In this document: positions 1-64,000 of the stretch, in pieces
Layout: each line of letters opens with the position of its first letter
How positions within the stretch are numbered: the stretch's first letter is position 1
Assembly (NCBI GenBank): GCA_020632095.1
Contig: JACKGF010000002.1
Coordinates: 80,502-144,501 of the forward strand
Reading direction: 5' to 3'
DNA: 64,000 bases
Origin: Candidatus Nomurabacteria bacterium
GTDB lineage: Bacteria > Patescibacteriota > Minisyncoccia > Phycocordibacterales > UBA918
Program-made: the position numbers and the translations under genes
The notes under the pieces: generated by a model
What the model saw: only the letters and a program-made list of their open reading frames with translations
What the model was told of the DNA's origin: nothing
Database searches by the model: none

Positions 1-152
1 GTGTCCGTGCCCTAGAGGACATCTACGTTACCCTTAAGACCAAGTAGACAGTAATTTGTCTTAGTACAAAAATCGCCTGACAAGGGCGATTTTTGGGTAT
101 TTGTTCTATGCGCGTCGATGAAATGCCCTAGGAAAGGGGCATTTCACTGACG

Positions 153-390
153 TACATTCACAATATGCCCTTCGGGCATTTGTTCACTGAATCAGAATTT
201 GCCTAAGGCAAAACAAATTCTCGTGCACAGCATACAGAAAATACATTCCTTTCAGTCATTATTTTCTAGCAATATACATTCACAATATGCCCTTCGGGCA
301 TTTGTTCACTGAATCAGAATTTGCCTAAGGCAAAACAAATTCTGATATACATTCACAATATGCCCTTCGGGCATTTGTTCATGCAAAAGG
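153..390 (+). repeat. Tandem ~69-bp repeat (2 full copies 153-221 and 275-343, truncated third 348-390), each with hairpins atgccc-ttc-gggcat and ttgcc-taa-ggcaa
   Basis: Direct sequence identity between copies; irregular spacing (122 and 73 bp); flanked by further GC-rich hairpins at 71-95, 121-144 and 393-416. Confidence 0.8.
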
Positions 391-890
391 GCGCCCCCTC
401 CAGGGCGCCCTTTTACTTTGTACAACGTAGAGTTCGGCTTGCGCGCTTTGCTCGTAGCCTCGAGCTAAGTATTTTTATACTTCACCACCGCACAAACCTA
501 GTTACAGATTCTCATATTGAGCCCAATAGTCAACAAGTTAGAATGTTGTTGTTTTTGGACTAGGTTGTGAATAACTTGTGAATAAGTACTGTATAACTAT
601 TGGGATAAGTTATGTATATATCGAGGGATAAATTATGTACAAACCTTAGTGATAAAAGTTGTAAAAACACCCTTTTAATCTCTTTTTTCTACTTAAATTA
701 ATTAGTACCTAACTCCTCCATTTTCACCAGATAAAATAAATCATACTCAATCTAAAAACACTAGCATTTTTTGACTTTTTTGCTATGATAGTGCGCACTT
801 ATCAGATAGTCTAAAAACTAGAGAGTTAAGTATGACCAGTCGCTAGAAATTCAATCAACCCATCACCCCAAAATTTCTACCGCACAAAAT

Positions 891-962
891 GGTCCCATCG
901 TCTAATGGTTAGGACGCCAGGTTTTCATCCTGGAAATCGGGGTTCGATTCCCCGTGGGATCA
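891..962 (+). tRNA. tRNA-Glu (anticodon TTC), no encoded CCA
   Basis: Cloverleaf: acceptor ggtccca/tgggatc, anticodon arm ccagg-ttttcat-cctgg, T-arm cgggg-ttcgatt-ccccg; followed by terminator hairpin 978-998 + T-run. Confidence 0.85.
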
Positions 963-977
963 CACGTAGAAAAATGA

Positions 978-1005
978 GCACACCTTTCCGAGGTGTGCCA
1001 TTTTT
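978..1005 (+). terminator. Rho-independent terminator after tRNA-Glu (gcacacct-ttccg-aggtgtgc + cattttt)
   Basis: 8-bp GC-rich stem, 5-nt loop, T-run. Confidence 0.6.
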
Positions 1006-1010
1006 CTTGT

Positions 1011-1060
1011 GTGATCCCACGAGTAAACCTGCTGGGAGCAGGTTTACGGGGGAATCGAAG
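1011..1060 (-). repeat. Inverted copy of tRNA-Glu T-arm/acceptor 3' end interrupted by 27-nt perfect palindrome (gtaaacctgct-ggg-agcaggtttac)
   Basis: gtgatcccac...gggggaatcgaag is the reverse complement of ttcgattccccgtgggatcac; palindromic insert sits between the T-stem and acceptor segments. Confidence 0.8.
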
Positions 1061-1362
1061 CTGTTGCCAGCCAGATTATGAACGGAGTGAAATAATCAGG
1101 CGACAACGGATACTGGTTGTGTAACAACCGATACTCCCCATGGGATCACAATATATTTTCTTAACAAAAACACCGCCAGGTGTTTTTGTTTTGGAAAATA
1201 ATTGTGATCCCACGAGTAACGTGCCCTGCGGCACGTTACGAGGGAATTGCACTCAAGAGTACTTCCGTTTTACGTTCCTTTCAGTCATTAAAAACTAGGG
1301 CGCCCGCCGGAGCGATGTGAGGAGCTTGCGACGAACGAGTGAGGTGTGTCCCGCGGCACTTG
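1061..1362 (+). repeat. Modules A (1061-1130), B (1131-1252: direct tRNA-end copy, terminator hairpin, inverted tRNA-end copy with variant palindromic insert) and C (1253-1362: inverted repeat ttcctttcagtca...tgactgaaaggaa); re-occur at 3385-3603 and 3806-3875
   Basis: Near-identical second copies downstream of the high-GC ORF; internal hairpins. Confidence 0.8.
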
Positions 1363-1760
1363 CTAGTCTGTGACTGAAAGGAAACGACCTAGAATTCAAG
1401 GAGTGAAACGACTATGAATACGGAAATGCCCTTGTGGTGAAAATAGCTTTGTGACCGTCAGGATCATTCCCTGTCAGAACTATCACCTATATGAACAAAC
1501 TGGATAACATTACAACACGAAAAAATTTTCCGGAGGACCGACCTCCGTAGTTTGGCTAGTCTGTGACTGAAAGGAAACGACCTAGAATTCAAGGAGTGAA
1601 ACGACTATGAATACGGAAATGCCCTTGTGGTGAAAATAGCTTTGTGACCGTCAGGATCATTCCCTGTCAGAACTATCACCTATATGAACAAACTGGATAA
1701 CATTACAACACGAAAAAATTTTCCGGGGGACTTTTCCGGAGGACCGACCTCCGTAGTTTC
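1363..1760 (+). repeat. Tandem duplication of a ~192-bp unit (1363-1554, 1555-1760; third copy 3604-3795); each unit has a strong SD (aaggag) + 8-codon mini-ORF MNTEMPLW + terminator hairpin (ccggagg-accga-cctccg + tagttt)
   Basis: Copies near-identical; copy 2 has a 13-bp internal duplication; mini-ORF ATG at 1414, 1607 and 3656. Confidence 0.85.
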
Positions 1761-1903
1761 TTCTGGAGGCTAGCGTACTCTTCGGGAGTGAGGCTATCAA
1801 TGTATCCACGGTTTTGTATTGAGTCGATTTTTACCAAGGCCCAGTAGTCTGTTAATTCGTGTGCGTGCACGACAAAATCTCTTAGAATTTTTTCATTTTT
1901 CAT
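1703..1903 (-). CDS. Hypothetical small protein (66 aa); 3' end lies in repeat unit, no clear SD
   Basis: ORF only; low-complexity-free sequence but no recognisable domain. Confidence 0.25.
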   Translation of the reverse strand: MKNEKILRDFVVHAHELTDYWALVKIDSIQNRGYIDSLTPEEYASLQKKLRRSVLRKSPPENFFVL

Positions 1904-2153
1904 ATTGTTTATTTTTTAATTGTTAGCGCTGACGCGCATGAGTAAAGTTTGCGAGAACTTGAAAGAATCCTACACCAAATCACCGCAGAAGAATATGACT
2001 AAACATAGAAGAATCACAAACGTGAAAAATGTGGTGTAGTTTGATTTTTTCTGCATTTCTAAGAGTTGCAAATCTTTTAAAACACCGTCGTTTGTGGCAT
2101 AGTGTCTTTTGGAACGCACATTGACGTATCCACCAACGCCTAAGGAGGCTCAA

Positions 2154-3185
2154 ATGACTGGTGCACTACTAAAAATGAACGCCTTCGTCCAGGTGGCGGA
2201 GGGTATGCATGTCTACTACGACTGCCCGATGATGTCCGGCGAAGATTTTCGGAGCGATCAGTTTTTCAAGGAAAACCGGGGTAAAACCGGCCTCGTGAAG
2301 GGCTTCCCTGAGAAGTTCGTCGGGCCGCTTGATTCCAAGGGCCGTCTGCCGGGTGTCTACATCAAACCCGGCTACATCCATGTGCAGTTTGAAGGCGAGG
2401 AAAAAGTTCACCAAGGACTCAACCTCCACTATTTCATTCTGCTCGACGTCGGCCAAACCGTCGTGCCCGAAGCGAGCCTCGAACACCAAAAGGTGCGCGA
2501 CTTGCCAGAGGCGATCGAGTTCTGGCCCGGTGATCAGGTCTGCAAAGTAAACGACCTTCTTCGGACGGTTCGTTTCGTCGAGGATGTCCGCATCGGAGAC
2601 AACGGCGCGCTGATTTACGTCCTCGCCGAAACTGCCGAAGCGAAACAGCAACGGCAGGATGAAAAGGAGGCGGAGATCGCTCGTCGGCGTGAAGAAGCCA
2701 AGAAGAGTGACGACCCGCTTGCGGGATTTCCACTCGGACTCGGTCTCATGGACCATCCGCGCACTGAATCGCGCAAGGCCAATGACCTCACTCTCGTGAC
2801 TCGGGGGAACGTCTATCACCTCTATCACGATCCTGCTCAACTCGCTTTTGCTTCTTCAGAACAGGAAGTGGGATTCTGGGCGAAGGACGGCATCTCGACG
2901 ACTGTCTATGGCGGCGGCAACCACATGCCTCGCTGGGAATGGCCGATCGAGAAAGCCAGGGAGATGGTCGAGAAGGGCGATGGCGACCTCGTGATTGCGT
3001 CCAAGCAATACGAGAATGTCATTGTCACTGGCCGTGGTGGCGACTTCAAGGTTCGCAAACTGCATTCCTGCTTCGCCCAGCATCGCGAGCGAGTGCGTGC
3101 ACTTTCGCTCAGCTTGGCCAAGCCTCCGGTCGAGGAAGACATTTCCTTCGGCAAGAGGGCCATGGCCCTGCTCGGCGACGACTGA
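2154..3185 (+). CDS. Hypothetical protein (~344 aa), high-GC (~57%) foreign gene; likely start at ATG 2154 preceded by aaggagg
   Basis: Long ORF with strong SD; GC far above window average (many antisense ORFs in the same span are GC artefacts); followed by GC-rich terminator 3209-3242. Confidence 0.7.
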   Translation: MTGALLKMNAFVQVAEGMHVYYDCPMMSGEDFRSDQFFKENRGKTGLVKGFPEKFVGPLDSKGRLPGVYIKPGYIHVQFEGEEKVHQGLNLHYFILLDVGQTVVPEASLEHQKVRDLPEAIEFWPGDQVCKVNDLLRTVRFVEDVRIGDNGALIYVLAETAEAKQQRQDEKEAEIARRREEAKKSDDPLAGFPLGLGLMDHPRTESRKANDLTLVTRGNVYHLYHDPAQLAFASSEQEVGFWAKDGISTTVYGGGNHMPRWEWPIEKAREMVEKGDGDLVIASKQYENVIVTGRGGDFKVRKLHSCFAQHRERVRALSLSLAKPPVEEDISFGKRAMALLGDD

Positions 3186-3206
3186 TGCCAATTGGAAAGT
3201 TCGACT

Positions 3207-3242
3207 CAGCGCGACCCCTCACCCGGGTCGCGCTTTTTCTTT
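3207..3242 (+). terminator. Rho-independent terminator (gcgcgaccc-ctcaccc-gggtcgcgc + tttttcttt)
   Basis: 9-bp GC stem plus T-run immediately after stop of 2154-3185. Confidence 0.7.
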
Positions 3243-3384
3243 GGTTACCAAGATATAAAAATCGTCAAAAAGTGTCACTTTTGTCACTTTTTGCTCCTCT
3301 CGAGAAGGGTCAAGACTGATTTAAACTGATTATTCACGAAAGCCTTACAGGGGAATGTATTATCATGGTTCCATCACGATTCGG

Positions 3385-3962
3385 CTCACAATATATTTTC
3401 TTAACAAAAACACCGCCAGGTGTTTTTGTTTTGGAAAATAATTGTGATCCCACGAGTAACGTGCCCTGCGGCACGTTACGAGGGAATCGCACCCCAAGAG
3501 TACTTCCGTTTTTACGTTCCTTTCAGTCATTAAAAACTAGGGCGCCCGCCGGAGCGATGTGAGGAGCTTGCGACGAACGAGTGAGGTGTGTCACGCGGCA
3601 CTTGCTAGTCTGTGACTGAAAGGAAACGACCTAGAATTCAAGGAGTGAAACGACTATGAATACGGAAATGCCCTTGTGGTGAAAATAGCTTTGTGACCGT
3701 CAGGATCATTCCCTGTCAGAACTATCACCTATATGAACAAACTGGATAACATTACAACACGAAAAAATTTTCCGGAGGACCGACCTCCGTAGTTTATATA
3801 GACGACTGTTGCCAGCTAGATTATGAACGGAGTGAAATAATCTGGCGACAACGGATACTGGTTGTGTAACAACCGAAATTCCCCGTGGGATCACAAATCA
3901 ACCGGCCGAAATGTGAATACATTTCGGCCGTTGCTGTTTGTAGGTCCCACGGGGAATCGAAG
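3385..3962 (+). repeat. Second copy of modules B-C-D-A plus direct tRNA-Glu 3'-end fragment (3876-3895), terminator-like hairpin (3907-3930) and inverted tRNA-end copy without insertion (3942-3962)
   Basis: Sequence identity to 1061-1760; aaattccccgtgggatcaca and its reverse complement aggtcccacggggaatcgaag. Confidence 0.8.
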
Positions 3963-4251
3963 AAAGCTTCTGGCGAAGCGGACGAGAAAGCCTTCTCGTC
4001 CGCACAGAAGCGGCGGGTGAAAAAGTCTGGGGGACTTTTGCAAGAGGTTGCCAGCTCGCAAGAGCGACAACCTGAACAGAATTCGTAAAATTCGCGTAAC
4101 ACAATATTTTGGAAGCTTTAGCTGAAGAAAATATTGATGTGAAGGTGACCGATTCCCTGTGGGATCACAAATTTTTAAGCTTGTTTTACAACACTATTTC
4201 AGACGACCTCACAAGGACATTGGACCCGTGATAAAATAATGGAATGATTAA

Positions 4252-4914
4252 TACGTTAATTTTGATATAAACGGAGTTCTCAACTCACCCACAGAAACAT
4301 CTAGTGAGAAAAATATCTTAAATTCATTTGGTGAAGTCATCTCAAGATTGCAAAATTCTTGTTTGGAAGCAGAAAAGAATAGGGGCGAGCTTTACGAGAT
4401 TTACCACAAATCTTCAGTAAATCTTATTTCTAGAGATGAGATGATAGACAAAATGTCTAACCTTCTATTGTGTAAACCACAAGAACTAGTTAAATGTGTC
4501 CACAATATTTACTCTGAAGGTTCAGTTGAAAACGTGAGTTTGTATGACTTTCTGGAGGCCATATCTAAGAGTAAACTTTTAAAGATTGGCTTACTATCAA
4601 CTCAATTTCCGTTATCAAAGGATATGCTGGTTCCCAAAAAGTATTACGATAACTTTGACTCACTTGGAATTTCTTGTGACAGCGAAATTCATCTCAAAAA
4701 ACCTGAGGGAGCTGTATTTGCAAAAATTATTAAAGAACTAGATACAAAACCAGAAAATGTGATTTTTGTTGATGACCAACAAAAATGCGTTGATGCTGGC
4801 AACCAGTTAGGGATAAATTCAGTTCAATTCATTAATAATAAACAATTAGCAAAAGACTTGGTTAGATTTAAAGTTCCTGGCGAAATAGGTCCATTCCTTC
4901 ATTTTCTTGACTAA
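4252..4914 (+). pseudogene. HAD-superfamily hydrolase-like gene lacking a canonical start; motif I remnant (FDINGV) lies in-frame upstream of first possible start (TTG 4348)
   Basis: C-terminal HAD motifs (KKPEG.., VIFVDDQQ) in the listed ORF 4348-4914; in-frame extension back to stop at 4249 contains YVNFDINGVL but no ATG/GTG/TTG start; flanked by att-like direct repeats 4151-4169 and 4927-4945. Confidence 0.5.
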
Positions 4915-5081
4915 GTGGCTCCAAATCATTCCCCGTGGGATCACAAATTTTTAAGCTATATACAACAACGTATTCTAGAGCACCCTAAGGGAGATTGGAA
5001 CCTTATAGAGGACCACATTGAACTATATTGGTTTTTCTGTATTATAAGAGTAGTAAAGAAATCACATAAGGAAACAAACAC

Positions 5082-5447
5082 ATGAAAGTATATTGTGCTT
5101 CAAAAAGCAAATACGGGCCACTTTGGAAAGAATGGGAAGATAATGGAGTCCAAGTAACTTCCAGCTGGTTGGAGAAATTTGACCAAGGTCGTCTCCCTGA
5201 CCAAACAGAACACTGGGACCAAATTCTTGAGGACATTCAAGGCTCAGATGCATTACTACTCTATTCTGAGGAAGGAGATGTTCAGAAAGGAGCATTGGCT
5301 GAATTCGGCATTGCGTTTGCTTTAGGAAAAAAGTTATTTTATGTTGGACCTACTGAAGGTTCTCTCACTGCAGTGGAGCACAAAAATGTTCAGCATTACC
5401 CTGACTTGAAAACATTCTTCAGCGAAGTATGTGGAATCGCCCAATAA
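5082..5447 (+). CDS. Nucleoside 2-deoxyribosyltransferase-like protein (121 aa)
   Basis: N-terminal KVYCAS and C-terminal ..GALAEFGIAFALGKKLFYVG resemble the 2-deoxyribosyltransferase fold signature (E-x-G-x-A-x-A-L-G-K); SD aagga upstream; terminator 5466-5518. Confidence 0.45.
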   Translation: MKVYCASKSKYGPLWKEWEDNGVQVTSSWLEKFDQGRLPDQTEHWDQILEDIQGSDALLLYSEEGDVQKGALAEFGIAFALGKKLFYVGPTEGSLTAVEHKNVQHYPDLKTFFSEVCGIAQ

Positions 5448-5465
5448 AATAACCTCAAGGGTCCA

Positions 5466-5518
5466 AGCCGTCCGCAAAAAGCCAGTCTATGGACTTGCTT
5501 TGCGGACGGCTTTTGTTT
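5466..5518 (+). terminator. Rho-independent terminator (agccgtccgcaaa...tttgcggacggct + tttgttt)
   Basis: 13-bp stem plus T-run. Confidence 0.6.
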
Positions 5519-5652
5519 ATACAATTCCACTCCTTCAGCTTCCCCACCTATTGGTTCCAAATCACACCCCTTAGGGTCACTAATTTTCGTGCTAGCACAA
5601 GAAGCATACAATATATTATCCCTGTCTCTGTATACCAAGCACCCACATAACC

Positions 5653-6753
5653 CTACAAAGCACACCTAAGATAGGGTTCGATACGGTTGGCGACGATCTC
5701 ATATCCATCATCATCTGGATGAACCAGATCACTCATCAATGATGGATGTCCTATCACTCCCATGAGTACATCTGGAACATAGATAGACCCTGTTGTCTCC
5801 GCTACTTGCTTATATCTGCCTTCTAAATCCTCATCGTATATTCCACCTCTAAAACCAACCACAATAACTATGGCGCCAGTACTTTGGATTCTTTCTATGA
5901 CTGTAGTTAGATTCTCAAAAGTTTCATCTTCTGTAATACCTGCAGAGTCAGGTATCTTACCTGTTAGTTTCAAAACAATAATCTGGAACATTTCATTATA
6001 ATTTAGTTTCTCAATACCCGCCTCAAGATCTTCATAAAAACGGCTGATTATATCATTACCCCCAAGCCACACAATGACAACTGAAGGATTGCGCGACAAA
6101 ACATCACTCTGTAATCGGACTAAAGAATCTTCAGTTGTGTCACCAGATTTACCAGCGTTAATGATTGGTACACCTACTTTTCGTGACAACTGACTGACAT
6201 AATCCTGCCCATTTGTCGCCCCAACACCAGCCGTTAAGCTGTCGCCGAAGGCAATAATCGGACCACTCTTAGGAGGGTAATTAGTAACCTGATTCAAGTA
6301 CGAGACTGAACATTGACCACCCCCACCAGTTTCAGTAACTACGGTAAAGGGGTTTGATTTGGCGACTCGGGTGTATCCGCTGTTTTTGAAATAACGAAAC
6401 TCGTAACTTCCTGGTTCTTTTGGTGTAAATTCAATTGTATTGTTATTTCCGCTGACGTACTTCCATGACTGGTAGCGTTGGTCACTATCACCCACCCGAT
6501 ACAGACCTATCCAATCACCACTCAAATTGGCTCCCTCGGGGGTAGTCCAGGTAACAACAATAGATTCGTTGATGACAACATCACTATCAGGAGCAGAGAG
6601 CGTATAGTCAGCTGTTGATTGAGCATTTCCAGTTAATGGAAACAAACTAAAAGCAACTAAAAGTAGTGAACTTAAAAACCATAACCTCGAAAAATTGAGT
6701 ATTGAGTATTCATAGTCGTTGATTAAACTTACGAGCTGTAGCCCGTGACACAA
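5653..6753 (-). CDS. Secreted SGNH/GDSL-family hydrolase (lipase/esterase) with N-terminal signal peptide and beta-sandwich-like domain
   Basis: GDSL block IIAFGDSLTAGVG, block III VIVWLGGNDI, C-terminal DLVHPDDDGYEIVA (DxxH); hydrophobic N-terminus. Confidence 0.7.
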   Translation of the reverse strand: MCHGLQLVSLINDYEYSILNFSRLWFLSSLLLVAFSLFPLTGNAQSTADYTLSAPDSDVVINESIVVTWTTPEGANLSGDWIGLYRVGDSDQRYQSWKYVSGNNNTIEFTPKEPGSYEFRYFKNSGYTRVAKSNPFTVVTETGGGGQCSVSYLNQVTNYPPKSGPIIAFGDSLTAGVGATNGQDYVSQLSRKVGVPIINAGKSGDTTEDSLVRLQSDVLSRNPSVVIVWLGGNDIISRFYEDLEAGIEKLNYNEMFQIIVLKLTGKIPDSAGITEDETFENLTTVIERIQSTGAIVIVVGFRGGIYDEDLEGRYKQVAETTGSIYVPDVLMGVIGHPSLMSDLVHPDDDGYEIVANRIEPYLRCAL

Positions 6754-6962
6754 CCACTACACCACTGATGTCCTCTACGGCATATGCTACCTTATAGTCT
6801 AGTCATAATTTAGATGTTGTCAAAGAAATGAAATAAAGGGTCAGAGGGTCTGACTGGTGGAGTCAGTAGCTCTCTTTATTTAGTGCTCTAGTGCATATAT
6901 AGTCCTCTTTTATTTTTCTTTTTTTACTTGTTCAAATAACGATCTCTATTTCACATTGAATC

Positions 6963-7406
6963 ATGAATAAATTCTATGTGGTATATTACAAATTAATGAA
7001 TTTAGATAAATTTCCGCATAATAGCAAATCCCCACTCGAAGGTGAGTTATTGGACCCTGAAGAACTTGACCCTGAGTTTCTCAGAAAAATGACGGAGTTA
7101 CCCGAAGTAGTTGCAAATTTTTACATAACAGCAGCCAAAGATACTAAATTATTAAAAATACTATACGGAAGTACTGACTACTTTGTAGATAAAACAAATC
7201 AAGAACTGGTTGATAAGTTTCTTAGTGTAAACCCAGAGTACAAAACAATTTTAGAACAAATGAAAGAAATTGATATGTTGGATAAAGGAGACACACCTAT
7301 CTTTGCACAATATCACAGAGATCCTTTTGACGACGCAAGAGATATTACTCCTCAAAACGAAACCCCTATAATCTCAACAAATGAAAATAAATTACCTAAA
7401 CCATGA
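6963..7406 (+). CDS. Hypothetical protein (147 aa), AT-rich islet
   Basis: ORF only. Confidence 0.4.
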   Translation: MNKFYVVYYKLMNLDKFPHNSKSPLEGELLDPEELDPEFLRKMTELPEVVANFYITAAKDTKLLKILYGSTDYFVDKTNQELVDKFLSVNPEYKTILEQMKEIDMLDKGDTPIFAQYHRDPFDDARDITPQNETPIISTNENKLPKP

Positions 7407-7469
7407 GTTTGATAAAACACCCAAGTAAATGGTAACTGTCACGTTTTTCACCGAGTTAACACCAAATCT

Positions 7470-8726
7470 TTATGTTAATAGTAATTTGCCTGACACGTCT
7501 AACTTTACATTTTGTCCATTTTTTTCTGCAATTGCAAAACCACTATCATCCCTATAAGACCCTACAGTGTCATATTCGCCAACAACATCCCCTGTTGTTG
7601 TATCAACAATCATAAATTTATCCTCAGGTGTCCCCACAATCCACAAATTACTTTCTTTTGCATAATTTCCAATGTTCTGATGATTTGGGTACTGATCAGC
7701 AAACAATTCCCTATCCTTAACCACGTCGTAAAGACCAAACGATTCATTCCCATATTCCACAACTGCAGTCTGACCTACTACTTCAACTAAGTTTTTAAAT
7801 TCTACAGAGGAATAAGAACCTGTCTCAGGATTGATTATCCGAAGTTTATCATATGGACCAGACGCTAGCCCTACACCATTTTTCCTACCAATCATCCATG
7901 TTCCTCCAAGCTCTCTTCCAAGCCTTTCTGTTGAGCAGATTTGGTCTCCCTTGGAATTTACCAGACTCTCTACACCTTGATCATCCTTAAGAATACTTAA
8001 CCCTTCTTGCATACCTGCTACAACACTACTGTATCCATTTTCTCTGGCGAAATGGGCGGTCTCAACAGCACGTAAAACCCGATCCTGGTTTTCACCATCT
8101 GTAACTAACCCTGAAAGTCCTTTTGATGAATTAATAAAGTAAAAATCAGATCTTAAGTTGTAAGTGCGATTACCATATTCCAAATCAAACTCGCCCACAG
8201 TAACATGAGACGATGATGGTTCAGTATTAAAAGAATACTTTCCCGCTTTTTCAAAATCAACACCATTTACGGACTCAACTTGCTCAACAGATGTTGGTTC
8301 AACAGTATTTGTTGAATCAACATTTATTTCAAACTCACTTACTGCCTTCTCACCAGAAAATTCTTTTATTTTATGACCAAAAACCGTAGCTACTGCTGGA
8401 AGATCTTCAGCAATTTGTCTTCGAGCATCTTCACCTTCTTCAGAAGTATAATCGAAAGCGGTTTTTAAAAGTTTGACTAGCTCACCAATACCCATTCCAA
8501 AACTTTCTTGCACTTTATCGGGGTTACTACCTCGCACTATATTATTTATACCGTCAGGGTCAGATGCAAATGAAATAATAACTTTAAAATCAGATAAATA
8601 ATTAGAACTTTCTTGAGAAACAACTTCCATCCTAGAGCCATCAGTATCTACACTCAATTCAACCGGACGCTCTTCCTCCCCATTACTAGGTACTGCTGAC
8701 ATTGGTCTATTAAAACTTTCTTTCAT
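7470..8726 (-). CDS. Hypothetical protein (418 aa), AT-rich islet
   Basis: Long ORF, no recognised domain. Confidence 0.5.
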   Translation of the reverse strand: MKESFNRPMSAVPSNGEEERPVELSVDTDGSRMEVVSQESSNYLSDFKVIISFASDPDGINNIVRGSNPDKVQESFGMGIGELVKLLKTAFDYTSEEGEDARRQIAEDLPAVATVFGHKIKEFSGEKAVSEFEINVDSTNTVEPTSVEQVESVNGVDFEKAGKYSFNTEPSSSHVTVGEFDLEYGNRTYNLRSDFYFINSSKGLSGLVTDGENQDRVLRAVETAHFARENGYSSVVAGMQEGLSILKDDQGVESLVNSKGDQICSTERLGRELGGTWMIGRKNGVGLASGPYDKLRIINPETGSYSSVEFKNLVEVVGQTAVVEYGNESFGLYDVVKDRELFADQYPNHQNIGNYAKESNLWIVGTPEDKFMIVDTTTGDVVGEYDTVGSYRDDSGFAIAEKNGQNVKLDVSGKLLLT

Positions 8727-8899
8727 AGTGTGTATTCATTAAAGCGGTATGGATTATTAAAAAGATTAATTTTTATCATATCATAATCTACAAAACAACA
8801 ATCACCACCTTTGTATCTCTTTTTTATTTTAATATAATTCAGCATGAACCTGCTACCTCAAACTAATAAACTGGAAAAGTTCGTGTTATCATCTCAGAC

Positions 8900-9682
8900 A
8901 TGAAATCCTACTCTTTTTTTTCACCCACTTCGGCTGAGTTTATACATTCTTATGCTGACGAACATAATGTCAGTGATTTTTTTACCGACTTATACACCAA
9001 CCCTCAAGAAGATAACTTGTCACAATCAGCAACAAAACCAATCTATGTCGTGGCTGATGGAGTAACCTTAGACTTCAAAAAATTACTATTGACTGGCAGA
9101 CCTTATCCTGACCCGTCACCAGCTGGTAATGTATCTAAAATATTTTGTAACGAAGTAGTATCTAAGGCGGAGGAGCTATATCCAATTTTCGAGGAAGAAT
9201 TAATTACTGAAACCTTTATTTATGCCAACAGTAAAGTTGAAGAGTACAACAAACAGGAAGGAGAAGTGATTATTTCTGGCAATGTGACTGGTAAGTTTTC
9301 GGCTACCGGTAGCTTCATGATCTGTAAAGACAACAAGGTCTTTTGGATGAGTATCTGTGACTCCTACTTTGCTCATTTTGACAAAAACATGAATTTAAAA
9401 TTTATATCTTCTGGATTATGCAACCCATATGCTGTTATTAATGGTGAACCTAGAATGGTAGATCGTATTGAGTCTGGTTCTTTTAATATTGACCTTGATG
9501 ACAGACTGTTTGTTTTCACTGACGGATTCTATCACTATGTTAAAGATAAAGATTTTCTTAATCTATTTCTTAATTTTGAAGACTCTTTAATTGAGAGAGT
9601 CGTAGATTTTTCGAAAGTCAAAACCCCAATTGATCCAGACAAATTTGGACACGAACGCTCCTTGATTGCAGTAAAAATCTAG
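8900..9682 (+). CDS. Hypothetical protein (260 aa); weak PP2C-like motifs (VVADGV ... VFTDGF)
   Basis: ORF; motif resemblance only. Confidence 0.45.
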   Translation: MKSYSFFSPTSAEFIHSYADEHNVSDFFTDLYTNPQEDNLSQSATKPIYVVADGVTLDFKKLLLTGRPYPDPSPAGNVSKIFCNEVVSKAEELYPIFEEELITETFIYANSKVEEYNKQEGEVIISGNVTGKFSATGSFMICKDNKVFWMSICDSYFAHFDKNMNLKFISSGLCNPYAVINGEPRMVDRIESGSFNIDLDDRLFVFTDGFYHYVKDKDFLNLFLNFEDSLIERVVDFSKVKTPIDPDKFGHERSLIAVKI

Positions 9683-9864
9683 CAATTTTTGCCTCGACCG
9701 ATTACGACCTAGGTTAACAGTTCAAGAAATGAGGCACAATATTTACACACAACCATTCCATAATTCGACAATACAAAATGAAATATAAAAAACGATAAGA
9801 TCGGAATCTTCTCGTTTTAATGTTTTTGATCTAATACTCAGAACAAATCTGCGTTAATGTACAT

Positions 9865-10134
9865 GTGTACGGCAATACCAGCCTCACAACCCAGCACAAT
9901 GATTGGTATCCATCGCAAATGACTCATGAAAGTGTAGCAGCCCTTAGCTATCCTTATCAAAACAAACCAGCCGCAACCATCACTGGTTTTGACTTGCAAA
10001 ACCTAATATACCCCTCAACCATCACCAGAGCATACACAAACGCAACCAGCGACACAGTGCCTACTCAACCACTAATCAGACTATTTTCACTCAACACCTT
10101 TCTTCTTAATAATTTAAAGACCAAAATCAGCTAG
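9865..10134 (+). CDS. Hypothetical small protein (89 aa)
   Basis: ORF only. Confidence 0.2.
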   Translation: MYGNTSLTTQHNDWYPSQMTHESVAALSYPYQNKPAATITGFDLQNLIYPSTITRAYTNATSDTVPTQPLIRLFSLNTFLLNNLKTKIS

Positions 10135-10214
10135 CTAAGATTTTGTAAAGCTGTTGAATACTTTATAAATCTTTAACAAACACCCTGTCGCTATTCACTA
10201 CTATTTCTGCTAGG

Positions 10215-10799
10215 ATGAAAAACATGAAAATTACGTCGGCAAAATTTATAACCGGTTTGGTGGGTGATAATGAACTTCTGAGAAATGGAACTCCACAAAT
10301 CGCTTTTATTGGTCGTTCAAACGCTGGAAAGTCCAGCTTGTTGAATTCTCTGACTAATTCTAAGAAATTAGCGATCACTAGTAAAACTCCTGGGCGAACC
10401 AAAGAGATTAATGTTTTTTTGATAAACAATACCCACTACTTTATGGACCTACCAGGCTATGGGTTTGCCAAGGCAGGGGCACAGACCTTAGAAAAACTTA
10501 GTTCACTTATCTTTTGGTACCTGTTTGAATCTAAAAACAATCCAAAAGTTGTCATACTAATTGATGCCTTTGTGGGACCAACAATTGATGATTTGGCCGT
10601 ACTAAAAGAATTAGAAGAAACTGGCAAGGAAATTGTTGTGGTTGTAAATAAGGTAGATAAAATAAAAAGTTCACAGTACCAAAACCAACTTAAAAAACTC
10701 GATGAACAACTCCCCGGGCACAAACTCTTCCCCTACTCTTCCACTAAGAAGATTGGTATAGATGAATTACGCAACGAACTTTTATCAGAGTTACCCTAG
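10215..10799 (+). CDS. engB: Ribosome biogenesis GTP-binding protein EngB/YsxC
   Basis: P-loop GRSNAGKSSL, G-motifs, typical EngB length and N-terminal ITSAKFI. Confidence 0.85.
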   Translation: MKNMKITSAKFITGLVGDNELLRNGTPQIAFIGRSNAGKSSLLNSLTNSKKLAITSKTPGRTKEINVFLINNTHYFMDLPGYGFAKAGAQTLEKLSSLIFWYLFESKNNPKVVILIDAFVGPTIDDLAVLKELEETGKEIVVVVNKVDKIKSSQYQNQLKKLDEQLPGHKLFPYSSTKKIGIDELRNELLSELP

Positions 10800-11045
10800 A
10801 CCTAAAAAATGTTTGCTACATGTCAGACACCGACCTCAAATGAACTGAGCAAATTTTGCCAATAACCCAGTTTTACCAACTCCCTAAGCCCTAAGTCGGT
10901 CTTATCTTAGGAGGAATGAGACGACACCCTATCATAATTTCTTAGCACAAACAATTGATTATTGTCCAAAATATTAACCAAGATCTAAGATAGTTTAATG
11001 AGTAACATGCTATATTGATAGCCTATTAAATAAGACTTGTAGCCA

Positions 11046-11780
11046 ATGAAACTGATTTCACTTAATCTTGAAGGAAGACGGCACCTTGATACTGCCCTGC
11101 CTTTTCTTGAGAAAGAAAAGGCTGATTTATTGACCCTTCAAGAAGCTCCGGAAGAGATTGTACTCTGGCTTAAGGAACAGGGATATAAGACGACTTTCTT
11201 AGCACGATGTCTTAAAACTCAAGACGGTGTCCAGTATACTGACGGAGAAATTATTGCCAGCAAACAACCCCATCAGGCTGAAACCTTCTATTACTACAGA
11301 CCGAGTGATAGTATCTTGGAAGAAAACCTGAGTGACCGGCGGTTAACTAATGCACAAGGCTTGATTTTTGCGACCGTTGGAAACTACAAAATTGCTACCA
11401 CTCACTTCACTTGGCATCAACACGGCGAAATCGCCGGTGTTCACCAAACGACCGATATGAAAACTTTGTTGCAATATCTAGACACCAAACCCCCTCATGT
11501 TCTATGTGGTGATTTTAATATTCCACGATTATATAATTCACTCTACTCAGAATTAATTAGTCACTATAAAGACGAGATTCCTAAACACTACCTTTCAAGT
11601 CTTGATAGAAATTTACATAAACATGGCGCAAACGAAGAGATACAAAAATTATTCGACAGTTTTATGGTCGACTACGTGTTTACCCAGCCTCCCTACCACG
11701 CTACTAACACTAGATTAGAATTTGGAGTGAGTGACCACGCGGCAGTGATAACCACCTTGTCGGTGGATTCTGTGTCATAA
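11046..11780 (+). CDS. Endonuclease/exonuclease/phosphatase (EEP) family protein
   Basis: N-terminal LNLEG...LQEA and C-terminal GVSDHAAV motif. Confidence 0.6.
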   Translation: MKLISLNLEGRRHLDTALPFLEKEKADLLTLQEAPEEIVLWLKEQGYKTTFLARCLKTQDGVQYTDGEIIASKQPHQAETFYYYRPSDSILEENLSDRRLTNAQGLIFATVGNYKIATTHFTWHQHGEIAGVHQTTDMKTLLQYLDTKPPHVLCGDFNIPRLYNSLYSELISHYKDEIPKHYLSSLDRNLHKHGANEEIQKLFDSFMVDYVFTQPPYHATNTRLEFGVSDHAAVITTLSVDSVS

Positions 11781-11787
11781 TACTTCG

Positions 11788-12303
11788 ATGAGAAGGGTTG
11801 GTATTTTAAAGTTGTTAATAGGTGCAGGGTTGATCATTAATGCTTTGGGGCAGATTTTTGCTCACCAAACTTGGTGGTTTATTCAGAATGTAAACCTCAT
11901 TTTTCATGAAGCTGGACACGTGGTGTTTATGTTCTTTGGTAATTTTATGCACACTTTTGGCGGGTCATTGCTAGAAATGCTGATTCCCTCCTTAGTGACT
12001 CTACACTTCTACCGATCCAAGCAATTATTCTCGGCCGCTTGTACCAGCTGGTGGATGGCCACGGCGTTTTTAAGTGTCAGTATCTACGCTGGTGATGCTC
12101 GTGAAAGGCTGTTACCTCTAATTACCAGAGATATTTCAACCCACGATTGGTTTAATATTTTAGTCTCTTTCAACCTCCTTGAATACGACGATTTAATTGG
12201 TTACATTTTTTGGTGCCTAAGCTTGCTGTCTGTTGGTTTGATTGTTTACTTTTTATATCGAGATGAGCAAGTGACAGCCTGTATACAAAAACTCAATATA
12301 TAG
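11788..12303 (+). CDS. Small polytopic membrane protein with HExxH (HEAGH) motif, M50B-like/DUF3267-type putative zinc peptidase
   Basis: HEAGH within a hydrophobic helix; multiple TM segments. Confidence 0.45.
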   Translation: MRRVGILKLLIGAGLIINALGQIFAHQTWWFIQNVNLIFHEAGHVVFMFFGNFMHTFGGSLLEMLIPSLVTLHFYRSKQLFSAACTSWWMATAFLSVSIYAGDARERLLPLITRDISTHDWFNILVSFNLLEYDDLIGYIFWCLSLLSVGLIVYFLYRDEQVTACIQKLNI

Positions 12304-12393
12304 ACAGTCTTGACGATGACAGAATCCTTATATTATACTACTATTTAACACGGAGTTGTTTCCTTTTTATTACACATATACAGGAGGTTTGCC

Positions 12394-12750
12394 TTGAAAA
12401 AGCAATTTGAACTAGATGTCAATCTGTGGTTTGTGAAGCTATACTTCTGGTGTCTCGACATCTGCGACGAATTCATGTGTCGACACACACCACGTGATGG
12501 TGGTGGTCGGTGCCTAGCAATTCGCACTTGTTGTATCTGGACTCCGGTTGCTTTTCTCTGTAATCTGGCAATTATCTGCGGAGCTCCGTACGTACTTCTC
12601 TATTATACAATCGACCGATTTGGTCTAGAAGGATACGGAACTGGTCTTTTCTTCACAGCTGGATTAATCGGAGCAGTCTCACTAGTGTCCCGTTTAACTT
12701 CCCAAAATCTCAAACAACCCTTAATTTATAAGTATCATTTGTATAATTAG
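12394..12750 (+). CDS. Cys-rich hypothetical membrane protein (TTG start after aggagg)
   Basis: ORF with SD; hydrophobic C-terminus. Confidence 0.4.
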   Translation: MKKQFELDVNLWFVKLYFWCLDICDEFMCRHTPRDGGGRCLAIRTCCIWTPVAFLCNLAIICGAPYVLLYYTIDRFGLEGYGTGLFFTAGLIGAVSLVSRLTSQNLKQPLIYKYHLYN

Positions 12751-12779
12751 GTTTTTTCGATTTCAATCTAAAACCAGTT

Positions 12780-14040
12780 TTTTCAGTAATAATAGATTGA
12801 GTTTATCAGACTTAATCTATCATTATGAATCGAGGTGTCTACGTGTTTTCTCAAATTATGGAGTTTGTCGATGATTATGAGTTTAGAAAATGTGTGGAGA
12901 GATATAATGGTGAGTACCGCATTCGAAAATTATCTTGCCGACAACAATTCACAGCCATGATCTTCGGTCAGCTGGCATACCGGGAAAGTCTTCGCGATAT
13001 TATCACCTGTCTGGGTGCTCACGAAGAAAAGTTGTATCACCTTGGCTTTAGACAAAAAATCGCCCGCAACACCTTGGCCTCAGCCAACCAGAAAAGAGAC
13101 TGGAGAATCTACCGAGACCTAGCGATGGTGCTCATTGCCAGAGCCAGACCAATGGATCCAAAGTCAAAAGAAATCATTGAGCTTGATTTAGATGCGACAG
13201 TCTATCTGCTAGACTCAACGGTGATAGATTTGTGTTTAAGTCTGTTCGGCTGGGCCCGGTTCGATGCTCAACATTCTTCGATTAAGCTGAACATGCAACT
13301 TGATTTAAATGGCTCTATTCCTGCGTTTTTCACTATCACTGAAGGCAGAGTGAACGACGTGAATTTCCTAGATGAGATTACGTTCGAGCGTGGTGCGTAC
13401 TACGTCATGGACAAAGGGTATCTTGATTACGAACGTTGGCACAAGATACATCAAGCTGGAACATTCTTTGTTACGCGAGCTAGGCATAACATGTCGGTAC
13501 GGCGTTTGTATTCTAATGTGGTACGTAAAGAAACTGGTATTCTTTGTGATCAGATTGTTGTTCTGTCAGGGAAGAAAACCATGTGGCGTTATCCTGATAA
13601 GATGCGGAGGATAAAGTACCGCGATGCTGAAACCAATATTGCGTATGTCTTCGTTACTAATGATTTTAACAGTGATGCTTTGGTGATAGCGGTATTGTAT
13701 AAATACCGCTGGCAAGTCGAACTGTTTTTTAAATGGATTAAACAACATTTGAAGATTAAGTCTTTCTGGGGCACCAGTGCCAATGCTGTGAAGACGCAGA
13801 TTTGTCTGGCACTATGTGCTTATCTACTGATGGCTATCATTAAAAAACGGCTCCGGATTGAGCTTGATTTATACAAAATGTTACAGATTACGTCAGTGTC
13901 TCTATTAGACAAAAAGCCTTTAAAAACACTGTTTTCTAGGACTTTGGTACAATCTGATGTCAAGGGTGGGCAAGACAGCCTTGGTTTGCAATGGTTTTAA
14001 ACGGGACACTAGTGGGAGCAGTCTACATTTTCTTTATAAC
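12780..14040 (+). mobile_element. IS4-family insertion sequence (approximate ends)
   Basis: Contains transposase 12825-14000; ends not resolved. Confidence 0.5.
12825..14000 (+). CDS. IS4-family DDE transposase (DUF4372 N-terminal + DDE_Tnp_1)
   Basis: N-terminal MEFVDDYEFRK...QQFTAMIFGQL (DUF4372-like), DDE region with DKGYLDYERW and C-terminal YRWQVELFFKWIKQHL. Confidence 0.8.
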   Translation: MNRGVYVFSQIMEFVDDYEFRKCVERYNGEYRIRKLSCRQQFTAMIFGQLAYRESLRDIITCLGAHEEKLYHLGFRQKIARNTLASANQKRDWRIYRDLAMVLIARARPMDPKSKEIIELDLDATVYLLDSTVIDLCLSLFGWARFDAQHSSIKLNMQLDLNGSIPAFFTITEGRVNDVNFLDEITFERGAYYVMDKGYLDYERWHKIHQAGTFFVTRARHNMSVRRLYSNVVRKETGILCDQIVVLSGKKTMWRYPDKMRRIKYRDAETNIAYVFVTNDFNSDALVIAVLYKYRWQVELFFKWIKQHLKIKSFWGTSANAVKTQICLALCAYLLMAIIKKRLRIELDLYKMLQITSVSLLDKKPLKTLFSRTLVQSDVKGGQDSLGLQWF

Positions 14041-14619
14041 AAAAGAGGAAATCGAAGAGTGGTTTGAAAAACGCCGGGAGGAAAAGTGGGAGCGTAAGTT
14101 CCTGAGAACAGAAACAGAAGACGACGTTCTGCCCGAAGCACAAATAGAGCCTGAGGTTGGCTTTCTAGGAACAGTATTCGTCTTCCTGTTCGCACTGTAT
14201 GAAGGCACTTGTCCCGACTATGTATTTGTCGACAAAAACAAAAAAACCGAGGAGAAAGAATAATGGAAAAGGTTGCCAGCTTGATTCCAAAGTATCTCAT
14301 GACGCGCAAAACTGTTGTCGCACTTTGAGCCATACTGCTTGGTATCTGGTGTGTATTTTGGGCAGCAGGTTATATAGTCGACTCATCAGTCACGACCTGG
14401 AAGGGCGCTTGTACTTTCCAGAGTTGGGACGTTGAAAACAAACGGTTTCTCAGAATGGTTGTTGACTGCGGCGAAAAAGGCACCCGATCAATTTCCGACG
14501 ATAAAGTTTTTTTTGAATACCTAACAAGCCCAGGACCGCTGAGCTGTGAAGTTGACAGACACGACGATATCAGTTGCTATGAGGTCATACGCGCAAAAGA
14601 GTAGAAGTTCGCGAGAGAA

Positions 14620-14698
14620 GTCCCTGCCCACTCCCTATAAAGGAGTCGGGCAGTTTTTTTGTAAAAGGGTCGGAAGCGAAGCTTCCGACCCTTAACCC
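14620..14698. terminator. Two adjacent bidirectional terminator hairpins between convergent genes
   Basis: ctgcccactcc..ggagtcgggcag + T7, and gggtcggaagc-gaa-gcttccgaccc. Confidence 0.6.
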
Positions 14699-14701
14699 TT
14701 C

Positions 14702-16516
14702 CTACTCCACTGTCACTGACTTAGCCAAGTTCCGCGGTCGGTCGACATTGAGTCCTTTCTCTACTCCGACATAATAGGCCAATAACTGCAGCGGAACAGT
14801 AGTTATAATTGGTTGCAGAATTGGATGAACTTTGGGTATATACAGTACATCATCAGCCAAATCAGCTATAGTCATGTCTCCTTCAGTCGAAATCGCCAGT
14901 ACTGGCGCCTTTCTGGCTTTTACTTCCTCAATATTAGAAATAATTTTTTTATAAACATCGTCTTGTGGGGCCAAGGCAATGACCGGGAAATCTTTATCGA
15001 GAAGAGCAATCGAACCATGCTTCAATTCTCCACCCGCGAAGGCCTCGGAATGGATATAGGTAACCTCCTTTAATTTCAAAGCTCCCTCGCTCGCTATTGG
15101 TGAATGAAACTTGCGACCAATAAACATAGCGTCTGTGTATTTGGCGTACTTTTTTGCCACTGCTTTGATTTTGTCAGTTTGCTTTAAGTATTCTTCTAAA
15201 ACTTTTGGCAGTTCATCTAATTCTTTTAGAATTTGTTTACCTTCAGCTTCAGTCATTCCTCTTTCGCGACCAAGAAAAACTGTTAGTAAAACAAACACTG
15301 TCAGCTGTGAAATAAAAGCTTTGGTGGAAGCAACTGCTACTTCTGGGCCAGCGTGGTTATAAACTCCGGCGTCGGTTTCGCGCGCAATAGTAGAGCCAAC
15401 TACATTAACAATACCTAGAGTCAACAGATTCTGTTCTTTGGCCGACCGTAGTGAAGCAATTGTATCAGCCGTCTCGCCCGACTGGGTGACCACCAAGACA
15501 GCGCTGTTTTTGTCAGGTAGGTTTTTCTTGTACCGATATTCGCTTCCCAGCTCCACTTCCACCGGTAGTCCAGCGTATTCTTCAATCATATAGCGACCGA
15601 CTTGCCCAGCGTAATATGCCGAACCGCACCCAACTATCATGAGGCGTTTCAGATTGGATAAAGCTTTTAACTTCGATTCTAGACCACCCAGCTTTACCCT
15701 CCCTTTACCAACCAACAAACGCCCTCGGGTAGAATTTACAATCACCTCTGGCGCTTCAAAAATCTCTTTTAACATGAAGTGTTCGTAACCTTGTTTTTGG
15801 ACCGCCTCCACATTCCACTGTACCTTTTCTGGGGTTTTATCTAATTTCTTTCCTCTTAGAGTAAAAACTTGATATTTGTTTTTTGATATCAAAGCACACT
15901 CACCATCATTTAGATAGACAACGTCCTTGGTATGAACTAACAGTGCGGACGGATCTGAAGCGACGAAATTTCCATCTGCAGCAATTCCTAACACAATCGG
16001 ACTACCCATGCGAGCCGCCACTATTTCATCCGGTTTGTATTTGGAAATGACCGCAATACCATAGGTACCTCGAACATTTATCAGAGCGTGTTTAACAGCT
16101 TCTAATAAATTACCAGAGTAAAAAGTACCGATTAATTTCGCCAAAACTTCAGTGTCAGTCTCAGACTCAAACTTAATACCCTGCACTACTAGACCTTCGC
16201 GTAACTCACGGAAATTTTCGATGATTCCATTGTGAGCTATACCAATAGCGCCAGACATATCAGTGTGTGGATGTGCGTTAGCTTCGGTCGGAGCACCGTG
16301 AGTAGCCCATCTGGTGTGAGCTATACCACTAGTCCCTGGTATCGCAGTGGTGATTTTGGCAGCCAGGTTGTCAATCGGACCCACTGCTTTGATTAGAGCG
16401 TGACCAGGGATATAAATACCTGCCGAATCATAGCCTCGATACTCCAGAGTACGTAACCCATCCAACAAAATTGGGGTGGCTGTCCTGCTTCCGACGTAAC
16501 CAAAAATTCCACACAT
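14702..16516 (-). CDS. glmS: Glutamine--fructose-6-phosphate aminotransferase (isomerising)
   Basis: N-terminal MCGIFGY (Ntn amidotransferase), two SIS domains, C-terminal ..VTVE; 604 aa. Confidence 0.92.
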   Translation of the reverse strand: MCGIFGYVGSRTATPILLDGLRTLEYRGYDSAGIYIPGHALIKAVGPIDNLAAKITTAIPGTSGIAHTRWATHGAPTEANAHPHTDMSGAIGIAHNGIIENFRELREGLVVQGIKFESETDTEVLAKLIGTFYSGNLLEAVKHALINVRGTYGIAVISKYKPDEIVAARMGSPIVLGIAADGNFVASDPSALLVHTKDVVYLNDGECALISKNKYQVFTLRGKKLDKTPEKVQWNVEAVQKQGYEHFMLKEIFEAPEVIVNSTRGRLLVGKGRVKLGGLESKLKALSNLKRLMIVGCGSAYYAGQVGRYMIEEYAGLPVEVELGSEYRYKKNLPDKNSAVLVVTQSGETADTIASLRSAKEQNLLTLGIVNVVGSTIARETDAGVYNHAGPEVAVASTKAFISQLTVFVLLTVFLGRERGMTEAEGKQILKELDELPKVLEEYLKQTDKIKAVAKKYAKYTDAMFIGRKFHSPIASEGALKLKEVTYIHSEAFAGGELKHGSIALLDKDFPVIALAPQDDVYKKIISNIEEVKARKAPVLAISTEGDMTIADLADDVLYIPKVHPILQPIITTVPLQLLAYYVGVEKGLNVDRPRNLAKSVTVE

Positions 16517-16631
16517 AGTAAATTCTTATAGCGTATATGCTATATATTACCACTTATTTTACGAAAAAGTTTCAAGGCGTAATTAGGAAAAAGACGGGTC
16601 GGAACGGCCCGTCTTTTTACGATCTACACCT

Positions 16632-18380
16632 CTAATCCTCCAACATAAAACCACCTGCTTGATGGTTCCATAATTTTTCATAAATACCACCAGCGGTACT
16701 TAATGAATTATGACTACCATCTTCAACAATTTCTCCTTGTTCAAGCACGATAATTCTGTCCATCTTACGTAAAGTCGACAACCGGTGAGCAATCGCAATC
16801 ACTGTTCTACCCTCCATCAAACATTCTAGCGCTTTTTGAATTGCTACCTCACTTTCACTATCAAGAGCAGAAGTCGCCTCATCAAGAATCAGTATCGGCG
16901 CATCTTTCAACATAGCGCGTGCAATCGCTACTCGTTGTTTTTGACCACCAGACAACTTAATTCCCCGTTCACCTACTAGGGTGTCATACCCCTTTTCTAG
17001 CTCCATAATAAAATCATGAGCCTGAGCTTGCTTAGCTACCTTAATCATTTCTTCTTCGGTAGCGTTGGGATTACCGTACAAGATATTTTCCTTAATTGTG
17101 CGATGGAACAAAGCCGGCTCTTGTGGCACTACTGCAATCGCTCGTCGCAGTGAATCCTGAGTCACTTTTGAAATATTCTGTCCATCAATCAAAATCTCAC
17201 CACTAGGTATTTCATGTTGACGCAACAAGAGTGAAACGAAAGTGGTTTTCCCCGCCCCTGACTGCCCCACCAAACCAAGCCTTTGCCCCGGTTCGATTCT
17301 TAGATTGAAGTCAGTAAAAACAGGTTTATTCTCAAACAGAAATGAAACGTTATTCCAATCAATAACAGCATTTTGCACTTGAAGCGGTTTAGCATCTGTC
17401 ACATCAACAATCTCATTTGGCTTAAGCAAATCCTCCAGACCTTCCTGCATTTCTCCTGTCGCTTGAGCAACACTATTAAAAGCTCTTCCGATATTTAGTA
17501 ACGGTGAGGTAATACTTGCCAGCAAAGATATCACAAAAATAAAATCTCCGGTTCCAATCTCACCACTCTGCCAATTTAATACCAAAAACCAAATCATTAA
17601 CAGACTAAAAATAAAGAGTACGATGCAATTGTAAAAGAGCATCCACTCTGAGTAGCCCCAAGTCCTACTGTGGTCAGATAGATGTTTTGATGTAGCATCT
17701 TCAACCCTAATCTGCTCTTCACTGCGCCTAGAATACTGTCGCACCGCCTGCACATTACTAAAAATATCTATAATATTACCCACTAGCTCTGTTTTACTTT
17801 GCGCGACCGCTCTAGAATACACTCTTTTCTTAATAGACATTTTTTTGTTAATCAGCAACAAAAACGCAATCAAAAGCAAAAAGGCAACCCCCGCTGGAAC
17901 ACTAGTCTGCAAAATAAATACAAAAGACACCAAGAAACCAACCGTTGACGGTATGAGTGACCACATATTATCTAGAATTAAGGTTTCAGCGGCCATTACA
18001 ACATTGGAAACCTTATTCATTACCGAACCAGCAAAACGATCCGAAAAGTAAGCGTGGCTATGATTTAAAGCATAATTAGTCAAAATATCATATGATATTT
18101 TCCTATTCTTTGTTACCCACCTGCGGATAAAGAAGGTACTTAAGCGATACAATAACTGAACACCAAAAATTACAATTGGAAACAAGAAAGCATACAAAAA
18201 AACAGCGTCAAAATCATTGGCTTCAGCTGAATCAATTATTAGTTTAAAAAAATAGTTTGTACTTTGATCAATAGCAGCCGCCAAAACAATCATCGAAACA
18301 GCAATAACAGCAGACCATTTATTTGCTCTGGAAATGTACCAAATGTATGCAAAGGGTGTATTCGGGATTTTATCTTTCAT
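16632..18380 (-). CDS. ABC transporter permease/ATP-binding protein (MsbA-like exporter)
   Basis: 6-TM N-terminal domain, Walker A GQSGAGKTT, signature LSGGQKQRVAIARA, Walker B ILILDEATSALD. Confidence 0.88.
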   Translation of the reverse strand: MKDKIPNTPFAYIWYISRANKWSAVIAVSMIVLAAAIDQSTNYFFKLIIDSAEANDFDAVFLYAFLFPIVIFGVQLLYRLSTFFIRRWVTKNRKISYDILTNYALNHSHAYFSDRFAGSVMNKVSNVVMAAETLILDNMWSLIPSTVGFLVSFVFILQTSVPAGVAFLLLIAFLLLINKKMSIKKRVYSRAVAQSKTELVGNIIDIFSNVQAVRQYSRRSEEQIRVEDATSKHLSDHSRTWGYSEWMLFYNCIVLFIFSLLMIWFLVLNWQSGEIGTGDFIFVISLLASITSPLLNIGRAFNSVAQATGEMQEGLEDLLKPNEIVDVTDAKPLQVQNAVIDWNNVSFLFENKPVFTDFNLRIEPGQRLGLVGQSGAGKTTFVSLLLRQHEIPSGEILIDGQNISKVTQDSLRRAIAVVPQEPALFHRTIKENILYGNPNATEEEMIKVAKQAQAHDFIMELEKGYDTLVGERGIKLSGGQKQRVAIARAMLKDAPILILDEATSALDSESEVAIQKALECLMEGRTVIAIAHRLSTLRKMDRIIVLEQGEIVEDGSHNSLSTAGGIYEKLWNHQAGGFMLED

Positions 18381-18474
18381 AGTAATTAATATATTTTAGG
18401 CAATTTCATTCATAAAAAACAAAATCACCCCATTAGGGCCAATAAATATATGACGTTTCAGATTAAGGTTTCTT

Positions 18475-19032
18475 TCAGCAGTTAAGTAACTGTATCGGGT
18501 CAATCGGACCAGGGCGGATTATTGTGACCTCTTCACCCATAACTCGCACAATTGTAGAAGTCTCACCTTCCCTTACCCCATCATCAATTACTCTACCGAT
18601 CTCTTTTGCAGAATCTCCAAACTGTAACAAAATCTCTGTTGAAGTAGGCAAAGTTGGTAGATTGCCAATATTAGCACTGGTGCAGGTAAGTGGCGAATTA
18701 TATTCAGCCATGTATTCCATAATTAATTTTTGAGCAACTAAATCGGAAGAAATACGAAAAGATAATGTTCCATCAAGAGCAGTGAGCCGGCGCGAGACTT
18801 CGTCTCGCGCCGGTAACACCAATGTTAGTGGCCCCGGCAACCATCTTTCTGCTATTATCATCGCTTTCTTCCCAACCACAGCGTATCGCTCAATATCTGC
18901 AATATCCCGCACCAACCAACTCACCTTCTTCTCCTCGGGTCGCTGTTTAGTACGAAATAACCGGCGAAGCTCCGCCTCATCAAGTGCCCTCACCCCTAGG
19001 GCATAAACAGTTTCAGTTGGATAAAGAATCAT
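18475..19032 (-). CDS. tsaC: L-threonylcarbamoyladenylate synthase TsaC/YrdC
   Basis: ILYPTETVYALG N-terminal signature, 185 aa YrdC fold. Confidence 0.8.
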   Translation of the reverse strand: MILYPTETVYALGVRALDEAELRRLFRTKQRPEEKKVSWLVRDIADIERYAVVGKKAMIIAERWLPGPLTLVLPARDEVSRRLTALDGTLSFRISSDLVAQKLIMEYMAEYNSPLTCTSANIGNLPTLPTSTEILLQFGDSAKEIGRVIDDGVREGETSTIVRVMGEEVTIIRPGPIDPIQLLNC

Positions 19033-19188
19033 AAACTAGAATATAATCCCCCACGATGATATTATCAAGTGATAATAAATTGATAGTTGAGATTGCGAAT
19101 AAGCTCATATCGGATATACTATCAACTGTTAAATCAATACAATTATGATTTTTAGGTCTAATTGTAGAGACGTAAAAATAAAAACTTT

Positions 19189-19265
19189 GTGAGCGATTAG
19201 CTCAGCTGGTAGAGCGCTACATTGACATTGTAGAGGTCACAGGTTCAAGTCCTGTATCGCTCACA
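19189..19265 (+). tRNA. tRNA-Val (anticodon GAC)
   Basis: Acceptor gtgagcg/cgctcac, D-arm agctcagctggtagagc, anticodon arm ctaca-ttgacat-tgtag, T-arm cacagg-ttcaagt-cctgt. Confidence 0.85.
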
Positions 19266-19289
19266 AAGTTTTTATCTTGAACAAGTAAG

Positions 19290-19450
19290 AAACGCTTTTT
19301 AGTAAGGTGCTACATTGACATTGTAGAGGTCACAGGCTAAATCAGTTTGGGAAACTGATTTAGGAGGTTGCCTAGTATTTTGCAAAAATACTGACAACCT
19401 GTACTGAACTCGTAGAGTTCAAGTCCTGTATCGCTCACAAAGTTTTTATT
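19290..19450 (+). repeat. Truncated tRNA-Val duplicate (anticodon arm to 3' end, no 5' half) carrying an ~80-nt structured insertion in the T-arm; 33-bp direct repeat with the intact tRNA 3' end
   Basis: gctacattgacattgtagaggtcacagg + [insert with hairpins aaatcagttt/aaactgattt and gtatttt/aaaatac] + gttcaagtcctgtatcgctcacaaagttttta. Confidence 0.7.
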
Positions 19451-19526
19451 TGGGAGATTGGGTAATTGAAAAGGGTCGTTAATCCGTAGGATTAACGACC
19501 CTTTTCGCTTACTGCCATACAACCAC

Positions 19527-20432
19527 CTAACGAGACTCCACAGCTTGTGCGGCTTTTATCGCTCCCTCTTTACTGTGAGCGACAAAAAAATACCTGCCTT
19601 TGTGACAAAATACTGCATCCTCAATCCCCGATACTGCAGCTAATTCAACATCGCGCAGTCCGGCCCAAGCTTCAGGAAACTCAGCTCGATTAGAAAAAGT
19701 GTGATAATCAGTAGCAATAACCACTGCTCGCCAAGTCTGCTCGCCGGAGGATTCTGACGGATACACAATTACATTTACATCTGAATATTCAATAAAAGAA
19801 TGCCGATTGACTGGCTCATCAAACACAAGCAATGCTTTATTCTCGGCCGCTTCGTAACCAGCCTGCACCACTTGCTTCATTTCGATATTCGCTTTAGCAA
19901 AACTAATCTTTCTTTCTAGAAAACCGCGAGCAAAATCAACCGCTTCAACAAAGGCTTCATCTTCGGTTTTGTCACTTCCCCACACCGGTTTGAATGAACC
20001 AATCACACTATACATCTCGCACGGGGCTACTTTGAGTTCGTTTAAGGTGTAGAGATTAACTCCATTATCACCAGCATCCACCGGCTGAGCAATGGCTTCT
20101 TCAATAAAATTAGTAATCTCAACCGAACCAGTAATCTGCTCTCCCAAATGCTTCCAAACCAAACCGAAACTAGAGTAAGGAATACCGTTATCTCGCATTG
20201 GGGAACCATTCTGATGATGATCAAAACGATTGGTTTCTACATCGTAAACACCACCAACATCAATCACCCAATCGGCTTTTTCTATCACTGACTCATCACG
20301 AGTGCGGATTATTTGTAAATCACTGTCCCCTAAAAAAAGTTGTAGGGTAGCAACAGCGAAAACCTCGTCGGGATGAAAACTCCCGCTATGGGTGGCAACA
20401 TTTATCATGACTACACTATATAACAACCTCAC
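19527..20432 (-). CDS. MYG1/UPF0160 family metal-dependent hydrolase
   Basis: N-terminal HSGSFHPDEVFA and DHHQ motifs typical of MYG1. Confidence 0.75.
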   Translation of the reverse strand: MRLLYSVVMINVATHSGSFHPDEVFAVATLQLFLGDSDLQIIRTRDESVIEKADWVIDVGGVYDVETNRFDHHQNGSPMRDNGIPYSSFGLVWKHLGEQITGSVEITNFIEEAIAQPVDAGDNGVNLYTLNELKVAPCEMYSVIGSFKPVWGSDKTEDEAFVEAVDFARGFLERKISFAKANIEMKQVVQAGYEAAENKALLVFDEPVNRHSFIEYSDVNVIVYPSESSGEQTWRAVVIATDYHTFSNRAEFPEAWAGLRDVELAAVSGIEDAVFCHKGRYFFVAHSKEGAIKAAQAVESR

Positions 20433-20536
20433 TCGCGTGTCAGTGACTTTTCTACAGTTATTAACTTATAACCAAATTATGTTTGAAAAACAACACTTTT
20501 TTTGCAATCTGGCAATGTCTTAGGTATAGTAGACGG

Positions 20537-21712
20537 ATGTTAATTTTATCGATTGAAACCTCATGCGACGAAACTGCTCTAAGCTTGATTGAAGCTAAGG
20601 GAGAATTTCCCACCGCCACCTACGAAATTCACGCCGATGCCTTGTGGTCGCAAATTGATGTTCATCGTGAATACGGCGGTGTCTTCCCCGCCCTAGCCAA
20701 GCGCGAACACGCCGCTATTATTGTTCCCTTACTCGAGAAAGTAATGCAGGAAGCCAATAGCACCGAAAGCGCCCATTCAGCCGAAATTTCTCCCGCGAGC
20801 AAAAATCAAATTGAAAAACTGCTCGAACGCGAACCAGGCTTGGCTGACCAACTTTTAGCTTTTCATGCCAAAAATGGACCTCAAGTTATCGACTTAATTG
20901 CTGTCACCAGTGGCCCCGGTCTGGAGCCAGCTTTGTGGGTAGGAGTCAATTTTGCGCGCGCGCTTGCTTTACTGTGGAATGTTCCAATCGTCGCCGTTAA
21001 TCACATGGAGGGTCATATCCTCGCCAGTATTTATGATGCCGAACACGACGACCAACTAACTCCAATCGAATTCCCCACTATCGCCCTCCTTATTTCTGGC
21101 GGTCACACCGAAATAATCCTGATGAAAAACTGGGGTCAGTACGAAAAAATCGGCCAAACTCGCGATGACGCCGTGGGTGAGGCTTTTGATAAAGTAGCCC
21201 GCTTGGTTGGGATTCCTTACCCAGGTGGACCAGAAGTTGCCAAGTTGGCAGGCGAAGCGCGCAAAAGAGACTTGCCACCCTTCACCAAGCTCCCCACCCC
21301 GATGCTTCACACCGACGACTTTGACTTTTCTTTTTCTGGCCTAAAAACCGCCGTCCGTTACGCTGTCCAGAACAAGGAAATGTCACCGGACGAAATCGCC
21401 GCCTTAGCACGAGATTTTGAAGATGCGGTGGCAACTGTGCTAGTCAAGAAAACTCTATCCGCCATCGACACTCACGGTGCCAAGACCTTAATCGTTGGTG
21501 GTGGAGTCAGCGCCAACCAACACATCAAACGAGAATTTGAATCAGCTCTACTAACTAATTACCCTGACGTGACATCATATTTCCCAAAGCCGGGCCTCTC
21601 CACCGACAACAGCATCATGATCGCCCTAGCCGGCCACGCCCGCGCCACTAGCGCCCTCTCCCCCAACTCCACCGACGTCATCCGCGCCGACGGAAACAAA
21701 TCCTTAACTTAG
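20537..21712 (+). CDS. tsaD: tRNA N6-adenosine threonylcarbamoyltransferase TsaD (Kae1/Gcp family); probable start MLILSIETSCDET
   Basis: ILSIETSCDETAL N-terminus, HMEGHI, metal-binding SGGVSAN region; ORF listed from 20483 probably an upstream alternative start. Confidence 0.85.
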   Translation: MLILSIETSCDETALSLIEAKGEFPTATYEIHADALWSQIDVHREYGGVFPALAKREHAAIIVPLLEKVMQEANSTESAHSAEISPASKNQIEKLLEREPGLADQLLAFHAKNGPQVIDLIAVTSGPGLEPALWVGVNFARALALLWNVPIVAVNHMEGHILASIYDAEHDDQLTPIEFPTIALLISGGHTEIILMKNWGQYEKIGQTRDDAVGEAFDKVARLVGIPYPGGPEVAKLAGEARKRDLPPFTKLPTPMLHTDDFDFSFSGLKTAVRYAVQNKEMSPDEIAALARDFEDAVATVLVKKTLSAIDTHGAKTLIVGGGVSANQHIKREFESALLTNYPDVTSYFPKPGLSTDNSIMIALAGHARATSALSPNSTDVIRADGNKSLT

Positions 21713-21798
21713 ACAAACAAAAACTTTGACTTTGGGTAGATTAATTATCTAAAAGAGATAATTCTTGCCAAATTATTTGAAACGAGTTATAAACAATT

Positions 21799-21834
21799 AG
21801 CCCATAAGCAGACCTTCCGAGGTCTGTTTGTTTT
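21799..21834 (+). terminator. Terminator downstream of tsaD (gcagacc-ttccg-aggtctg + tttgttttt)
   Basis: Stem-loop plus T-run. Confidence 0.6.
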
Positions 21835-21843
21835 TCTCAAAAT

Positions 21844-21918
21844 CCCCACATAGGATTAGTCCATCAACATCTCAAATATTGAGGTGCTTTCCCTTAGTGG
21901 ACTAATCCTATGTGGGGG
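21844..21918. repeat. Perfect 20-bp inverted repeat (ccccacataggattagtcca / tggactaatcctatgtgggg) around a 33-nt loop that itself holds a near-palindrome (catctcaaata tattgaggtg)
   Basis: Seen directly in sequence. Confidence 0.8.
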
Positions 21919-22339
21919 TTTTATGTTGTGTAATAAATACTATCTTTACTTTATTTTACCATTTACAGATAGTTTTCCCCAATTATTTAAAAATTGTTTG
22001 ACAGGGAAAATGACCAGAATATAATAGTAGCTACCTTGGAGGGAAAGCCAAGACCTAAGTATTTTATTTATGGTCTGTAATTCCTTTCAAACAAACTCAC
22101 GCGCTATATATCGCCATCTTCTCACAGCTACGTTTTTACGTGGTTTTTTATTTTTTAATTTATTTCCGTCGCCAATCAAAACGTGACCTATCGTTCACAG
22201 ACTGGTTTGGAAAATATTTTCTAACTCAATCCGTGAACAATACATAACTGTTGCGTTCGCGGATCGACTAACATCTTCCACTTTTATATTCGAAGATTTG
22301 AAGCCGGTCTAACCATTATTACAACTAACATAAATATTT

Positions 22340-23080
22340 ATGACACAAACAGCTTCAAAGCTGACGGCTGTTACTCTTGCTGGAGTACTTGCCATAGCAA
22401 CATTTAGTCTTTATACCCTTGATGCAGCAGCATATTCAAGAGGTGGCGACGATGACCGTACGACTGTACGAACAACCAATCAAGCATCAGTTTCAAACAC
22501 TGTATCAGTGAAAGCTAACACTGGTGGGAACGATGCTTACGGTGGAAACGCTGGTCGAGGAGGCAACGGCGGGGACGCCTACCGTGGAGATGGCGGACGA
22601 GGAGGAGACGGAGGACGAGGTGGTGATGCTGGTTCAGTAACATCTGGAGCAGCTACTGCTATTGGTACCGTAAACAACAACGTTAACGATACTGATGTGA
22701 CTGTAGAAGGTTGTGGTTGTGACGATCAACAAGTTGACCGATTTTCACGTTACTTCCATTTTAATAGCGACAGCCAACTCGTTAGAGTTATAACCAACAA
22801 CAATGCCCGAGTAAGTAACAATCTCGACGTTGCAGCTAACACTGGCCGAAACAATGTCGACGGTGGCGCTGGAGCAGCTGGTGGCGCAGGTGGCGACGCT
22901 CTTAGCAGTCGCTCATGGTCACTATGGTTCTCACACAACTATGATGATGGTGGACGAGGCGGTAACGCTGGCGCTGGTGGGAACGGGGGAACAGTCCGAA
23001 GTGGAAACTCATCCGCTGATGGTCTAGTGGCCAACACAGTCAACCGAAGTGTTGTCCGAGTTGGAAACAGTAGTAACTAG
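22340..23080 (+). CDS. Secreted Gly/Asn-rich repeat protein (shares ANTGxN..A.G repeat modules with the downstream large protein)
   Basis: Signal peptide; repeats VSVKANTGGNDAYGG... and LDVAANTGRNNVDGG...; locally elevated GC. Confidence 0.6.
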   Translation: MTQTASKLTAVTLAGVLAIATFSLYTLDAAAYSRGGDDDRTTVRTTNQASVSNTVSVKANTGGNDAYGGNAGRGGNGGDAYRGDGGRGGDGGRGGDAGSVTSGAATAIGTVNNNVNDTDVTVEGCGCDDQQVDRFSRYFHFNSDSQLVRVITNNNARVSNNLDVAANTGRNNVDGGAGAAGGAGGDALSSRSWSLWFSHNYDDGGRGGNAGAGGNGGTVRSGNSSADGLVANTVNRSVVRVGNSSN

Positions 23081-23165
23081 TTAATAGTTGTGGCTGGAGG
23101 GACGTAGTCCCTCCCTCCACTCAGGATTTGTCTTTAGCGACGAGTTTTGAGCGAGGGAATCTACT

Positions 23166-23543
23166 ATGAAAAACAACACTATTGACTCACAGTTTTATAT
23201 AAATACAGTCATATTAATGATTGTGTTAGGCGTGATTTTTGTCCCAATAACAAACATTAACGCTGAGACAGTTATTACCAATAACGTAAAAGTATCATCA
23301 GACGGCTCTGGTCAAAACCGCGCTTCTGTCAAAACCACTATCAATAATGTAGTAGTTGAAGATTGGTCGACAACTGGCTCAGATTCAATCTCCTACACCA
23401 GCGAAGTCGCCACATCGTCAATTTCCGTTGTGACCAAATCAGAAGAAAACATTTCCGAAACCACCCGTCGTGAACAACTAAAGAAATTAATTGTTCAATT
23501 AGAAACTTTAATTAAAATGTATGTTTCGTTACTTGCAAAATAA
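23166..23543 (+). CDS. Small secreted protein (125 aa) with signal peptide
   Basis: Hydrophobic N-terminus, Ser/Thr-rich. Confidence 0.45.
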   Translation: MKNNTIDSQFYINTVILMIVLGVIFVPITNINAETVITNNVKVSSDGSGQNRASVKTTINNVVVEDWSTTGSDSISYTSEVATSSISVVTKSEENISETTRREQLKKLIVQLETLIKMYVSLLAK

Positions 23544-26421
23544 ATTGTGGTTGGAGCAAACAGTTGCATTGGCTATTGTCAGCCTACTGTTCCTGCAAAT
23601 AATTTTCCCGACGGTTGTCTTTGGCATGAGTGAAACAATTCCTGATAATGAAACGAATACCCCCGAAGAATCACCAATCGAAACAATTGAACCCGAGCCC
23701 GACACAATAGTCTCAACCGGCAGCGCTTTGTCTGGACTGGAAGTCGTAAATGAAATAAATACAACTGAAATAAATACTCGCCCAACTAGCAGTACCAGCT
23801 CAATCCCTGAAACTGAGACAGAGGAGTCAAATAACGCCACTTCTACCACCCAAGCTAGTAGTAGCCCAGTAGAAATATTTAACCACATTCCTGATACTCC
23901 AGAATTATTGACTGTTGAATCATCCAGTTCAGCCACTTCTTCCACCAATGCGACCAGCTCAGCCACCAGTGGCAACAACTCCGCCAGCGGAATCAACAGC
24001 ACTATAGTCACCGGCGAAGCAGTGGCTTACACCGACATCATTAATGTAGTAAACACCAACATTGTAAATTCTGACGGTCTAGTTAAGTTTGTGAACGAAA
24101 CCTTAGGTTATAAGAATTTTGATCTCAGAAATGACTTTGACTTAACCTACGCTAATTTCAATACCTCACAATCAACTTCACCTTGTTCACTAAATGGTTG
24201 TAATGGCACCACCAACACCACTGTAAACACCAGCAACAATGCGGACATTACAAATAATATTTCCGTCACCGCCAATACTGGAAGCAATAAAGCGAGCGGA
24301 AGTTCAACCAACATTTCAACTGGAGACGCCTACGCTACTGCCAACATAGTAAACGTCGCCAACACTAATATCGTCGACTCTAATTACCTGTTGTTGGTTT
24401 TCAACAATTTTTCTAGTTTGAAAGGCGATATTATTCTACCCAGCAGTTCTTTCTTCGATAAAATTTCTCGCGAATCAGCTAGCTATACAAATAGCAATAT
24501 TTCCAACTCCAACTCTGCCACCGTAAACAATAATATTTCTACCGTTGCCAACACTGGCAACAATCAAGCGACGGGAGAAAACTCAGAAATAAACACCGGA
24601 AATGCAATTGCTAACAGCGACGTACACAATCAAGTCAACCAAAACATAATTGGCGGAAATTCTTTCAGTATGTTGGTACGAGTGCACGGCGACTGGAACG
24701 GCACAGTTAGCGGATTGCCCGATGGTTTTGCCTGGCGCGAAACAGACCGCGGTATCGAGATTGTCTCCGCCAATAGTAATAACGGTTCTGCCCTACCCCG
24801 TCTCAATCAGTCTTCTTCTAACATCGCAAAAATTAATAACAACGTCGAAGTCTACGCCCTCACCGGAGACAACCAAGCTGAAGGAGCAGAAACCAAAATC
24901 AAAACCGGCAACGCCTACGCCGACAGCTCAGTCATCAATATCGCCAACACCAATATTATCGGTAGCAATTGGTCTAATCTTATCTTCAATATTTACGGTA
25001 ACTGGACTGGTAATCTCACCTTTGGACAGCCAAATCTATGGCTAGGAATCACCGCCGACTCACCCGACAACCCAATCATGCCCGGTTCAGAAGTGATATA
25101 TACTTTCACGGTCTTTAATCAAGGCGATACCACTGCCCCCGATGTTAAATTGGCAACCGACTTTGAAAACCTGGCCCTCAGCTTTACTAACAACAACCAA
25201 ACCCTACAAAGCTCAGACCACAGTCACACTTGGTCAATTGGTGACATAAAGGCAGGAGAAACTAAAGAATTTACCAGAACCGCGGTTGTAAGCCAAAATA
25301 TAATTGGTTCAGTTGTCTCTGCTATTCCGCTGACTGGTCGTGTCGAGAGTAGCCAAGCTGACGCCGATGACTCTGACAATGAAGACACTGTGACTATCTA
25401 CACGGGCCAAAAAAGAAAAGATTCCAATTCACTCAATAAAACTTTTGCTTCCAAATTCGATATTACCAAAACCGCCAGTCGAGACTTAGCCCAACCCGGC
25501 GACATTGTCGACTACACCATCACCCTATTCAACCGCGGTGGCCAACTCTATGACGGACTGCTGGTTGACGTACTGGAAGACGAAGAAGGAAACACAATCC
25601 AAGAAAACAGCTGGCCTTTGGGAGACATTAAAAACTGGGAAACCATTACTATCAATTACAGCATCGAGTTCGACTCTTCAACCGCCACTGGCACCTATAC
25701 TAATCGCGCTCAGCTGGTTGGATTTCATGGCAGTCTCCAAAACAAAAACCAAACACCTTATGAATCCCCTATCGCCGTACATAAACTAAATATCGGTACT
25801 AGACCAGCTGGTCAAGTGTTGGGAATTCAAAGCGGTGTCTGTTCACCCTATCTAACTGAATACATGCGATTTGGTGAAAAAAACAATCCAAGCGAGGTGA
25901 TTAAATTACAAATCTTCCTCAATAATCACCTCAATAAAAATCTTCCTGTAACAGGCATCTTCGACCTCACAACCGAAATCGCCGTCCGTGACTTCCAAAA
26001 ACTTTATGCCGATGAAATCTTGACTCCGTGGGGTATGGAAAGGGACTCAGGCTTTGTCTACTACACTACCCAAAAGAAAATCAATGACTTGATGTGCCAA
26101 AGCTCAAAAACCTTCCCCTTAACCTTAGCTCAAGAACAAGAAATCAAATCCTACCGCCAGCAAATGGAACATATGAAAAAGTTTGCCTTCAATACTCCTC
26201 AAACTAAACGCACCCCGACTCTACCCCAAGCCATCACCCCAAACCAACAAATTAAGCCCAACACCGAGCCCGAGGAAATCAATGAAGACGAACCCTCCAA
26301 CCTTCCACCACCCGTAGAAGCTGACTTAAGTAGCCAAACTCCAGAGCGCACCAACCCTTGGAAAAAACTAACCAACTGGTGGAAATCTCTCTCCAAACCA
26401 ACTCTTTTCTCTTTACGGTAA
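23521..26421 (+). CDS. Large cell-surface repeat protein: signal peptide, Ser/Thr-rich linker, 3x ~50-aa ANTG.N.A.G...TG.A.A...V.N.ANTNI repeats, DUF11-like Ig-fold repeats, C-terminal peptidoglycan-binding (PG_binding_1-like) domain
   Basis: Repeats at residues ~250-300, ~345-390, ~445-495; DUF11-like PGSEVIYTFTVFNQGDT / AQPGDIVDYTITLFNRGG; PG-binding KLQIFLNNHLNKNLPVTGIFDLTTEIAVRDFQKLYADEILTPWGMERDSG. Confidence 0.7.
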   Translation: MFRYLQNKLWLEQTVALAIVSLLFLQIIFPTVVFGMSETIPDNETNTPEESPIETIEPEPDTIVSTGSALSGLEVVNEINTTEINTRPTSSTSSIPETETEESNNATSTTQASSSPVEIFNHIPDTPELLTVESSSSATSSTNATSSATSGNNSASGINSTIVTGEAVAYTDIINVVNTNIVNSDGLVKFVNETLGYKNFDLRNDFDLTYANFNTSQSTSPCSLNGCNGTTNTTVNTSNNADITNNISVTANTGSNKASGSSTNISTGDAYATANIVNVANTNIVDSNYLLLVFNNFSSLKGDIILPSSSFFDKISRESASYTNSNISNSNSATVNNNISTVANTGNNQATGENSEINTGNAIANSDVHNQVNQNIIGGNSFSMLVRVHGDWNGTVSGLPDGFAWRETDRGIEIVSANSNNGSALPRLNQSSSNIAKINNNVEVYALTGDNQAEGAETKIKTGNAYADSSVINIANTNIIGSNWSNLIFNIYGNWTGNLTFGQPNLWLGITADSPDNPIMPGSEVIYTFTVFNQGDTTAPDVKLATDFENLALSFTNNNQTLQSSDHSHTWSIGDIKAGETKEFTRTAVVSQNIIGSVVSAIPLTGRVESSQADADDSDNEDTVTIYTGQKRKDSNSLNKTFASKFDITKTASRDLAQPGDIVDYTITLFNRGGQLYDGLLVDVLEDEEGNTIQENSWPLGDIKNWETITINYSIEFDSSTATGTYTNRAQLVGFHGSLQNKNQTPYESPIAVHKLNIGTRPAGQVLGIQSGVCSPYLTEYMRFGEKNNPSEVIKLQIFLNNHLNKNLPVTGIFDLTTEIAVRDFQKLYADEILTPWGMERDSGFVYYTTQKKINDLMCQSSKTFPLTLAQEQEIKSYRQQMEHMKKFAFNTPQTKRTPTLPQAITPNQQIKPNTEPEEINEDEPSNLPPPVEADLSSQTPERTNPWKKLTNWWKSLSKPTLFSLR

Positions 26422-26541
26422 CACTTCACCCAAAAAACCATTGACTTGTCTAGAATCTGTGCTATGTTTGTAAACAGCCAGGTCTTTGACCGTCGCTTCT
26501 GTGGCAATAATTAACAAACACTACTCGCAAAGGAGCCCGAG

Positions 26542-26973
26542 ATGGAAAATATTTCCGGATTACTAGTATCGTTATCCATCGCATTACTGATAATCGCAGC
26601 ATTTCGTTTCTTTTATATTATCCGTAAGGAACGGAGAGAGAACCTCCTACAATACAAAAGGCTGTCCAGAGAAGCACGATTCCTCAATAATCTCAAGGAC
26701 ACAATGTTACGTTGTGCTGCCACAATAGCTACTGAGCTATTAGCGCATCCTAACACACCACTAAACGATCAACCAAACAAAAAAGTAATCCTGCTGGAAC
26801 GGATAAAATACGAAGAACTGAGTGATGTTTTCAAACGTAGAGCTAAGATTTACAATGATGGGATAAGGCATTGTATTAGCTTCTGTTACGAAGAGTTACT
26901 ACCGAAAGGGATAGAAGTGACGCTCCCACAGGAGTTTAAGGACGACTTCTGCTTTGTGATTATGAGCAGATGA
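26542..26973 (+). CDS. Hypothetical membrane-anchored protein (143 aa)
   Basis: ORF with N-terminal TM helix. Confidence 0.4.
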   Translation: MENISGLLVSLSIALLIIAAFRFFYIIRKERRENLLQYKRLSREARFLNNLKDTMLRCAATIATELLAHPNTPLNDQPNKKVILLERIKYEELSDVFKRRAKIYNDGIRHCISFCYEELLPKGIEVTLPQEFKDDFCFVIMSR

Positions 26974-27077
26974 CAACAAGAAAAAGGTAAGCCCGTCGGA
27001 GCGCACACTACGCACCGACGGGTATTATTAATCCCTACCACCAACTCATCCTAACCGCTTCAAAGCAAGGAAATTTC

Positions 27078-29309
27078 GTGCTACTATCGAGTACTATGAA
27101 TGAAGAAAAACCAAATGTTCCAGAGGTATTTTTAACCCCTTACGACCCACAACAGCACGAGGATAAGCTGTATGAATTGTGGGAAAAGTCTGGTTACTTT
27201 AATCCCGACCAATGTGTAGAGAACGGCATTGCCGACCCTGAGGCTGAGCCTTTTTCGATTGTCCTCCCTCCCCCCAATGTCACTGGCACCCTGCACATGG
27301 GCCACGCCGCGATGTTGGCGATTGAAGATATTTTGGTGCGCTATCACCGCATGAAGGGCAAGCGTACGCTCTGGATTCCTGGTACTGACTCGGCCGCTCT
27401 AGCTACCCAATCCAAAGTCGAAGGCATCATGTATAAAGAAGAAAAAAAGCGTCGTGACGAAATTGGCCGCGAAGAATTACTAAAACGAATTGATATTTTC
27501 ACTGAGGAGAGTAAAGCTACCATCATCAGTCAAACTAAGAAGATGGGTTCCAGTATGGACTGGAGTCGTTACGCCTTTACCCTCGATGAGACTCGCTACA
27601 AAGCAGTGATGGAAGCCTTTGTACGTATGTACAATCAAGGGCTCATTTACCGTGGCGCAAGAATCGTCAACTGGGACCCCGCTATGCAGACCACTGTGTC
27701 TGACGACGAAGTGGAATACGTCGAGCAAGCCGACCCTTTCTACTACTTCAAATACGGACCATTTACCATCGGTACCGTAAGACCCGAAACCAAATTTGGC
27801 GACAAGTACGTCGTCATGCATCCAGACGATAAACGCTATGCGGAATATAAGCATGGGCAACAAATCGAAGTGGAATGGATAAACGGCCCGATCACCGCCA
27901 CTATAATTAAAGACGAAGCAGCTGACCCAGAAATGGGTACCGGTGTCATGACTATCACTCCGGCTCACTCTTTGGTCGACTTTGAAATCGCCGAACGACA
28001 CAACTTAGACCGTGAACGCGTCATCGACGAACGCGGCCTCCTGCTTGATATCGCAGGTGAATTTGCCGGCCAACATATTAAAAAAGCCAGGGCCGCGATT
28101 ATTGCCAAAATGACTGAAAAAGGTCTGGTCGAAAAAATTGACGATAAATATGTCCACAATATCGCTACTAATAGTCGTGGTGGTGGTACTATCGAACCCC
28201 AAATAAAGGAACAGTGGTTTATTGATGTAAATAAGGAATTTGCAATGGGACCCTCAGAGGTTCCTGGAGTGAAGGAGGGTGACACTGTTACTCTAAAACA
28301 ACTGATGATTAAATCAGTTGAAAACGCCGGCATCACTATCTTCCCCGAACGCTTCGAACGAGTCTACTACAACTGGATTAACAACCTGCACGACTGGTGT
28401 ATCTCCAGACAGATTTGGTATGGTCATCGTATTCCAGCCTGGTTTAACAACGGCGAAATAAAAGTTCAAACCGACTCCCCGGGAGCTGGTTGGACCCAAG
28501 ACCCTGACACACTGGACACTTGGTTTTCTTCTGGCCTATGGACGATGTCTACTCTCGGCTGGCCCGAGCAAACTGAAGATTTCAAAACTTACCATCCTAC
28601 CTCAGTAATCGAGACTGGTTACGACATTCTATTTTTCTGGGTGGCTCGAATGATTTTGATGACCACTTACTTTACTGGCCAAGTACCTTTCAAAAATGTT
28701 TATCTGCACGGCCTCGTGCGTGATGATAAAGGACGCAAGATGAGTAAGTCTCTCGGAAACATCATCGATCCACTCGACATGATTGGCAAATACGGCGCCG
28801 ACGCTACCCGCCTTTCCCTGATAGTCGGCGCCGCTCCTGGTAACGACATGCCACTAAACGAAGACAAAATTCGTGGTTACAAAAAATTCGCCAATAAGGT
28901 ATGGAATGTCAGCCGATTTGTTATAACCAATATTTCTGACGCCGACTGGGCCCAAACTCCAAAATTCAGTGATCGAGATGAGGAGATTCTCAGTGAACTG
29001 AGAGCAACTGTGGCCGAAGTATCAAACGACATTGAAAAATTCAGTCTTTATTTAGCGGCCGACAAAGCCTACCACTATATCTGGCACAACTTAGCCGACC
29101 AAGTACTAGAAGAATCAAAACCGATTATCAACGGCGACGATTCTGAAGCCAAGTTAGCTCGACAATTTGTCCTCAAGGAATGTCTAGTCACTTCCCTGAA
29201 ACTCCTCCACCCCTTCATGCCCTTCATCACCGAAACTATTTGGCAAGAGTTACCTAAAGCCATCAAAGACCAAGATATATTAATGGTTGCTAAGTGGCCG
29301 GAGAGTTAA
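27078..29309 (+). CDS. valS: Valine--tRNA ligase (compact 743-aa form, no C-terminal coiled coil)
   Basis: HIGH motif PPPNVTGTLHMGHA, CP1 editing WCISRQ, KMSKS motif KMSKSLGN. Confidence 0.88.
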   Translation: MLLSSTMNEEKPNVPEVFLTPYDPQQHEDKLYELWEKSGYFNPDQCVENGIADPEAEPFSIVLPPPNVTGTLHMGHAAMLAIEDILVRYHRMKGKRTLWIPGTDSAALATQSKVEGIMYKEEKKRRDEIGREELLKRIDIFTEESKATIISQTKKMGSSMDWSRYAFTLDETRYKAVMEAFVRMYNQGLIYRGARIVNWDPAMQTTVSDDEVEYVEQADPFYYFKYGPFTIGTVRPETKFGDKYVVMHPDDKRYAEYKHGQQIEVEWINGPITATIIKDEAADPEMGTGVMTITPAHSLVDFEIAERHNLDRERVIDERGLLLDIAGEFAGQHIKKARAAIIAKMTEKGLVEKIDDKYVHNIATNSRGGGTIEPQIKEQWFIDVNKEFAMGPSEVPGVKEGDTVTLKQLMIKSVENAGITIFPERFERVYYNWINNLHDWCISRQIWYGHRIPAWFNNGEIKVQTDSPGAGWTQDPDTLDTWFSSGLWTMSTLGWPEQTEDFKTYHPTSVIETGYDILFFWVARMILMTTYFTGQVPFKNVYLHGLVRDDKGRKMSKSLGNIIDPLDMIGKYGADATRLSLIVGAAPGNDMPLNEDKIRGYKKFANKVWNVSRFVITNISDADWAQTPKFSDRDEEILSELRATVAEVSNDIEKFSLYLAADKAYHYIWHNLADQVLEESKPIINGDDSEAKLARQFVLKECLVTSLKLLHPFMPFITETIWQELPKAIKDQDILMVAKWPES

Positions 29310-29403
29310 TCTTCATAAATTAGCAACGACCTAAGTTGAAAAAATTACCGACCTTAATTTCAGGTCGGTAATTTTGGATTGTTAAATAAGTTATACTTTA
29401 ACC

Positions 29404-30387
29404 ATGACTAACTTACGAAGTTTGATGGCAAAATTTTTCTTGCTTTTGAGCATTGGATTTATTTTTGTGGCTATATCGGAATTCTGGTTTTATCAACTCC
29501 CTTCCGACAGTGGGTACACCGAAGTCTTATTGGCATACGGAATTATTGGTTACGCTTTTCTTATCTTGCTTTCACACTATCAAGTTTGGAATTTTAAAGG
29601 GTTTTTTCTGGCGGCGGCCGTGTTTGGCTTTCTGGTTGAAGGAGTGCCAGTGCCAACATTATTTACCATTCTTCCCTTCACAATCGTTTGGACCAGCCTG
29701 GCTTGGCACGCCCTGATATCAGTCGCGATTTTCTGGTACTACTTCAGAATCATTATGACAAAAACGGTTTGGTGGAGGAAAATATCGTTTATGGTGGCAC
29801 TAGGACTGTTTCTTGGCGCTTGGAATACCTACATGTGGAATATTGTCGAAACCACCGGAGGCGGAGCCACTGTACAAAAATTTCCAACTGAGTGGTTTTC
29901 AACCACTATCTTTGCCGACCAATTCCTCACAGGCTTTGCACTATTTCTGCTCGGCCACATTATATTCCAATTCGCTTATCCAAAGGCTCTACCAATACTG
30001 CATCGAGAAAAAATTATAGTAGCTGTAATTATAACTTTTTTCTTTGTTGCTGGTTCGCTTTTAAATATGTTTCCTTTTTCTTTAACCTTGATTCCTCTAC
30101 TCTTAATTTGTCACCTAGCCTTAAAGAAACATCAGCAATCGAATGACCTGGTGAACACAAAAACAAATCACATCACCGAAACTTTTAGTTACCTTAAGCT
30201 TTCTTGGCTAGATTATTTGTACACACTATTAATCCCGATTGTTGCCATCGGCACTTACGATTTGATGTATACCTATAAAATTGAAATTGAAATGAACGTA
30301 CTCTTAATTCTGACCGCCGGCCCAGTATCCGTCATCTTATTTCTTAAAGCGTTATGGACCAAGAGTAGTAAAGAATCTAAAATTTAG
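29404..30387 (+). CDS. Polytopic membrane protein (327 aa), unknown function
   Basis: Highly hydrophobic ORF. Confidence 0.5.
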   Translation: MTNLRSLMAKFFLLLSIGFIFVAISEFWFYQLPSDSGYTEVLLAYGIIGYAFLILLSHYQVWNFKGFFLAAAVFGFLVEGVPVPTLFTILPFTIVWTSLAWHALISVAIFWYYFRIIMTKTVWWRKISFMVALGLFLGAWNTYMWNIVETTGGGATVQKFPTEWFSTTIFADQFLTGFALFLLGHIIFQFAYPKALPILHREKIIVAVIITFFFVAGSLLNMFPFSLTLIPLLLICHLALKKHQQSNDLVNTKTNHITETFSYLKLSWLDYLYTLLIPIVAIGTYDLMYTYKIEIEMNVLLILTAGPVSVILFLKALWTKSSKESKI

Positions 30388-30704
30388 AGTTATCAGTTTA
30401 AACACCCACAACACAAAACACGTATCCAGTCTGCACGGAGAGAGATTTATCTGAGCATGCCTAGCAGCAACACCCAGAAATGCACACCACTTACGTATTC
30501 TGTGTTATAGGTGCTAGAACATAAAACTCTATCACGAGTCAAGATTGACTCTGATAATCTTGACTGAAGTACTTTATCTCTTTGAAAATTCCAATCAGGT
30601 TGAAATTCTCAAAAGATAGGATGAGTCTGGTAACACAGACTCATCCCCAAAGTTTGATTTTTAATTCTGTTGCCACGTGGGTTATCTCCCGCGCCGAAGC
30701 TTAT

Positions 30705-31053
30705 TCATATGCGTCTGCGCACCCGAGCCAACCACTCGTTGAGGAAGCTCTCTGAGAGTCCTTCCCCGACAAGCTCAATGGTCTCGGGTACTTCTTCGAC
30801 AATAATGCCGACTCTTTTTTGAGTCAGTCGGCCAATATTGCCTCTGAAGTACGGCACCAGATCGAATAAGCGACCTTCGCTTAGTTCGACGAGGATACGG
30901 GCAGGCATTGTCAAATATGCCCAGCCGTTGCCAGGGGTGTAGATGTCCCACCCCTCAGCACGCAACCGTCCAAGGTGTCCCGGGTCTTGCCGAGAATACG
31001 ATTGGACAGCTCCGCCGTCACGACGCTCAGTGTAACGAACAGTAAACTTCATA
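30705..31053 (-). CDS. Hypothetical protein (~115 aa; probable start MKFTVRY with GGAG SD), high-GC islet
   Basis: ORF with SD; GC ~58-60% versus ~42% background. Confidence 0.45.
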
Positions 31054-31232
31054 GCATCTCCTTTATTTACCATGTGATGCAGTCACTTAGGGCAGACTAC
31101 TACTCCGTTAAATATTGAATTCCCATCACAGAACCCATTTAAACTTTCAAATCATTACACTTAAAAACCTCAAATGGATGGGCGAACATTACCAATGTTC
31201 GCCCAAAAAAACCTTGTGACCTTTCGGGCAGG

Positions 31233-31661
31233 TCACTTCTCCTCGGGCGGTGGCCCGAGTCGACGGGTGAGGAGTTCGATTTTCTCGATCTCCTCATAGT
31301 GGGAGAAAGCGAGAATATCTCGCCCTCCCTCATCTTTGCCGGCCACGATGGCCCGCCCGCCCTCGTCGCGCGCAAACTGCGCGCGAATCAAGGCAACACC
31401 CAGCTCGCGCTCGGCGTTCACCAAGCGTGAGAGCACCGGGAACGGTGCCGTCGCTTCGACGGCGACCACCCGGTCGCCGTCGGCCTGCAGGTGCTCAATG
31501 AGCGCCTTGACCGCCCCTACGGGATCTTCCCCGTAGCGGATGTCTTCGGTCACGACGCGCACGTCGTCGCCGAAAACGGCTTTGAGACAAGCCATCCGGT
31601 CAGCATCGACCGGATGACGCGTGATGCGAGCTACGATTTTTTTCTGCATTTTCTTCTCCAA
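31233..31661 (-). CDS. Hypothetical protein (142 aa), high-GC islet
   Basis: ORF; same strand/islet as neighbours. Confidence 0.45.
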   Translation of the reverse strand: MEKKMQKKIVARITRHPVDADRMACLKAVFGDDVRVVTEDIRYGEDPVGAVKALIEHLQADGDRVVAVEATAPFPVLSRLVNAERELGVALIRAQFARDEGGRAIVAGKDEGGRDILAFSHYEEIEKIELLTRRLGPPPEEK

Positions 31662-31816
31662 CCCCAGTTAACCCCGAGGTGCGGGTGTGCAGAAGATTCT
31701 GCGCAATCTATCAACCAACAATCACTTGCAGGCTGAATAGATTGAAGAAGCCAGCGACCAAGCGAGCTTCTTCAATAACCGTGCAGACTTTTACGGAGTC
31801 TGCGAACCGGAGACGT

Positions 31817-32053
31817 CTACCAAGACATCTCGTGATACACTGACCGAGCCTCCTCCTCGGTCAGCATGTAAACAGGCTTGTCCCAAAAGGGACAGCCGTG
31901 GCGTTCGGCCAACAAGTGGCCGAGATTGCGAATTTGATCGCGGGGGTTGGTAGCCCCCGCGATGGTGGCGACGTCGGTGCCGTCGACTTTGACGGTGACT
32001 ACGCCACCGTCAAGCTCGATCGTCAGACCGAGCCGAATAGGCAAATTTTCCAT
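31817..32053 (-). CDS. Hypothetical protein (78 aa), high-GC islet
   Basis: ORF. Confidence 0.4.
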   Translation of the reverse strand: MENLPIRLGLTIELDGGVVTVKVDGTDVATIAGATNPRDQIRNLGHLLAERHGCPFWDKPVYMLTEEEARSVYHEMSW

Positions 32054-33023
32054 TTTTATCTCCTCGCCACGTCATGTGGCACTATGTCCCGACTAGAATA
32101 GTCAGGACGTTTGAATTTTCTTCACCGACACCATGCCAATGAAGACATCTTTAGGCAACTCTCTCTCCGAGTTCCCCATGTGAGCACACCTGATTCGCAA
32201 TATGATTTCATTTATATTTGATAGTGATGTACTCATATAGAGAAGCAACCTCTCTCCAGTTGCTAGCCATGGGGTGGCGGCGGAGCCGCCACCCGTTTCT
32301 ATTTATTGTTACCACTGGTATTTACCCAGCAGTTTTGTGGACAAAGACATTTTTTGGTTTATCTTTGTCCTAATATTCCTTTAGTGGTGTCTGTTTTACC
32401 TAAAATTAGGTTCAACAAAACCGCCACTAAATTTGTTGTCAAAGTCTCTCTCCTCTCTCTCCTACGCCACAATCTATTCGCTTATAGACTTTGTGGGGTT
32501 ACAAGGTGCAAAGGACATTTCTAGATAAAAAACTTGGTTAGAATTTTTTATCCAGCCGATGTCCTTCCGACCAATTGGTCAGAAAATCACGGTTGATACT
32601 GTTTGGTAGCGACTCGAAGTCTCGACCACCAAGGTGATGGGTTTGCGGCCTATCACCAGTATCGTGCAAACGAATCTCAAGTTTGATACAAGTAGTTCCT
32701 TCCGCTCCCTGCTAGCCACACTTTCGGCTGTGGTCACCGTCCAGCTCTCAAATCTGAGGACTGGAGCGAGCTTCTCGGCTTGTATTTATCTCTTTGATTC
32801 CCTGTGAGGTACTCTCTCCGAAATTTGGATTAGAGCGTTGCTCTTTTCTTCTTTCTTAACTGTCTATATCATAACAGAGTTTGGATGTATTGTCAATCAT
32901 ATTGAAACAATACTGTCATGCGCAACCATAGTATTCAGCCATAATTATATACATATTTTCACTATACACACCTTTTTGTCATAAGTTTATTGACAAAATA
33001 AACTTAAGAATTATACTTAGAGC

Positions 33024-33833
33024 ATGGAAAATTATAAAAATCAATTAATAAATTGTGGTCTAACCGAACATCAAGCCACCCTATACGAGCTACTTATAAA
33101 GAGTGGTGGCTTACGCGCTAGTACTATTGTCCGCAAGATTAATAATTCCCTATCGCGACCAATGGTATACGCAGTTTTAAATGAGCTAGTAGATATTGGA
33201 TTAGTAGAAAAAGATGAACTTGCGTCAAAAGTCACCCGCTTTACCCCCGCCCATCCCGCAAAACTTCAAGACTTAGCTGCTGAAAAACGACTAGCGGCAG
33301 ACTCAATGATTGAGGCAGCCGCCTCAGTTATTCCTCGTATGGTCTCTGAATTTAACCTCATTTCAAACAAACCCAGTGTTCGTTTTTTTGAAGGAAAAGA
33401 AGGAGTCAGAGCCGTACTGAATGACTCACTCACCGCAAAAACACCAATCCTCTCCTACACCGATGTGGAAGCGGTTGAAAAAAACTATAAAGATGTTGGT
33501 GATCCGTATCTTAAAGAACGAGCACGTTTAGGCATATTAAAAAAACTCATCGTTGACGACACCCCTTTTGCCAGAAAATTGTATAAAAATAGCGACGAAA
33601 CTCATTCAGAAGTAAGACTAATACCAGTCGATAAAAATCCTCACCAAGTATCCATACAAATTTATGATGATAAAGTCTCCTACTTAACCTTTTCCCCGGG
33701 AAAGGAAGTGGCAGTTATTATTCAAGACGCTGAAATTAGTGCTATGCAACGACATCTATTTGAACAATTATATAATCTTTCCGCTCCACTCTACACACCA
33801 ACTTCAGACAAGTCCGACAATTTCCTAGCTTGA
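33024..33833 (+). CDS. TrmB-family transcriptional regulator (N-terminal winged HTH)
   Basis: LINCGLTEHQATLYELLIKSGGLRASTIVRKINNSLSRPMVYAVLNELVDIGLVEK matches TrmB HTH pattern. Confidence 0.6.
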   Translation: MENYKNQLINCGLTEHQATLYELLIKSGGLRASTIVRKINNSLSRPMVYAVLNELVDIGLVEKDELASKVTRFTPAHPAKLQDLAAEKRLAADSMIEAAASVIPRMVSEFNLISNKPSVRFFEGKEGVRAVLNDSLTAKTPILSYTDVEAVEKNYKDVGDPYLKERARLGILKKLIVDDTPFARKLYKNSDETHSEVRLIPVDKNPHQVSIQIYDDKVSYLTFSPGKEVAVIIQDAEISAMQRHLFEQLYNLSAPLYTPTSDKSDNFLA

Positions 33834-36298
33834 GACTCCTGGCTATTTATCCTTTCTTCAAAAACTCCATAATATTTCTTTGCCGTAGGATCGAATACGA
33901 TTCGCGTCAAAACTTTGTCCTGAGTAAACTGTTCAGCAAAAGGTAGGTCGGCTTGTTTATCAGCGGTAATAATTGTGGCACCGTCAGGTACACCTTGTTG
34001 GCTGACAATTTGTTCAGCATTAATTCCACCCTTACCCCAATAGCCACTACAAAGGGAATCATCGCGTCTAATATTAATAAGTTGGTCAATATCACCCTCT
34101 TGCTTTCCTGGTTCGGTAAAATACCCTTCGGCGATCCAACCGGTTTCTATATACTTGGCTGATATTGGTAAATTGGCATAACATTCGCCTTCCAGCATAT
34201 TATCTACAGCTTCCCTATCAATCGCTTCTTCCAGCATCGCTTCACCAATTCTATATCCTCGAGCATCAGGACTAACATTAAAAGAAGTCACCTCAAGTGC
34301 TCCCTGCACTCTTTTACTTGGTTCAAAAGCCACAAAACTTTGTATCTTCCCCTGCCTCTTAAAAAGATAAAAGCGCGCATCTGGATTTTTAACCCGCTCC
34401 TCAAAGTGAGCCATTATTTCATCGTGAGCGCCCACCCCACTTTGATTGACAGAGTAAATATCTCGCATAGAGGACATGTCTTCATCACTAATATTTAAAC
34501 CATTTAGGATATTAAACTCGCATTGTCCAATATCCTCGAGTGATAACTCCAACCCTCGCTCTTTAAGAGTTTTAAAAGAGTTAAGAAAAATAATAGTTTC
34601 AGTGTTTATTACTTCGATTTCAGACAAGATTTCATCCTGATTTCCATGTTTTAACAACGTGGACCGGACTTGCTCAATCAGTCTAGTATAAATAGCTGAA
34701 ACATCTCCTTGCTCATGCTCCACATTCATTTGCTCGCGAAGATACTTTTGGGTTGTTTCAATCTGTCCTATGAGCTGATATACGGAATCAATAAATTTAT
34801 CTGACTCTGGGTGTTTCAAAAAATGTTGTAGCTGTGATAATTGTAACGCACCATCCTCTGTAGCAAGAAAGATAACGCAAAGTTTTTTACGTTGTTCTAT
34901 ATCGAGAGTGCTCAATTCAGCCAGTAATGAATCGAAATCCTCCTGTTTGCATTTCTCCATGAAATCCAACATAGCCATTTGTTGTCTGGCATTGAGTTCG
35001 GCCAGTGAAAAACCTAAATTCTGTTCCAATGGCACTCTGACCCTCAAGTCCATCAATGAACGATAAGCACTGATTTTACTGTTGCTTACTCCATCACTTT
35101 CTACTCCTTCATTCACAAGCAAGTCTTTTATTGAAACTAAACGGCCTTCACCCTCACTATCTTTGTTTACGACATAAAACGTGTCATCACTTATATACTC
35201 AGCGTAACAATCTTTGGTAAGCTTAGTCCATAAACTCGACTGGTCGTGCTGTATCGGTGAGCTGACGGCTTGTTGTAATTCTGTTGAAATTTTATTCCAC
35301 TCTTGACTAGCATATGCAGGCATGGATATATCTTCGAAGGAAGTGTAATCCCTGTCTGAATTACTCCAAGCATCCACACTTGCTTCGAGCTTAATTTTTT
35401 GAAAAACTGTCCTTGAACGAGGTTCTAATCTGGAATAAATATAATCAATAATGGCGTCATCCGTGCCAGTATCTCTATATGCATGAATTCTTCTATCTAT
35501 TTCATGCGAAGTATCATCAAATTCACCCCAACCAACCTTACCGCTTTCCACAGCCTGAAAAAGTATGTCTGCTACAATCGAAGCAAACTCGGGCTTAATA
35601 TTATTAACATCTAGATAAGTATCTAAATCATCAAAAACTCCAACAGTATTATGTTCGCTGTCATTTTCACCATCAGTATCACCATCGTAATCTTTCTCAA
35701 CTAAAGAACCGCCGCCGATAGCGCTACGAATATCAGCAACAATTTTTGACTGCAACCCCGCAATAACCAGCGGAGATTCATTTCGTATTATTTGATAAAA
35801 ACTTAGCCACTCATTATCTAAAACTTTAATTTCAAAAGCTTCATCAAAATCGCGCCAGTTCCCATTACCCTCATACAGCTTCATGATTAAACGATTTATG
35901 GTTATGTTTTCAAACCTGTCTCCATTCAAACACAAGTCTTCATAAACGACCTTCTCTTCATTTTCACATTCCTCAACAGTATTTTCATAATCTTGGTAAA
36001 TTTGGTAAATACTATCTATAACAACAGCTACAGACTTATCTACTTTACTCTTTATTTCAAACAGATAATCAAACTCACGACCACCTACCATGTCGAGCTC
36101 AGCCAAACCAGTTTCTATTAAAAGATTTTTCACCTCGTCTGAATAATTTGGATGATTTTCAAAAAAAGCGGACTTCTGCGGTATTTTAGGAAGCTTTTGC
36201 TCTATCTGTTTAATCATTTCTAATCGTTCATCTGTCTGAGCTTCCAGTCGCACAATATTTTCTTGATTAGCAATAGGTGTTTCATTCATTGTCACCAT
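33791..36298 (-). CDS. Large acidic hypothetical protein (835 aa) with probable C-terminal GNAT acetyltransferase-like domain
   Basis: GNAT motif-A-like VSPDARGYRIGEAMLEEAI near residue ~690; no signal peptide. Confidence 0.5.
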   Translation of the reverse strand: MVTMNETPIANQENIVRLEAQTDERLEMIKQIEQKLPKIPQKSAFFENHPNYSDEVKNLLIETGLAELDMVGGREFDYLFEIKSKVDKSVAVVIDSIYQIYQDYENTVEECENEEKVVYEDLCLNGDRFENITINRLIMKLYEGNGNWRDFDEAFEIKVLDNEWLSFYQIIRNESPLVIAGLQSKIVADIRSAIGGGSLVEKDYDGDTDGENDSEHNTVGVFDDLDTYLDVNNIKPEFASIVADILFQAVESGKVGWGEFDDTSHEIDRRIHAYRDTGTDDAIIDYIYSRLEPRSRTVFQKIKLEASVDAWSNSDRDYTSFEDISMPAYASQEWNKISTELQQAVSSPIQHDQSSLWTKLTKDCYAEYISDDTFYVVNKDSEGEGRLVSIKDLLVNEGVESDGVSNSKISAYRSLMDLRVRVPLEQNLGFSLAELNARQQMAMLDFMEKCKQEDFDSLLAELSTLDIEQRKKLCVIFLATEDGALQLSQLQHFLKHPESDKFIDSVYQLIGQIETTQKYLREQMNVEHEQGDVSAIYTRLIEQVRSTLLKHGNQDEILSEIEVINTETIIFLNSFKTLKERGLELSLEDIGQCEFNILNGLNISDEDMSSMRDIYSVNQSGVGAHDEIMAHFEERVKNPDARFYLFKRQGKIQSFVAFEPSKRVQGALEVTSFNVSPDARGYRIGEAMLEEAIDREAVDNMLEGECYANLPISAKYIETGWIAEGYFTEPGKQEGDIDQLINIRRDDSLCSGYWGKGGINAEQIVSQQGVPDGATIITADKQADLPFAEQFTQDKVLTRIVFDPTAKKYYGVFEERINSQESQARKLSDLSEVGV

Positions 36299-36424
36299 TC
36301 TAACAAAATATTATGACTCAGTCTCAGGGGTGATCTAATTTTCTTCGATTGCAAGTCAAACAATCCCCCGACAAACACCCGTATAGCCAAAGACCGCACT
36401 GGGGTTTGGTACAATACAGGGTAA

Positions 36425-37120
36425 ATGGAATCAACCTACTTCGCCATTGCGTTTCTTTCTGGCTTAATCCCAGCGCTATTTTGGGTTTGGTTTTGGTTGC
36501 GTGAAGATAGCGATAAACCAGAGCCATACTTCCTAATCGCTATCTCTTTTATCGCAGGCATGGCCGTAGTACCTTTGGCACTACCGCTCCAAAAACTCGC
36601 TGTCGACTTATACTCAGGACCAAATATCACAGTAATTTGGGTAACCATTGAAGAATCCTTAAAATACGCTGCTGCTCTGGCACTTATATTCTGGAATCAA
36701 GAAGTAGACGAGCCAATTGACATGGTGATTTACATGATAGTCATTGCTCTGGGTTTTGCGGCTCTGGAAAATGCTTTATTTATCTTTAATCCACTGGTAA
36801 TGGGTGAATATATTGGTTCACTCTTAACTGGCGGTTTCCGCTTCTTAGGGGCCACCCTACTCCACGTCCTAGCCTCAGGCACCGTTGGAGTCTTCCTAGC
36901 CCTAACTTATTACCGACCTAAAAGCATTCAGGTTCTCTTTGGTACAATTGGGTTGTTCATGGCTATTGTCTTGCATGCTTTATTTAACTTTTTTATAATG
37001 GATGCAAGCGGAGAAACAATCCTGATCGTCTTCCTCTTTGTCTGGATGGGCATCATTCTCCTATTTCTTCTTTTCGAAAAAATTAAACAGCTCGAACATA
37101 AACATAAACTTCAACTATAA
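36425..37120 (+). CDS. PrsW-family intramembrane protease-like protein
   Basis: Multi-TM; EESLKY (EExxK), ALENALF and HALFNFF motifs. Confidence 0.5.
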   Translation: MESTYFAIAFLSGLIPALFWVWFWLREDSDKPEPYFLIAISFIAGMAVVPLALPLQKLAVDLYSGPNITVIWVTIEESLKYAAALALIFWNQEVDEPIDMVIYMIVIALGFAALENALFIFNPLVMGEYIGSLLTGGFRFLGATLLHVLASGTVGVFLALTYYRPKSIQVLFGTIGLFMAIVLHALFNFFIMDASGETILIVFLFVWMGIILLFLLFEKIKQLEHKHKLQL

Positions 37121-37125
37121 TCATT

Positions 37126-37641
37126 ATGAAAAAACCATCATTTTTAGAACGACTAACCGGCGGCGCCCAAGCGGACGACTACGATCGTATTTTGGACGAG
37201 GACCATCAATTCGGTGAAGATGATGATTTGGCTGTTCAAGACGACCCAGAAGAGGAGGAGGTTTGGGAAGATGAAGTTGACACTAGAGGTCCAGCCCAAG
37301 ATGGAGAGCTGCCGGTAGACATGTATCAGACTGACGAATCAATTGTAATTCGTGCTTTGGTTGCTGGAGTAAGCCCAACCGAACTTGAAATATCCATCAC
37401 CAGAGACATGGTAACTATCCGTGGTGTACGCGAAGAATACCAAGAAGCCCACGACGACGGTTACTTCCACCGTGAATTATTCTGGGGTAGCTTCTCCCGC
37501 ACTCTTCTCCTACCAGAAGAAGTAGCTATCGATGAAGCTGAAGCTCAAGAAAAGCACGGTCTACTAGAAATCAAACTCCCTAAACTAGACAAACACCGCA
37601 GTACCCAACTTAAAGTTCGCAGCAACGCTGGGCATAAGTAG
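37126..37641 (+). CDS. Hsp20/alpha-crystallin family small heat-shock protein with acidic N-terminal extension
   Basis: ACD region PVDMYQTDESIVIRALVAGV...GSFSRTLLLPEEV...LLEIKLPK. Confidence 0.75.
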   Translation: MKKPSFLERLTGGAQADDYDRILDEDHQFGEDDDLAVQDDPEEEEVWEDEVDTRGPAQDGELPVDMYQTDESIVIRALVAGVSPTELEISITRDMVTIRGVREEYQEAHDDGYFHRELFWGSFSRTLLLPEEVAIDEAEAQEKHGLLEIKLPKLDKHRSTQLKVRSNAGHK

Positions 37642-37693
37642 CAAATTATAAATAGACTATGCCGGCCCTCACGGGCCGGCATTTTATGAACTC

Positions 37694-37942
37694 CTACTTA
37701 GCAAGAGGGTTGTCCTGAGCTGATACATATACTTGATACGTATCGTACGTCCCGTCTAGTAAAATAATTACCAGGTGGAAAGTTTGTTCACCACCCTGTT
37801 TGTCACCCAAGGAAAAAGTGCGTGATTTATCCCACTCTTGGGGGACACCTTCCACATAACCCATTTGGTTTCCTTCATCATTGAAGGTTTTAAGTCTTAC
37901 GGATTTTCTCATTCTCATGACTTTTTCCTCCTTAAAACACAA
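37694..37942 (-). CDS. Hypothetical small protein (82 aa)
   Basis: ORF only. Confidence 0.3.
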   Translation of the reverse strand: MCFKEEKVMRMRKSVRLKTFNDEGNQMGYVEGVPQEWDKSRTFSLGDKQGGEQTFHLVIILLDGTYDTYQVYVSAQDNPLAK

Positions 37943-38146
37943 AAAAGTACAAATCTTGGACTATACCAAAAACAAATACCTCCTTATATTAAAAAAGAAA
38001 CCACATCAAATACCTATCGAAACAACTCCTATATGCAGAGTATAATTTTAAAATATATTTGTCTACAGTCTAATCTGGAAAAGTAGTTGATTGTTTTGCG
38101 TTCAAGGGCAAACTCATACTGCCGACGAAAAAAGGTTGGTTATTTT

Positions 38147-38728
38147 TTATTTTTCTTGAGACAACTCGTGATTGGCGCTTAAAGAAAGCATGTTGACTAC
38201 CGTCCGAAAAACAATATTGCTAATTACAAGTAGAACATGAGCAGGACTCATAGCGGCCAGTGCAATTCTGGCTGGGAGGGTTTTTAATTTCTCGATATCT
38301 TTGCGCGCACTATTGTCTGCCTTTATGTATGACTGCCAAGCTCTATCCATATCTAAGTCCGGCTTCATATAATCTGCAATTTCGTGTAATTCTCCCCCAT
38401 CTAACCAAAAACCTTGACACACTGAACATTGATCAACCCCCACTTTGCTACCAGCAAAATAATGCTTCGACATAGGTAAATTATCATTGGGACACAACAA
38501 TTTACTCTCTGACCATAAATCTTTTGGCTCGGTGCCGTTATTCTCTGGACTATGCCAATCATTCATAATCTCATCAACCATTGAATACTTAGGTGCATCA
38601 AAATGCCTGGCGAGTTTTATCACCTCCTCTCGATCCAACCACACCCCGTCACACAATGGACAAATATCTACCGTCACGTCTTCCAGTTGCTTGGTAAAGC
38701 AAAGACTTTTATCTTTTGGGCAATACAT
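38147..38728 (-). CDS. Protein with two TFIIB-type zinc-ribbon motifs (CPxCxGxWLD..E)
   Basis: CPLCDGVWLDREEV and CSVCQGFWLDGGEL. Confidence 0.55.
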   Translation of the reverse strand: MYCPKDKSLCFTKQLEDVTVDICPLCDGVWLDREEVIKLARHFDAPKYSMVDEIMNDWHSPENNGTEPKDLWSESKLLCPNDNLPMSKHYFAGSKVGVDQCSVCQGFWLDGGELHEIADYMKPDLDMDRAWQSYIKADNSARKDIEKLKTLPARIALAAMSPAHVLLVISNIVFRTVVNMLSLSANHELSQEK

Positions 38729-38817
38729 GGATATATTTTAGCATTGACGATGGATACACCCAAAACTTAAATACATACACAAAACCAGCGTTGTGGCGCT
38801 GGTTTTGTGTATTATTG

Positions 38818-38891
38818 TGCTCAGAGGCAGACTCGAACTGCCGACACCTGGTTCTTCAGACCAGTGCTCTAACCAACTGAGCTACCTGAGC
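38818..38891 (-). tRNA. tRNA-Phe (anticodon GAA)
   Basis: Minus-strand cloverleaf: gctcagg-ta-gctcagttggttagagc, anticodon arm ctggt-ctgaaga-accag, T-arm ggcag-ttcgagt-ctgcc; preceded by bidirectional terminator 38781-38810. Confidence 0.85.
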
Positions 38892-38963
38892 GTATTTATT
38901 CTTTATTCAGTGGTGCAGGCTATTGTACTGGTTTTTGCTAGAATTTCAATCTATTTTTCCTAG

Positions 38964-39260
38964 TTATACTTCACTGACTACAGCTAAACAAAATTGTTTC
39001 CACCCTGGAATATTTTGTAGCCACATCATACCAGACTCAAGAGCAGATCCATCTGAGGCCATAAAAGGCTCAATTAGATAGTAATATGCAAAAAACGGTA
39101 CCCCAATTAGGATTAGAAACCAAATCACCCTTAATACAAAAGACCAGACATTGACTTTTTGCATCTTTTTCAAGAGTTGGTTATTTTCAGACAGGAGACG
39201 CTGATTTTCTAAAATTAGCTCTTGGAGCGTTTTTTGCTCATTTTCATTATCTTGCAACAT
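38964..39260 (-). CDS. Small membrane protein (98 aa)
   Basis: ORF with coiled-coil N-terminus and TM helices. Confidence 0.4.
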   Translation of the reverse strand: MLQDNENEQKTLQELILENQRLLSENNQLLKKMQKVNVWSFVLRVIWFLILIGVPFFAYYYLIEPFMASDGSALESGMMWLQNIPGWKQFCLAVVSEV

Positions 39261-39322
39261 TGGATTAGTATACCAAATTACAAAACAAATATAGTGATTT
39301 ATGCTATCCTAATGACCAACCA

Positions 39323-39394
39323 GCCCTTATAGTTCAATGGATAGAACAACGCACTCCTAACGCGTAGATCTAGGTTCGATTCCTAGTAAGGGCA
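39323..39394 (+). tRNA. tRNA-Arg (anticodon CCT)
   Basis: Acceptor gccctta/taagggc, D-arm gttc-aatggata-gaac, anticodon loop ctCCTaa (one A-C mismatch closing the stem), T-arm ctagg-ttcgatt-cctag. Confidence 0.8.
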
Positions 39395-39403
39395 CCCAAA
39401 AAA

Positions 39404-40084
39404 ATGAGAATATACGATATAAAATTATCAAGTGGTTTTGTCTGGATACTATCTGGCTTGGCGTTACTGACTTATGGGTTTCTTGGACTCACCCACCACA
39501 ACGTACCTGGAGTTGAAGAATTTTTAACATTTGTAAATAGTGCCAGCAGTTGGCATTTATACACAGCCGTATTTATCGCCATATTTTTTGAAGGACTATA
39601 TTTTATTGGTAGCTTTTTCCCTGGCACATCTTTTGTTCTGCTTATCACTATAATTTCTCAATCTGGAGGCATAACTCATTTTCTGACTACAATTCTTACC
39701 ATCTTTATTGGTTGGTCACTAGCCGGAATCATCAATGTTTTTGGAGCTAAATACTTCTACAAGAAATTCGGTTTCCATAGTGAAATTCTAATTAAACTCG
39801 ATGACCAAGCCACCACTACTTGGTTCCCTACTTTTAGAGCCAATACTGAAGTGGCCTTAATTACAGAAGGACACAAACCGAAAGAGGTGATAATGTCCTC
39901 TCTAAGGGTCAAAATGTACGCTTGTTTGGGTGTAATTATCTATACCCTATTGATTCCTGTTTTTATTGACATCCAACAACTTAAAAACGAGGAGGGCTTC
40001 GGAGCTTTAGGATTAATCGCCCTTATCAGCTTCACTGTCGGTGGTATTAAAATCTATAAATCAAGCAAACAAAAAACCGCCTAG
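39404..40084 (+). CDS. Polytopic membrane protein (226 aa), possibly DedA-like
   Basis: Hydrophobic ORF; weak resemblance only. Confidence 0.4.
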   Translation: MRIYDIKLSSGFVWILSGLALLTYGFLGLTHHNVPGVEEFLTFVNSASSWHLYTAVFIAIFFEGLYFIGSFFPGTSFVLLITIISQSGGITHFLTTILTIFIGWSLAGIINVFGAKYFYKKFGFHSEILIKLDDQATTTWFPTFRANTEVALITEGHKPKEVIMSSLRVKMYACLGVIIYTLLIPVFIDIQQLKNEEGFGALGLIALISFTVGGIKIYKSSKQKTA

Positions 40085-40110
40085 GCGGTTTTTTGTTCAG
40101 ACTTTTAAGC

Positions 40111-40353
40111 TTAAAGCTTTAATAGTTCTTTGAGTTTTGGTTCATCGTAACCAATAATAACATCATCACCAATCTTGATTACTGGTACGCCCATTTGACC
40201 GGTCATATCAATCATTTCTTGACGCTTTTCAGCATCAGAAGCAACATCATGTTCAGTATAGTCGACGTTATTCTCTTTGAAGAATTCCTTAGCAGATTGG
40301 CAAAAATGACAAACTGGGGTGCTGTAAATTGTAACTGTTGTGTCCATATACAA
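40111..40353 (-). CDS. Glutaredoxin-like protein (NrdH/YruB-type)
   Basis: VTIYSTPVCHFCQSAKEFF CxxC thioredoxin fold start, 80 aa. Confidence 0.7.
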   Translation of the reverse strand: MYMDTTVTIYSTPVCHFCQSAKEFFKENNVDYTEHDVASDAEKRQEMIDMTGQMGVPVIKIGDDVIIGYDEPKLKELLKL

Positions 40354-40388
40354 ATCTTAATTGTTGTAATACGCAATAGTATATCAGC

Positions 40389-40796
40389 TTACTGCCAAAA
40401 CTGATACCATTTTTTAGCGACTGGTTCAGTAGTGGTCGAAAGTGGTTGAACTAATGATTCTTCCTTTTCCTTATCTACAATCACCACTACCTGCTCACCT
40501 TCTAGAGCCACATCAAACTGACGACGCATTTCTGCCTCAATACCCCGCTCATTGGAAAGATATTTCACCTGCTCAGATAATTTTTCTTTATGTTCTTCAA
40601 GAGCCTGAACATCCTGCTTGGCTTTCTCGCTTCTTTCAGTCATTTCAACCGCAATCTCATATCTAATATAAGCACTCCAACCAACAAACAAAACCATCAC
40701 CAAAATCACTCCTTGAGTAAATGGTGAATTAATAATTGTTCGTAATTTTCGCTTTTGGTAAAAATCAAACATGATTACCTCTATTTTACCTGACAA
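40389..40796 (-). CDS. Single-TM coiled-coil protein, FtsB/DivIC-like septum formation initiator candidate
   Basis: N-terminal TM then coiled coil; size typical. Confidence 0.4.
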   Translation of the reverse strand: MSGKIEVIMFDFYQKRKLRTIINSPFTQGVILVMVLFVGWSAYIRYEIAVEMTERSEKAKQDVQALEEHKEKLSEQVKYLSNERGIEAEMRRQFDVALEGEQVVVIVDKEKEESLVQPLSTTTEPVAKKWYQFWQ

Positions 40797-41038
40797 CCCA
40801 CCACTTTTGCTAATCCTTATACTAAGGTAGAATACTGGCTATGAGTTTTTTATTTCATCAACGCACCAAGAAAGCTATTAAGTGGATCTGGGGGATAATC
40901 GCTTTCCTGATTATTTTCAGTATGATTTTCGCTTATTCAGGTGGTAGTAAATTGTTTTCCTAAGATTAATTACAAGCATTAGCAGAGTAAAGGCCGGCGC
41001 TTCGCGCCGGCCTTTATTCTTTCAACATCCACACAACC

Positions 41039-42826
41039 TTAATCCGATTTCATCATTTTCATAAACACGTCCTGTGGTATATGAACCTTTCCTCGCTCCA
41101 ACATTTTAGCCTTGCCTTTCTTTTGTTTTTCTCGCAACTTCATTTTACGGGTGATATCTCCCCCATATAAGTGTCCGGTCACATCTTTTTTCAAAGCGGT
41201 TAGTTTTTTAGTGGCAATTATTTTCCCCATTACTTTAGCTTGCACCTTCACCACAAACTGCTGTCGCGGTAATGTTTGGTACAGCTTATCTACAATCGCT
41301 TTAGCATCAATCTCAGCTCGCATCATTCCTACCACTCGAGAAAAAGCCAATACTATTTCCTCTGCCACCAAAATATCAAGCCTGGTCACTATAGCTGAGC
41401 GCATTTCAGCTATCTCGTAAGATAGTGAAGCATAGCCACTACTAGCGTTTTTTAGTCTATCAAAAAATCCCCTCATTAGTTCTCGTAAAGGCATCTCAAT
41501 TGTCAGTAAAGTTCGACCATCGCTGAACACTTCTGTATCAAACACACTACCTTCATGTTCATAAAGCAAAGTCATCACATTACCCATGTAGTCACTTGGT
41601 AGAATTATCTGTCCAATCACCCAAGGCTCACGGACAGTCACATGTTCACCATGTTCAGGAAAACGATTGGCTGCGTAAATTTCCTCAACCCTGCCATCTG
41701 GCCAAGTCACTTCATAAGAAATCGATGGTGAAGTGATAATAATATCAATATTAAATTCTCGACGGAGACGCTCGGTAATAATCTCCATGTGAAGCATTCC
41801 TAAGAAACCACACCGAAAACCACGACCAAGCACACCAGAAGACTCCTCTTCAAAGGAAAGTGACGAATCGGATAACTGCAAGCGTTCGAGAGCTTGTCTC
41901 AACTGAGTGAATTCATCTTGATTTTCTGGGAAAATTGAAGACCAAACCACCGGACGCGCTTTTTGGTAGCCGTCTAAGGGGGCGGCGGTAGAGCGTTCTC
42001 GCAGTAGCGTATCACCCACTGCCGCCACCCCCGGCTCCTTGATACCAGTCACAATATAACCAATCTGACCAGCCGATAAGCTATCGACTGGAGTTTCTTC
42101 TGGCTTCACCATACCCACCTCTAGAGCCGTAAAAGTCCGCTTACTAGCCGCAAACTGCATCACGTCACCCTTCTTAACCGAACCATCAAACACGCGCATA
42201 AAAATAATAATCCCGCGATGATTGGAGTACTGGAAGTCAAAAATCAGTCCCCGATAGGTATCAAGCTTGCTTTCGCGAGGGGATGGTACTCTATGCCGCA
42301 CTGCCTCAAGCAGAGCCGGCACACCATCACCAGTCTTGCCGGACACCAATAAAATATCCTCCCGCTTGCAATCAAGTAATCTCATCACTTCTTCCCCTAC
42401 TTCATCAATCCGCGCATGTGGTACATCAGTCTTGGTAAGGACAGGAATAATAGTCAACGATAAATCTTTAGCCATTTGCAAAGTGGTCAAGGTCTGAGCT
42501 TGCACCCCTTGGGTACTATCCACCAAGAGTAACACCCCTTCCACCGCTTTTAAGGCACGCGACACTTCATATGAAAAATCAATATGACCAGGTGTATCAA
42601 TCAAATTAAATTCAAACTCCTGACCATCAGCATAATAAGACATCCTAACTGGCTGCATTTTGATGGTAATTCCCCGCTCCCGTTCCAAATCCATTGAATC
42701 TAGCACTTGTTCCTTCATTTTGCGCACTTCTACTGTCTTAGTCACCTCCAACATCCGGTCAGCCAATGTGGACTTCCCGTGATCAATGTGAGCAATAATA
42801 CTAAAATTCCTAATCTGAGATTGCAT
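41039..42826 (-). CDS. lepA: Elongation factor 4 (LepA)
   Basis: N-terminal IRNFSIIAHIDHGKSTLADR, G-domain motifs, LepA C-terminal domain; 595 aa. Confidence 0.92.
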   Translation of the reverse strand: MQSQIRNFSIIAHIDHGKSTLADRMLEVTKTVEVRKMKEQVLDSMDLERERGITIKMQPVRMSYYADGQEFEFNLIDTPGHIDFSYEVSRALKAVEGVLLLVDSTQGVQAQTLTTLQMAKDLSLTIIPVLTKTDVPHARIDEVGEEVMRLLDCKREDILLVSGKTGDGVPALLEAVRHRVPSPRESKLDTYRGLIFDFQYSNHRGIIIFMRVFDGSVKKGDVMQFAASKRTFTALEVGMVKPEETPVDSLSAGQIGYIVTGIKEPGVAAVGDTLLRERSTAAPLDGYQKARPVVWSSIFPENQDEFTQLRQALERLQLSDSSLSFEEESSGVLGRGFRCGFLGMLHMEIITERLRREFNIDIIITSPSISYEVTWPDGRVEEIYAANRFPEHGEHVTVREPWVIGQIILPSDYMGNVMTLLYEHEGSVFDTEVFSDGRTLLTIEMPLRELMRGFFDRLKNASSGYASLSYEIAEMRSAIVTRLDILVAEEIVLAFSRVVGMMRAEIDAKAIVDKLYQTLPRQQFVVKVQAKVMGKIIATKKLTALKKDVTGHLYGGDITRKMKLREKQKKGKAKMLERGKVHIPQDVFMKMMKSD

Positions 42827-42900
42827 AATTTAAATTTCCTCTACTCTACCTTAATTCCTCAAAAAACCTAGTGCTCATCACAAAATAAAACAAGATAAAC

Positions 42901-44580
42901 TTAAGTTGGAGCTTCATCCTGGGGGGCAATAATATCTGTCTTGAAGATCTTTGCCTTGAAGGAACGGTGAATTTCATGGATTTCAGGCGATTTTGTGACT
43001 AAATAAGTAAGAATAATAGCCCACAATCCTACCAGTCCAGCAGTCAGACCCTGTAATGAAATACCAATAAAGGTATTTTGATTAACCCCATCCACCACAA
43101 AAGCCAGTGTAATATAAGACGAAATTGCACCCGCACAACTAGCTACACCAGCTTGTAAGACCAAAGGAACTAATGACCGATAACTAATTCCGAATGACCA
43201 CACAGAAATTACCATTAAAATAATTAGCTGTATAAATTGCCCCAACACAAAAGCTAGGGCCAACACAAACACTTCTGCTCCTGGCACATCTTGCAGTCTA
43301 AACAAGGCATTTAAGTACTCTTGCCAGACTGTATGCTCTGCATATAAGTTACGAAAAATAAAACCTAACGCGACCGATACTGAACCACTAAACAAAACCA
43401 CAAATAAGGGCAACGCGGTTCGTCCACCAGCATAAAAGGCTCTCACCAACAATAACAAGATAGCTTGAGCCACCAGCGACACTACAAATATTGCCAACAT
43501 GGCGGCTGTCAGTCTGGTGTCACCCCAGTCAAATTGTCCACTACCAAGCAATACTCTCACAATCTGAGCCCGCAAAACTATTACTAGACCAATAATAGGT
43601 ATCGACCAAAATATTATATGTCTGAGAGCAGTCAATAATTGACGATTGAAACCTTGGTGATCTTTTTTTGAATACAAATTAGATAAAGTTGGAAAAGCCG
43701 CTACAGAGTAACTCATACCAATAATCGCCAACGGGACTGACTGGAGGTTGAAAGCAAACTGAAAAACCGAGACCGAACCGACCGTCATAACTGAAGCTAA
43801 GCTAATCAAGACTAAAAGTACCAATTGATTGACAGATAAAGTCAAAGCTCGAGGAATTGAAACAGCCAAAATACTTCTAATCACCGGCCACTCAATTGAC
43901 CTTACCAAAGAAAAGGCATATTTGGTATTAGCCACAAAAGGAACCTGAATTATCAAGTGACCAATCGCTCCAATCACCACTCCGACTCCCAAACCAACCA
44001 GTCCATACAAAGGATATAAAGCCGAAATACCCAATATGATTCCTAAGTTATACAAAAGAGGACTAAGCGCATACAAAATAAACCGATGATTGATTTGTGT
44101 TACCACTCCACATAGACTAGAAATACCTAGTAAAAATGGTTGCAAAAGTAATATCCGCAACAGTGTCACCAATTCGCCAGACTGTTCATTAAATCCAGGA
44201 AAAACATGTGGTACGTACCATGGAGCCGCCAAAGCCAACCCGCCTGCAACAACTACATAGACTATCAAAAATAAAGTGTATACTTGAGACAACACACGCC
44301 TTCCAGCTGCTGAACCTTCATTTTCTGTATAACAATTTACAAACGGCAGTAGAACATAGATGGAAAGTACCGAAGCAAACAAAACAAAAAGTAAATCAGG
44401 AATTCGAAAAGCGGCATAATAGAGATCTAAATCAGTTCCTGCCCCAAAAGTATGCGCCAATAAACGGTCTCTCACCACCGCCAAGATTTGTGACCCAATA
44501 GCAAACAAAGCCAGAATATACGCGGCTTGATGCAAACCGCGTACTTCTTGATACACAAAATTAAATACCCTCTTAACCAT
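42901..44580 (-). CDS. murJ: Lipid II flippase MurJ (MviN)
   Basis: 14-TM MOP-family profile, 559 aa, N-terminal region typical of MviN. Confidence 0.75.
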   Translation of the reverse strand: MVKRVFNFVYQEVRGLHQAAYILALFAIGSQILAVVRDRLLAHTFGAGTDLDLYYAAFRIPDLLFVLFASVLSIYVLLPFVNCYTENEGSAAGRRVLSQVYTLFLIVYVVVAGGLALAAPWYVPHVFPGFNEQSGELVTLLRILLLQPFLLGISSLCGVVTQINHRFILYALSPLLYNLGIILGISALYPLYGLVGLGVGVVIGAIGHLIIQVPFVANTKYAFSLVRSIEWPVIRSILAVSIPRALTLSVNQLVLLVLISLASVMTVGSVSVFQFAFNLQSVPLAIIGMSYSVAAFPTLSNLYSKKDHQGFNRQLLTALRHIIFWSIPIIGLVIVLRAQIVRVLLGSGQFDWGDTRLTAAMLAIFVVSLVAQAILLLLVRAFYAGGRTALPLFVVLFSGSVSVALGFIFRNLYAEHTVWQEYLNALFRLQDVPGAEVFVLALAFVLGQFIQLIILMVISVWSFGISYRSLVPLVLQAGVASCAGAISSYITLAFVVDGVNQNTFIGISLQGLTAGLVGLWAIILTYLVTKSPEIHEIHRSFKAKIFKTDIIAPQDEAPT

Positions 44581-44585
44581 GATAA

Positions 44586-47165
44586 TTACTCCTCAAATTG
44601 TTCCACTACAGTTACTTCTTCTGGTTGTACCATAGTTTCTAATGGCATATCTATCACAGGAGTTACCTCAGCCTGGTTGTCTTGCGATTCTGAGATAGTA
44701 TTTACACTATTAATTAAATCCGTCTCCAAGTCTTCGGGTTTAATAGTATTCTCATTGGTATCCTTGACTGGTGCCTTAGCACCTACCCCCAAACTTGGAA
44801 CTGGGATAGTCTCACCATTTTCAACCTGCTGAATTAAAGTATTGAGTGTATCATTATCTCCATTAGTCTTCTGAACGAACTTGAGTTGTTCAAGAGCAGC
44901 TTCTTGTTGATTCGTGTTAACCAGTGCTAAAGCTAGCATGTACCGCGCATTAGCATATTCATTATCTAATTTAATAGCTGCTTTATAGGCCTCAATAGCA
45001 CCCGTTAAATTTTCATTCGAAGCTAACAATACTCCAAGTTGAAAATACCTAGTTGGGTTATTTGGCTCAAGATTAATAATAGCTCTAGTAGTAGCAATAG
45101 CAGATTCAGTTTTACCTTCACTAATATCAATTTGCGCCAATAAGAAGAGAGCCTCAGTATAGTTACGTTTTAGATTTAGGGCAGCGTTAATTTCTTCTCG
45201 TGCCATAGCCACCTCTCCAGCCCTGGCTAACATCTGAGCTGCTAATAAATGATACCCGGGATTAAGTGGATCTAATTCCTGAGCTTTTTTCAAAGCAGTG
45301 TTAGCTCTATCTTGAGCATCTGTACCACCGCCACCAATAGCGATATTACTGTAAACTGCAGCTAAAACAGCGTAATTATCTGGATTAGTTAAATCTTTCG
45401 CTACAGCTTGCTCAGCCAGCGTGATGGCTTTGGCTGAGGATTCTTTATATTTTTGTATCTCCTCTTCTCCTGGCTCGGCAACATTAAGTAATGTATTTAA
45501 AGTTGCTAAGTGTACCTGAGCCCGAGTACTTACAAACCTATCATCTGGATAGAGACCAAATGAAGTCAGAGCCACCTGTTCAAAAGTTGCTGTCGAGTCA
45601 GCTGTTGCTTGTGACTCATTAAATCTTGCTTCTGCCAAATATTGCTTTCCTACAGTCAACAAAGAACCAACTGAAACCGTAATGACAAATATGATGGCAG
45701 CCATCAATACAAAACCCCGTTGCCTGTTAACTGCTAATGGAAAAGTTCGAACGGTACCTGGCACCAGTGCACCATAAGCTACAAACGATAGGCCAGTAAA
45801 CAGGGCGGTTAACAACAATATCCCTTCCCCTGGTACATATATATACGACATCAACCAAAGGAATACGGCTGAGGTAAATGAAACCACTCCAAAGTAATAC
45901 CAGTAGAAATCTCTAGTATCTCCCCGTAAGAGCATTTTATAACCAACAAAAATAAAATACAGATGAAATAAAATAACCATTACCCCTCCTAACGCTCCGA
46001 GACTTACGAACAAAGTTGGAATATAACCACTGCCAGCAATAAAATCTGTGTCCCAAAAAATGGTTTCATTTATACTTGGATCCTTATATTTTCTCCAGAC
46101 ATCAGCAAAACGGTTTGGGCCAGCCCCAAACAACAAATCTTCTTTATATACTCCGTTAGCTATATCGATTGTTGCACTAAATGAAGGTCTAACCTCAACG
46201 TAATTTACATCTGTTATCTCACTAACTTTTCCACCAGCGTACTCACCAGCCACAATAAAGACAGCGCTGACCACACACACAATCAGAGTGGTAACGATCA
46301 AACTACGAGGCATTTTTGTTAATGGCAAAAGATCTTCTGAACTTCGAAAAAGAGTATCTCTAGACAGTAAATAAACAAACAATAGCAAACCAAAGAAACC
46401 GATTATAATCCAGATATAGAAGAAATTAACCACCGCTAGCACCACTAATGATATTATAATTAAAACTGATATAGCATATTGAATAAAGACCCTCAGAGGA
46501 AGTTGGGCCAGAGTAACCAAACCAAAAATTACAGTTAATCCTGCAAAAATAGCCAGATCGTTAAAGCCACCAATCGGTGACACTGTCAGTGCATTGAAGC
46601 TAGAAAAAGCTAGAAAATCAGCTCCAAGAATAAGTCTAAGCACGTTGTAAACAATTAACAAAGTAGCCATCAATCCAAAGCTGGCCAAGGCCTTAATTGT
46701 CATTACTTTTGAGCCTTGTAACACGAGTGGAATAGTCATACTTAAAGCCATAAGAAAAAGAAATCCAACTGTTTGTGATTCCATCACGCTACCACGAATA
46801 GAATCTTGGATGTCACCAGAAATTAAACCTGAAATTAAAGAAATTAAAACTAATCCCCAAAAGAAACTTAAGGCCATAGGCCAGACTGTCTTAGCGAATT
46901 TACGTCGCAACATTAGAAGACTTAGAGATATCACTGTTACTACGCTAACAACCATCGCTAAAAGGACCTTACTAAAACCAAGTGATGCCCATAAACCAGG
47001 AACAAAAAACAGTGGGACCAATCCAATAAACAGGATTAGCATGTATTGTGCAATCTGTATAAGAACTGAACTTGTCACATCTTTTTGTGGTTCGACAAAG
47101 TCCTCTGACTTTGTTTGAACCACCTGCTTGATTTTTGGAGTAAAAGGACTGCCTGACATACACAA
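44586..47165 (-). CDS. Polytopic membrane protein with C-terminal TPR repeats (O-antigen ligase/Wzy-like candidate)
   Basis: ~12 TM helices in N-terminal 500 aa; TPR-like repeats in residues ~530-760. Confidence 0.55.
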   Translation of the reverse strand: MCMSGSPFTPKIKQVVQTKSEDFVEPQKDVTSSVLIQIAQYMLILFIGLVPLFFVPGLWASLGFSKVLLAMVVSVVTVISLSLLMLRRKFAKTVWPMALSFFWGLVLISLISGLISGDIQDSIRGSVMESQTVGFLFLMALSMTIPLVLQGSKVMTIKALASFGLMATLLIVYNVLRLILGADFLAFSSFNALTVSPIGGFNDLAIFAGLTVIFGLVTLAQLPLRVFIQYAISVLIIISLVVLAVVNFFYIWIIIGFFGLLLFVYLLSRDTLFRSSEDLLPLTKMPRSLIVTTLIVCVVSAVFIVAGEYAGGKVSEITDVNYVEVRPSFSATIDIANGVYKEDLLFGAGPNRFADVWRKYKDPSINETIFWDTDFIAGSGYIPTLFVSLGALGGVMVILFHLYFIFVGYKMLLRGDTRDFYWYYFGVVSFTSAVFLWLMSYIYVPGEGILLLTALFTGLSFVAYGALVPGTVRTFPLAVNRQRGFVLMAAIIFVITVSVGSLLTVGKQYLAEARFNESQATADSTATFEQVALTSFGLYPDDRFVSTRAQVHLATLNTLLNVAEPGEEEIQKYKESSAKAITLAEQAVAKDLTNPDNYAVLAAVYSNIAIGGGGTDAQDRANTALKKAQELDPLNPGYHLLAAQMLARAGEVAMAREEINAALNLKRNYTEALFLLAQIDISEGKTESAIATTRAIINLEPNNPTRYFQLGVLLASNENLTGAIEAYKAAIKLDNEYANARYMLALALVNTNQQEAALEQLKFVQKTNGDNDTLNTLIQQVENGETIPVPSLGVGAKAPVKDTNENTIKPEDLETDLINSVNTISESQDNQAEVTPVIDMPLETMVQPEEVTVVEQFEE

Positions 47166-47224
47166 ATAAATATCCCACTAAATAATACTTATATTCTAAC
47201 ACAAACAAAAATCACCCCAAGAGG

Positions 47225-47580
47225 TGATTTTTGCACACATAAGCCGGATTCTGTCGAAATTACTTTCGGATGACCATTTACCTAGGCTAAATATTGCTAT
47301 TTAACTCTTGCGGCTCTTCCCCTTGGCCGTGGATTTCAGGAGAAATCCACGGCCAAGGGGACGCGGCCTTGCACGCCAGTAAGGATTTAGCCGTTTCACC
47401 CACACTGTTACCAGTATGACTATTCCCAGAGGGAATTCTTTCGCTTTCGCTCGAGACGTCTCTGCTCGCACCTCGCACATTACTGTGGACGGGCGTTACC
47501 CGCTACCATACTCCATAAAATAAATCATGGACGTGTCCGGACTTTCCTCTTCAAATAAATGAAGCGGTCATCGTGTCCCC
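47225..47580 (-). ncRNA. rnpB: RNase P RNA (bacterial type A, reduced)
   Basis: Minus strand contains P4 gaggaaagtccgga, gggtaacgccc, ctggtaacagtg, gcaaggccgcg and 3' acagaatccggcttat, in the canonical order; followed by a terminator hairpin aaaatcacctcttggggtgatttt. Confidence 0.75.
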
Positions 47581-48056
47581 ACATTATGCAATATTTAGAA
47601 AAAATTGCAAATTTCTACGAAATTTTAAATGGGCTGTAATCAATACCTTCATCATAAACATCTATGCCTTCGGATCGCTTCAACTTAGCAACAATCCAAT
47701 AAGTAATCGGTGTAGCAATAACTTCATACCCAACCTTAAAAATATAGCTGGAAACAATAATAGTAACTAATGCACTAGCCGGAATAGTGCCTCCAAACGC
47801 AATTACAGCGAAAACGATCGTATCAACCCCCTCTCCCACAATTGTTGAACCAATCGTCCTCTTCCACAGAGCACTTCCTCTCATCTTTACTTTCATTTTA
47901 GAAAGCACATATGAATTGCATAACTCACCAACAAAAAACGCTAAAATGGACCCAGCTACAATTCTTGGCACAAATCCAAGAATAGACTCATAAGCTTCTT
48001 GTCCTTCCCAGAAACCAGCTGCTGGCAAATACTGCCACGAACATGTAGCCCTCCAG

Positions 48057-49004
48057 CTACCCCTCAAGTAGGACAGATTGCTCATAATAATACTCACTCG
48101 AAATCCTAAAATCAATACACTCTTTCGGTCGGTCATTCAAGAAGGCATGAATCTCATTCAATTCTTCTTGAGTAACAGACGCAATGTCTCTCCGCTTTGG
48201 AACAAAGCATCTAATCCAACGATTAGTATTCTCTACCAGTCCCTTCTCCCAAGAATGATAAGGGTGGCAGAAATAGATTGGAGCCTGTATGATTTGTTCT
48301 AGTTCCGTCCAGTGACGGAATGCAATGTCGTTGTCGGTGGTGATACTCTTGACTATAATATTGCTAAACATTTTAGAGAACGCTGCACTGATTGTGTGGC
48401 GTTTTCTATTGGGTAACTGACGTACCAAGCTGTATTTAGTTAAACGGTCAGTAGCCACTAGAAGTACGTATGGACTGTACTTAGAGACAATGAAGTCTAG
48501 TTCATAGTGACCTAGCTCATGGCTACCAAGAGGACGAATATCTATATATTTACGGCCATCATCAGCTGGTTTATGTGTGGTCCGTTTCGGACCACTTTTC
48601 TTTTTGTTCCAACGCCAGAATAGTCGATATTCCAGACCACGACTTTCTATGAACTTGTATATAGCTTTGGCGGAACAGGTAACACCGAGCTCTCGTTTGA
48701 GATGTCCACTGATTTGTTTAGGGGTCCACTTCTGCTCTAGTTTGTCTTCTACGAAGCTTACTAGGAAACTATCCATTGCCACCTTGAGACACTGACGTTT
48801 AGCGCGCCAACGACGTTGACTTACTTTTAGTTGGGCTTGCTTGGCGTCATAGACTCCATTAACCCTATTCTTCTTTAGTTCCTGACTGATGGTGTTGGGA
48901 CTACGTTTGAGGAAGATGGCTATTTCTCTGATCAAACTCCCTGCGTTCAATAACTTTTCAATTACGAAACGCTCCTCAAATTGTATGTGTCTGTATGTTT
49001 TCAT
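48057..49004 (-). CDS. IS30-family transposase
   Basis: N-terminal HTH (MKTYRHIQFEERFVIEKLL...), DDE core, 315 aa. Confidence 0.85.
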   Translation of the reverse strand: MKTYRHIQFEERFVIEKLLNAGSLIREIAIFLKRSPNTISQELKKNRVNGVYDAKQAQLKVSQRRWRAKRQCLKVAMDSFLVSFVEDKLEQKWTPKQISGHLKRELGVTCSAKAIYKFIESRGLEYRLFWRWNKKKSGPKRTTHKPADDGRKYIDIRPLGSHELGHYELDFIVSKYSPYVLLVATDRLTKYSLVRQLPNRKRHTISAAFSKMFSNIIVKSITTDNDIAFRHWTELEQIIQAPIYFCHPYHSWEKGLVENTNRWIRCFVPKRRDIASVTQEELNEIHAFLNDRPKECIDFRISSEYYYEQSVLLEG

Positions 49005-49043
49005 AGACAGCTAATTTACTTTATAGCTGTCCTACTTCAAAGG
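48060..49043 (-). mobile_element. IS30-family insertion sequence with terminal inverted repeats (cccctcaagtaggacag at 48060-48076; ctgtcctacttcaaagg at 49027-49043)
   Basis: IRs seen directly; encloses transposase. Confidence 0.75.
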
Positions 49044-49494
49044 TGTCTGGGGGAGCAAAAACTCATTAGAAGGAGAGCCGCAAAGCCGGACCAAACGATT
49101 TTTCTAGTAGCACGATACCCATAAACCTCAGTCAACACATCCCCAAAAATATAACTGATTGGAAAAATAAAAGTAGCCCCAGCTAAAACAAAAGGTCCTA
49201 CTTCGATCAACTTAACAGCGACAGTATTAGATATCATTAACACAGACACGAACAATATACCTAAATAAAAAAAATATTTGCTGTTCTGTTCTGGTTGAAC
49301 CTCATTCATAAAATTTATTTTTAGCAGCGATTAAAAATTTCATCTATTCCCACACCTCTAGGGCTTTTAGGTCTTTCCCGTCCAAAATTCTTGAATATGA
49401 AAAAACTTCAAATCTAAAACCTATAAAAACTTCTTTGTCAGTCACCTGATTACTCTTTTAACATACTCCTACAAGTCAGGAACAGAAAGACAAA

Positions 49495-50055
49495 TTATTC
49501 CAATGGAATAACTACCTTATCGCCTATCACTATTGTGTTACTTGCTGAGAAGCCAGCACTTGCTTCAACTACGTACCAAGCTTCGACTGGTGGCGCAAAT
49601 GATTCCGGGTAGGTATCTGGTGATACATTTTCTTCAATATGCACAATATTACCTTCCTTGGCCACCCAAATAATGTCGATTGAATAATTCATTTCCTTCA
49701 TCCAAATTGAGTGATTGCCAGGCACCCCAAACGCAAATAGCTTAACTACATTATCTGGCAAAAAAGGCGTGCCGGACAAACCTTTAATTCGTGTCGGTAA
49801 TGTGTCCGCGATCGAAGCGTATACATCTACCCCTCCCACCGTAATTGGTACAGTATTAGGATAAATAACTCGCCAATCTTCTGGTGACACTTCTGACTTT
49901 TTGTTATCAGTCTCAAGTGGAACCTCATATTCACCACGCGCTACTGCGTCTACCACTTCTTGGTGTTTGTTTTGAACTGCAAAATAAAACCAAGTTGTTC
50001 CGCCAATTAAAAAGAATACTATTAACAACATCACAATCCGCTCAGCTATTTTCAT
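49495..50055 (-). CDS. DUF192-family protein (signal-anchor)
   Basis: IDIIWVAKEGNIVHI motif typical of DUF192/COG1430. Confidence 0.55.
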   Translation of the reverse strand: MKIAERIVMLLIVFFLIGGTTWFYFAVQNKHQEVVDAVARGEYEVPLETDNKKSEVSPEDWRVIYPNTVPITVGGVDVYASIADTLPTRIKGLSGTPFLPDNVVKLFAFGVPGNHSIWMKEMNYSIDIIWVAKEGNIVHIEENVSPDTYPESFAPPVEAWYVVEASAGFSASNTIVIGDKVVIPLE

Positions 50056-50161
50056 ACCAATATCTTATCACAACAAACCTGCATCGTGTTCCAAACTCAA
50101 CTAAACTAGATTGGGCAGAAACCCACTAAAGGCGCACGTTTTTATAACTTAAGAAATGACT

Positions 50162-51424
50162 CTAATTTTGCTCTTGCAGAACCTTAACTTGATTCTTTAA
50201 CATTTCAATTTCTTTTTGTTGCTCCTTCACTGCCTCAATAAGCGGAGCGACTAAAGAAGCATAGTTAACTGACTTCATGCCATTTTCATCAGTAGATACA
50301 ACCTCAGGAAATTCTTTTTCAACCTCTTGAGCAATCAAACCGATTTGTACAGCTCGCGACTTGGTTTCATCTTTCCAATTGTAAGTAACCCCTCTTAAGC
50401 CTAAAATCTTTTCCAGAGCACTCGGTATAGTACTAACATTTCGCTTTAGACGGATATCTGATGAATAGAGTATCCCGTCCGAAGACCTAATCGTGCCGTT
50501 AACATCAAGTTTGTAGAAAGGATTTTCGTTTCCAATCCCCACATTACCACTATCACTTTTAATTGTCATCCTTATATCTCCTGCTCCTGAATAGCCATCA
50601 TGAACATTTGTCGCAAGAAAAAGATCACTACCGCTAACCGCATTTATAACCATCTTCTTTGGGCCACCTAACCACCCTGAAGGATCTCCTGCCTGAATAT
50701 ACCCAAACCTGGTTCCCTTATGATTAAAATTAACATATGGAGGCTCTCCATTATTACTTTCAAAGGTTGCAACCGGACTAAACTCATTAACATTTGGTTG
50801 AGTTGTTACTTGTAACGGTGACATTGGATTCGCCGTCCCAATCCCCACATTTCCGTTATTCTTAATATACATCTCCATTACATCTACTCCGGCTGTTTGT
50901 GTATTAAAAACAATATCATTTTCTGCACCGACAACCAGATTTCCGTTGGCTCCTCTATCACTAACTGCCTCAATATTTGAAGAGCCATCTCTTCTTGAAT
51001 TGAGAACCAGATCTCCAACACGCATCTGGACATCATCTTGTGGTGACCAACCGCTCTTAAAAAGATCTAGAAGTAAGTCTGCTGTAAAAACATTGCCGGC
51101 TTTAGCACTACTGACCACACCTCCTGATCCAGTTGGACTCAGTATTCCAATCCCTACATTACCCTGCGCCACTATCAAACCATTAGAGAGAGCTCCGGCT
51201 CCCGTCATTATATCAGTACCGGTATTAAGCCAGACCGAACCTTGTTTATATTGCGGATCTAGGCCCACGTTTATTGGTGCTGGGGCATTCTCTAATGGTG
51301 GAGCCGCTGCCGGGCCAGACCAAGCAGCTGAAGCTACTTGCACACCAAGACCAAGCACCATACCAAATACTATTCCTAAGGTAAGTTGGGTCACGCGATT
51401 ATATTCAACAATATTTTTAATCAT
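50162..51424 (-). CDS. Secreted protein with C-terminal intramolecular-chaperone (peptidase S74, tail-fibre/endosialidase-type) domain
   Basis: C-terminus SDIRLKRNVSTIPSALEKILGLRGVTYNWKDE...IGLIAQEVEKEFPEVV...SVNYASLVAPLIEAVKEQQKEIEMLK matches the S74 chaperone domain pattern. Confidence 0.65.
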   Translation of the reverse strand: MIKNIVEYNRVTQLTLGIVFGMVLGLGVQVASAAWSGPAAAPPLENAPAPINVGLDPQYKQGSVWLNTGTDIMTGAGALSNGLIVAQGNVGIGILSPTGSGGVVSSAKAGNVFTADLLLDLFKSGWSPQDDVQMRVGDLVLNSRRDGSSNIEAVSDRGANGNLVVGAENDIVFNTQTAGVDVMEMYIKNNGNVGIGTANPMSPLQVTTQPNVNEFSPVATFESNNGEPPYVNFNHKGTRFGYIQAGDPSGWLGGPKKMVINAVSGSDLFLATNVHDGYSGAGDIRMTIKSDSGNVGIGNENPFYKLDVNGTIRSSDGILYSSDIRLKRNVSTIPSALEKILGLRGVTYNWKDETKSRAVQIGLIAQEVEKEFPEVVSTDENGMKSVNYASLVAPLIEAVKEQQKEIEMLKNQVKVLQEQN

Positions 51425-51481
51425 AAATTTTTAGTTAGTATTAGATGGTTAATTTAATTAATATAAAAACATAATAAGCCA

Positions 51482-51874
51482 CTATTGTTCCATTGCCGCC
51501 CGAACTTCCTCTGCCGTATAAATATTTCTTTCTCCGGCCGGCAAAGGTTGATTCATTACAGACTCGAGTTCGGCTGTTTCTCCTGTCGAATGACTGACAC
51601 GACCATCTTCACTCAATGGTTCATTCATAGCCTTTTCAATGTCAGCCGGAGTCAACTTTTTTACAGGCTCTTTGTTGACAATTGGGTCCATCACAAAATC
51701 ACTAGGTTTAATCTCCTGAGTGCGCAAGGTTGAATTATAGAATAAGGCCAAACCAATAGTCACCAACGCTAGCAAGGCCACAATACTCCAAGACACTAGG
51801 GGTAGCAGATGTTTTTGGGTGGTCGAAATAGTGTTGTTCGCTGTTTCTTGATCAACGATACTTTCTGGATCCAT
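51482..51874 (-). CDS. Hypothetical membrane-anchored protein (130 aa)
   Basis: ORF with TM helix. Confidence 0.4.
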   Translation of the reverse strand: MDPESIVDQETANNTISTTQKHLLPLVSWSIVALLALVTIGLALFYNSTLRTQEIKPSDFVMDPIVNKEPVKKLTPADIEKAMNEPLSEDGRVSHSTGETAELESVMNQPLPAGERNIYTAEEVRAAMEQ

Positions 51875-51971
51875 ACAATATTATATTAACACCGCAAACT
51901 TCATTAGCAACACAAATCTGGTGCACAGGGTGGGGATAAACGAGTGTACTTTTGCTTTTCAAACTTGAGAC

Positions 51972-53231
51972 TTAGAGCAAAAAGACGGTAGCTAGGCCGA
52001 GCAGGAGTAGCAATCCGAGTACGTCTGTAGCGGTACTAATAAAGATAGTCGAGGTAGCGGCAGGGTCTTTGCCGATATGCTTCATAAAGAGCGGTATGAA
52101 GGAACCTGCCAAAGCCGCTATCAAGTGAGCTCCTACCAATGCCACACCCACCACTAAACCAAGTAACGGGCTACCGTTCCAGAAACTAGAGATGGCCGTA
52201 ACGATAAACCCAATAATTATTCCATTCAATAATCCTGCACCAAGTTCTTTCCATATGGCAGGAGCGGAATTTTGTAGAGAAATAGTACCCAAGGTTAAGC
52301 CTCGTACCATGATCGCAAATGATTGAGTAGCAGCATTGCCACCCATACCAGAAATAATTGGCATATACACCGAGAGGATTGTTAGGCGATCTAGAGTATC
52401 TTGGAAAGCCAAAACTACAAATCCTGCCAGAAAACAAGTGGCTAAGTTTAATATCAACCAACGATAGCGGTTATTTACTTTTTTACCAACACTATCAAAC
52501 GGTCGCTCGCTGTCATCAACTCCAGCAAAATCATACAAGGTTTCGGCCGGTAGTTTACCCAGGAGAGACCTAGCCGCATCAACATAGATAATACCAAGTA
52601 CACTAGTATCATGATCCATCACCACCACCTTCTTACTGCCTTCCTTTATCAAAACATCAATGATTTCTCCTACTTCAGCCTGATATGTAATAGTTGGAAT
52701 TGGTTGGACATATTTTTTGAGTAGCGCACTATTGCGTTCACGCACCATAATCGAAAGTGGCACCTCACCAATAAGAGTTCCTGACTCATGAATCAAGACT
52801 TCAGGATAACGACCTGTTTCATCGTAGTGAACATCTATTACATCTGCCGCTTTGCCAATAGTAAGAGAGCTAGATAAAAATAAATAGTTAAAATTTATCA
52901 AAGACATGGTGGCCTTAGGATGAAACCGTAAGAAATACTCCATTTTTTCTTTTACATCACCCTTGAGCCGATTGACGATTATCTCTCTCCGTTTAGGATC
53001 TGTAATTCTAGCCACTATATGCTTGGCCAACTGCATATCCATATGATCAAGCATCTCGACAATTTCATGTACTTTTAACTGCTTAAGAATTGATTGCTGA
53101 ACATGAGGAGAAAGTTTTTCAAACACTGCACTACGCTCAGGCAAAGTCATTGTCCTTAATATTTCCATACGCTCTTTAGGCCTATAGGTTAAAGAGCGAG
53201 CGTGATCATGATCGATTTTTTTCTTCGGCAT
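51972..53231 (-). CDS. mgtE: Magnesium transporter MgtE
   Basis: N domain, tandem CBS, 5-TM C-terminal domain; 419 aa. Confidence 0.85.
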   Translation of the reverse strand: MPKKKIDHDHARSLTYRPKERMEILRTMTLPERSAVFEKLSPHVQQSILKQLKVHEIVEMLDHMDMQLAKHIVARITDPKRREIIVNRLKGDVKEKMEYFLRFHPKATMSLINFNYLFLSSSLTIGKAADVIDVHYDETGRYPEVLIHESGTLIGEVPLSIMVRERNSALLKKYVQPIPTITYQAEVGEIIDVLIKEGSKKVVVMDHDTSVLGIIYVDAARSLLGKLPAETLYDFAGVDDSERPFDSVGKKVNNRYRWLILNLATCFLAGFVVLAFQDTLDRLTILSVYMPIISGMGGNAATQSFAIMVRGLTLGTISLQNSAPAIWKELGAGLLNGIIIGFIVTAISSFWNGSPLLGLVVGVALVGAHLIAALAGSFIPLFMKHIGKDPAATSTIFISTATDVLGLLLLLGLATVFLL

Positions 53232-53327
53232 TATTCTAGTATATCAAGTAGATTCTTTATAAATTAGGGTTGTTCAAATTAAAGGCGCGGTCCTAGGGCC
53301 GCGCCTTTTAATTTGCTACACAACTTA

Positions 53328-54149
53328 CTACAAAATCTCAATCTCAGCTTCACCCTTAAGCTCCTCTAGGAAAGCATTAATTACTTCTTGTTCTTTAGAG
53401 GCCTTCAGTTGATCAGAAATCTGTGACTTAACTTCCTCAAACGGAGGTAGCTCAACTCCTTCGCCCCCAGCATTTTCATACACCTGAGAAATTTCTTCGT
53501 CAGTTACAACCACTTCAGATTCAGCAAAAATTTGATCGAGCAACTGCTTAATCAACAGTTCATCACGAATATCTACATGCAATTTTTCATCAGTAATACT
53601 AAGGGCTTTCATCCTTTCAGCCAAAACTTCTTCACCACCAATCTCAGTCTTGATTTCTTCTAAGCGAGTATCAACATCTTCATCAGTAATGTTAATTTCA
53701 CGTTTTTCAGCTTCTTGTTTAAGAAGTTCAGTATTCACCAAAACATCCAACGCTTGTTTTCGAATGTCTGCTTGTGCTTCTGGCGTACTTATGTCAGCTC
53801 CTTGAGCCGTAGCAGATTGAGAAAACTGATTAACACTAGTACTTAGATCAGCACCAGTAATTGACTTACCGTTAACAGTTGCTACTTTTGCCTTGGCTTC
53901 TTGATTAGCAATCACTGTATCAAAAATACCAGTCGAAACTCGACCCTGCTTTTCCATTACATACAATACCCCAGTGAAGATAATCACCACTATCAAAACT
54001 GCTACTACATGCTTAACCCAACCCTTTTTTCCACTTGATTCATCTGACACAGCTGTGTAGGCTGCCTCAACTCGAGACTCTTCAACCGGAGCTGAAGTTT
54101 CAACTCGTGACTCATCTTTTTCTACTCTTTCGTTTTCACTCATAGTCAA
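53328..54149 (-). CDS. Membrane-anchored SurA-N-like periplasmic chaperone candidate (no PPIase domain evident)
   Basis: N-terminal TM then SurA_N-like helical region. Confidence 0.4.
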   Translation of the reverse strand: MTMSENERVEKDESRVETSAPVEESRVEAAYTAVSDESSGKKGWVKHVVAVLIVVIIFTGVLYVMEKQGRVSTGIFDTVIANQEAKAKVATVNGKSITGADLSTSVNQFSQSATAQGADISTPEAQADIRKQALDVLVNTELLKQEAEKREINITDEDVDTRLEEIKTEIGGEEVLAERMKALSITDEKLHVDIRDELLIKQLLDQIFAESEVVVTDEEISQVYENAGGEGVELPPFEEVKSQISDQLKASKEQEVINAFLEELKGEAEIEIL

Positions 54150-54232
54150 TTTTGAAGCTTATTATAATTATTTCCGCGACTCCCCGATAAAAGGAGTAAA
54201 CAACGTTTGTGGGTATAATACCACCAATTTAA

Positions 54233-55015
54233 TTATGACAAAGCCCCGCCGTGTTGAGCGCTCCAGCTAGCCAACACTACTGCTGTAGCGGCAGCAGCGT
54301 TTAATGACTCACATCGAGGATGAATCGGTATAGAAATAAGCTCATCACACTGTTCTTTAGTTTTTTCTCGTAAACCACTTCCTTCGTTGCCAAGTACAAA
54401 AACTGATGGTCTGGTGAATTTTTCTGTCACTGTGCTAGTGGTTCCTTCGCCCTCCAGGCCATAAGCCCAGAACCCATCTTCCTGCAAATCACGTAAAACA
54501 GTATTTACATTAGGAATAGTTACCAGCGGGATGCGGAAAGCCATACCAGCCGACACTTTAACCACAGTTCCTGTCACGGGCGCTTGATTGTGAGGTGGAA
54601 TCAAAACTCCCGCCAAACCAAAAGCAGCGGCTGAGCGAATTACCGCTCCAACATTGTGAGGATCTTGTACTTCACCTAGTATCAACAAGGCTGTGTCGGG
54701 GGTAACTTTGAGCGATTGCTTAAATTCTTTGTATGGAATGGTTAGCTTAAGAGGATAAATTCCTGCCACCACTCCTTGATGAGCAGCGTTGGCAGAAATG
54801 CCACGCGGCGGATTTTTTAAATTAAGCATCTTTAATGCAACTTTCTGTTTTTCCGCCAAATCAAGTATCGACACATCAGAAAAATCCGCCGCGAGATGCA
54901 CCTCAACCACTACATCCGGTCGTTCACGCAAAACTTCACGCACGGCGTGTTTTCCAAATATGTATTCAATTTCCACCTTGTCAGTCCTTTTCATAGAGTT
55001 GCCGAATCGTACCAC
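54233..55015 (-). CDS. TrmH/SpoU-family rRNA 2'-O-methyltransferase (RlmB-like)
   Basis: SpoU substrate-binding N-terminus GKHAVREVL, SPOUT motifs LILGEVQDPHNVGAVIRSAAAFG, VLGNEGSGL. Confidence 0.8.
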   Translation of the reverse strand: MVRFGNSMKRTDKVEIEYIFGKHAVREVLRERPDVVVEVHLAADFSDVSILDLAEKQKVALKMLNLKNPPRGISANAAHQGVVAGIYPLKLTIPYKEFKQSLKVTPDTALLILGEVQDPHNVGAVIRSAAAFGLAGVLIPPHNQAPVTGTVVKVSAGMAFRIPLVTIPNVNTVLRDLQEDGFWAYGLEGEGTTSTVTEKFTRPSVFVLGNEGSGLREKTKEQCDELISIPIHPRCESLNAAAATAVVLASWSAQHGGALS

Positions 55016-55091
55016 GATTTTACAAAATAGGAAGGGACACAGATAAATATCGCCCTTATAAAAACCTATTCGGCCATTTGTGTCATTTTAA

Positions 55092-56498
55092 TTAACGCGA
55101 ATCATCAGCGATAGACCTAATGTATGCCACCAACATATCCTGCATCGCCTGAGCAGTCTTCTTGGCTTTTGACTCAAACATTATCTTAAGCGCATATTCA
55201 GTCACACTAGGTTTAACCATGCCCCATGTTTCACCAAAATCCACTACCAAACCATCAAAATGTTTAATTGATTTAGGCTCTAGAGAATTTAAATAAGCCT
55301 CAACTTTTTCCAATGCCAACTTTTTATCTTTAACCATCACTACCACATCTTCAGTTTGTTGGTATTTTAAGTGTGGTTTTATCATTTCACTGAAGGTCAT
55401 ATTTTTATCCTTCGCTTCTGCGTAAGCATCCAGTACATACAAAAAGGTTAGAGTGACAGAGTCAGTAAAGAAAAAATCCTTGAAATAAAAGTGTCCTGAA
55501 TGTTCACAAGCAAACAACACATCTTTTTGACGCATAGCTTCCTTAATAAAAGCGTGACCAACTTTCATCAAGACCGGCTTCCCGCCAGACGCAAGAATTG
55601 ATTCTTCATAAGACCGAGTGGTCAAACCAGTGTACCCAATCCGGGCGGCTGGATTCTTTACTAGCAATCGCTCAGCCACCATCGCACCAATCACTGCACT
55701 ATTTATGTAATTTCCCTTCTCGTCTAGAAAAGCCACCCGATCTGAATCGCCGTCAAAGGCAATACCAAAGTCATAGCCTCCTTTTTTCAATTGCGTCCTG
55801 AGTGGTTTTTGGTGTTTTGACAATGTCGGGTCTGAACCTCGATTCGGAAACCGTCCATCTAAGTCACCAAAAATCACCTCAAACTTAGCTGGTAATTTCT
55901 CAACTAGAAGTGGCATCAGTACTCCAGCCATACCATTGCCAGCATCAGCGACAATTTTTAATCCAGCCAGCTTTTTTGCCTGGTACCCTTTCAAGACAAA
56001 CTTTTGGTAGGCTTTTAACACATCTTTTGTGGTTGTTTTACCTCGCTTCACCTCTGACGCAAACACACCTTTTTCAATCCTTTTACGTACCGCTTTCAAA
56101 CCTGATTTTTCGGTCAATGGTATCGCCCCAGCATGAACTAATTTCATTCCGTTATATTCCTTCGGACTATGTGAAGCGGTTATCATCACCCCTGGCAAAT
56201 TGAGCGTAGCTGACGCAAAGTATAGAGCTGGTGAGTGCACCATCCCAATATCAACCACTGACGCCCCCGAATCATTCGCCCCTTTTACAAAAGCCTCATG
56301 TAGAGCTGGTGTCGATAAGCGCATATCGCGCGCTACTACAATTTTAGAATAAGAAAATTCCTCCACAAACGCCCGTGCCACAAAATAAGCCAACTCTTCA
56401 TCAATTTCAGTCGGATAAATCCCTCTAATATCAGCATCCTTGAACGCCCGCTTATAGTCAGCCTTTAAATTCATAGTCATATGAGTAATAGTATACAA
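55092..56498 (-). CDS. Phosphoglucomutase/phosphomannomutase (alpha-D-phosphohexomutase)
   Basis: Active-site TASHSP, metal-binding FDGDSDR, sugar-binding loop. Confidence 0.85.
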   Translation of the reverse strand: MYTITHMTMNLKADYKRAFKDADIRGIYPTEIDEELAYFVARAFVEEFSYSKIVVARDMRLSTPALHEAFVKGANDSGASVVDIGMVHSPALYFASATLNLPGVMITASHSPKEYNGMKLVHAGAIPLTEKSGLKAVRKRIEKGVFASEVKRGKTTTKDVLKAYQKFVLKGYQAKKLAGLKIVADAGNGMAGVLMPLLVEKLPAKFEVIFGDLDGRFPNRGSDPTLSKHQKPLRTQLKKGGYDFGIAFDGDSDRVAFLDEKGNYINSAVIGAMVAERLLVKNPAARIGYTGLTTRSYEESILASGGKPVLMKVGHAFIKEAMRQKDVLFACEHSGHFYFKDFFFTDSVTLTFLYVLDAYAEAKDKNMTFSEMIKPHLKYQQTEDVVVMVKDKKLALEKVEAYLNSLEPKSIKHFDGLVVDFGETWGMVKPSVTEYALKIMFESKAKKTAQAMQDMLVAYIRSIADDSR

Positions 56499-56633
56499 GA
56501 TGACAGATTACTTTCGGTGGTTTTTAAAAGTTAATAACTTCTGAAAACCCCGCTACCATTGACAAAATGGTTAAAATGGTGTAGTATAGAAAGTGAAAAT
56601 TTTGTACAAACAACCAAAAGAGAGGAGTTTCTC

Positions 56634-57125
56634 ATGAGCTATGCGATTGGAAAAGAAGTGTGCCTTTGGCAAGAACGAGTCGAGGCTGGGAAAGTTACCG
56701 TCTTGAAGGAGGTAATCGTCCGGATTACCGAGATCAAAACTGGGGTACCGGGTGAATTTTCCCGCAACCCACAGATGAGCCAAAGTCTGCGCGGAATCGG
56801 TGACGACGGAAATGTGTACGAGAAGCATTGGAACTATTGGCCTGAAGCACAGATCAGATGCTTCGACACACAGTGGTCCATGCGCGATGACGGAGCAGGT
56901 GAACATAATTTTTGGATTCCTAAAGAGGCGGTCTATGCCTACAACGAACTCAAATATTTCGTAAAACACTGCTGCGACAGCGACACCATTGTGCGCGTCG
57001 ACACAAAAGGCCAGCCGATTATCCCCAAAGGAGACTGCACCTACTGCGAAAAACATGATGAATTCCATTATTCATGGCAAGAGTGCTTCAGGTGCTCCAT
57101 GGAAAACCGGCAGAAAACAGCCTGA
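56634..57125 (+). CDS. Hypothetical Cys-rich protein (~163 aa from ATG 56634 after agaggag SD), GC-anomalous
   Basis: ORF with SD; no recognised domain. Confidence 0.4.
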   Translation: MSYAIGKEVCLWQERVEAGKVTVLKEVIVRITEIKTGVPGEFSRNPQMSQSLRGIGDDGNVYEKHWNYWPEAQIRCFDTQWSMRDDGAGEHNFWIPKEAVYAYNELKYFVKHCCDSDTIVRVDTKGQPIIPKGDCTYCEKHDEFHYSWQECFRCSMENRQKTA

Positions 57126-57340
57126 GATGACGAAGTAGAAGCCCTGAGATAACATCAAAGGGCTTCATTTTATTATATGAAATCAAATTTAGTTTTTATC
57201 TACCTTAACCCATCCAGCTTTCACAGTGAGTGATTTCATTTTGTCTAGTTTTCGTAAGACAGTAGAACCCTGTACAACCTACCCCTTTTGGTATTACAAT
57301 CAAGACTGTTTTAAACACAGACAAAGGAGGTTAGCAACAA

Positions 57341-57552
57341 TGTTCAATTATCTAATGCGGCTGTTTTACGGCCTACCCCTGAATGACTCGCGTGAGTTAA
57401 TAGCGGCCAAGAATTATAGGCCTCACAGGTGCCCAGTCTCGCCGCCAAAAACAATGCCGAGCGACCAAAGAAAGCCCGAGGAGCTCAGCAGCGCCGAACT
57501 GGAGGAGGCGGCCGCGAAAATATACACAAAAGCAAACAAAAGTAGGAAATGA
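57341..57552 (+). CDS. Hypothetical small protein (~70 aa) with strong SD aaggagg
   Basis: ATG 57341 eight nt after aaggagg; ORF list gives a longer 57226 start. Confidence 0.35.
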
Positions 57553-57573
57553 CACATTGAAATGTCTACCGAA

Positions 57574-57604
57574 CGAACCTGGTACATCACCAGGTTCTTT
57601 TTTA
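57574..57604 (+). terminator. Rho-independent terminator (aacctggt-acatc-accaggtt + cttttttaa)
   Basis: Stem-loop plus T-run. Confidence 0.65.
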
Positions 57605-57620
57605 ATACTCACCAAAATGA

Positions 57621-57648
57621 TTGACAAATCTGTAAAATGTATTAATAT
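57621..57648 (+). promoter_or_regulatory. Sigma70-like promoter (TTGACA -16- TAATAT) driving a ~150-nt leader upstream of the DEAD-box helicase
   Basis: Consensus -35 and near-consensus -10 seen in sequence. Confidence 0.5.
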
Positions 57649-57800
57649 AGTCGAACGCTTATGTAACTCGTGTGGGGCACATTAGCTGCAGACGTCTGAT
57701 TTGATAATCTTTTCGGGTTTCTGAAATATTTACTACCTGCACGCCCCGGAGTTATAAATACGATTTTTGTATTTATTCTCCATTAACTACACAAAAATAG

Positions 57801-59099
57801 ATGCCAATACAAACAACTAGACGTCCCCAAACCGGACGCCGTCCTTATTCTGGTTCAGGTCAGCCTAGCCGTAATTCAAGTTTTAGTCGTCGTCCCAACA
57901 ACAACAGTGGTGGACGTAGCCGTTTTAGTGTCCGACCAGCTCGTGGCGGAAACAGTGGCGGAGGGAGAAGTGGTGGCGGAGCACGAAAAATGCCTTCGTT
58001 CGACCCATCTCAATTTATCAACAAAAACCCAGTTGAAGTAACCGAGGAAGCATACGTGCCAACTCATGGTTTTAATGATTTTGGACTACATCCAGATATT
58101 GTTGCTACTGTGACCAAGCAAGGTATTACTTCCCCATCACCAATTCAAGACCAAGTTATTCCACTTATTCTTGAAGGCAAGGATGTTATCGGCCTAGCCG
58201 AAACTGGTACTGGTAAAACGGCTGCTTTCCTATTACCTTTGATACAAAAAACTTTGATTCAGAAGAATCAACAAACAATTATCCTGACTCCGACTCGCGA
58301 ACTAGCTCTACAAGCTGAAGCTGAATTCCGTAAGTTTGGAGCAGCTTTCAAGCTTTATGCCACTTCATGTGTTGGAGGTACAAGTATCCGACCACAGATT
58401 CGCGCCCTGAAGCGAAATAATCACTTCATCATCGGCACACCTGGTCGAATTCTTGACCTTATAGACCGTGGTGACTTGCGCACAGACCGTATCAACAACG
58501 TCGTGCTAGACGAAGCTGACCGCATGCTCGATATGGGCTTCATCCATGACATGCGTAAGATTCTGGAGAATGTCACCAAGAACCGACAAACTCTATTCTT
58601 CTCTGCCACCATGACAACAGAAGCTGAGCGTTTGGTTAATGACTTTATGAAGTCACCAGTCACGATTTCTGTGAAGAAAAAAGATGTAACCAACAGTATC
58701 GCCCAAGACGTGGTTACTTACGAACACGTACACAAGTTTGACACCCTCCTTGCACTACTAGCCAAAGAAGAACTTTCACGAGTTATTATTTTTGGAGCTA
58801 TGAAGCACAGTGTGGAGAAGCTTTCAAACGAGTTGGTCAGAAACGGAATCAAAGCTGATTCGATTCATGGCAACAAGAGCCACGGCCAACGACAGCGTTC
58901 ACTTGGTGCTTTTAAAAGTGGTAATATCCGAGTACTAGTTGCAACTGACGTCGCCGCGCGCGGAATCCACGTCGACAACGTATCACACGTGATCAACTAC
59001 GACTTACCTGGAACCTTTGAAGATTATGTTCACCGTATCGGTCGAACTGGTCGAGGAACCAAGCGTGGTCAAGCTTTGACTTTCGTACCAAAGAAATAA
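57801..59099 (+). CDS. DEAD-box ATP-dependent RNA helicase with RGG/Arg-Ser-rich N-terminal extension
   Basis: Q-motif, Walker A AETGTGKTAAF, DEAD, SAT, HRIGRTGR motifs. Confidence 0.9.
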   Translation: MPIQTTRRPQTGRRPYSGSGQPSRNSSFSRRPNNNSGGRSRFSVRPARGGNSGGGRSGGGARKMPSFDPSQFINKNPVEVTEEAYVPTHGFNDFGLHPDIVATVTKQGITSPSPIQDQVIPLILEGKDVIGLAETGTGKTAAFLLPLIQKTLIQKNQQTIILTPTRELALQAEAEFRKFGAAFKLYATSCVGGTSIRPQIRALKRNNHFIIGTPGRILDLIDRGDLRTDRINNVVLDEADRMLDMGFIHDMRKILENVTKNRQTLFFSATMTTEAERLVNDFMKSPVTISVKKKDVTNSIAQDVVTYEHVHKFDTLLALLAKEELSRVIIFGAMKHSVEKLSNELVRNGIKADSIHGNKSHGQRQRSLGAFKSGNIRVLVATDVAARGIHVDNVSHVINYDLPGTFEDYVHRIGRTGRGTKRGQALTFVPKK

Positions 59100-59191
59100 T
59101 CACGATTAACATCTCGAAAACTGCTGTGCGCCCAAAGGGCGCACAGCAGTTTTCATTTGAAAAAGGGGCCAGCTTTGCCGCCCCCTTTTTT

Positions 59192-59689
59192 CTAGTCAAG
59201 ATAACTATCAAAATAGATAGCGTGGCAAGTATAGCCACCAGGATTTTTTTCGAGATAATCTTGATGATAATCTTCTGCTGGCCAAAATCTTGTGGCAGAT
59301 TCAAGAGTAGTAACAACTGGATATGACCAACGTCCCGAATCGTTAACTACCTCAATCATCTCCTCAGCGATTTTCTTTTCCGCTTCCGAAGCGAAGAAAA
59401 TGGCTGACCGATAAGATGTTCCTTTGTCATTTCCCTGCTGATTTAAAGTAGTTGGATTATGAATTTGAAAAAAGAAATCAAGTAAATGACGGTAATCTAG
59501 AATTGAATCATCGTAAGTTATTTCTACCGCTTCAGCATGACCAGGGTGATTTTCATAAGTTGGATTGTCGTTCTTGCCGCCAGTGTAGCCGACTTCGGTG
59601 GTTATAATTCCTTTTTGTGCTCTGAGGAGGTCTTCCATACCCCAAAAGCACCCGCCTGCCAATACTGCTTTGTTATAAATTTTTGTCAT
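59192..59689 (-). CDS. msrA: Peptide methionine sulfoxide reductase MsrA
   Basis: GGCFWGME active-site motif, 165 aa. Confidence 0.9.
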
Positions 59690-59842
59690 ACGTTTACATT
59701 ACGTCTTCCACTTCTTACAGAAGCTGTACACCTTGTCGCTACTTTGCTTCAAGTTTTCGCAAAGTAGCTGGCAAGGTCTTGCGTCAGTCTACCAGACTGA
59801 CGAAACTAAAAGCTCGTATTGGCTAATATTACTTTTGATTGA

Positions 59843-60121
59843 TTAATCTTTTAGGTGTTCTTCGAAATACTTTTTTATTAACTCAATATCATTAGCTTCG
59901 AGTACGTGTTTGCGTGGGTTTTTTTCGAGCCACAGCATTGCTTGCTCGTACTCCGGTCGACTAATTCCGGCTTCAATTCCATTTTCCATTAAGTCTGCTC
60001 TAAACAACTTCTCTACCTCAGCTCGCTCAAGTTCATCCAACTTACCGTATAAATTATGCATAATTTCCCTCATCTCCAATTTTGTTACCCGCTTAGGCAG
60101 GTTTGAACTAAATAATCCCAT
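59843..60121 (-). CDS. Hypothetical protein (92 aa)
   Basis: ORF only. Confidence 0.35.
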   Translation of the reverse strand: MGLFSSNLPKRVTKLEMREIMHNLYGKLDELERAEVEKLFRADLMENGIEAGISRPEYEQAMLWLEKNPRKHVLEANDIELIKKYFEEHLKD

Positions 60122-60239
60122 ACCTATAGTGTATCAATATTGTTTGGTTTGAGTAAGGGAAATATGTTCTCAGCTCCGACCCAAATCAAAGAAAAGGCCG
60201 TCACATGACGACCTTCAAACTAATTTTGGAAACAATAGG

Positions 60240-60494
60240 TCAAACTTCAAAATTGACCGCGTACTCTACACCTTCTTGGTCTTTTATTATGTCAAAATAG
60301 TAGTAAAGACCGATACTGCAAGTAAGTTCGCGATTCGCTACTTTTGATAAATCATCAGCCTTAAAGGCTACTTTTTTATCAATAAAAGACAATTCCATAA
60401 ATCCACGCTTAGTATTGGAGTCGTATGAAAACACCCTACCTAGATGTTTTTCTGTTTGAGGAACTGATGATTCTTCTTTTACTTTATTTACCAT
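60240..60494 (-). CDS. Cold-shock-domain-like (OB-fold) small protein candidate
   Basis: GRVFSYDSNTKRGFMELSF loosely resembles the CSD RNP1 region. Confidence 0.3.
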   Translation of the reverse strand: MVNKVKEESSVPQTEKHLGRVFSYDSNTKRGFMELSFIDKKVAFKADDLSKVANRELTCSIGLYYYFDIIKDQEGVEYAVNFEV

Positions 60495-60559
60495 TGATAT
60501 TCTCCTTCTAACAATGAACCAGCTCCCATGAGCACGACCTTTATAAAAACATTTTACCG

Positions 60560-61130
60560 ATACAAGTCAAGCAAACACCAAAAATACCCTTTTATTAAGC
60601 CACAAAAAACACCAGACTCTGTCTGGTGATGGAGGTGGCTGGTCAGATGTTGTATTCTAATACAATGAGATTTCGTAAAAGCACTCACGCCTTATACAAA
60701 ACAGAATATCACGTAGTCTGGACACCTCGATATCACCGCAAAATCTTCGTCACAGGGGTTAAAGAATACGCTGACTCTCTATTTACCAATTTCCCCAACC
60801 TCCATCAAGATATCGAGGTAGTAAAGGTCAACGTCCGCCTAGACCATATACACATAATACTCGTCATACCACCAAGAATTGCAGTTGCCGAGGCCAATCA
60901 GTATTTAAAATCTCAAAGTGGCAAAAGACTTAAGGCAAAATTTGCTTTTCTTAACCAAGTATTCTGGGGTAGAACTGGTATCTGGTCACGCGGTTATTGT
61001 GTCTCTACAATTGGACTCAATGAAAAGCAAATTCTTGACTACGTAACCTACCAAGAAAAAGAGGATAAAGGGCAACTTCAATTCGATCTCGAATAAGGGG
61101 AAACCACCAGCTCTGCTGGTGGAGGGTTCA
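60560..61130 (+). mobile_element. IS200/IS605-family element (tnpA only; ends approximate)
   Basis: Contains Y1 HuH transposase. Confidence 0.5.
60626..61096 (+). CDS. tnpA: IS200/IS605-family transposase TnpA (Y1 HuH)
   Basis: RKSTHALYKTEYHVVWTPRYHRKIF, HuH motif HIHIIL, catalytic Tyr region RGYCVSTIG. Confidence 0.85.
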   Translation: MMEVAGQMLYSNTMRFRKSTHALYKTEYHVVWTPRYHRKIFVTGVKEYADSLFTNFPNLHQDIEVVKVNVRLDHIHIILVIPPRIAVAEANQYLKSQSGKRLKAKFAFLNQVFWGRTGIWSRGYCVSTIGLNEKQILDYVTYQEKEDKGQLQFDLE

Positions 61131-61252
61131 ATTTAAAAGTTATTCTACAAAATGGATATTTTGTAAGAAAAACTATTCTCGTGCGTCATAAGGAGTTGAG
61201 CAACAAAATCTTCAGGCTTTTAGCCGCAAACCAAATATAGGTAGGTTCTACA

Positions 61253-61702
61253 ATGCAAAAAATACGTTCTTTACTGTCAGTTCTTATTCTGACCTCACTA
61301 AGTCTCATCTCTCACAATCTACACGCTAAATCAGCTATATTAATGCCTGTTGAGTACAATAAACAGGACGGTTATATCCGAAAGAAAATGCGTGAACATC
61401 TTGGCAAAAGAAATCGATTACTCGAAATTATTGCTGGATGTGAATCAACTGGTGACCCACACACAATTGAGCACTGGGAGCCGGACGGGACTTTGGTTAA
61501 AAATCCAAAATCAAGTGCTAGAGGTGCATTTCAAATCCTGACAAACAGACATTCGAAATGGATTTCAGAACTAGGACTAAATATGAAAAACATAGATGAT
61601 TACATGGAATTTTTGAGGGTTATTTTTTCAACCCAAGGTTACAATGCTTGGAAGTCATCAAAGGACTGCTGGGGCGAGTACGCTTACCTAGCAAAATCTT
61701 AA
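61253..61702 (+). CDS. Secreted lytic transglycosylase (SLT)-domain-like protein
   Basis: Signal peptide; catalytic-Glu context AGCESTGDP and GAFQI motif. Confidence 0.5.
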   Translation: MQKIRSLLSVLILTSLSLISHNLHAKSAILMPVEYNKQDGYIRKKMREHLGKRNRLLEIIAGCESTGDPHTIEHWEPDGTLVKNPKSSARGAFQILTNRHSKWISELGLNMKNIDDYMEFLRVIFSTQGYNAWKSSKDCWGEYAYLAKS

Positions 61703-61708
61703 CCCCCA

Positions 61709-61786
61709 ACAGCGAGCCTCCCAAGCTCGCTGTTTTTTATTTGAACCACAAAACTAAAAACGCCGGCCTAGGGGCCGGCGTTTTTA
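61709..61786. terminator. Two tandem terminator hairpins (acagcgagc..gctcgctgtttttt; aaaacgccggcc-tag-gggccggcgttttt)
   Basis: GC stems plus T/A runs between convergent genes. Confidence 0.65.
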
Positions 61787-61799
61787 TTTTTAACAGCTT

Positions 61800-62483
61800 T
61801 TATTTTGCTTTCTTCACTAACTTTTTCGCAACTTTTTTCGCCACCACTTTCTTTACCGCCTTCTTAGCGACAGCTTTCTTTGGAGCTGATTTTGCAGCAG
61901 TCTTCTTGACGGCTTCTGCCACCGCCGCCTTAAGAGCTGGCTTATCAACTTCCTTCTTAACTGGCTTACTCTTCTCTTTTTTTGCTTCTGCCTTTTCTTT
62001 AACCACTACCGAAACTTCGACTTTTTCACCTGCTTTCATCGGTGGATTAATCAACTCTAAAATTTTATTTAGTTTTGATTCAATAGTTGCCAATTGTTGT
62101 TTGAGTTCATTATCGTTGCCACGCGGCTTATCAAACTGTGGTCGTCGTTCTTCTCTCTGTGGTCGTGCATCACTGCGGAAATTTGACTCTCGTCTTTCAT
62201 CACCCTTGTTGTCATCATTTTTTTTACCGAAACAATTACTACAGTAAACTGGCTTATCGCTTGAAGGCTTGAAAGGTACTTCACAACTTTTTCCACATTC
62301 AGCGCAAGTTGCTGAGTGCATTTGAGCTGGCTTATCGCTTCTCTCTCGATTACCGCCAAAATTGTTTCCGCGACGTTTACCACCAAAACCTGCTCCCCCA
62401 CCTCGGTTACCACCAAATTTTGGTCGCCCGCCGAAACTTCCCCCCCTCTTAAAACCCCCTCCTCCTTCTTTAAAATTATTCAT
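61800..62483 (-). CDS. RGG-box / CxxC zinc-ribbon / Lys-Ala-rich histone-H1-like tail protein
   Basis: N-terminal GGGFKRGGSFGGRPKFGGNRGGG, CAECGKSC...CSNC, C-terminal KKAVAKKAVKKVVAKK repeats; likely start ATG 62483. Confidence 0.55.
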   Translation of the reverse strand: MNNFKEGGGGFKRGGSFGGRPKFGGNRGGGAGFGGKRRGNNFGGNRERSDKPAQMHSATCAECGKSCEVPFKPSSDKPVYCSNCFGKKNDDNKGDERRESNFRSDARPQREERRPQFDKPRGNDNELKQQLATIESKLNKILELINPPMKAGEKVEVSVVVKEKAEAKKEKSKPVKKEVDKPALKAAVAEAVKKTAAKSAPKKAVAKKAVKKVVAKKVAKKLVKKAK

Positions 62484-62566
62484 TCCCGCTACAATGCCAC
62501 AGTTTCTAAATTTAGGCAAGGAAAAAACAAAACGCTACTGCTTGGGCAGGTAGCGTTTCTGGTCAA

Positions 62567-63241
62567 CTAATTACTAACTTGTGGAAACGGTACCACAACG
62601 ATGTCACCTTTATTCCAATTACGAGGATTCTGTAGATAAACGGCAAAAATATTCATAGACCCTTGAAGGTTAAAGTGAACATTTACTGCCATTAATTGAC
62701 CGTATTTATCCTCAATATAACCAATATATGACCTTCCATTAACCTGGGAATTATTTTCTATCAGGTCATTGATAAAATTTGAGAAACCTCTCAGAGTAAC
62801 TTCAGTAGATGCTCGACCCCCTAATGATTCCATGATTGTTTCGTCCGACACCATCTCCAACAATTCGTAGGTCTCGAGTCTGTATTCCGCACAAGAACCT
62901 TCAACCCTATTACCTTTATCTAACATCCTCTCGTAGAAAAGATCACCAATATAATCAAATATTCCACCATCTTTCTTTAATTTAATGTTATTTCTTGCGA
63001 CAAATGAATTTTCATCGGCTGCAACATAAAACGATTCTCCAGTCGCAGCCAGTTTTGAAGGGGCTATTTTTTTCAAAAATTCCTCAATCATTAATTGGAC
63101 TTCACCACTATTGCCCCCTTGTAGCTCTCTCATCAATGTTTCTACTACTACCAATTTTTGGAGTGTTATAGCATTAGCTAGCTTATTTATTTGAAAAACT
63201 AAACGTTCTCTTCTATCCATTGTTTTATCCTCTTTGTACAC
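62567..63241 (-). CDS. Hypothetical protein (224 aa)
   Basis: ORF only. Confidence 0.45.
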   Translation of the reverse strand: MYKEDKTMDRRERLVFQINKLANAITLQKLVVVETLMRELQGGNSGEVQLMIEEFLKKIAPSKLAATGESFYVAADENSFVARNNIKLKKDGGIFDYIGDLFYERMLDKGNRVEGSCAEYRLETYELLEMVSDETIMESLGGRASTEVTLRGFSNFINDLIENNSQVNGRSYIGYIEDKYGQLMAVNVHFNLQGSMNIFAVYLQNPRNWNKGDIVVVPFPQVSN

Positions 63242-63462
63242 ACTCTGACGATTATCAGACCAATCAATAGTGTGTTCCTAATTTGTATCTTTGTCAAAAT
63301 TTTCACGAAATTACTTTTTGTATACAAAACACAAGACTTATCGTGACAGGAGGTTGTTTGAGCTTCCCGCCGTCAAATAAGAGGTTTCTGATCGTACAGG
63401 CACAAACAGCAGAATTAACAACAAGACCCCACAATTGGGGTCTTGTTTTCTTAAGTTTTGAA

Positions 63463-63954
63463 TTATGAACTGGTTGCAGTCTCGTCCTCAACCGCCTCGA
63501 TTGACTCTGATTCGATTACCCCCACTTCGTCAACTGAAGTTTCTTCGGTGCTAGTAGCTGAATCATCTTGAGTTTCTTCAACTTCTGTAGACTGAGGATC
63601 AGCACTATCAGACTCATCACCCATTTCAGTAGTATCGTTTTCTTCTGTGGTAGTGGTCGACTGTTCACCTAACATTTCCTCATCTGAAGAATCTTCTTCC
63701 TCAAACAAATCTTCAATCGGTGTTTCATCATAGCCCTCAACCATCTCAGCTACTGTATCTTCAGCTTCAGTAATTGAGTCAATTACTGTTTGAGTTAAAG
63801 ACTTTGAGCTTCTACTTTTTAGCTTTGTCTTTTCAGCTGGTGAAAGATTTTCAACCTTATAATCAACCGCAACTAGCGTAGCTTGATATTTAACCAAAAT
63901 ATTCTTTAATCTTTCTAGCCCATCATTAAGTTGTGTCTTTTGTGCTTCAGTCAA
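63463..63954 (-). CDS. Acidic Ser/Thr/Glu-rich hypothetical protein (163 aa)
   Basis: ORF; low-complexity acidic C-terminus. Confidence 0.4.
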   Translation of the reverse strand: MTEAQKTQLNDGLERLKNILVKYQATLVAVDYKVENLSPAEKTKLKSRSSKSLTQTVIDSITEAEDTVAEMVEGYDETPIEDLFEEEDSSDEEMLGEQSTTTTEENDTTEMGDESDSADPQSTEVEETQDDSATSTEETSVDEVGVIESESIEAVEDETATSS

Positions 63955-64000
63955 TTTTGCCTTTTGACCTTTTTGGATAGACTGATTTATAGTCTCCAGT

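Follow-up and report, generated by a model that had tools for sequence, protein, structure and literature searches.

The window analysed here is a stretch of 64,000 nucleotides from the genome of an uncultivated Patescibacteria (CPR) bacterium. Near its start, a tRNA-Glu(UUC) gene lies on the forward strand at 891-963, called by ARAGORN and matching the Rfam tRNA model with 65.7 bits. The last 17 nt of this tRNA plus CA form a repeat unit, and the copy inside the tRNA itself (D0) occupies 948-964 of the forward strand. When up to three mismatches are allowed, the 17-mer TTCCCCGTGGGATCACA has nine matches in the window versus 0.07 expected from dinucleotide shuffles, and none of 100 shuffles reaches nine. 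Beyond the tRNA itself, five direct and four inverted copies of this 3' end were found; the direct recurrence reported in the initial annotation is thus real and was understated, as the inverted copies had been overlooked. On the forward strand, direct copies stand at 1134-1150 (D1, two mismatches), 3879-3895 (D3, no mismatch), 4153-4169 (one mismatch; with the preceding base, D4 at 4152-4169) and 4929-4945 (no mismatch; with the preceding base, D5 at 4928-4945), and a degenerate one at 5564-5582 (D6, from the repeat search). One more degenerate direct copy, overlooked in the initial annotation, lies at 3363-3392 (D2', containing the attR-like site GGTTCCATCACGATTCGGCTCACA at 3369-3392). The inverted copies are I1 (1010-1059, split by a side hairpin at 1024-1046), I2 (1203-1250) and I3 (3443-3490), both also split by a side hairpin, and I4 (3941-3962), which is without it. 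The extended context noticed earlier around the last copies holds as well, since 4890-4958 and 5526-5594 are 72% identical over 69 nt. Additionally, two large recent duplications relate 1143-1553 to 3383-3795 and 1061-1151 to 3806-3896.

Three segments of the locus bear genes, all on the forward strand. The first carries a 343-aa ORF at 2154-3185, with 54-58% GC in 300-nt windows versus approximately 30-45% in the flanks, a compositional contrast that may be counted as a sign of foreign origin, and a terminator at 3208-3234; the right end of this segment (3296-3392) is 81% identical at the same position in the related locus L103, and repeats of 410 nt, 98-100% identical, lie on either side of the segment. 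A 66-aa ORF on the reverse strand at 1703-1903 had no match in the protein family search and may be spurious, because its C-terminal part overlaps repeated module sequence. The HAD-hydrolase segment (4170-4945) contains an ORF at 4348-4914, followed by GGCTCCAAATC and by D5, which ends the segment. This ORF matches Pfam HAD_2 (2.5e-7) and lacks the first ~33 profile positions. The gene is frameshifted, a sign of cargo decay, the likely original start being the ATG at 4244 and the 1-nt frameshift lying in the T run at 4262-4265. The third segment (4946-5582) carries a 121-aa ORF at 5082-5447 that is nucleoside 2-deoxyribosyltransferase-like, with a Pfam match below the cut-off (E 0.002), and then GGTTCCAAATC and the terminal D6; a terminator-like hairpin with a T-run, read from the sequence and not among the terminator-scan listings, follows the ORF. 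All three gene segments end in the motif GGYTCCA..TC plus a tRNA-end copy. The idea that each interval between copies holds one cargo gene stands for these last two segments, but 964-1150 and 3896-4169 are geneless, and 1151-3895 holds non-coding modules together with the 343-aa ORF.

Structured modules and junction palindromes

About half of the tRNA-end copies flank conserved structured modules and are not plain scars. Those at 1010-1250 and 3376-4169, which had been taken for cassette boundaries around genes, proved to be the ends of a family of structured RNA-like modules, all on the forward strand. The A-type module lies at 1058-1150 (core 1058-1133), ends in D1 and has a 95% identical duplicate at 3806-3896, where the second copy (3806-3895) ends in D3; A-like modules are also present in the related loci L054, L027 and L096. 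The stretch 1251-1746 comprises the first C-type copy (covariance-model match at 1302-1470, 69.3 bits, E 8e-14), its tail and a partial tandem duplication of 193 nt (1461-1746, repeat search). The second C-type copy, at 3491-3795 (match at 3544-3712, 62.3 bits, E 4e-12), is 100% identical to 1268-1553. A non-coding module of a fourth type, at 3963-4169, ends in D4, and stretches homologous to it follow tRNA-Glu in L075 (79% over 144 nt) and in L029 (93% over 59 nt).

The C core structure comprises 32 pairs, 12 of which show changes on both sides, and 97.4% of the alignment cells are paired versus 29-40% with a slid structure. Its covariation is 0.305 versus 0.145 in shuffles, with none of 500 shuffles reaching the observed value, and the structure is strand-specific, as its G-U pairs are invariant. 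On the evidence of these alignments, the C modules are a conserved family of structured, RNA-like, strand-specific elements with compensatory changes above the controls, and they are probably RNA rather than single-stranded DNA structures. The family is absent from Rfam: in searches of Rfam 15 with window positions 1-7000 and 23 related loci, tRNA alone was matched, even at E values up to 1-5.

Inverted and direct copies pair into very stable palindromes (folding against shuffles), four of which were delimited on the forward strand. J0 (943-1059; -83.1 kcal/mol, z -13.7) is composed of the tRNA 3' end, a bidirectional terminator hairpin at 978-998 and I1, and J1 (1134-1250; -63.3 kcal/mol, z -10.1) of D1, a terminator and I2 with its side hairpin. 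J2 (3376-3490; -56.1 kcal/mol, z -8.5) contains I3 and is near-identical to J1, and J3 (3873-3962; -57.3 kcal/mol, z -10.0) consists of D3, a bidirectional terminator at 3903-3930 and I4. Terminator-like hairpins come after the tRNA-end copies, a terminator scan giving 20 versus 5.8 expected. Between loci, the palindrome spacers and side hairpins vary in sequence and keep their shape.

Since J0-J3 form a long stem from which a side hairpin projects, single-strand recombination of the integron or CTX kind has to be considered, in which the junctions (83-117 nt) would act as attC sites, the forked hairpin would reproduce the double-stranded tRNA 3' end, and a tyrosine recombinase (IntI-like or Xer) would recombine the junction with the tRNA gene, inserting cassettes beside the tRNA. 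The junction sizes do fall in the attC range. Moreover, the inverted copy in L083 resembles the copy upstream of it and not the direct copy of its own module, and the element of L074 at the same site encodes a rolling-circle Rep, so that it would pass through single-stranded DNA. On the other hand, neither IntI nor another tyrosine recombinase was found in the window or beside the related arrays inspected, where the recombinases found are serine enzymes; the RYYYAAC/GTTRRRY boxes are absent on reading the sequence and its repeats, the palindrome arms being the tRNA end and its complement; the gene-bearing junctions 4141-4232 and 4917-5003 fold without significant structure (z -0.5 and -1.4); and many of the supposed cassettes have no ORF. 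We regard this mechanism as very improbable, and, with neither IntI nor attC sites with those boxes found, the integron-like cassette array suggested at first is not supported as an integron in the classical sense.

Related loci and their recombinase elements

In other genomes, modules with the same C core (approximately 80% mean column identity) lie behind tRNA-Glu, tRNA-Gln, tRNA-Gly or tRNA-Ala genes. For Glu, Gln and Gly, both the direct and the inverted end copies of the module fit the adjacent tRNA; modules behind tRNA-Ala have not retained the direct copy. A direct copy is identical to its own tRNA at 10.5 of 12 positions, versus 4.4 of 12 for other tRNA types. Most copies adjoin terminator-like hairpins, as would be the case if the repeats had nothing to do with tRNA-Glu and were common REP or terminator elements, or had arisen by chance; such an origin is refuted by the match statistics in the window and by this tracking of the local tRNA elsewhere, and its probability is negligible.

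Recombinase genes occur at the homologous position in several relatives. L074 encodes a protein of 512 aa that combines Resolvase, Recombinase and Zn_ribbon_recom domains and whose C-terminus overlaps the tRNA 3' end; besides the Rep, its element encodes a NERD protein and terminates 5.5 kb downstream in GGTTCCAATTTAAACTAATGTGGGTCACCA followed by the trailer. In L083 (62% identity), L023, L024 and L044, homologues of this enzyme adjoin the tRNA-Glu 3' end or overlap it, and recombinase remnants are found in L035 and L083. In L083, the order is tRNA, recombinase element 1, attR1, palindrome with C module and direct copy, recombinase remnant, ORF and attR2. The recombinase elements of relatives end in the same right-end motif, GGTTCCAA..GGGTCAC, as three window junctions (3369-3392, 4917-4945 and 5553-5582); this motif is found at 11 further loci, and wherever these include a tRNA-Glu gene, it stands on the strand of the tRNA and 0.9-5.5 kb downstream of it. 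L107 provides one more case.

In line with the initial annotation, no integrase was found in the window: tblastn with the L074 enzyme (E<0.01) found no recombinase gene or remnant, and Pfam found no integrase domain in the 28 ORFs scanned. Its further suggestion of a recombinase upstream of position 1 is not borne out by the relatives, in which the gene is part of the insert and directly adjoins the tRNA 3' end. Given the recombinase at the homologous position in L074, L083, L023, L024 and L044, the window would hold remnants or trans-dependent elements, and the enzyme in its lineage, probably a large serine recombinase and not a tyrosine integrase, may have been lost or may act in trans. The att sequences obtained are the attL and attR of L074 and L083, together with distant attB sequences; a search of viral contigs for a free form bearing attP found none.

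At the distal end, D6 is followed on the forward strand by the ancestral tRNA-Glu trailer, AATTTTCGTGCTAGCACAAGAAGCATACAA (5583-5611), the chromosomal side of the original attachment site. Positions 5574-5611 are 89% identical over 38 nt to the attR flank of L074, and the trailer aligns with what immediately follows tRNA-Glu in L059, L049 and L073, as well as with what comes after the last copy in L103. Because D6 precedes a trailer that adjoins tRNA-Glu in other Patescibacteria, the 4.6 kb at 964-5563 is inserted DNA, an empty-site argument that depends on trailer homology across distant lineages. Related strains and species also differ at the junctions: L001 and L103 part from the window exactly at 3295/3296, and L077, L078 and L096 have near-identical C modules that continue into three different sequences right after the direct copy. 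Among the related genomes compared, no clean pair with and without any single window segment was found.

Origin of the array and its meaning

The reading we favour, and hold to be somewhat probable, is that 964-5582 is a mosaic, integrase-less array of small inserts accumulated at the tRNA-Glu 3' end by repeated site-specific integration. The serial integration at a tRNA gene put forward initially thereby gains support from the ancestral trailer at the distal end, from the recombinase elements of relatives at the same site and with the same motif, and from the junction differences. In Patescibacteria, the tRNA-Glu 3' end would serve as attachment site for elements encoding a large serine recombinase, and every insertion would push the earlier tRNA 3' end downstream and bring a replacement. 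The outcome would be a ladder of direct copies, the oldest and most decayed of which, at 5564-5582, would be followed by the original trailer. Two kinds of insert may be distinguished: the three gene-bearing segments, read as stripped remains of recombinase-encoding elements because their right-end signature equals that of complete elements in relatives, and the structured non-coding modules, four or five in number, of type A, type C and the fourth type. Each module would have a long palindrome in front, in which the upstream tRNA-end copy meets an inverted copy across a bidirectional terminator, and a direct copy at its end; the modules would be RNA structures of the transcribed strand, belonging to a conserved family that travels with such sites. 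In this scheme, the junctions of the window would be the work of a serine recombinase that has been lost or acts in trans; this step and the order of the insertion events are inferred.

Some features count against this proposal. A 2-bp identity is normally enough for serine recombinases, and these enzymes do not act on attL or attR a second time, whereas identity blocks of 17-19 nt with a tandem ladder are more typical of tyrosine integrases. To our knowledge, no standard integrase mechanism accounts for the inverted copies and long palindromes.

Structured modules lie on both sides of tRNA-Glu, upstream included, in L040 and L071, and L096 has its A and C modules in the same order as the window; against integration, both observations fit a vertically inherited RNA locus. 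According to this alternative, which is possible but doubtful, tRNA-Glu would be part of a structured RNA gene cluster and the tRNA-end copies would be functional RNA elements, for instance closing stems in imitation of the acceptor and T stems of the adjacent tRNA, or signals for processing and termination. Selection, or gene conversion inside the palindromes, would keep them matched to the tRNA. The ORF segments would owe their entry to recombination between the repeats, homologous or illegitimate, and not to a site-specific enzyme, and the 410-nt repeats around the 343-aa segment are what a homologous-recombination insertion would leave. The strong covariation and strand-specific G-U pairs of the C core, the excess of terminator-like hairpins and the preserved shape of the palindrome spacers and side hairpins also speak for it. 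However, the alternative leaves unexplained the GGTTCCAA motif common to recombinase elements and the ancestral trailer 4.6 kb from the tRNA, and in L083 the module sits between two recombinase elements. Moreover, the same C core behind four tRNA species, with ends re-matched for Glu, Gln and Gly, needs relocation and not only inheritance.

With regard to that relocation, there is a slight chance that the modules are miniature trans-mobilised elements whose insertion site is set by base pairing with, or hairpin mimicry of, the target and not by protein-DNA recognition alone. The complement of the target tRNA 3' end (the inverted copy in its forked hairpin) may then precede each conserved core, and such targeting would explain one core retargeted to tRNA-Glu, Gln, Gly and Ala with ends that fit the target, a fit retained for Glu, Gln and Gly.

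The favoured integration model finds parallels in several known systems. The Williams 2002 scheme and the Islander database reportedly describe tRNA and tmRNA islands in which the identity block reaches from the T-loop to the end of the tRNA. As in tandem islands of this kind, direct repeats of the tRNA 3' end bound the inserts, the gene stays intact through a replacement 3' end, the oldest copy is distal, beside the original flank, and the cargo is accessory and decaying. Unlike them, the window has tiny inserts (0.1-2.7 kb), half of which are non-coding structured modules after a palindrome with an inverted tRNA-end copy, and its integrase is gone, while the enzyme of the relatives is a large serine and not a tyrosine recombinase. 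The elements of L074 and L083 are similar to phiC31, Bxb1 and TP901-1 in that a Resolvase, Recombinase and zinc-ribbon enzyme lies at one insert end, pointing outward, with characteristic sequences at both predicted junctions. In contrast to the phiC31 type, these elements target the 3' end of a tRNA gene and have a recombinase ORF that runs through the tRNA in antisense, the repeats of 12-19 nt exceed the 2-bp core needed, tandem accretion at one site is unusual and the att sites are predicted ones. Integron arrays and CALINs share with the window short units, several of which bear a single, co-oriented gene, imperfect palindromes of approximately 80-120 nt and no recombinase nearby, but the window has no IntI, attI or R/L box consensus, its palindromes come from the adjacent tRNA and many of its units carry structured RNA in place of an ORF. 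Finally, as in the tRNA-like domain of tmRNA, mascRNA and YrlA, the module ends can pair as an acceptor stem stacked on a T stem, and the paired ends are predicted to enclose a large structured domain (1010-1151: -62 kcal/mol, z -6.8). Unlike those RNAs, the modules mimic whichever tRNA gene adjoins, have no T-loop and do not match these Rfam families.

The genomes of Patescibacteria are tiny, and few mobile elements have been described from them. The present locus and its relatives mark out tRNA 3' ends as insertion hotspots in the group, where tRNA sites are used by large serine recombinase elements, one of which encodes a rolling-circle Rep, and stripped single-gene remnants pile up. They also reveal a widespread structured non-coding family outside Rfam that is associated with four tRNA species and whose ends, for Glu, Gln and Gly, reproduce the sequence of the adjacent tRNA both directly and inverted. 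Should this matching stem from the choice of a target, insertions would be aimed in a new way; should it stem from the function of an RNA, the modules would represent a new class of tRNA-end mimics.

Copies of the tRNA-Glu end and the original attachment site

The tRNA-Glu(UUC) gene lies at 891-963, and its last 17 nt with the two next bases (TTCCCCGTGGGATCACA) are matched nine times in the 64-kb window at up to three mismatches, against 0.07 matches expected from shuffles. Chance or REP elements, the latter named in the initial annotation as an alternative origin of the repeats, are excluded. The direct copies it had reported were all recovered (1134-1150, 3879-3895, 4153-4169, 4929-4945 and, degenerate, 5564-5582), as was the extended likeness around the last copies (4890-4958 against 5526-5594, 72%). 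An extra degenerate direct copy is present at 3369-3392, and four inverted copies had been overlooked, at 1010-1059, 1203-1250, 3443-3490 and 3941-3962. In the first three of these, the acceptor-strand complement TGTGATCCCACG is split from the T stem/loop complement GGGGAATCGAA by a spacer of 23-25 nt, which forms a side hairpin. Part of the array was recently duplicated, 1143-1553 recurring as 3383-3795 (98-100%) and 1061-1151 as 3806-3896 (95%). The direct copy at 4151-4176 and 4927-4952 is also a small quasi-palindrome (GATTCCC.GT.GGGATC), followed by ACAAATTTTT, and its centre is the point where the side hairpin splits the inverted copies; the scan for terminators listed the first copy (4151-4166) and not the second, which has the same sequence.

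A primer-binding site of a retroelement primed by tRNA-Glu was ruled out by the inverted copies, which lack the complement of CCA, and so was a tmRNA, split tRNA or intron-containing tRNA, as ARAGORN found none and D and anticodon arms are absent. A paper on group I introns in the tRNA genes of Patescibacteria deals with anticodon-loop introns only (PMC13011429).

The distal end of the array identifies the original site. To the right of 5582, the sequence AATTTTCGTGCTAGCACAAGAAGCATACAA shows homology with the trailer directly behind tRNA-Glu in three insert-free genomes (L059, L049 and L073), with what follows a 5.5-kb element of L074 on its right, and with the sequence behind the last copy in locus L103. 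This flank is therefore the ancestral tRNA-Glu trailer, and 964-5563 is an insertion that separates the tRNA from its old 3' end and trailer; in an empty site, tRNA-Glu would have AATTTTCGTGCTAGCAC and the lipase gene directly behind it.

The window is bacterial chromosome (GlmS, LepA, MurJ, a class I tRNA synthetase, TsaD and others), and the genomes with the same 31-nt tRNA-Glu 3' half are all Patescibacteria (CPR) MAGs except for two other lineages. Independent metagenome contigs match 1479-3584 and 3635-12819 at 99.9-100%, so assembly error does not account for this layout; the repeats are break points of short-read contigs. Among the sources that contain this organism are ERZ27248697, ERZ27309364 and the MAG GCA_020428725.1. 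An IS4-family DDE transposase (DUF4372 and DDE_Tnp_1; 12825-14000) coincides with the end of this organism's short-read contigs (L006, L007), and an IS30-like transposase (HTH_38 and rve) is found at 48057-49004.

Serine recombinase elements at the same site in relatives

The array is probably a decayed ladder: elements with a serine recombinase, since lost, made or seeded a series of inserts at a tRNA attachment site, and structured modules typical of this kind of site are interleaved with them. In L074, a large serine recombinase of 512 aa, with Resolvase, Recombinase and zinc-ribbon domains, overlaps the tRNA-Glu 3' end with its C-terminus; a rolling-circle Rep and a NERD protein come next, and the element ends 5.5 kb downstream with GGTTCCAATTTAAACTAATGTGGGTCACCA and the trailer. 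Searches with tblastn found a 62%-identical recombinase at the same position in L083, more distant ones abutting or overlapping the tRNA end in L023, L024 and L044, remnants in L035 and L083, and no homologue in the window. The recombinase ORFs of L074 (4836-6371), L083 (6986-8497) and L023 (6800-7999) run about 35 nt into tRNA-Glu on the opposite strand (C-terminus ..VIPRGIEPRFPG), which would give the enzyme different final residues in the integrated and the excised state.

The right ends of these inserts share a signature, GGTTCCAA(A/T)TC, 5-8 nt and GGGTCAC, which occurs at three window junctions (3369-3392, 4917-4945 and 5553-5582) and in 11 other loci, L107 being one further case; in loci that hold the tRNA-Glu gene it lies on the tRNA strand, 0.9-5.5 kb downstream. 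L083 is a tandem array in the order tRNA, element 1, attR1, palindrome with C module and direct copy, recombinase remnant, ORF and attR2. For the L074 and L083 recombinases, the candidate attB would be the tRNA-Glu 3' end with the trailer, and a rebuilt attP would be GGTTCCAATTT..AAT joined to GTGGGATCACCA... A 17-mer scan of viral contigs found no attP, with matches by chance only in L011-L013 plus the tRNA-Glu of a phage (L014). An att array in L011-L013 (IMG/VR) was dismissed as coincidence, because the 17-mer recurs every 138 nt where the reverse complement encodes the repeated ..CDPTGKF.. motif of a beta-propeller-like repeat protein. Relatives of the L074 recombinase were likewise not found in viral contigs, and a bridge-RNA (IS110) or TnpB-type guide element was ruled out, no such protein being present.

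Related sequences vary at the junctions. Two of them, contig L001 and locus L103 (88% identical), diverge from the window at one and the same point, exactly after 3295, each with a different extra gene, and in L103 the homologue of 3296-3389 returns past that gene. There the 343-aa gene lies in an equivalent array next to a module of another type, and the array ends in a direct copy and the ancestral trailer. Three other loci (L077, L078 and L096) have near-identical C modules and three unrelated sequences immediately past the direct copy. L001 (ERZ27309364 k141_365265, 1-2127) is a strain variant, in which the right-hand end of a segment of the 343-aa type (window 3340-3392) is succeeded by the palindrome, a single C module that lacks the 193-nt duplication, 66-aa and 343-aa ORFs, and then a gene absent from the window (MKEIAFLNPENVTEDEV..).

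Structured modules and junction palindromes

The architecture of 964-1151 stands behind tRNA-Glu in about 20 of 62 genome loci, in the order palindrome with bidirectional terminator, inverted copy with side hairpin, GGGAATCGAA, a core of 100-250 nt, CGATTCC with the tRNA end, and terminator. The main rival reading of the array, to which we give roughly one chance in four, is a vertically inherited cluster of RNA genes; the copies would then be features of the RNAs, and ordinary recombination would have brought in the other genes. A scan of metagenomes for the C-core motif yielded 26 loci, behind tRNA-Glu, tRNA-Gln, tRNA-Gly or tRNA-Ala genes, and the end copies track the local tRNA: at specific positions, the direct copy agrees with its own tRNA at 10.5/12 versus 4.4/12 for other tRNA types, and the inverted copy with the tRNA complement at 8.4/10 versus 5.3/10, except at tRNA-Ala loci, where the direct copy is not kept (4/12 in L084). 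No viral contig was found to carry the motif.

The C core is a real structure. Its 32 pairs, 12 of which have changed on both sides, leave 97.4% of cells paired, versus 29-40% with the structure slid, and its covariation was reached by none of 500 shuffles; invariant G-U pairs place it on the tRNA-sense strand. A covariance model of the core matches window 1302-1470 and 3544-3712; its lower-scoring matches include the GGCGGAG-type modules found elsewhere, which makes both types one superfamily. The model also matches modules upstream of tRNA-Glu in L040 and L071, beside a partial tRNA-Glu fragment. In these loci (L040 2630-2860; L071 6660-6900, minus strand), a partial tRNA running from the anticodon arm to the 5' T-stem strand (..CATCCTGGAAATCGGGG) lies on the upstream side of the intact tRNA-Glu. 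After this partial copy come a Y-shaped palindrome and one module of the superfamily, an order that looks like a mirror image of the downstream arrangement. Rfam 15 at permissive thresholds returned only tRNAs, and no match for the modules, in the window and 23 loci, and no description of these modules or elements was found in the literature.

Four junctions, each made of a direct copy, a terminator and an inverted copy, have folding energies between -56 and -83 kcal/mol (z -8.5 to -13.7), and each forms a long stem that is capped by the terminator hairpin and has another hairpin at its side; spacer and side-hairpin sequences vary between loci and the shape is constant. The inverted copy of L083 pairs with the copy upstream and not with the direct copy of its own module, and upstream copy, spacer and inverted copy are therefore one entity, which may be an RNA signal, a single-stranded DNA structure for recombination or replication, or a self-correcting DNA palindrome. 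There is little likelihood of an integron- or CTX-like hairpin mechanism, for which no supporting enzyme was found. To the right of 4169 and 4945, the junctions show no significant structure, and the apparent inverted att-like copies there were dropped, since they fold no better than shuffles.

The region upstream of the tRNA has features of its own. A 69-nt unit occurs three times at 153-416 (each unit with two small hairpins, ATGCCCTTCGGGCAT and TTTGCCTTAGGCAAA; two units identical), and a fragment of the C-module leader, 20 nt long, stands at 242-261; this region too is therefore repeat-rich and gene-free. On the minus strand, 375-525 contains a stretch of roughly 100 nt (AGGTTTGTGCGGTGGTGAAGTAT..GCAAAGCGCGCAAGCCGAACTCTACGTTGTACAAAG) with a strong terminator behind it. 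This stretch recurs at 83-89% identity near tRNA-Glu in six Patescibacteria loci (L036, L042, L060, L015, L062 and L075), keeps a long-range stem and a hairpin with compensatory changes, has no Rfam match or ORF, and looks like an undescribed small RNA gene.

Single-gene cargo

The 343-aa ORF (2154-3185) has 54-58% GC, against about 30-45% in the surrounding region. Among 5.8 billion proteins, no more than 24 are homologous to its product; a source name is given for one of these, a Patescibacteria MAG, and the contigs that were inspected resemble those of Patescibacteria. Some homologues stand in a core setting, for instance between ftsZ and ftsA, and no relatives were found in viral contigs. 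The protein has no Pfam, PHROG or PDB sequence match. Its AlphaFold model, of good confidence (pLDDT 85), predicts several small beta-barrels and a long helix, and Foldseek gave no PDB match below E 0.05, only small SH3/Tudor-like barrels. The HAD-like gene (ORF 4348-4914), previously called start-less, is missing the start of its domain; the sequence reads as frameshifted within a run of T, downstream of a likely ATG at 4244. The proposed 2-deoxyribosyltransferase-like gene (5082-5447) encodes 121 aa with a weak likeness to deoxyribosyltransferase, and a weakly similar 121-aa gene also lies behind tRNA-Glu in locus L066.

A tRNA island as such is already known; this one is set apart by its setting, by the class of enzyme, by single-gene remnants of very small size and, most of all, by structured modules matched to their tRNA.

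Follow-up and report, generated by a model that had tools for sequence, protein, structure and literature searches.

The window, as we call the whole stretch of 64,000 nt that was analysed, carries a tRNA-Glu(UUC) gene whose 3' end (ttcgattccccgtgggatcac, 943-963) recurs, by direct reading, in several inverted copies lying behind it (Table 1). The initial annotation had described three such copies with an insert at the identical base, and these were indeed seen at 1011-1059 (gtgatcccac and ggggaatcgaa on the two sides of the insert) as well as at 1204-1248 and 3444-3490 (gtgatcccac and gggaatt or gggaatcg). In each split copy, a 28-nt insert, hereafter P2, lies between the bases complementary to 954 and 953, which corresponds to the boundary of T-stem and acceptor stem in tRNA-Glu. 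The insert reads gagTAAACCTGCTgggAGCAGGTTTAcg in copy 1 (1021-1048) and gagTAACGTGCCctgcGGCACGTTAcga in copies 2 and 3 (1214-1241 and 3454-3481), with conserved flanks, GA(G)...(C)G, that are not self-complementary, and the palindromic core is 24-25 nt long rather than the perfect 27-28 nt claimed before. A fourth inverted copy without insert (3942-3962, ggtcccacggggaatcgaag) was confirmed. While all three hairpin copies are present, their independence did not hold: copies 2 and 3 are both contained in a direct repeat of 110 nt (1143-1252 and 3383-3492, 98% identical) that is part of a duplication of approximately 410 nt, and since they are one duplicate, the window contains only two independent hairpins with two stems. 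Allowing at most 1 mismatch, GTGGGATCAC occurs 8 times in the window, always inside 954-4944, compared to 2.5 +/- 1.7 occurrences in shuffled sequence (0 of 100 shuffles reach 8).

Table 1. Coordinates of the features in the tRNA-Glu array and of related modules elsewhere in the window.
Feature	Position	Strand	Basis or remark
tRNA-Glu(UUC)	891..962/963	+	ARAGORN; Rfam tRNA 65.7 bits; direct repeat D is its final 21 nt (943-963, ttcgattccccgtgggatcac)
Spacer S1, A-run, GC hairpin and T-run	964..1010	.	palindrome; terminator-like on both strands
Inverted tRNA end I1	1011..1059	+	gtgatcccac 1011-1020, P2 with flanks 1021-1048, ggggaatcgaa 1049-1059
P3, long hairpin with GTTGCC...GACAAC base and GAACGGAGTGAA loop	1061..1109	+	10/12 pairs compensatory, 17 homologues
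P4, 5-bp stem, invariant TGTAA loop, preceded by conserved TAC(T/A)G	1115..1129	+	4/5 pairs compensatory
Direct tRNA-end copy D1 (gatactccccatgggatcac)	1130..1149	+	closes unit 1 by pairing with I1
Spacer S2, palindromic terminator-like hairpin	1151..1203	.	inverted repeat; fold
Inverted tRNA end I2, second P2 version CGTGCC/GGCACG	1204..1248	+	direct reading; homologue comparison
Type B interior, 286-nt repeat and overlapping partial copy	1268..1790	+	repeat search
Cargo region, two ORFs	1703..3185	.	66-aa ORF 1703-1903 (minus); G+C-rich 343-aa ORF 2154-3185 (plus)
GTGTCAC repeats, then box C (ctctcgagaagggtc ... ggttccatcacgattcggctcaca)	3255..3390	+	conserved right end of cargo-bearing element
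Duplicate of S2, I2 and P2	3391..3490	+	second copy of 110-nt repeat, 98%
Type B interior (3510-3795), then P3-P4-D (3806-3896)	3510..3896	+	repeats; 3808-3874 scores 52.9 bits
S3 (3897-3941), unsplit I0 (3942-3962), interior hairpins (4017-4102), D (4152-4169)	3897..4169	+	
Two single-ORF cassettes	4171..5581	+	HAD hydrolase 4348-4914; 121-aa ORF 5082-5447
Related unit behind tRNA-Val	19307..19450	+	49.4 bits, E 2e-9
Isolated P2-P3-P4 module lacking tRNA-like flanks, upstream of msrA	59700..59790	-	46.9 bits

P2 is a side arm of a larger folded block and not a free-standing insertion. The initial view of a separate palindrome inserted in stray tRNA-end copies thus gives way to that of one arm in a multi-helix unit of 127-176 nt. 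The order within a block is palindromic terminator-like spacer, inverted tRNA end with P2, P3, P4 with its TGTAA loop, and direct tRNA end, and the repeat (roughly 140-180 nt) is strongly folded and lies immediately behind tRNA-Glu. The direct copy of its own unit, or else the upstream tRNA end, is the pairing partner of the inverted copy. With the covariance model built here, the whole of unit 1 (1011-1149) scores 146 bits. Spacer S1 prolongs the complementarity of D and I and folds as the apex of the D-S1-I hairpin (DNA dG -54.4, z -14.5), and on either strand, D-spacer-I segments fold into branched hairpins of great stability (DNA dG -54, z -14.5). The unsplit D-S3-I0 segment (3874-3964) is a perfect palindrome, and the interior that follows it (4017-4102) contains P2-like, P3 and P4-like hairpins. 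Direct copies D are found in the window at 947, 1133, 3878, 4152, and 4928.

Further modules are interspersed with these elements. The type B interior at 1268-1790 contains gtgtcccgcggcac ... gtgaccgtcaggatcattccc, its terminal D being cut off after attccctgt, and complete type B units from two other loci (L053, 433-597; L028, 475-650) show the same P1/P2/P1b frame on folding. Neither of the two cargo ORFs has a Pfam or PHROG match; the 343-aa ORF belongs with 24 homologue clusters, the sole named one being labelled Patescibacteria. The box C region ends in a D variant lacking the central 6 nt and recurs in L006, L037, L040, L011/L015, and L091. Together with the GTGTCAC repeats, it is conserved in sequence with little structure, a pattern as would be expected of protein-binding DNA. 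The cargo-bearing versions in the window (1151-3896) and in L091 share one common layout. Both single-ORF cassettes terminate in a D-type repeat (4928-4945; variant 5564-5580) within a 69-nt repeat.

Scanning public contigs (metagenomes and 10 Patescibacteria genome entries) revealed the split inverted copy in 23 loci, all of them from Patescibacteria wherever the record title names the organism. The element is present in entries of Saccharibacteria, Paceibacteria, Minisyncoccia, and Parcubacteria, from Antarctic lakes, sea water, and other sites, and the unit follows tRNA-Glu in Saccharibacteria and Paceibacteria entries alike. Together with the window, these loci hold 19 distinct P2 hairpins at the identical position, and although the genome scan left the GAG/CG flanks free, 100% of the true matches carry them. 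The 19 variants comprise 185 Watson-Crick pairs, 2 G.T, 2 A.C, and 1 other in P2; it is because of these homologues, and not of the window copies, that covariation of P2 can be claimed. With almost only Watson-Crick pairs and no excess of G.T over A.C, P2 looks more like a DNA palindrome than like a typical RNA stem. In a 46-pair structure, 91% of the cells of 17 distinct units are paired, compared to 74% in shuffles and 34-46% in slid controls. Compensatory change was found at 23 pairs (9/11 in P2, 10/12 in P3, 4/5 in P4), with 0 of 500 shuffles attaining the observed figures on four of five measures and 1 of 500 on the fifth. The TGTAA loop of P4 is invariant among the homologues, and RNA folding of the unit gives z-scores of -6 to -7. 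The proposal that the hairpin is a selected structure is therefore supported by its fixed position, the paired stem substitutions in 19 variants, and compensation far above shuffled and slid controls. The homologues were checked for random positions and unpaired changes, the refutation suggested in the initial annotation, and this reading was left standing.

The P2-P3-P4 module also occurs away from tRNA-Glu. The unit behind tRNA-Val begins with a partial direct copy of tRNA-Val (anticodon arm to the 5' strand of the T-stem), followed by P2-P3-P4 within the T-loop and by a repeat of the sequence from T-loop to 3' end. In 19326-19434, 59700-59790, and 4017-4102, P2 directly precedes P3, outside any inverted tRNA end. 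All five module copies in the window are sense to the flanking transcription unit, on either DNA strand; this sense-only orientation and the P3 pairs (9 G.T vs 0 A.C) would also fit a role as RNA.

Comparison of the loci provided evidence for mobility. Between L013 and L018, the segment made up of tRNA, spacer, and unit shows 99.2% identity, while the rest of the compared stretches is unalignable, and the same block is found with 98.9% identity behind a non-tRNA sequence in L010. Part of this near-identity between contigs could stem from related strains whose flanks were rearranged. Tandem units are present in L013, L010, and L022, and a Patescibacteria tRNA-Glu has no unit behind it in L089. 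The left junctions listed all end in CAC and the blocks all end in TCAC, with some blocks lying behind non-tRNA sequences that likewise end in TCAC. Because this CAC both pairs with the GTG of the inverted copy and equals the generic C72-A73-C74 of a tRNA, target and element end are inseparable. Among the loci and junctions compared, there was no excised circle, no clean filled/empty pair with identical flanks, and no target-site duplication around the blocks. Neighbouring cargo is of the defence/addiction type (reverse transcriptase, ParD, a methylase fragment, and ThiF-DUF6791). Terminator-like hairpins enclose the unit, and no promoter is evident.

Neither a dedicated enzyme nor a known RNA family emerged from our searches. 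No tyrosine recombinase was recognised among the window ORFs of >=150 aa (approximately 17 scanned against Pfam/PHROGs, the others judged by eye), and the flanks of 15 related loci, like the window, yielded no integrase. Neither an integron integrase nor a linked transposase turned up. The recombinases of the window (IS200-like Y1, IS4-like DDE, and IS30-like) are all distant from the arrays. The Y1 TnpA gene (60626-61096) is flanked by its own unrelated hairpins (CACCAG..CTGGTG), and a RAYT-like Y1 gene in L053 is flanked by GGGTCAGGAGC repeats unrelated to the block hairpins. The element had no match at gathering score in Rfam 15 (window and 12 loci), and over 850-4250 Rfam, including its tRNA model, gave no relevant match at E <= 10. 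No paper describing the element was found in the literature searched.

Recognition of folded sites is known from integron integrases, which act on attC, and from XerCD, which acts on the attP of phage CTX. We tentatively favour the explanation, which falls a little short of probable, that the hairpins are parts of small non-autonomous mobile elements of Patescibacteria (CPR), which make up a family not described before, and that the folded single strand of these elements, probably DNA, is a recombination site. The blocks lie right after the terminal TCAC of tRNA-Glu, or of other sequences ending likewise, stack in tandem, and can hold cargo genes between their left and right parts. Once the strand is unpaired, the inverted copy would pair with a direct copy, either the upstream tRNA end or the downstream end of the block, restoring a 19-bp duplex with the sequence of the acceptor/T-arm end of the tRNA gene, from which P2 would project as the third arm of a three-way junction. 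We infer that this branched fold is recognised by a structure-specific recombinase or transposase, which by analogy with the integrase on attC and XerCD on attP may act on single-stranded DNA rather than through an RNA, and that P2 may mark the strand or side. A more far-reaching version, in which this amounts to a tRNA-Glu-anchored, integron-like gene-capture system of Patescibacteria, strikes us as rather doubtful; here, the predicted enzyme would place cassettes as well as very small non-coding elements at the last bases of the tRNA, reading a folded single strand that mimics the acceptor/T-arm helix, with the covarying P2 arm indicating the strand or side to be cut.

Like attC sites, the element has a conserved single-strand fold of variable sequence (23 compensatory pairs, 91% of cells paired), and it lies between small cassettes of one ORF each that all point the same way, arrayed from one fixed chromosomal anchor. 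Both attC and CTX attP are, like the element, sites of 60-180 nt with two paired boxes from inverted ends, an asymmetry between strands, and a variable distal structure, and folding of CTX attP, too, recreates the chromosomal target as a duplex. However, the asymmetry of attC consists of one or two extrahelical bases, compared to a full hairpin arm of 9-11 bp here, and the anchor there is attI or dif instead of a tRNA 3' end. Identity with integron attC, one of the examples named in the initial annotation, was rejected: the ends are GTGATCCCAC/GTGGGATCAC in 17/17 aligned units and not RYYYAAC (R'')/GTTRRRY (R'), an adjacent intI with attI was absent from the window ORFs and the loci examined, no IntI or Xer gene is linked, and there is no attC-type Rfam match. 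Defining features of its other example, IS200/IS605, are lacking as well. The spacer hairpins are unrelated between copies, the nearby Y1 transposases carry different hairpins at their own ends, and the I and D inverted repeats are present; in a test for the fixed motif of such elements, all junctions were at (T)CAC, but this CAC pairs with GTG and equals a generic tRNA end. With IS200/IS605 ends, PATEs, and REP/BIME, the blocks share being small, hairpin-rich extragenic repeats behind genes, the lack of target duplication, a junction beside a fixed short motif, and a terminator-like hairpin at one end, while differing in inverted terminal homology and in hairpin sequences that are not conserved between copies. 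MITEs with structured interiors (Correia/NEMIS, ERIC, BOX) resemble them in size (127-176 bp), in having inverted ends and an interior built of modules (types A and B), in occurring several times per genome, and perhaps in being transcribed together with neighbouring genes, but here the ends are a tRNA 3' end and there is no matching DDE transposase. A DDE-type MITE was rejected, the left inverted repeat being subterminal, ~50 nt inside the block behind the spacer hairpin, and target-site duplication being absent.

Among the rival explanations, it is improbable that the arrays are scars of integrase-driven islands, that is, partial tRNA repeats left by phage-like or island elements that integrate into tRNA-Glu, together with plain terminators and inverted copies made by snap-back or template switching, with functionless hairpins. 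Direct partial-tRNA repeat arrays with cargo, such as the D copies from 947 to 4928 in the window, are what repeated integration beside a tRNA classically leaves behind, and the unsplit palindrome is of the type made by template switching. Such arrays of direct partial-tRNA repeats with cargo are described for tycheposons (doi 10.1101/2020.12.28.424599), and these islands share with our arrays the stacking of direct tRNA 3'-end repeats downstream of an intact tRNA, cargo and defence genes in between, and the expected outward displacement of older arrivals by new ones. Searching the text of that paper gave no hit for hairpins, and the single hit for 'inverted repeat' is the title of a reference. 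However, tycheposon-like islands encode an integrase, whereas neither such a gene nor a fragment of one was found in or near the arrays examined, and our smallest units are non-coding, measure ~180 bp, and contain an inverted tRNA end whose hairpin covaries, as do additional helices. Moreover, scars decay, but pairing in P2, P3, and P4 is kept through 23 compensatory positions in loci titled as different classes, P2 is invariably at one base between conserved GAG..CG flanks, the TGTAA loop does not vary, and the module recurs behind tRNA-Val and upstream of msrA. Even less credit is due to a PATE-like IS200/IS605 derivative or REP-like element moved in trans by a Y1 HUH transposase or RAYT inserting single-stranded DNA 3' of TCAC. 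IS200 carries a terminator-like hairpin at its left end, which the left end of the blocks resembles; junctions and block ends at TCAC without target duplication agree with such an origin, as do the Y1 genes in the window and L053 and the ability of I and D each to form a GATCCC/GGGATC stem with one bulged base. Yet these Y1 genes have unrelated hairpins of their own, I and D are inverted repeats, unlike IS200/IS605 ends, and because the spacer hairpins differ completely between copies, a sequence-reading TnpA would be unable to bind them.

The main rival, possible though on the whole unlikely, holds that the unit is a transcribed and structured tRNA-like non-coding RNA. Transcription reading through from the tRNA would produce it, tRNA enzymes would process it, and its role could be that of a mimic or decoy of tRNA-Glu or of a 3' trailer with a stabilising effect. 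The 5' strand of the unit, GUGAUCCCAC, and its 3' strand, GUGGGAUCAC, would form a Watson-Crick copy of the tRNA-Glu acceptor stem, with GGGG/CCCC as T-stem, P2 replacing the D and anticodon arms, and P3 and P4 filling the T-loop. In line with this, the 3' strand runs unbroken through P1b and P1 like an acceptor/T coaxial stack, P2 is placed precisely where T-stem and acceptor stem meet, and the invariant UGUAA of P4 is compatible with a T-loop motif, which has the form U-G-N-R-A. Furthermore, P3 has 9 G.U and 0 A.C pairs, the RNA fold is stable, all copies are sense to their neighbours, including the one upstream of msrA on the other strand, and the unit follows tRNA-Glu in both Saccharibacteria and Paceibacteria. 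Known tRNA-like RNAs (the tmRNA domain, YrlA Y RNA, and viral ones) share the pairing of ends as an acceptor-like helix on a T-stem-like helix and a possible T-loop-type pentaloop, but the element has no equivalents of anticodon arm and D-arm, is mobile and multi-copy, and is matched by no Rfam family, the tRNA model being silent even at E <= 10. In addition, P1 pairing includes the discriminator base and C74, normally free in a tRNA-like substrate; a terminator-like hairpin with T-run separates tRNA and unit; and no promoter-like element is conserved. P2 is nearly free of G.U while both strands fold equally well, and the unit is missing behind the tRNA-Glu of L089 and is elsewhere in tandem, sometimes truncated, and splittable by 2.5 kb of cargo.

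The genomes of Patescibacteria are tiny, and gene exchange is presumed to occur among them; to our knowledge, few of their mobile elements have been described. The family reported here is widespread and marks a hotspot behind tRNA-Glu that gathers defence, addiction, and other accessory genes. With 23 compensatory pairs, it ranks among the better-supported unannotated structured elements that can be found by eye. Under either reading, as DNA or as RNA, our covariance model is usable for annotating these elements, and it can help to explain why assemblies of Patescibacteria genomes break at the tRNA-Glu locus. If the unit acts as an RNA, it would represent a new class mimicking tRNA-Glu. If, as we tentatively favour, the fold serves as a recombination site in single-stranded form, the attC principle would gain a second, independent case, anchored at a tRNA end, and an undiscovered recombinase would be indicated.

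The final 21 nt of the tRNA-Glu gene (ttcgattccccgtgggatcac, 943-963; hereafter D) are repeated in the window, with further direct copies at 1133, 3878, 4152, and 4928 and a variant copy at 5564. The exact reverse complement of D (hereafter I) was found at 1011, 1204, and 3444, each time split in two, with gtgatcccac on one side of a 28-nt insert and (g)gggaat on the other, and the inverted copy without an insert that the initial annotation had reported (I0) was confirmed at 3942-3962. Inspection of the window together with shuffled controls placed the hairpin-split inverted tRNA ends far beyond chance: at 1 mismatch or fewer, the tRNA-end 10-mer occurs 8 times, all within the first 5 kb of the window, compared to a mean of 2.5 in shuffled sequence, and 8 occurrences were reached in 0 of 100 shuffles. 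The interrupting hairpins (P2) have two different stems (ACCTGCT/AGCAGGT and CGTGCC/GGCACG) within identical flanks (GAG-TAA...TTA-CG). While all three split copies initially described are present, only two of their hairpins are independent, since the second and third copies sit in a shared 110-nt repeat, effectively included in a repeat of ~410 nt, and therefore represent one event. Upstream of tRNA-Glu, a 69-nt repeat (TACATTCACAATATGCCCTTCGGGCATTTGTTCACTGAATCAGAATTTGCCTAAGGCAAAACAAATTCT) with 2 small hairpins per copy is present in 3 copies (153-416). A 20-nt piece at 242-261 recurs at 1271 and 3513, and fragments of the element are therefore found on both sides of the tRNA.

Whether the hairpins represent a selected nucleic-acid structure, as had been proposed, depended on the insert position and on paired substitutions in homologous loci. 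Metagenome contigs were scanned with the pattern GTGATCCCACGAG-N(10-34)-CGRGGGAAT, which yielded 13 loci. Species-representative genomes, scanned with a looser pattern that left the hairpin flanks free, yielded 39 loci, 10 of which had the full context, the other 29 being chance matches, mostly within genes. All 10 full-context loci are Patescibacteria entries (Saccharibacteria, Paceibacteria/Paceibacterota, Minisyncoccia, and Parcubacteria, with one labeled just "bacterium"). Both scans combined provided 19 distinct P2 inserts, invariably located between CCCAC and GGGAAT, with stems of 7-11 bp that changed in sequence but stayed paired (185 Watson-Crick, 2 G.T, 2 A.C, and 1 other pair). The flanks are GAG and CG in true copies, and AAG...CAT in a single degenerate copy (public contig L022, 7284). 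The general interpretation as a selected structure is thus supported by a constant site and compensated stems; this was the check set out in the initial annotation, and the observation withstood it.

However, the notion of palindromes inserted into stray tRNA-end copies was too narrow, as P2 is one arm of a larger covarying unit. In nearly all loci, a direct copy D lies ~75 nt downstream of the split I, and an alignment of 17 distinct units, 126-141 nt each, revealed one shared plan. In this alignment, two helices form between I and D, with GTGATCCCAC paired to GTGGGATCAC (P1) and GGGGAATCG paired to CGATTCCCC (P1b); besides the P2 side arm, the unit contains P3, a long hairpin with an often GAGCGNAGCGAA-type loop, a conserved TAC(T/A)G, and P4, whose 5-bp stem closes an invariant TGTAA loop. 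Across the 17 units, 91% of cells were paired, compared to 74% in shuffles and 34-46% with slid partners, and on 4 of 5 measures the observed values were reached by 0 of 500 shuffles. Compensatory changes occurred in 23 pairs (P2, 9 of 11; P3, 10 of 12; P4, 4 of 5), while P1 and P1b are devoid of covariation because the tRNA dictates their sequence. The P1/P2/P1b frame is kept by a second interior, type B, identified in two public loci (L053, 433-597; L028, 475-650) and in the 286-nt D1 repeats of the window.

A covariance model built on the 17 units was searched against the window, and the resulting matches are listed in the table together with other features of the window. Behind tRNA-Val, a partial direct duplicate of the tRNA extends from the anticodon arm to the 5' strand of the T-stem and holds P2-P3-P4 within its T-loop, after which the T-loop-to-3'-end sequence of the gene and 11 nt of its trailer are repeated. 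Since module copies exist without tRNA-Glu-type context, the conserved core is the three-hairpin module, and the placement of P2 at the center of an inverted tRNA end happens to be so behind tRNA-Glu. The narrow score of the RNase P RNA in the same table may result from a divergent lineage.

Features of the window and covariance model matches, by position
Feature	Position	Strand	Remark
tRNA-Glu(UUC)	891-962
343-aa ORF	2154-3185		G+C 54% vs ~40%
P3-P4 alone	3808-3874		covariance model match
Weak P2-P3-P4-like copy inside I0...D unit	4017-4102		covariance model match
Two small single-ORF cassettes (HAD-family hydrolase; 121-aa protein)	4171-5581		both on the same strand
IS4-like DDE transposase	12825-14000		DUF4372 + DDE_Tnp_1
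P2-P3-P4 module behind tRNA-Val	19307-19450 (module 19326-19434)		covariance model match
Bacterial RNase P RNA (class A)	47224-47583	minus	113.8 bits vs Rfam threshold 100, a narrow pass
IS30-like transposase	48057-49004	minus
Bare P2-P3-P4, intergenic, just upstream of msrA	59700-59790	minus	covariance model match; sense orientation
IS200-like Y1 transposase	60560-61140		CACCAG/CTGGTG end hairpins

Two candidate partners exist for I: the downstream D, which closes the unit, and the upstream D, which is the tRNA end or the end of the preceding unit. The stretch from the upstream D to I is always a palindrome of an A-run, a GC hairpin, and a T-run, resembling a bidirectional terminator. For D-spacer-I at 940-1062, a very stable branched hairpin is predicted on either strand (DNA dG -54.4 kcal/mol, z -14.5), in which P2 branches off laterally at a three-way junction, and the same hairpin without the P2 arm is predicted at 3874-3964. 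Alternatively, I can be read as the 5' strand of a helix reproducing the acceptor and T stems of the tRNA in their stacked arrangement, with P2 occupying the place of the D and anticodon arms. For the variants of D (D2 and the box C end), no second inverted partner was found.

Comparison of public loci revealed signs of mobility. L013 and L018 share tRNA, spacer, and unit at 99.2% identity in an alignment spanning from the first base of the tRNA to the end of D, with the remainder of the compared stretches unalignable; in L010, the spacer and I...D block is 98.9% identical and lies behind non-tRNA sequence ending ..TCTTCAC. The sequences upstream of blocks are tRNA-Glu, box C (..GGCTCAC), a conserved element (..TCATCAC), and a D variant (..AGGGTCAC), all of which end in CAC. 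Units occur in tandem in L013, L010, and L022, and no unit is found behind the Patescibacteria tRNA-Glu gene of L089. Furthermore, breaks in public assemblies of the same organism fall within these repeats. The conserved element (..AATGCGTACGCAGAAGTA..CACCACGCGCYCCGCGCGTTGC..GGGTTCGAGC..TCATCAC), which has no Rfam match, precedes blocks in L049 (1-283), L053 (1-385), and L010 (reverse strand) and has a GAGCGNAGCGA motif in common with P3 loops and type B interiors. In L011 (6000-6200) and L015, the unit is cut off inside P3 by another short repeat (GCCTAGGCGGAGC / AAGCTTAGCCTAGGC), of which there are several copies.

Some blocks carry cargo. The one at 1151-3896 holds it between a left part (spacer S2, I, and type B) and a right part (P3-P4-D), the left part being present twice, on either side of two ORFs, GTGTCAC repeats, and box C. 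The same layout was found in L091, although the spacer differs and the unit is a variant; its 343-aa ORF is 91% identical. Direct and palindromic GTGTCAC repeats, followed by the conserved 94-nt box C (CTCTCGAGAAGGGTC...GGTTCCATCACGAYTCGGCTCAC), occupy 3255-3390, and box C is also present in L006, L037, L040, L011/L015, L028, and L091, invariably followed 3' by a spacer hairpin and then a split inverted tRNA end. Its sequence is kept, but as covariation is slight, box C was rejected as a structured RNA. The 343-aa ORF was rejected as the recombinase of the element because homologues of it are found in unit-free settings as well (in L089, between ftsZ and ftsA), and it lacks Pfam and PHROG matches; among its 24 homologue clusters, the sole named one is labeled Patescibacteria, and the family appears confined to that group. 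Both single-ORF cassettes open with AAATTTTTAAGCT-like sequence and close with a 69-nt repeat holding a D-type tRNA end, and the 121-aa protein has a weak nucleoside 2-deoxyribosyltransferase match. Cargo by units elsewhere includes a reverse transcriptase, a ParD antitoxin, a methylase fragment, an SMC-like ATPase, and a ThiF-DUF6791 protein. The region at 600-1000 of L053, 3' of the type B unit, contains a palindromic terminator, a module copy in inverted orientation (768-888, minus strand), and rearranged fragments resembling pieces of tRNA-Glu(CUC). Within 6 kb lie a reverse transcriptase, a ThiF-DUF6791 gene, and a RAYT-like Y1 gene flanked by REP-like sequences of its own.

Known systems did not account for the unit. 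Rfam contained no relevant family at gathering score or at E <= 10, and a known RNA family was therefore rejected, as was a tmRNA, since no tag reading frame or stop is conserved in P3 across the 17 units. The initially suggested attC-like hairpin is contradicted by the absence of both attC core sites and an integron integrase, and the suggested likeness to IS200/IS605 hairpins by nearby Y1 transposases having their own, different hairpins (window 60626-61096; L053); as the hairpins flanking those genes are unrelated to the unit, RAYT/IS200 was also dismissed as a partner. A retron or reverse-transcriptase partner was rejected because, among the loci examined, the enzyme was found in L053 alone, 0.5 kb away and on the opposite strand. 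The guide-hairpin-guide loop generally known from IS110 bridge RNAs does not apply either, since both halves of I complement one strand as a continuous duplex and a DEDD recombinase is absent. Pattern scans of viral contigs revealed no true split inverted end or type B core and only chance matches to box C, which argues against a phage origin. Literature searches on Patescibacteria revealed nothing relevant with regard to tRNA-like elements, integrase islands, or attC, and no description of the element. The nearest documented pattern is that of tycheposons, arrays of partial tRNA repeats arising via repeated integration beside a tRNA (doi 10.1101/2020.12.28.424599); however, tycheposons carry integrases, whereas neither the window nor the surroundings of the examined arrays revealed any, and a text search of that study returned no reference to hairpins. 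A Prochlorococcus-type island is out, as the record titles of the true matches point to Patescibacteria, as does the one named homologue.

With regard to the nature of the unit, we tentatively favor a single-strand DNA recombination site over a tRNA-like RNA. The latter is the main rival and somewhat less likely. In its favor, the unit frame resembles a tRNA minihelix, the P4 loop is compatible with a T-loop-type pentaloop, 5 of 5 window copies are sense to their transcription units, on either DNA strand, and P3 contains 9 G.T pairs vs 0 A.C pairs. This bias is confined to P3 (9:0, compared to 4:3 in P2) and the overall signal is weak, so that a strand call from G.T vs A.C was dropped. In contrast, the nearly exclusive Watson-Crick pairing of P2 without G.T excess, the equal folding of both strands, and the constraint of box C in sequence, not structure, all point to DNA; terminator-like hairpins enclosing the unit and the lack of a conserved promoter-like element further argue against an RNA. 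The units make up a new family of structured elements, apparently mobile, that home to the tRNA-Glu 3' end in Patescibacteria.

Follow-up and report, generated by a model that had tools for sequence, protein, structure and literature searches.

The locus considered here lies within a 64,000-nt stretch of a metagenome-assembled genome of Candidatus Nomurabacteria (the window) and is built around an ORF at 2154-3185 (+), which encodes a 343-aa soluble protein recorded by NCBI as a 'hypothetical protein' (MCB9814811.1, H6784_05380). With a GC content of 0.570 (GC1 0.663, GC2 0.372, GC3 0.674) in a window of 0.417, this ORF stands apart from the 51 other window ORFs, for which the mean GC is 0.419 (sd 0.049) and the mean GC3 is 0.379 (sd 0.081), corresponding to z = +3.1 for GC and +3.6 for GC3. 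Its synonymous codon usage is likewise out of range, at a distance of 0.194 versus a maximum of 0.142 among 25 host ORFs. The high GC is restricted to the coding part, the 200-nt bins across 2201-3200 ranging from 0.555 to 0.59, with 0.415 in 2001-2200 and 0.425 in 3201-3400. Translation signals and termination signals are both in place: the Shine-Dalgarno (SD) sequence AAGGAGG at 2142-2148 is separated by 5 nt from the ATG at 2154, and an intrinsic terminator (3208-3234, +) with a 10-bp stem, 8 G-C pairs, and then TTTTTCTTT follows the gene, as it does in the related loci L001, L008, and L009. At least seven further ORFs of at least 60 aa overlap the same span on both strands, and among these frames the homologues and dN/dS (0.11 versus L001, 0.18 versus L008, 0.14 versus L009) single out the plus-strand reading that starts at ATG 2154. 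It represents a genuine gene under purifying selection. These results agree with the first-pass annotation, which had put the GC at ~57%, ~15 points above the background, had described a strong SD, a GC-rich terminator, and many spurious ORFs, and had proposed the comparison of codon usage.

The gene is part of a longer unit, 2093-3389, that is shared with L001. The DNA common to the window and this 11-kb contig comprises only 2093-3295 (88% identity) and 3296-3389 (80%), and the rest of L001 is unmatched; at the left border, 2093, where the homology begins, no att-like sequence is present. The conserved 5′ region (2093-2153, +) consists of an extended -10-like element TGGCATAGT (2095-2103), a 5′ UTR, and the SD, and the TG-n-(C/T)ATAGT element, UTR, and SD recur in L001, L008, and L009; the element is a putative promoter. 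Beyond the terminator, a 41-nt block (3255-3295, +) is shared at 100% identity by the window, L001, and L010 and carries a -35-like GTGTCA followed by a 17-nt spacer. The block is continued by a -10 hexamer, TAAAAT in L001 or TAGAAT in L010, with an ATG 6 nt on, and neither the -10 nor the ORF is found in the window; judged from these motifs, the block is a putative promoter and the downstream ORF would be leaderless. In L001, the counterpart of the unit contains an additional ORF of 78-90 aa. The last segment of the unit, the 'tail' (3296-3389, +; aligned with L001 1649-1742), ends in a degenerate tRNA-3′-end-like sequence, GGTTCCATCACGATTCGGCTCAC. On the other side, the unit is preceded by an AT-rich spacer (1760-2092; 37-41% GC) that the L001 relative does not share, and a doubtful 66-aa minus-strand ORF in this area (1703-1903), left uncalled in the public contigs L010-L012, runs into the terminator of the neighboring repeat copy D′.

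The unit is surrounded by direct repeats, 1146-1553 and 3386-3795, which are 98.8% identical over 410 nt and are composed of modules B, C, and D. B is a palindrome (1134-1219), C is a segment of ~115 nt closed by 16-bp inverted repeats (1273-1385), and D (1362-1553) contains an SD with an 8-codon mini-ORF and a minus-strand terminator; the fold of C reaches z of -2 to -3, and D folds no better than shuffled sequences. In the left repeat (1146-1759, +), D is followed by a tandem copy, D′ (1555-1759), the segments 1362-1538 and 1555-1731 being 99.4% identical. Module A, 91 nt in length, occurs at 1061-1151 and 3806-3896 (94.5% identity). Its left copy (1061-1150, +) has the hairpins GTTGCC...GACAAC and GGTTG...CAACC and ends in a copy of the tRNA 3′ end, CTCCCCATGGGATCACA; on the right (3386-3896, +), B-C-D is followed by 10 nt and by module A, which ends in an exact copy of the tRNA 3′ end. 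The skeleton of module A is also found in an insert behind the tRNA-Val gene. No phage record matched the repeat DNA, and the module-C pattern is absent from IMG/VR. A composite transposon or IS-bounded cassette was rejected, as B-C-D encodes no transposase but just the 8-codon mini-ORF and, in the right copy alone, a 65-aa ORF. The earlier description of a gene lying between B-C-D direct repeats thus stands, but the repeats are not ends peculiar to this cassette; they are parts of a larger array anchored at tRNA-Glu.

Ten public contigs overlap the region and match the arrangement of the window, L010 departing from it after 3295. At the left end of L010, 3340-3603 (tail, B, and C, with the variants of the right copy) is joined directly to 1555 onward (D′, spacer, and gene). 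A deletion variant, for which the first-pass annotation had proposed to look, was seen in none of the ten, nor was an empty-site or excised form. Five contigs from other samples carry the identical gene (99.9-100%), namely, L010, L011 (1586-3526), L012 (1479-3326), L013 (2009-3584), and L014 (2009-3415), of which L011 and L012 span the low-GC upstream DNA and L013 and L014 reach the right-hand repeat. The strain occurs in samples ERZ27248697, ERZ27309364, ERZ28655857, SRR12358676, and SRR8206192.

The array begins with tRNA-Glu(UUC) at 891-963 (+), predicted by ARAGORN and by Rfam (tRNA, 65.7 bits); the 890 nt upstream are non-coding, the preceding gene ending at position 45 (+). The 3′ end of this tRNA gene, TTCGATTCCCCGTGGGATCACA, recurs downstream: nine matches with at most three mismatches were found versus 0.07 expected, eight of them within 948-4945, in both direct and inverted orientation. 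Only 3′ ends of the tRNA are duplicated, never 5′ ends. The copies ending at 1150, 3895, 4169, and 4945 have 0-2 mismatches in 17 nt, and degenerate copies end at 3389 and 5581. The delimiting copies, 17-21 nt long, set off units of 186, about 2240, 506, 274, 776, and 636 nt. Apart from the unit with the high-GC gene, these include e3, which is non-coding and, together with the palindrome 3879-3961 (fold z = -9.4), occupies 3879-4169, closed by an inverted and a direct tRNA-3′-end copy; e4 (4170-4945, +), with a single ORF for a HAD-like hydrolase (4348-4914, GC 33.7%) and an exact copy at its end; and e5 (4946-5581, +), with a single 121-aa ORF (5082-5447) that weakly matches nucleoside 2-deoxyribosyltransferase and a degenerate copy at its end. 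While e4 and e5 share ~75 nt of homology at the left end and the right end GGYTCCAAATCA, their cargo is different.

Direct (D) and inverted (I) tRNA-end copies alternate along the array (D948, I1010, D1134, I1203, ..., a degenerate D3375, I3443, D3879, I3941, D4153), and the inverted ones form palindromes of 70-120 nt at four unit boundaries, with the arms GTGGGATCACA/TGTGATCCCAC. The terminator-like hairpin enclosed differs from one D-I pair to the next, and the folds have z of -8 to -14. In P1 (942-1060), the tRNA 3′ end is followed by a bidirectional terminator-like hairpin (terminator matches at 978-998 on both strands) and by an inverted tRNA-3′-end copy split by a second hairpin; as single-stranded DNA, it folds at -54.4 kcal/mol (z = -14.5). 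It should be noted that inverted tRNA-3′-end copies and palindromes are not predicted by simple accretion through a tyrosine integrase, and that module-A-like sequence follows two different tRNA genes, which does not sit easily with an integrase that is specific for its target sequence. Duplications of the 3′ end of the same kind are found at tRNA-Val in the window and, immediately upstream of a family member, at tRNA-Ala in L032. In 5 of 17 family loci, a tRNA gene is located no more than 1.2 kb away, versus ~11% expected (P = 0.03). A permissive Rfam scan of positions 1-7000 returned tRNA only, and the small non-coding units (e1 and e3 of the window, and those of L001 and L032) have no homology across genomes beyond the tRNA ends. 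Among 60 window ORFs of at least 120 aa, Pfam detected no integrase, tyrosine recombinase, Phage_integrase, or resolvase domain. Proteins of the recombination type encoded in the window are an IS4-type DDE transposase, an IS30-like protein (HTH_38 and rve), and an IS200 Y1 transposase. A link between the last of these and the array was considered and discarded, as the end hairpins of this IS (60610-61125) are unrelated in sequence to the tRNA-derived palindromes.

Contrary to its first designation as an orphan, the high-GC gene has 24 close homologues at E ≤ 1e-3 in a 90%-clustered database, the best being 91% identical, and a profile search with the family retrieved 273 cluster representatives at E ≤ 1e-3, 84 of them at ≤ 1e-30. 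The named members are all from Patescibacteria (Nomurabacteria, Saccharibacteria, Adlerbacteria, and 'Patescibacteria group'); the gene belongs to an unannotated family that, among named organisms, is so far limited to this phylum. The family has no relative in IMG/VR, INPHARED phages, or PLSDB plasmids, and an origin from phage or plasmid was rejected; the best fold match in BFVD, to an uncharacterised siphovirus protein, is marginal (E 2e-4) and covers 150 columns only. When the ORFs located up to 4 kb away at 11 family loci were all compared with one another, no recurrent neighbor gene emerged, the only matches being an OmdA-like ORF in L001 and L009 and an unannotated ORF of ~140 aa in L008 and L018. 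Convincing flanking direct repeats were not found at the other family loci, the exceptions being L001, which has a hairpin repeat of 65 nt, and L019, which has a weak pair of 27 nt. Since the family is mobile and under purifying selection, it presumably supplies a selectable accessory function, and with at least 273 cluster representatives, a confidently predicted fold, and named members confined to Patescibacteria, it deserves to be flagged.

The first-pass annotation had recognized no catalytic motif in the protein and had left the function open, an assessment with which the subsequent searches agree. Pfam gave nothing usable for the query, all 25 aligned members, and 10 distant relatives; PADLOC matched 0 of 25 family members and PHROGs 1 of 25 (E 0.009); and a sequence profile search of the PDB yielded nothing usable for the product. 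The AF2 model, structure prediction having been recommended at the outset, has a pLDDT of 84.9 and a pTM of 0.77 and comprises a beta-rich N-terminal half, a charged helix (161-184), and a basic alpha/beta C-terminal domain (pI 9.1, in a protein of overall pI 5.8) with a conserved HRERVR helix; no transmembrane segment is predicted. Foldseek comparison of the full model with the PDB produced weak, local matches to single barrels only (E 0.06-0.3, TM 0.1-0.6), including the tandem Tudor of 53BP1, the Agenet of AGDP3, ribosomal eS4, Bacillus subtilis YorP, FeoA, and NdhS. The likeness to these Tudor, Agenet, SH3-like, and KOW barrels lies in the series of short beta-strands in the N-terminal half and in the conserved aromatics Y69, F79, and Y155, which fall within the barrels, and on these weak fold matches the N-terminal half may be read as SH3/Tudor-like beta-barrels. 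The protein differs from them in that no match exists at the sequence level (Pfam, NCBI-independent PDB, PHROG, and PADLOC models) and in that the C-terminal 146 residues, modeled separately (pLDDT 87), have zero Foldseek matches in the PDB. Our best guess, built on these weak fold matches and of low confidence, is that it is a cytoplasmic binding or adaptor protein, of which the barrels and the basic C-terminal domain might engage a nucleic acid or protein partner; we do not think that it is an enzyme.

Horizontal acquisition is well supported by three lines of evidence: the outlying GC excess over the flanks (+15.5 points in the window), a relative in a contig of 57% GC, and the differing chromosomal sites of the family. 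The excess is matched by L025 (+15.8) and approached by L001 (+12.2) and L009 (+9.3). The closest subclade includes L008, where the gene (59.0% GC, 67% identity) resides in a contig of 56.8% GC, and the other out-of-place copies in this subclade, L001 and L009, are in contigs of 45-46% GC. As to sites, the family gene lies between ftsZ and ftsA in L003, and these two genes are adjacent in L001; in L016, it is flanked by tRNA-Phe and tRNA-Arg, and the corresponding syntenic stretch of the window (38.8-39.4 kb) has no such gene. Composition and position thus point to acquisition from a Patescibacterium of higher GC (~55-60%). The direction and recency of the transfer are less firmly suggested: given a dS of 0.42 between the copies in the window and in L001, both of which retain ~57% GC, 'recent' can be meant only in a relative sense. 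The earlier proposal of a recent transfer from a high-GC donor as a cassette is consequently upheld for the transfer, by GC and sites, and not for the extent of the cassette, the shared unit being 2093-3389 rather than the repeat-bounded interval. Normal GC and codon usage or conserved synteny across CPR genomes would have spoken against it, and the gene proves to be a GC outlier in non-syntenic positions. The case illustrates neatly how genes pass between Patescibacteria that differ in base composition.

Taken as a whole, the locus is probably best explained as a genuine family gene that was transferred relatively recently from a higher-GC Patescibacterium and that now sits in an integrase-less accretion array behind tRNA-Glu. 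The gene would have arrived as a self-contained expression unit (2093-3389) with extended -10, 5′ UTR, SD, ORF, terminator, and tail, and its present location is a variable region that immediately follows tRNA-Glu(UUC) and appears to be a stack of small units. This stack may have been produced by elements that integrated site-specifically at the tRNA 3′ end, time and again, and then decayed to units without integrase, a mechanism suggested by the tRNA-3′-end copies that delimit stacked small units, which is the footprint expected of repeated integration. The 410-nt B-C-D repeats would then be the shared left arms of two neighboring array units and could allow loss of the gene through homologous recombination. 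If so, tRNA 3′ ends act as accretion hotspots even in the reduced, ~1-Mb genomes of Patescibacteria.

Among the alternatives, the one that survives best, albeit as an unlikely one, is that homologous recombination or segmental duplication, rather than site-specific integration, gave rise to the B-C-D repeats and the gene enclosed by them, the tRNA-end copies being older, unrelated scars. In a Campbell-type version, a circle with B-C-D and the gene would have recombined into a resident B-C-D copy; in the other, a resident A-B-C-D-A would have been duplicated and the gene unit would have landed between the copies. The length (410 nt) and 98.8% identity of the flanks, the order A-BCD...BCD-A, which is a circular permutation, the tandem state of D itself (1362-1553 and 1555-1759), and the lack of an integrase in the window all fit this view, as does the junction in L010, which is what would be expected of a circle or a tandem duplicate formed via the D copies. 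However, the path of L010 crosses a 177-nt repeat (99.4% identity) that is longer than the assembler k-mer of 141, so the junction could be an artefact of the assembly graph. Moreover, on its right side the unit stops exactly at a degenerate tRNA-3′-end copy, with palindrome B coming next, and in L001 the same tail leads into a different hairpin repeat, which argues that this boundary is a specific site.

A rather improbable alternative is that the array belongs to a tRNA-Glu-anchored system resembling integrons or relying on folded hairpins, in which cassettes are separated by imperfect palindromes with the tRNA 3′ end as outer arms and variable centers, and the palindromes, folded as single strands, are the substrate of a recombinase whose gene is located elsewhere. 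Analogues of folded-strand recombination are attC sites and the folded attP of the CTX phage used by XerCD. In line with such a system, direct and inverted tRNA-end copies alternate, the D-I pairs enclose differing terminator-like hairpins (z -8 to -14), a copy of palindrome B stands at either end of the body with the high-GC gene (1220-3374), most array units contain one ORF or none, e4 and e5 have conserved ends and differing cargo, and similar small inserts occur at tRNA-Val in the window and tRNA-Ala in L032, the spacings being 186, 174, and 178 nt. Against it, neither an integron integrase nor a tyrosine recombinase is encoded in the 64 kb scanned, integron cores (RYYYAAC/GTTRRRY) are absent at the boundaries on direct reading, e4 and e5 have only direct copies at their borders, the cassettes bring their own promoter-like elements and terminators, the small units lack sequence similarity across genomes, and zero recombination products were observed. 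Generalized by analogy, and with a correspondingly small chance of being right, Patescibacteria might carry an undescribed tRNA-anchored cassette-capture system, of which the hairpin boundaries would be recombined by an enzyme encoded elsewhere, possibly a host Xer-type one. It may insert promoter-to-terminator gene cassettes and non-coding units of ~175-185 nt at tRNA 3′ ends, and it would be functionally like attC or CTX attP and evolutionarily separate from them. Were this true, the high-GC gene would be one of the cassettes that travel among Patescibacteria with widely differing GC contents, and if the palindromic boundaries are recombination sites rather than scars or terminators, they would point to a new way of exchanging cassettes in a phylum with poorly known mobile elements.

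It is very improbable that the high GC is a trait intrinsic to a vertically inherited family and maintained by selection, with no transfer involved. Gene GC does exceed flank GC in 17 of 17 family loci (means 54.4% and 48.8%), but the median excess is 4 points, usually 1-5, and coding DNA is normally a few points above mixed flanks. Furthermore, members in low-GC contigs can be host-like, gene and flank GC being near-equal in L031 (41.5 versus 39.8; GC3 0.338) and L032 (47.0 versus 46.3), as they are in L029 (50.9 versus 50.2); positions vary among lineages, the syntenic window site is empty, and the window and L001 have just the cassette in common. Finally, the notion that mis-assembly or chimeric binning produced the high-GC segment, which might be raised because short-read assemblies fragment in this region and the public gene-bearing contigs are all at most 2.1 kb and break in repeats, has a negligible chance of being correct, since five contigs from five samples and differing assemblers share the upstream DNA and/or the repeats at 99.9-100%, and five independent assemblies that confirm the junctions exclude chimerism.

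Returning to known systems, the array can be set beside integrons and CALINs, the latter being clusters of attC sites that lack an integron integrase (PMC4889954). The likeness consists of single-gene or empty cassettes between imperfect palindromes with conserved arms and variable centers and, for CALINs, of an array without an adjacent integrase. The differences are that the arms of the array are tRNA-derived and not RYYYAAC/GTTRRRY, with no IntI, that the cassettes have their own promoter-like elements and terminators and the last two units direct copies only, and that no Rfam or other model matches the array. The closest named concept is the accretion of cis-mobilizable elements (CIMEs), defined together with CIMEs and exemplified by ICESt1/CIME in Streptococcus thermophilus and the tRNA-Lys islands in S. 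agalactiae (PMC5704250). The array departs from these in its tiny units (186-2240 nt), several of which are non-coding, in the lack of an integrase in the 64 kb scanned and of any conjugation or mobilisation gene, in the inverted att-like copies that create long palindromes at four boundaries, in the related modules behind two different tRNA genes, and in its Patescibacterium host, such arrays not having been found described for Patescibacteria in the literature searched. What it has in common with them is an intact tRNA at one end (tRNA-Glu, 891-963), direct repeats identical to the tRNA 3′ end (17-21 nt) that delimit successive units, units without integration genes, the farthest copy being the most degenerate, and accessory cargo of mixed composition, from the HAD gene at 34% GC to the high-GC gene at 57%.

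The ORF at 2154-3185 (+ strand, ATG at 2154) has the strong Shine-Dalgarno sequence and GC-rich terminator described in the first-pass annotation: AAGGAGG is read from the sequence at 2142-2148 (+), and an intrinsic terminator with a T-run and a 10-bp stem, including 8 G-C pairs, lies at 3208-3234 (+). Its GC content is 57.0% and its GC3 67.4%, against 41.7% GC for the whole window and means of 41.9 ± 4.9% and 37.9 ± 8.1%, respectively, for the 51 other window ORFs (z = +3.1 for GC and +3.6 for GC3). Synonymous codon usage lies beyond the range of 25 host ORFs (distance 0.194 vs a maximum of 0.142), with CTC making up 53% of the Leu codons (10% in the host) and GGC 56% of the Gly codons (18% in the host); by both precise GC calculation and codon usage, the gene is an outlier. 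The elevated GC is limited to the coding sequence and gives at least seven extra ORFs of at least 60 aa on both strands over the span, while homology and dN/dS point to the + frame from 2154 as the true one. Five other samples and assemblers yielded contigs in which the identical gene adjoins the same upstream low-GC DNA and/or repeats at 99.9-100% identity, which rules out a chimeric origin of the segment. A second high-GC island occurs at 30700-32100, where GC in 200-nt segments reaches 0.67 vs ~0.35-0.40 in the flanks. It holds three minus-strand ORFs, at 30705-31073 (122 aa, GC 52.8%), 31233-31661 (142 aa, GC 62%, GC3 72.7%), and 31817-32053 (78 aa); Pfam gives no match for the first two. 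The island was probably likewise acquired from a source of high GC.

NCBI lists the product, from a 225-kb contig of a "Candidatus Nomurabacteria bacterium", as hypothetical protein H6784_05380 (MCB9814811.1). It is not the orphan it was initially taken for: a 90%-clustered database holds 24 homologues, with identities from 91% down to 30%, and a profile built from these retrieves 273 representatives at E ≤ 1e-3, and 84 at ≤ 1e-30, from 1.84 billion sequences. All named sources are Patescibacteria (Nomurabacteria, Saccharibacteria, Adlerbacteria, and "Patescibacteria group"). The family alignment contains 20 invariant columns distributed along the full length, and dN/dS of the window copy is 0.11 against its 91% identical homologue in contig L001 and 0.14-0.18 against those in L009 and L008; the gene is thus functional and constrained.

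Gene and flank GC were compared at 17 family loci. The gene is richer in GC than its flanks at all of them, by a median of 4 points, and clearly tracks the host, from L031 (41.5 vs 39.8, with a GC3 of only 0.338) through L032 (47.0 vs 46.3), L029 (50.9 vs 50.2), and L003 (56.2 vs 53.7) to L008 (59.0 vs 56.8). The outliers are the window copy (+15.5), L025 (+15.8), L001 (+12.2), and L009 (+9.3). The subclade of the window copy (64-91% identity) includes the L008 gene, in a 57%-GC contig, and two more misfit copies in 45-46% contigs, a pattern that reads as a ~57%-GC gene lineage entering several low-GC hosts. In the metagenome-assembled genome H51-bin099 (L003), the homologue (9778-11094) separates ftsZ from ftsA, two genes that are direct neighbours in L001; it stands in opposite orientation, at an unusual site for an accessory gene. 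In a Saccharibacteria genome (L016), it is flanked by tRNA-Phe and tRNA-Arg, and this neighbourhood is syntenic with window 38.8-44.6 kb (LepA 62% identity, MurJ 45%), which carries no family gene. The DNA common to the window and L001 is confined to 2093-3295 (88%) and 3296-3389 (80%), the rest of the 11-kb L001 having no other match to the window. This common unit starts precisely at a TG-n-(C/T)ATAGT element, resembling an extended -10 box, which we infer to be the promoter; its conserved 5' UTR, SD, ORF, and terminator are recognisable in L001, L008, and L009, and the mobile entity would thus be a self-sufficient expression unit. The proposed horizontal acquisition from a high-GC donor is therefore supported by outlying GC and codon usage, by the high-GC subclade member L008, and by positions that differ between lineages instead of following a conserved CPR synteny.

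No contig lacking the gene between the repeats, and hence none of the deletion variants that the annotation had suggested looking for, was found among the public contigs examined; variation among relatives sits directly downstream of the gene. A 41-nt block (3255-3295 in the window, and in the regions 1314-1366 of L001 and 1965-2030 of L010, one of the contigs with the identical gene) is 100% identical in all three, within surrounding DNA of ~88% identity, and reads as a -35-like GTGTCA with a 17-nt spacer. It is followed in L001 by TAAAAT and, 6 nt on, the ATG of a ~90-aa ORF, and in L010 by TAGAAT and, 6 nt on, the ATG of a different ORF; the window has neither the -10 nor the ORF, and the 'tail' comes directly next. 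The block would be part of a promoter for leaderless ORFs in L001 and L010, and since the ORFs behind it differ or are absent, the unit appears in relatives as a two-slot module with a variable second slot.

AlphaFold2, run with a 25-sequence alignment, gave a confident model of the product (pLDDT 84.9, pTM 0.77), with a beta-rich N-terminal half (strands within residues 11-157), then a charged helix (161-184) and a linker of low confidence, and finally an alpha/beta C-terminal domain carrying a conserved helix, KLHxCFAQHRERVR. Foldseek against PDB found for the full model no global match, only local ones to small SH3/Tudor/Agenet/KOW-type barrels (53BP1, AGDP3, eS4, YorP, FeoA, and NdhS; E 0.06-0.3), and for the C-terminal domain modelled separately (pLDDT 87) no match at all. 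Pfam, PHROG, PADLOC, and PDB-sequence searches matched no family member, and neither viral or plasmid relatives nor a conserved partner gene around the family loci were found. A maximum 19-residue hydropathy of 0.97 marks the protein as soluble; it is acidic as a whole (pI 5.8), with a basic C-terminal domain (pI 9.1). Tentatively, it may be no enzyme but a cytoplasmic binding or adaptor protein with a nucleic acid or a protein as its target, and its accessory benefit would keep purifying selection on the gene while it moves among hosts.

The gene lies in an array anchored on tRNA-Glu(UUC) at 891-963. The last 17 nt of this tRNA occur nine times at ≤3 mismatches (0.07 expected), eight of them within 948-4945; it is only the 3' ends of tRNAs that are repeated, never the 5' ends. 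Direct copies, whose identity extends back into the T-arm, terminate at 1150, 3895, 4169, and 4945 and, in degenerate form, at 3389 and 5581; they divide the array into six units: e1 (965-1150; hairpins and module A), e2a (1151-3389; B-C-D-D' and the high-GC unit, with an AT-rich spacer between them), e2b (3390-3895; B-C-D and A), e3 (3896-4169; non-coding), e4 (4170-4945; one HAD-like ORF, 33.7% GC), and e5 (4946-5581; one 121-aa ORF). Units e4 and e5 have ~75 nt of left-end sequence and the right end GGYTCCAAATCA in common and carry unrelated cargo. Serial integration into the tRNA-Glu 3' end, followed by decay, would leave such an array. A tRNA gene lies within 1.2 kb in 5 of the 17 family loci (~11% expected, P = 0.03), consistent with a link to tRNA genes. 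In L032, from another Patescibacterium, the homologue is just downstream of tRNA-Ala, whose 3' 19 nt (GATCCCCCACTGGTCCACA) are exactly duplicated 178 nt downstream (2512-2763); the duplicates enclose a GC-rich non-coding insert directly upstream of the homologue. In L019 (Adlerbacteria), a 27-nt direct repeat (7931-7957 and 9021-9047, 81% identical) brackets the homologue 1 kb from tRNA-Glu(CTC); this pair could stem from duplication of a promoter/SD segment or simply from chance.

The direct repeats on both sides of the gene are real (1146-1553 vs 3386-3795, 98.8% over 410 nt); module D has one more copy in tandem at 1555-1759, and the 91-nt module A forms a 94.5% identical pair at 1061-1151 and 3806-3896. 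Rather than a cassette enclosed by its own repeats, the gene is nevertheless better seen as one unit of an accretion array anchored on tRNA-Glu, and B-C-D would then be a left arm common to the neighbouring units e2a and e2b. Alternatively, B-C-D may have been duplicated by homologous (Campbell-type) recombination or segmental duplication, as hinted by the A-BCD...BCD-A permutation and by L010, which connects 3340-3603 to 1555 onward; this path passes through a near-identical repeat of 177 nt, and the assembly could be in error there. Each copy of module D contains AAGGAG and, 10 nt later, an 8-codon ORF (MNTEMPLW*; 1398-1440, 1591-1633, and 3640-3682), and the equivalent module in L001 has AAGGAG and a 6-codon ORF (MFKVDS*), possibly leader peptides or coincidence. 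Module C (1262-1390 and 3503-3632) is a MITE-like, GC-rich segment of ~115 nt bounded by inverted repeats of 16 bp (GTTCCTTTCAGTCA / TGACTGAAAGGAAC), with RNA fold z of -2.1 (+ strand) and -3.1 (- strand) and no match in Rfam. Its 16-20-nt terminal inverted repeat also occurs solo at 242-261 (TACATTCCTTTCAGTCATTA), upstream of tRNA-Glu, where a 69-nt two-hairpin repeat has three copies (153-221, 275-343, and partial 348-416). Window 1-890 is wholly non-coding and enriched in terminator-like hairpins, which number 20 in 1-6000 (5.8 expected).

Tandem accretion of integrase-less, cis-mobilizable elements is a defined concept (PMC5704250), and the window array, with its integrase-less units, looks like the corresponding footprint. 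Three features do not fit a simple accretion model. First, no tyrosine or serine recombinase occurs among window ORFs of ≥120 aa, whose only transposition genes are an IS4-type DDE transposase (DUF4372+DDE_Tnp_1; 12825-14000), an IS30-like gene (HTH_38+rve; 48057-49004), and the Y1 transposase (60626-61096) of a compact IS200 (60598-61125). Short-read contigs of other samples end at the IS4 copy, and the IS200 end hairpins (CACCAGAC...GTCTGGTG and CCACCAGC...GCTGGTGG) are unrelated to the tRNA-derived palindromes. Second, inverted tRNA-end copies at 1010, 1203, 3443, and 3941 pair with direct ones into four 70-120-nt palindromes, each with a different terminator-like hairpin inside (ssDNA fold z -8 to -14), and the body with the gene (1220-3374) is flanked by two copies of palindrome B. 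Third, a module with the module-A skeleton GTTGCC...GACAAC..TACTG lies behind tRNA-Val (19191-19264), with duplicated parts of this tRNA on either side. In this region (19191-19448), tRNA-Val(GAC) is followed by a second, partial copy of itself, as 28 nt from anticodon arm to T-stem (19309-19337) and the T-loop-to-3'-end with 10 nt of flank (19417-19448), separated by the skeleton-bearing 83-nt two-hairpin insert. The palindromes and tRNA-Val module are reminiscent of attC-type sites or of the attP that CTX phage uses in folded form, whereas the integron hallmarks intI and RYYYAAC/GTTRRRY cores are absent from the array, and a cassette reading of this type seems improbable. Horizontal acquisition of a hypothetical gene into a variable region linked to a tRNA is of a kind already known; the only unusual elements are the palindromic tRNA-derived unit boundaries and the lack of a recombinase among the scanned window ORFs, which merit a genome-wide look in Patescibacteria.
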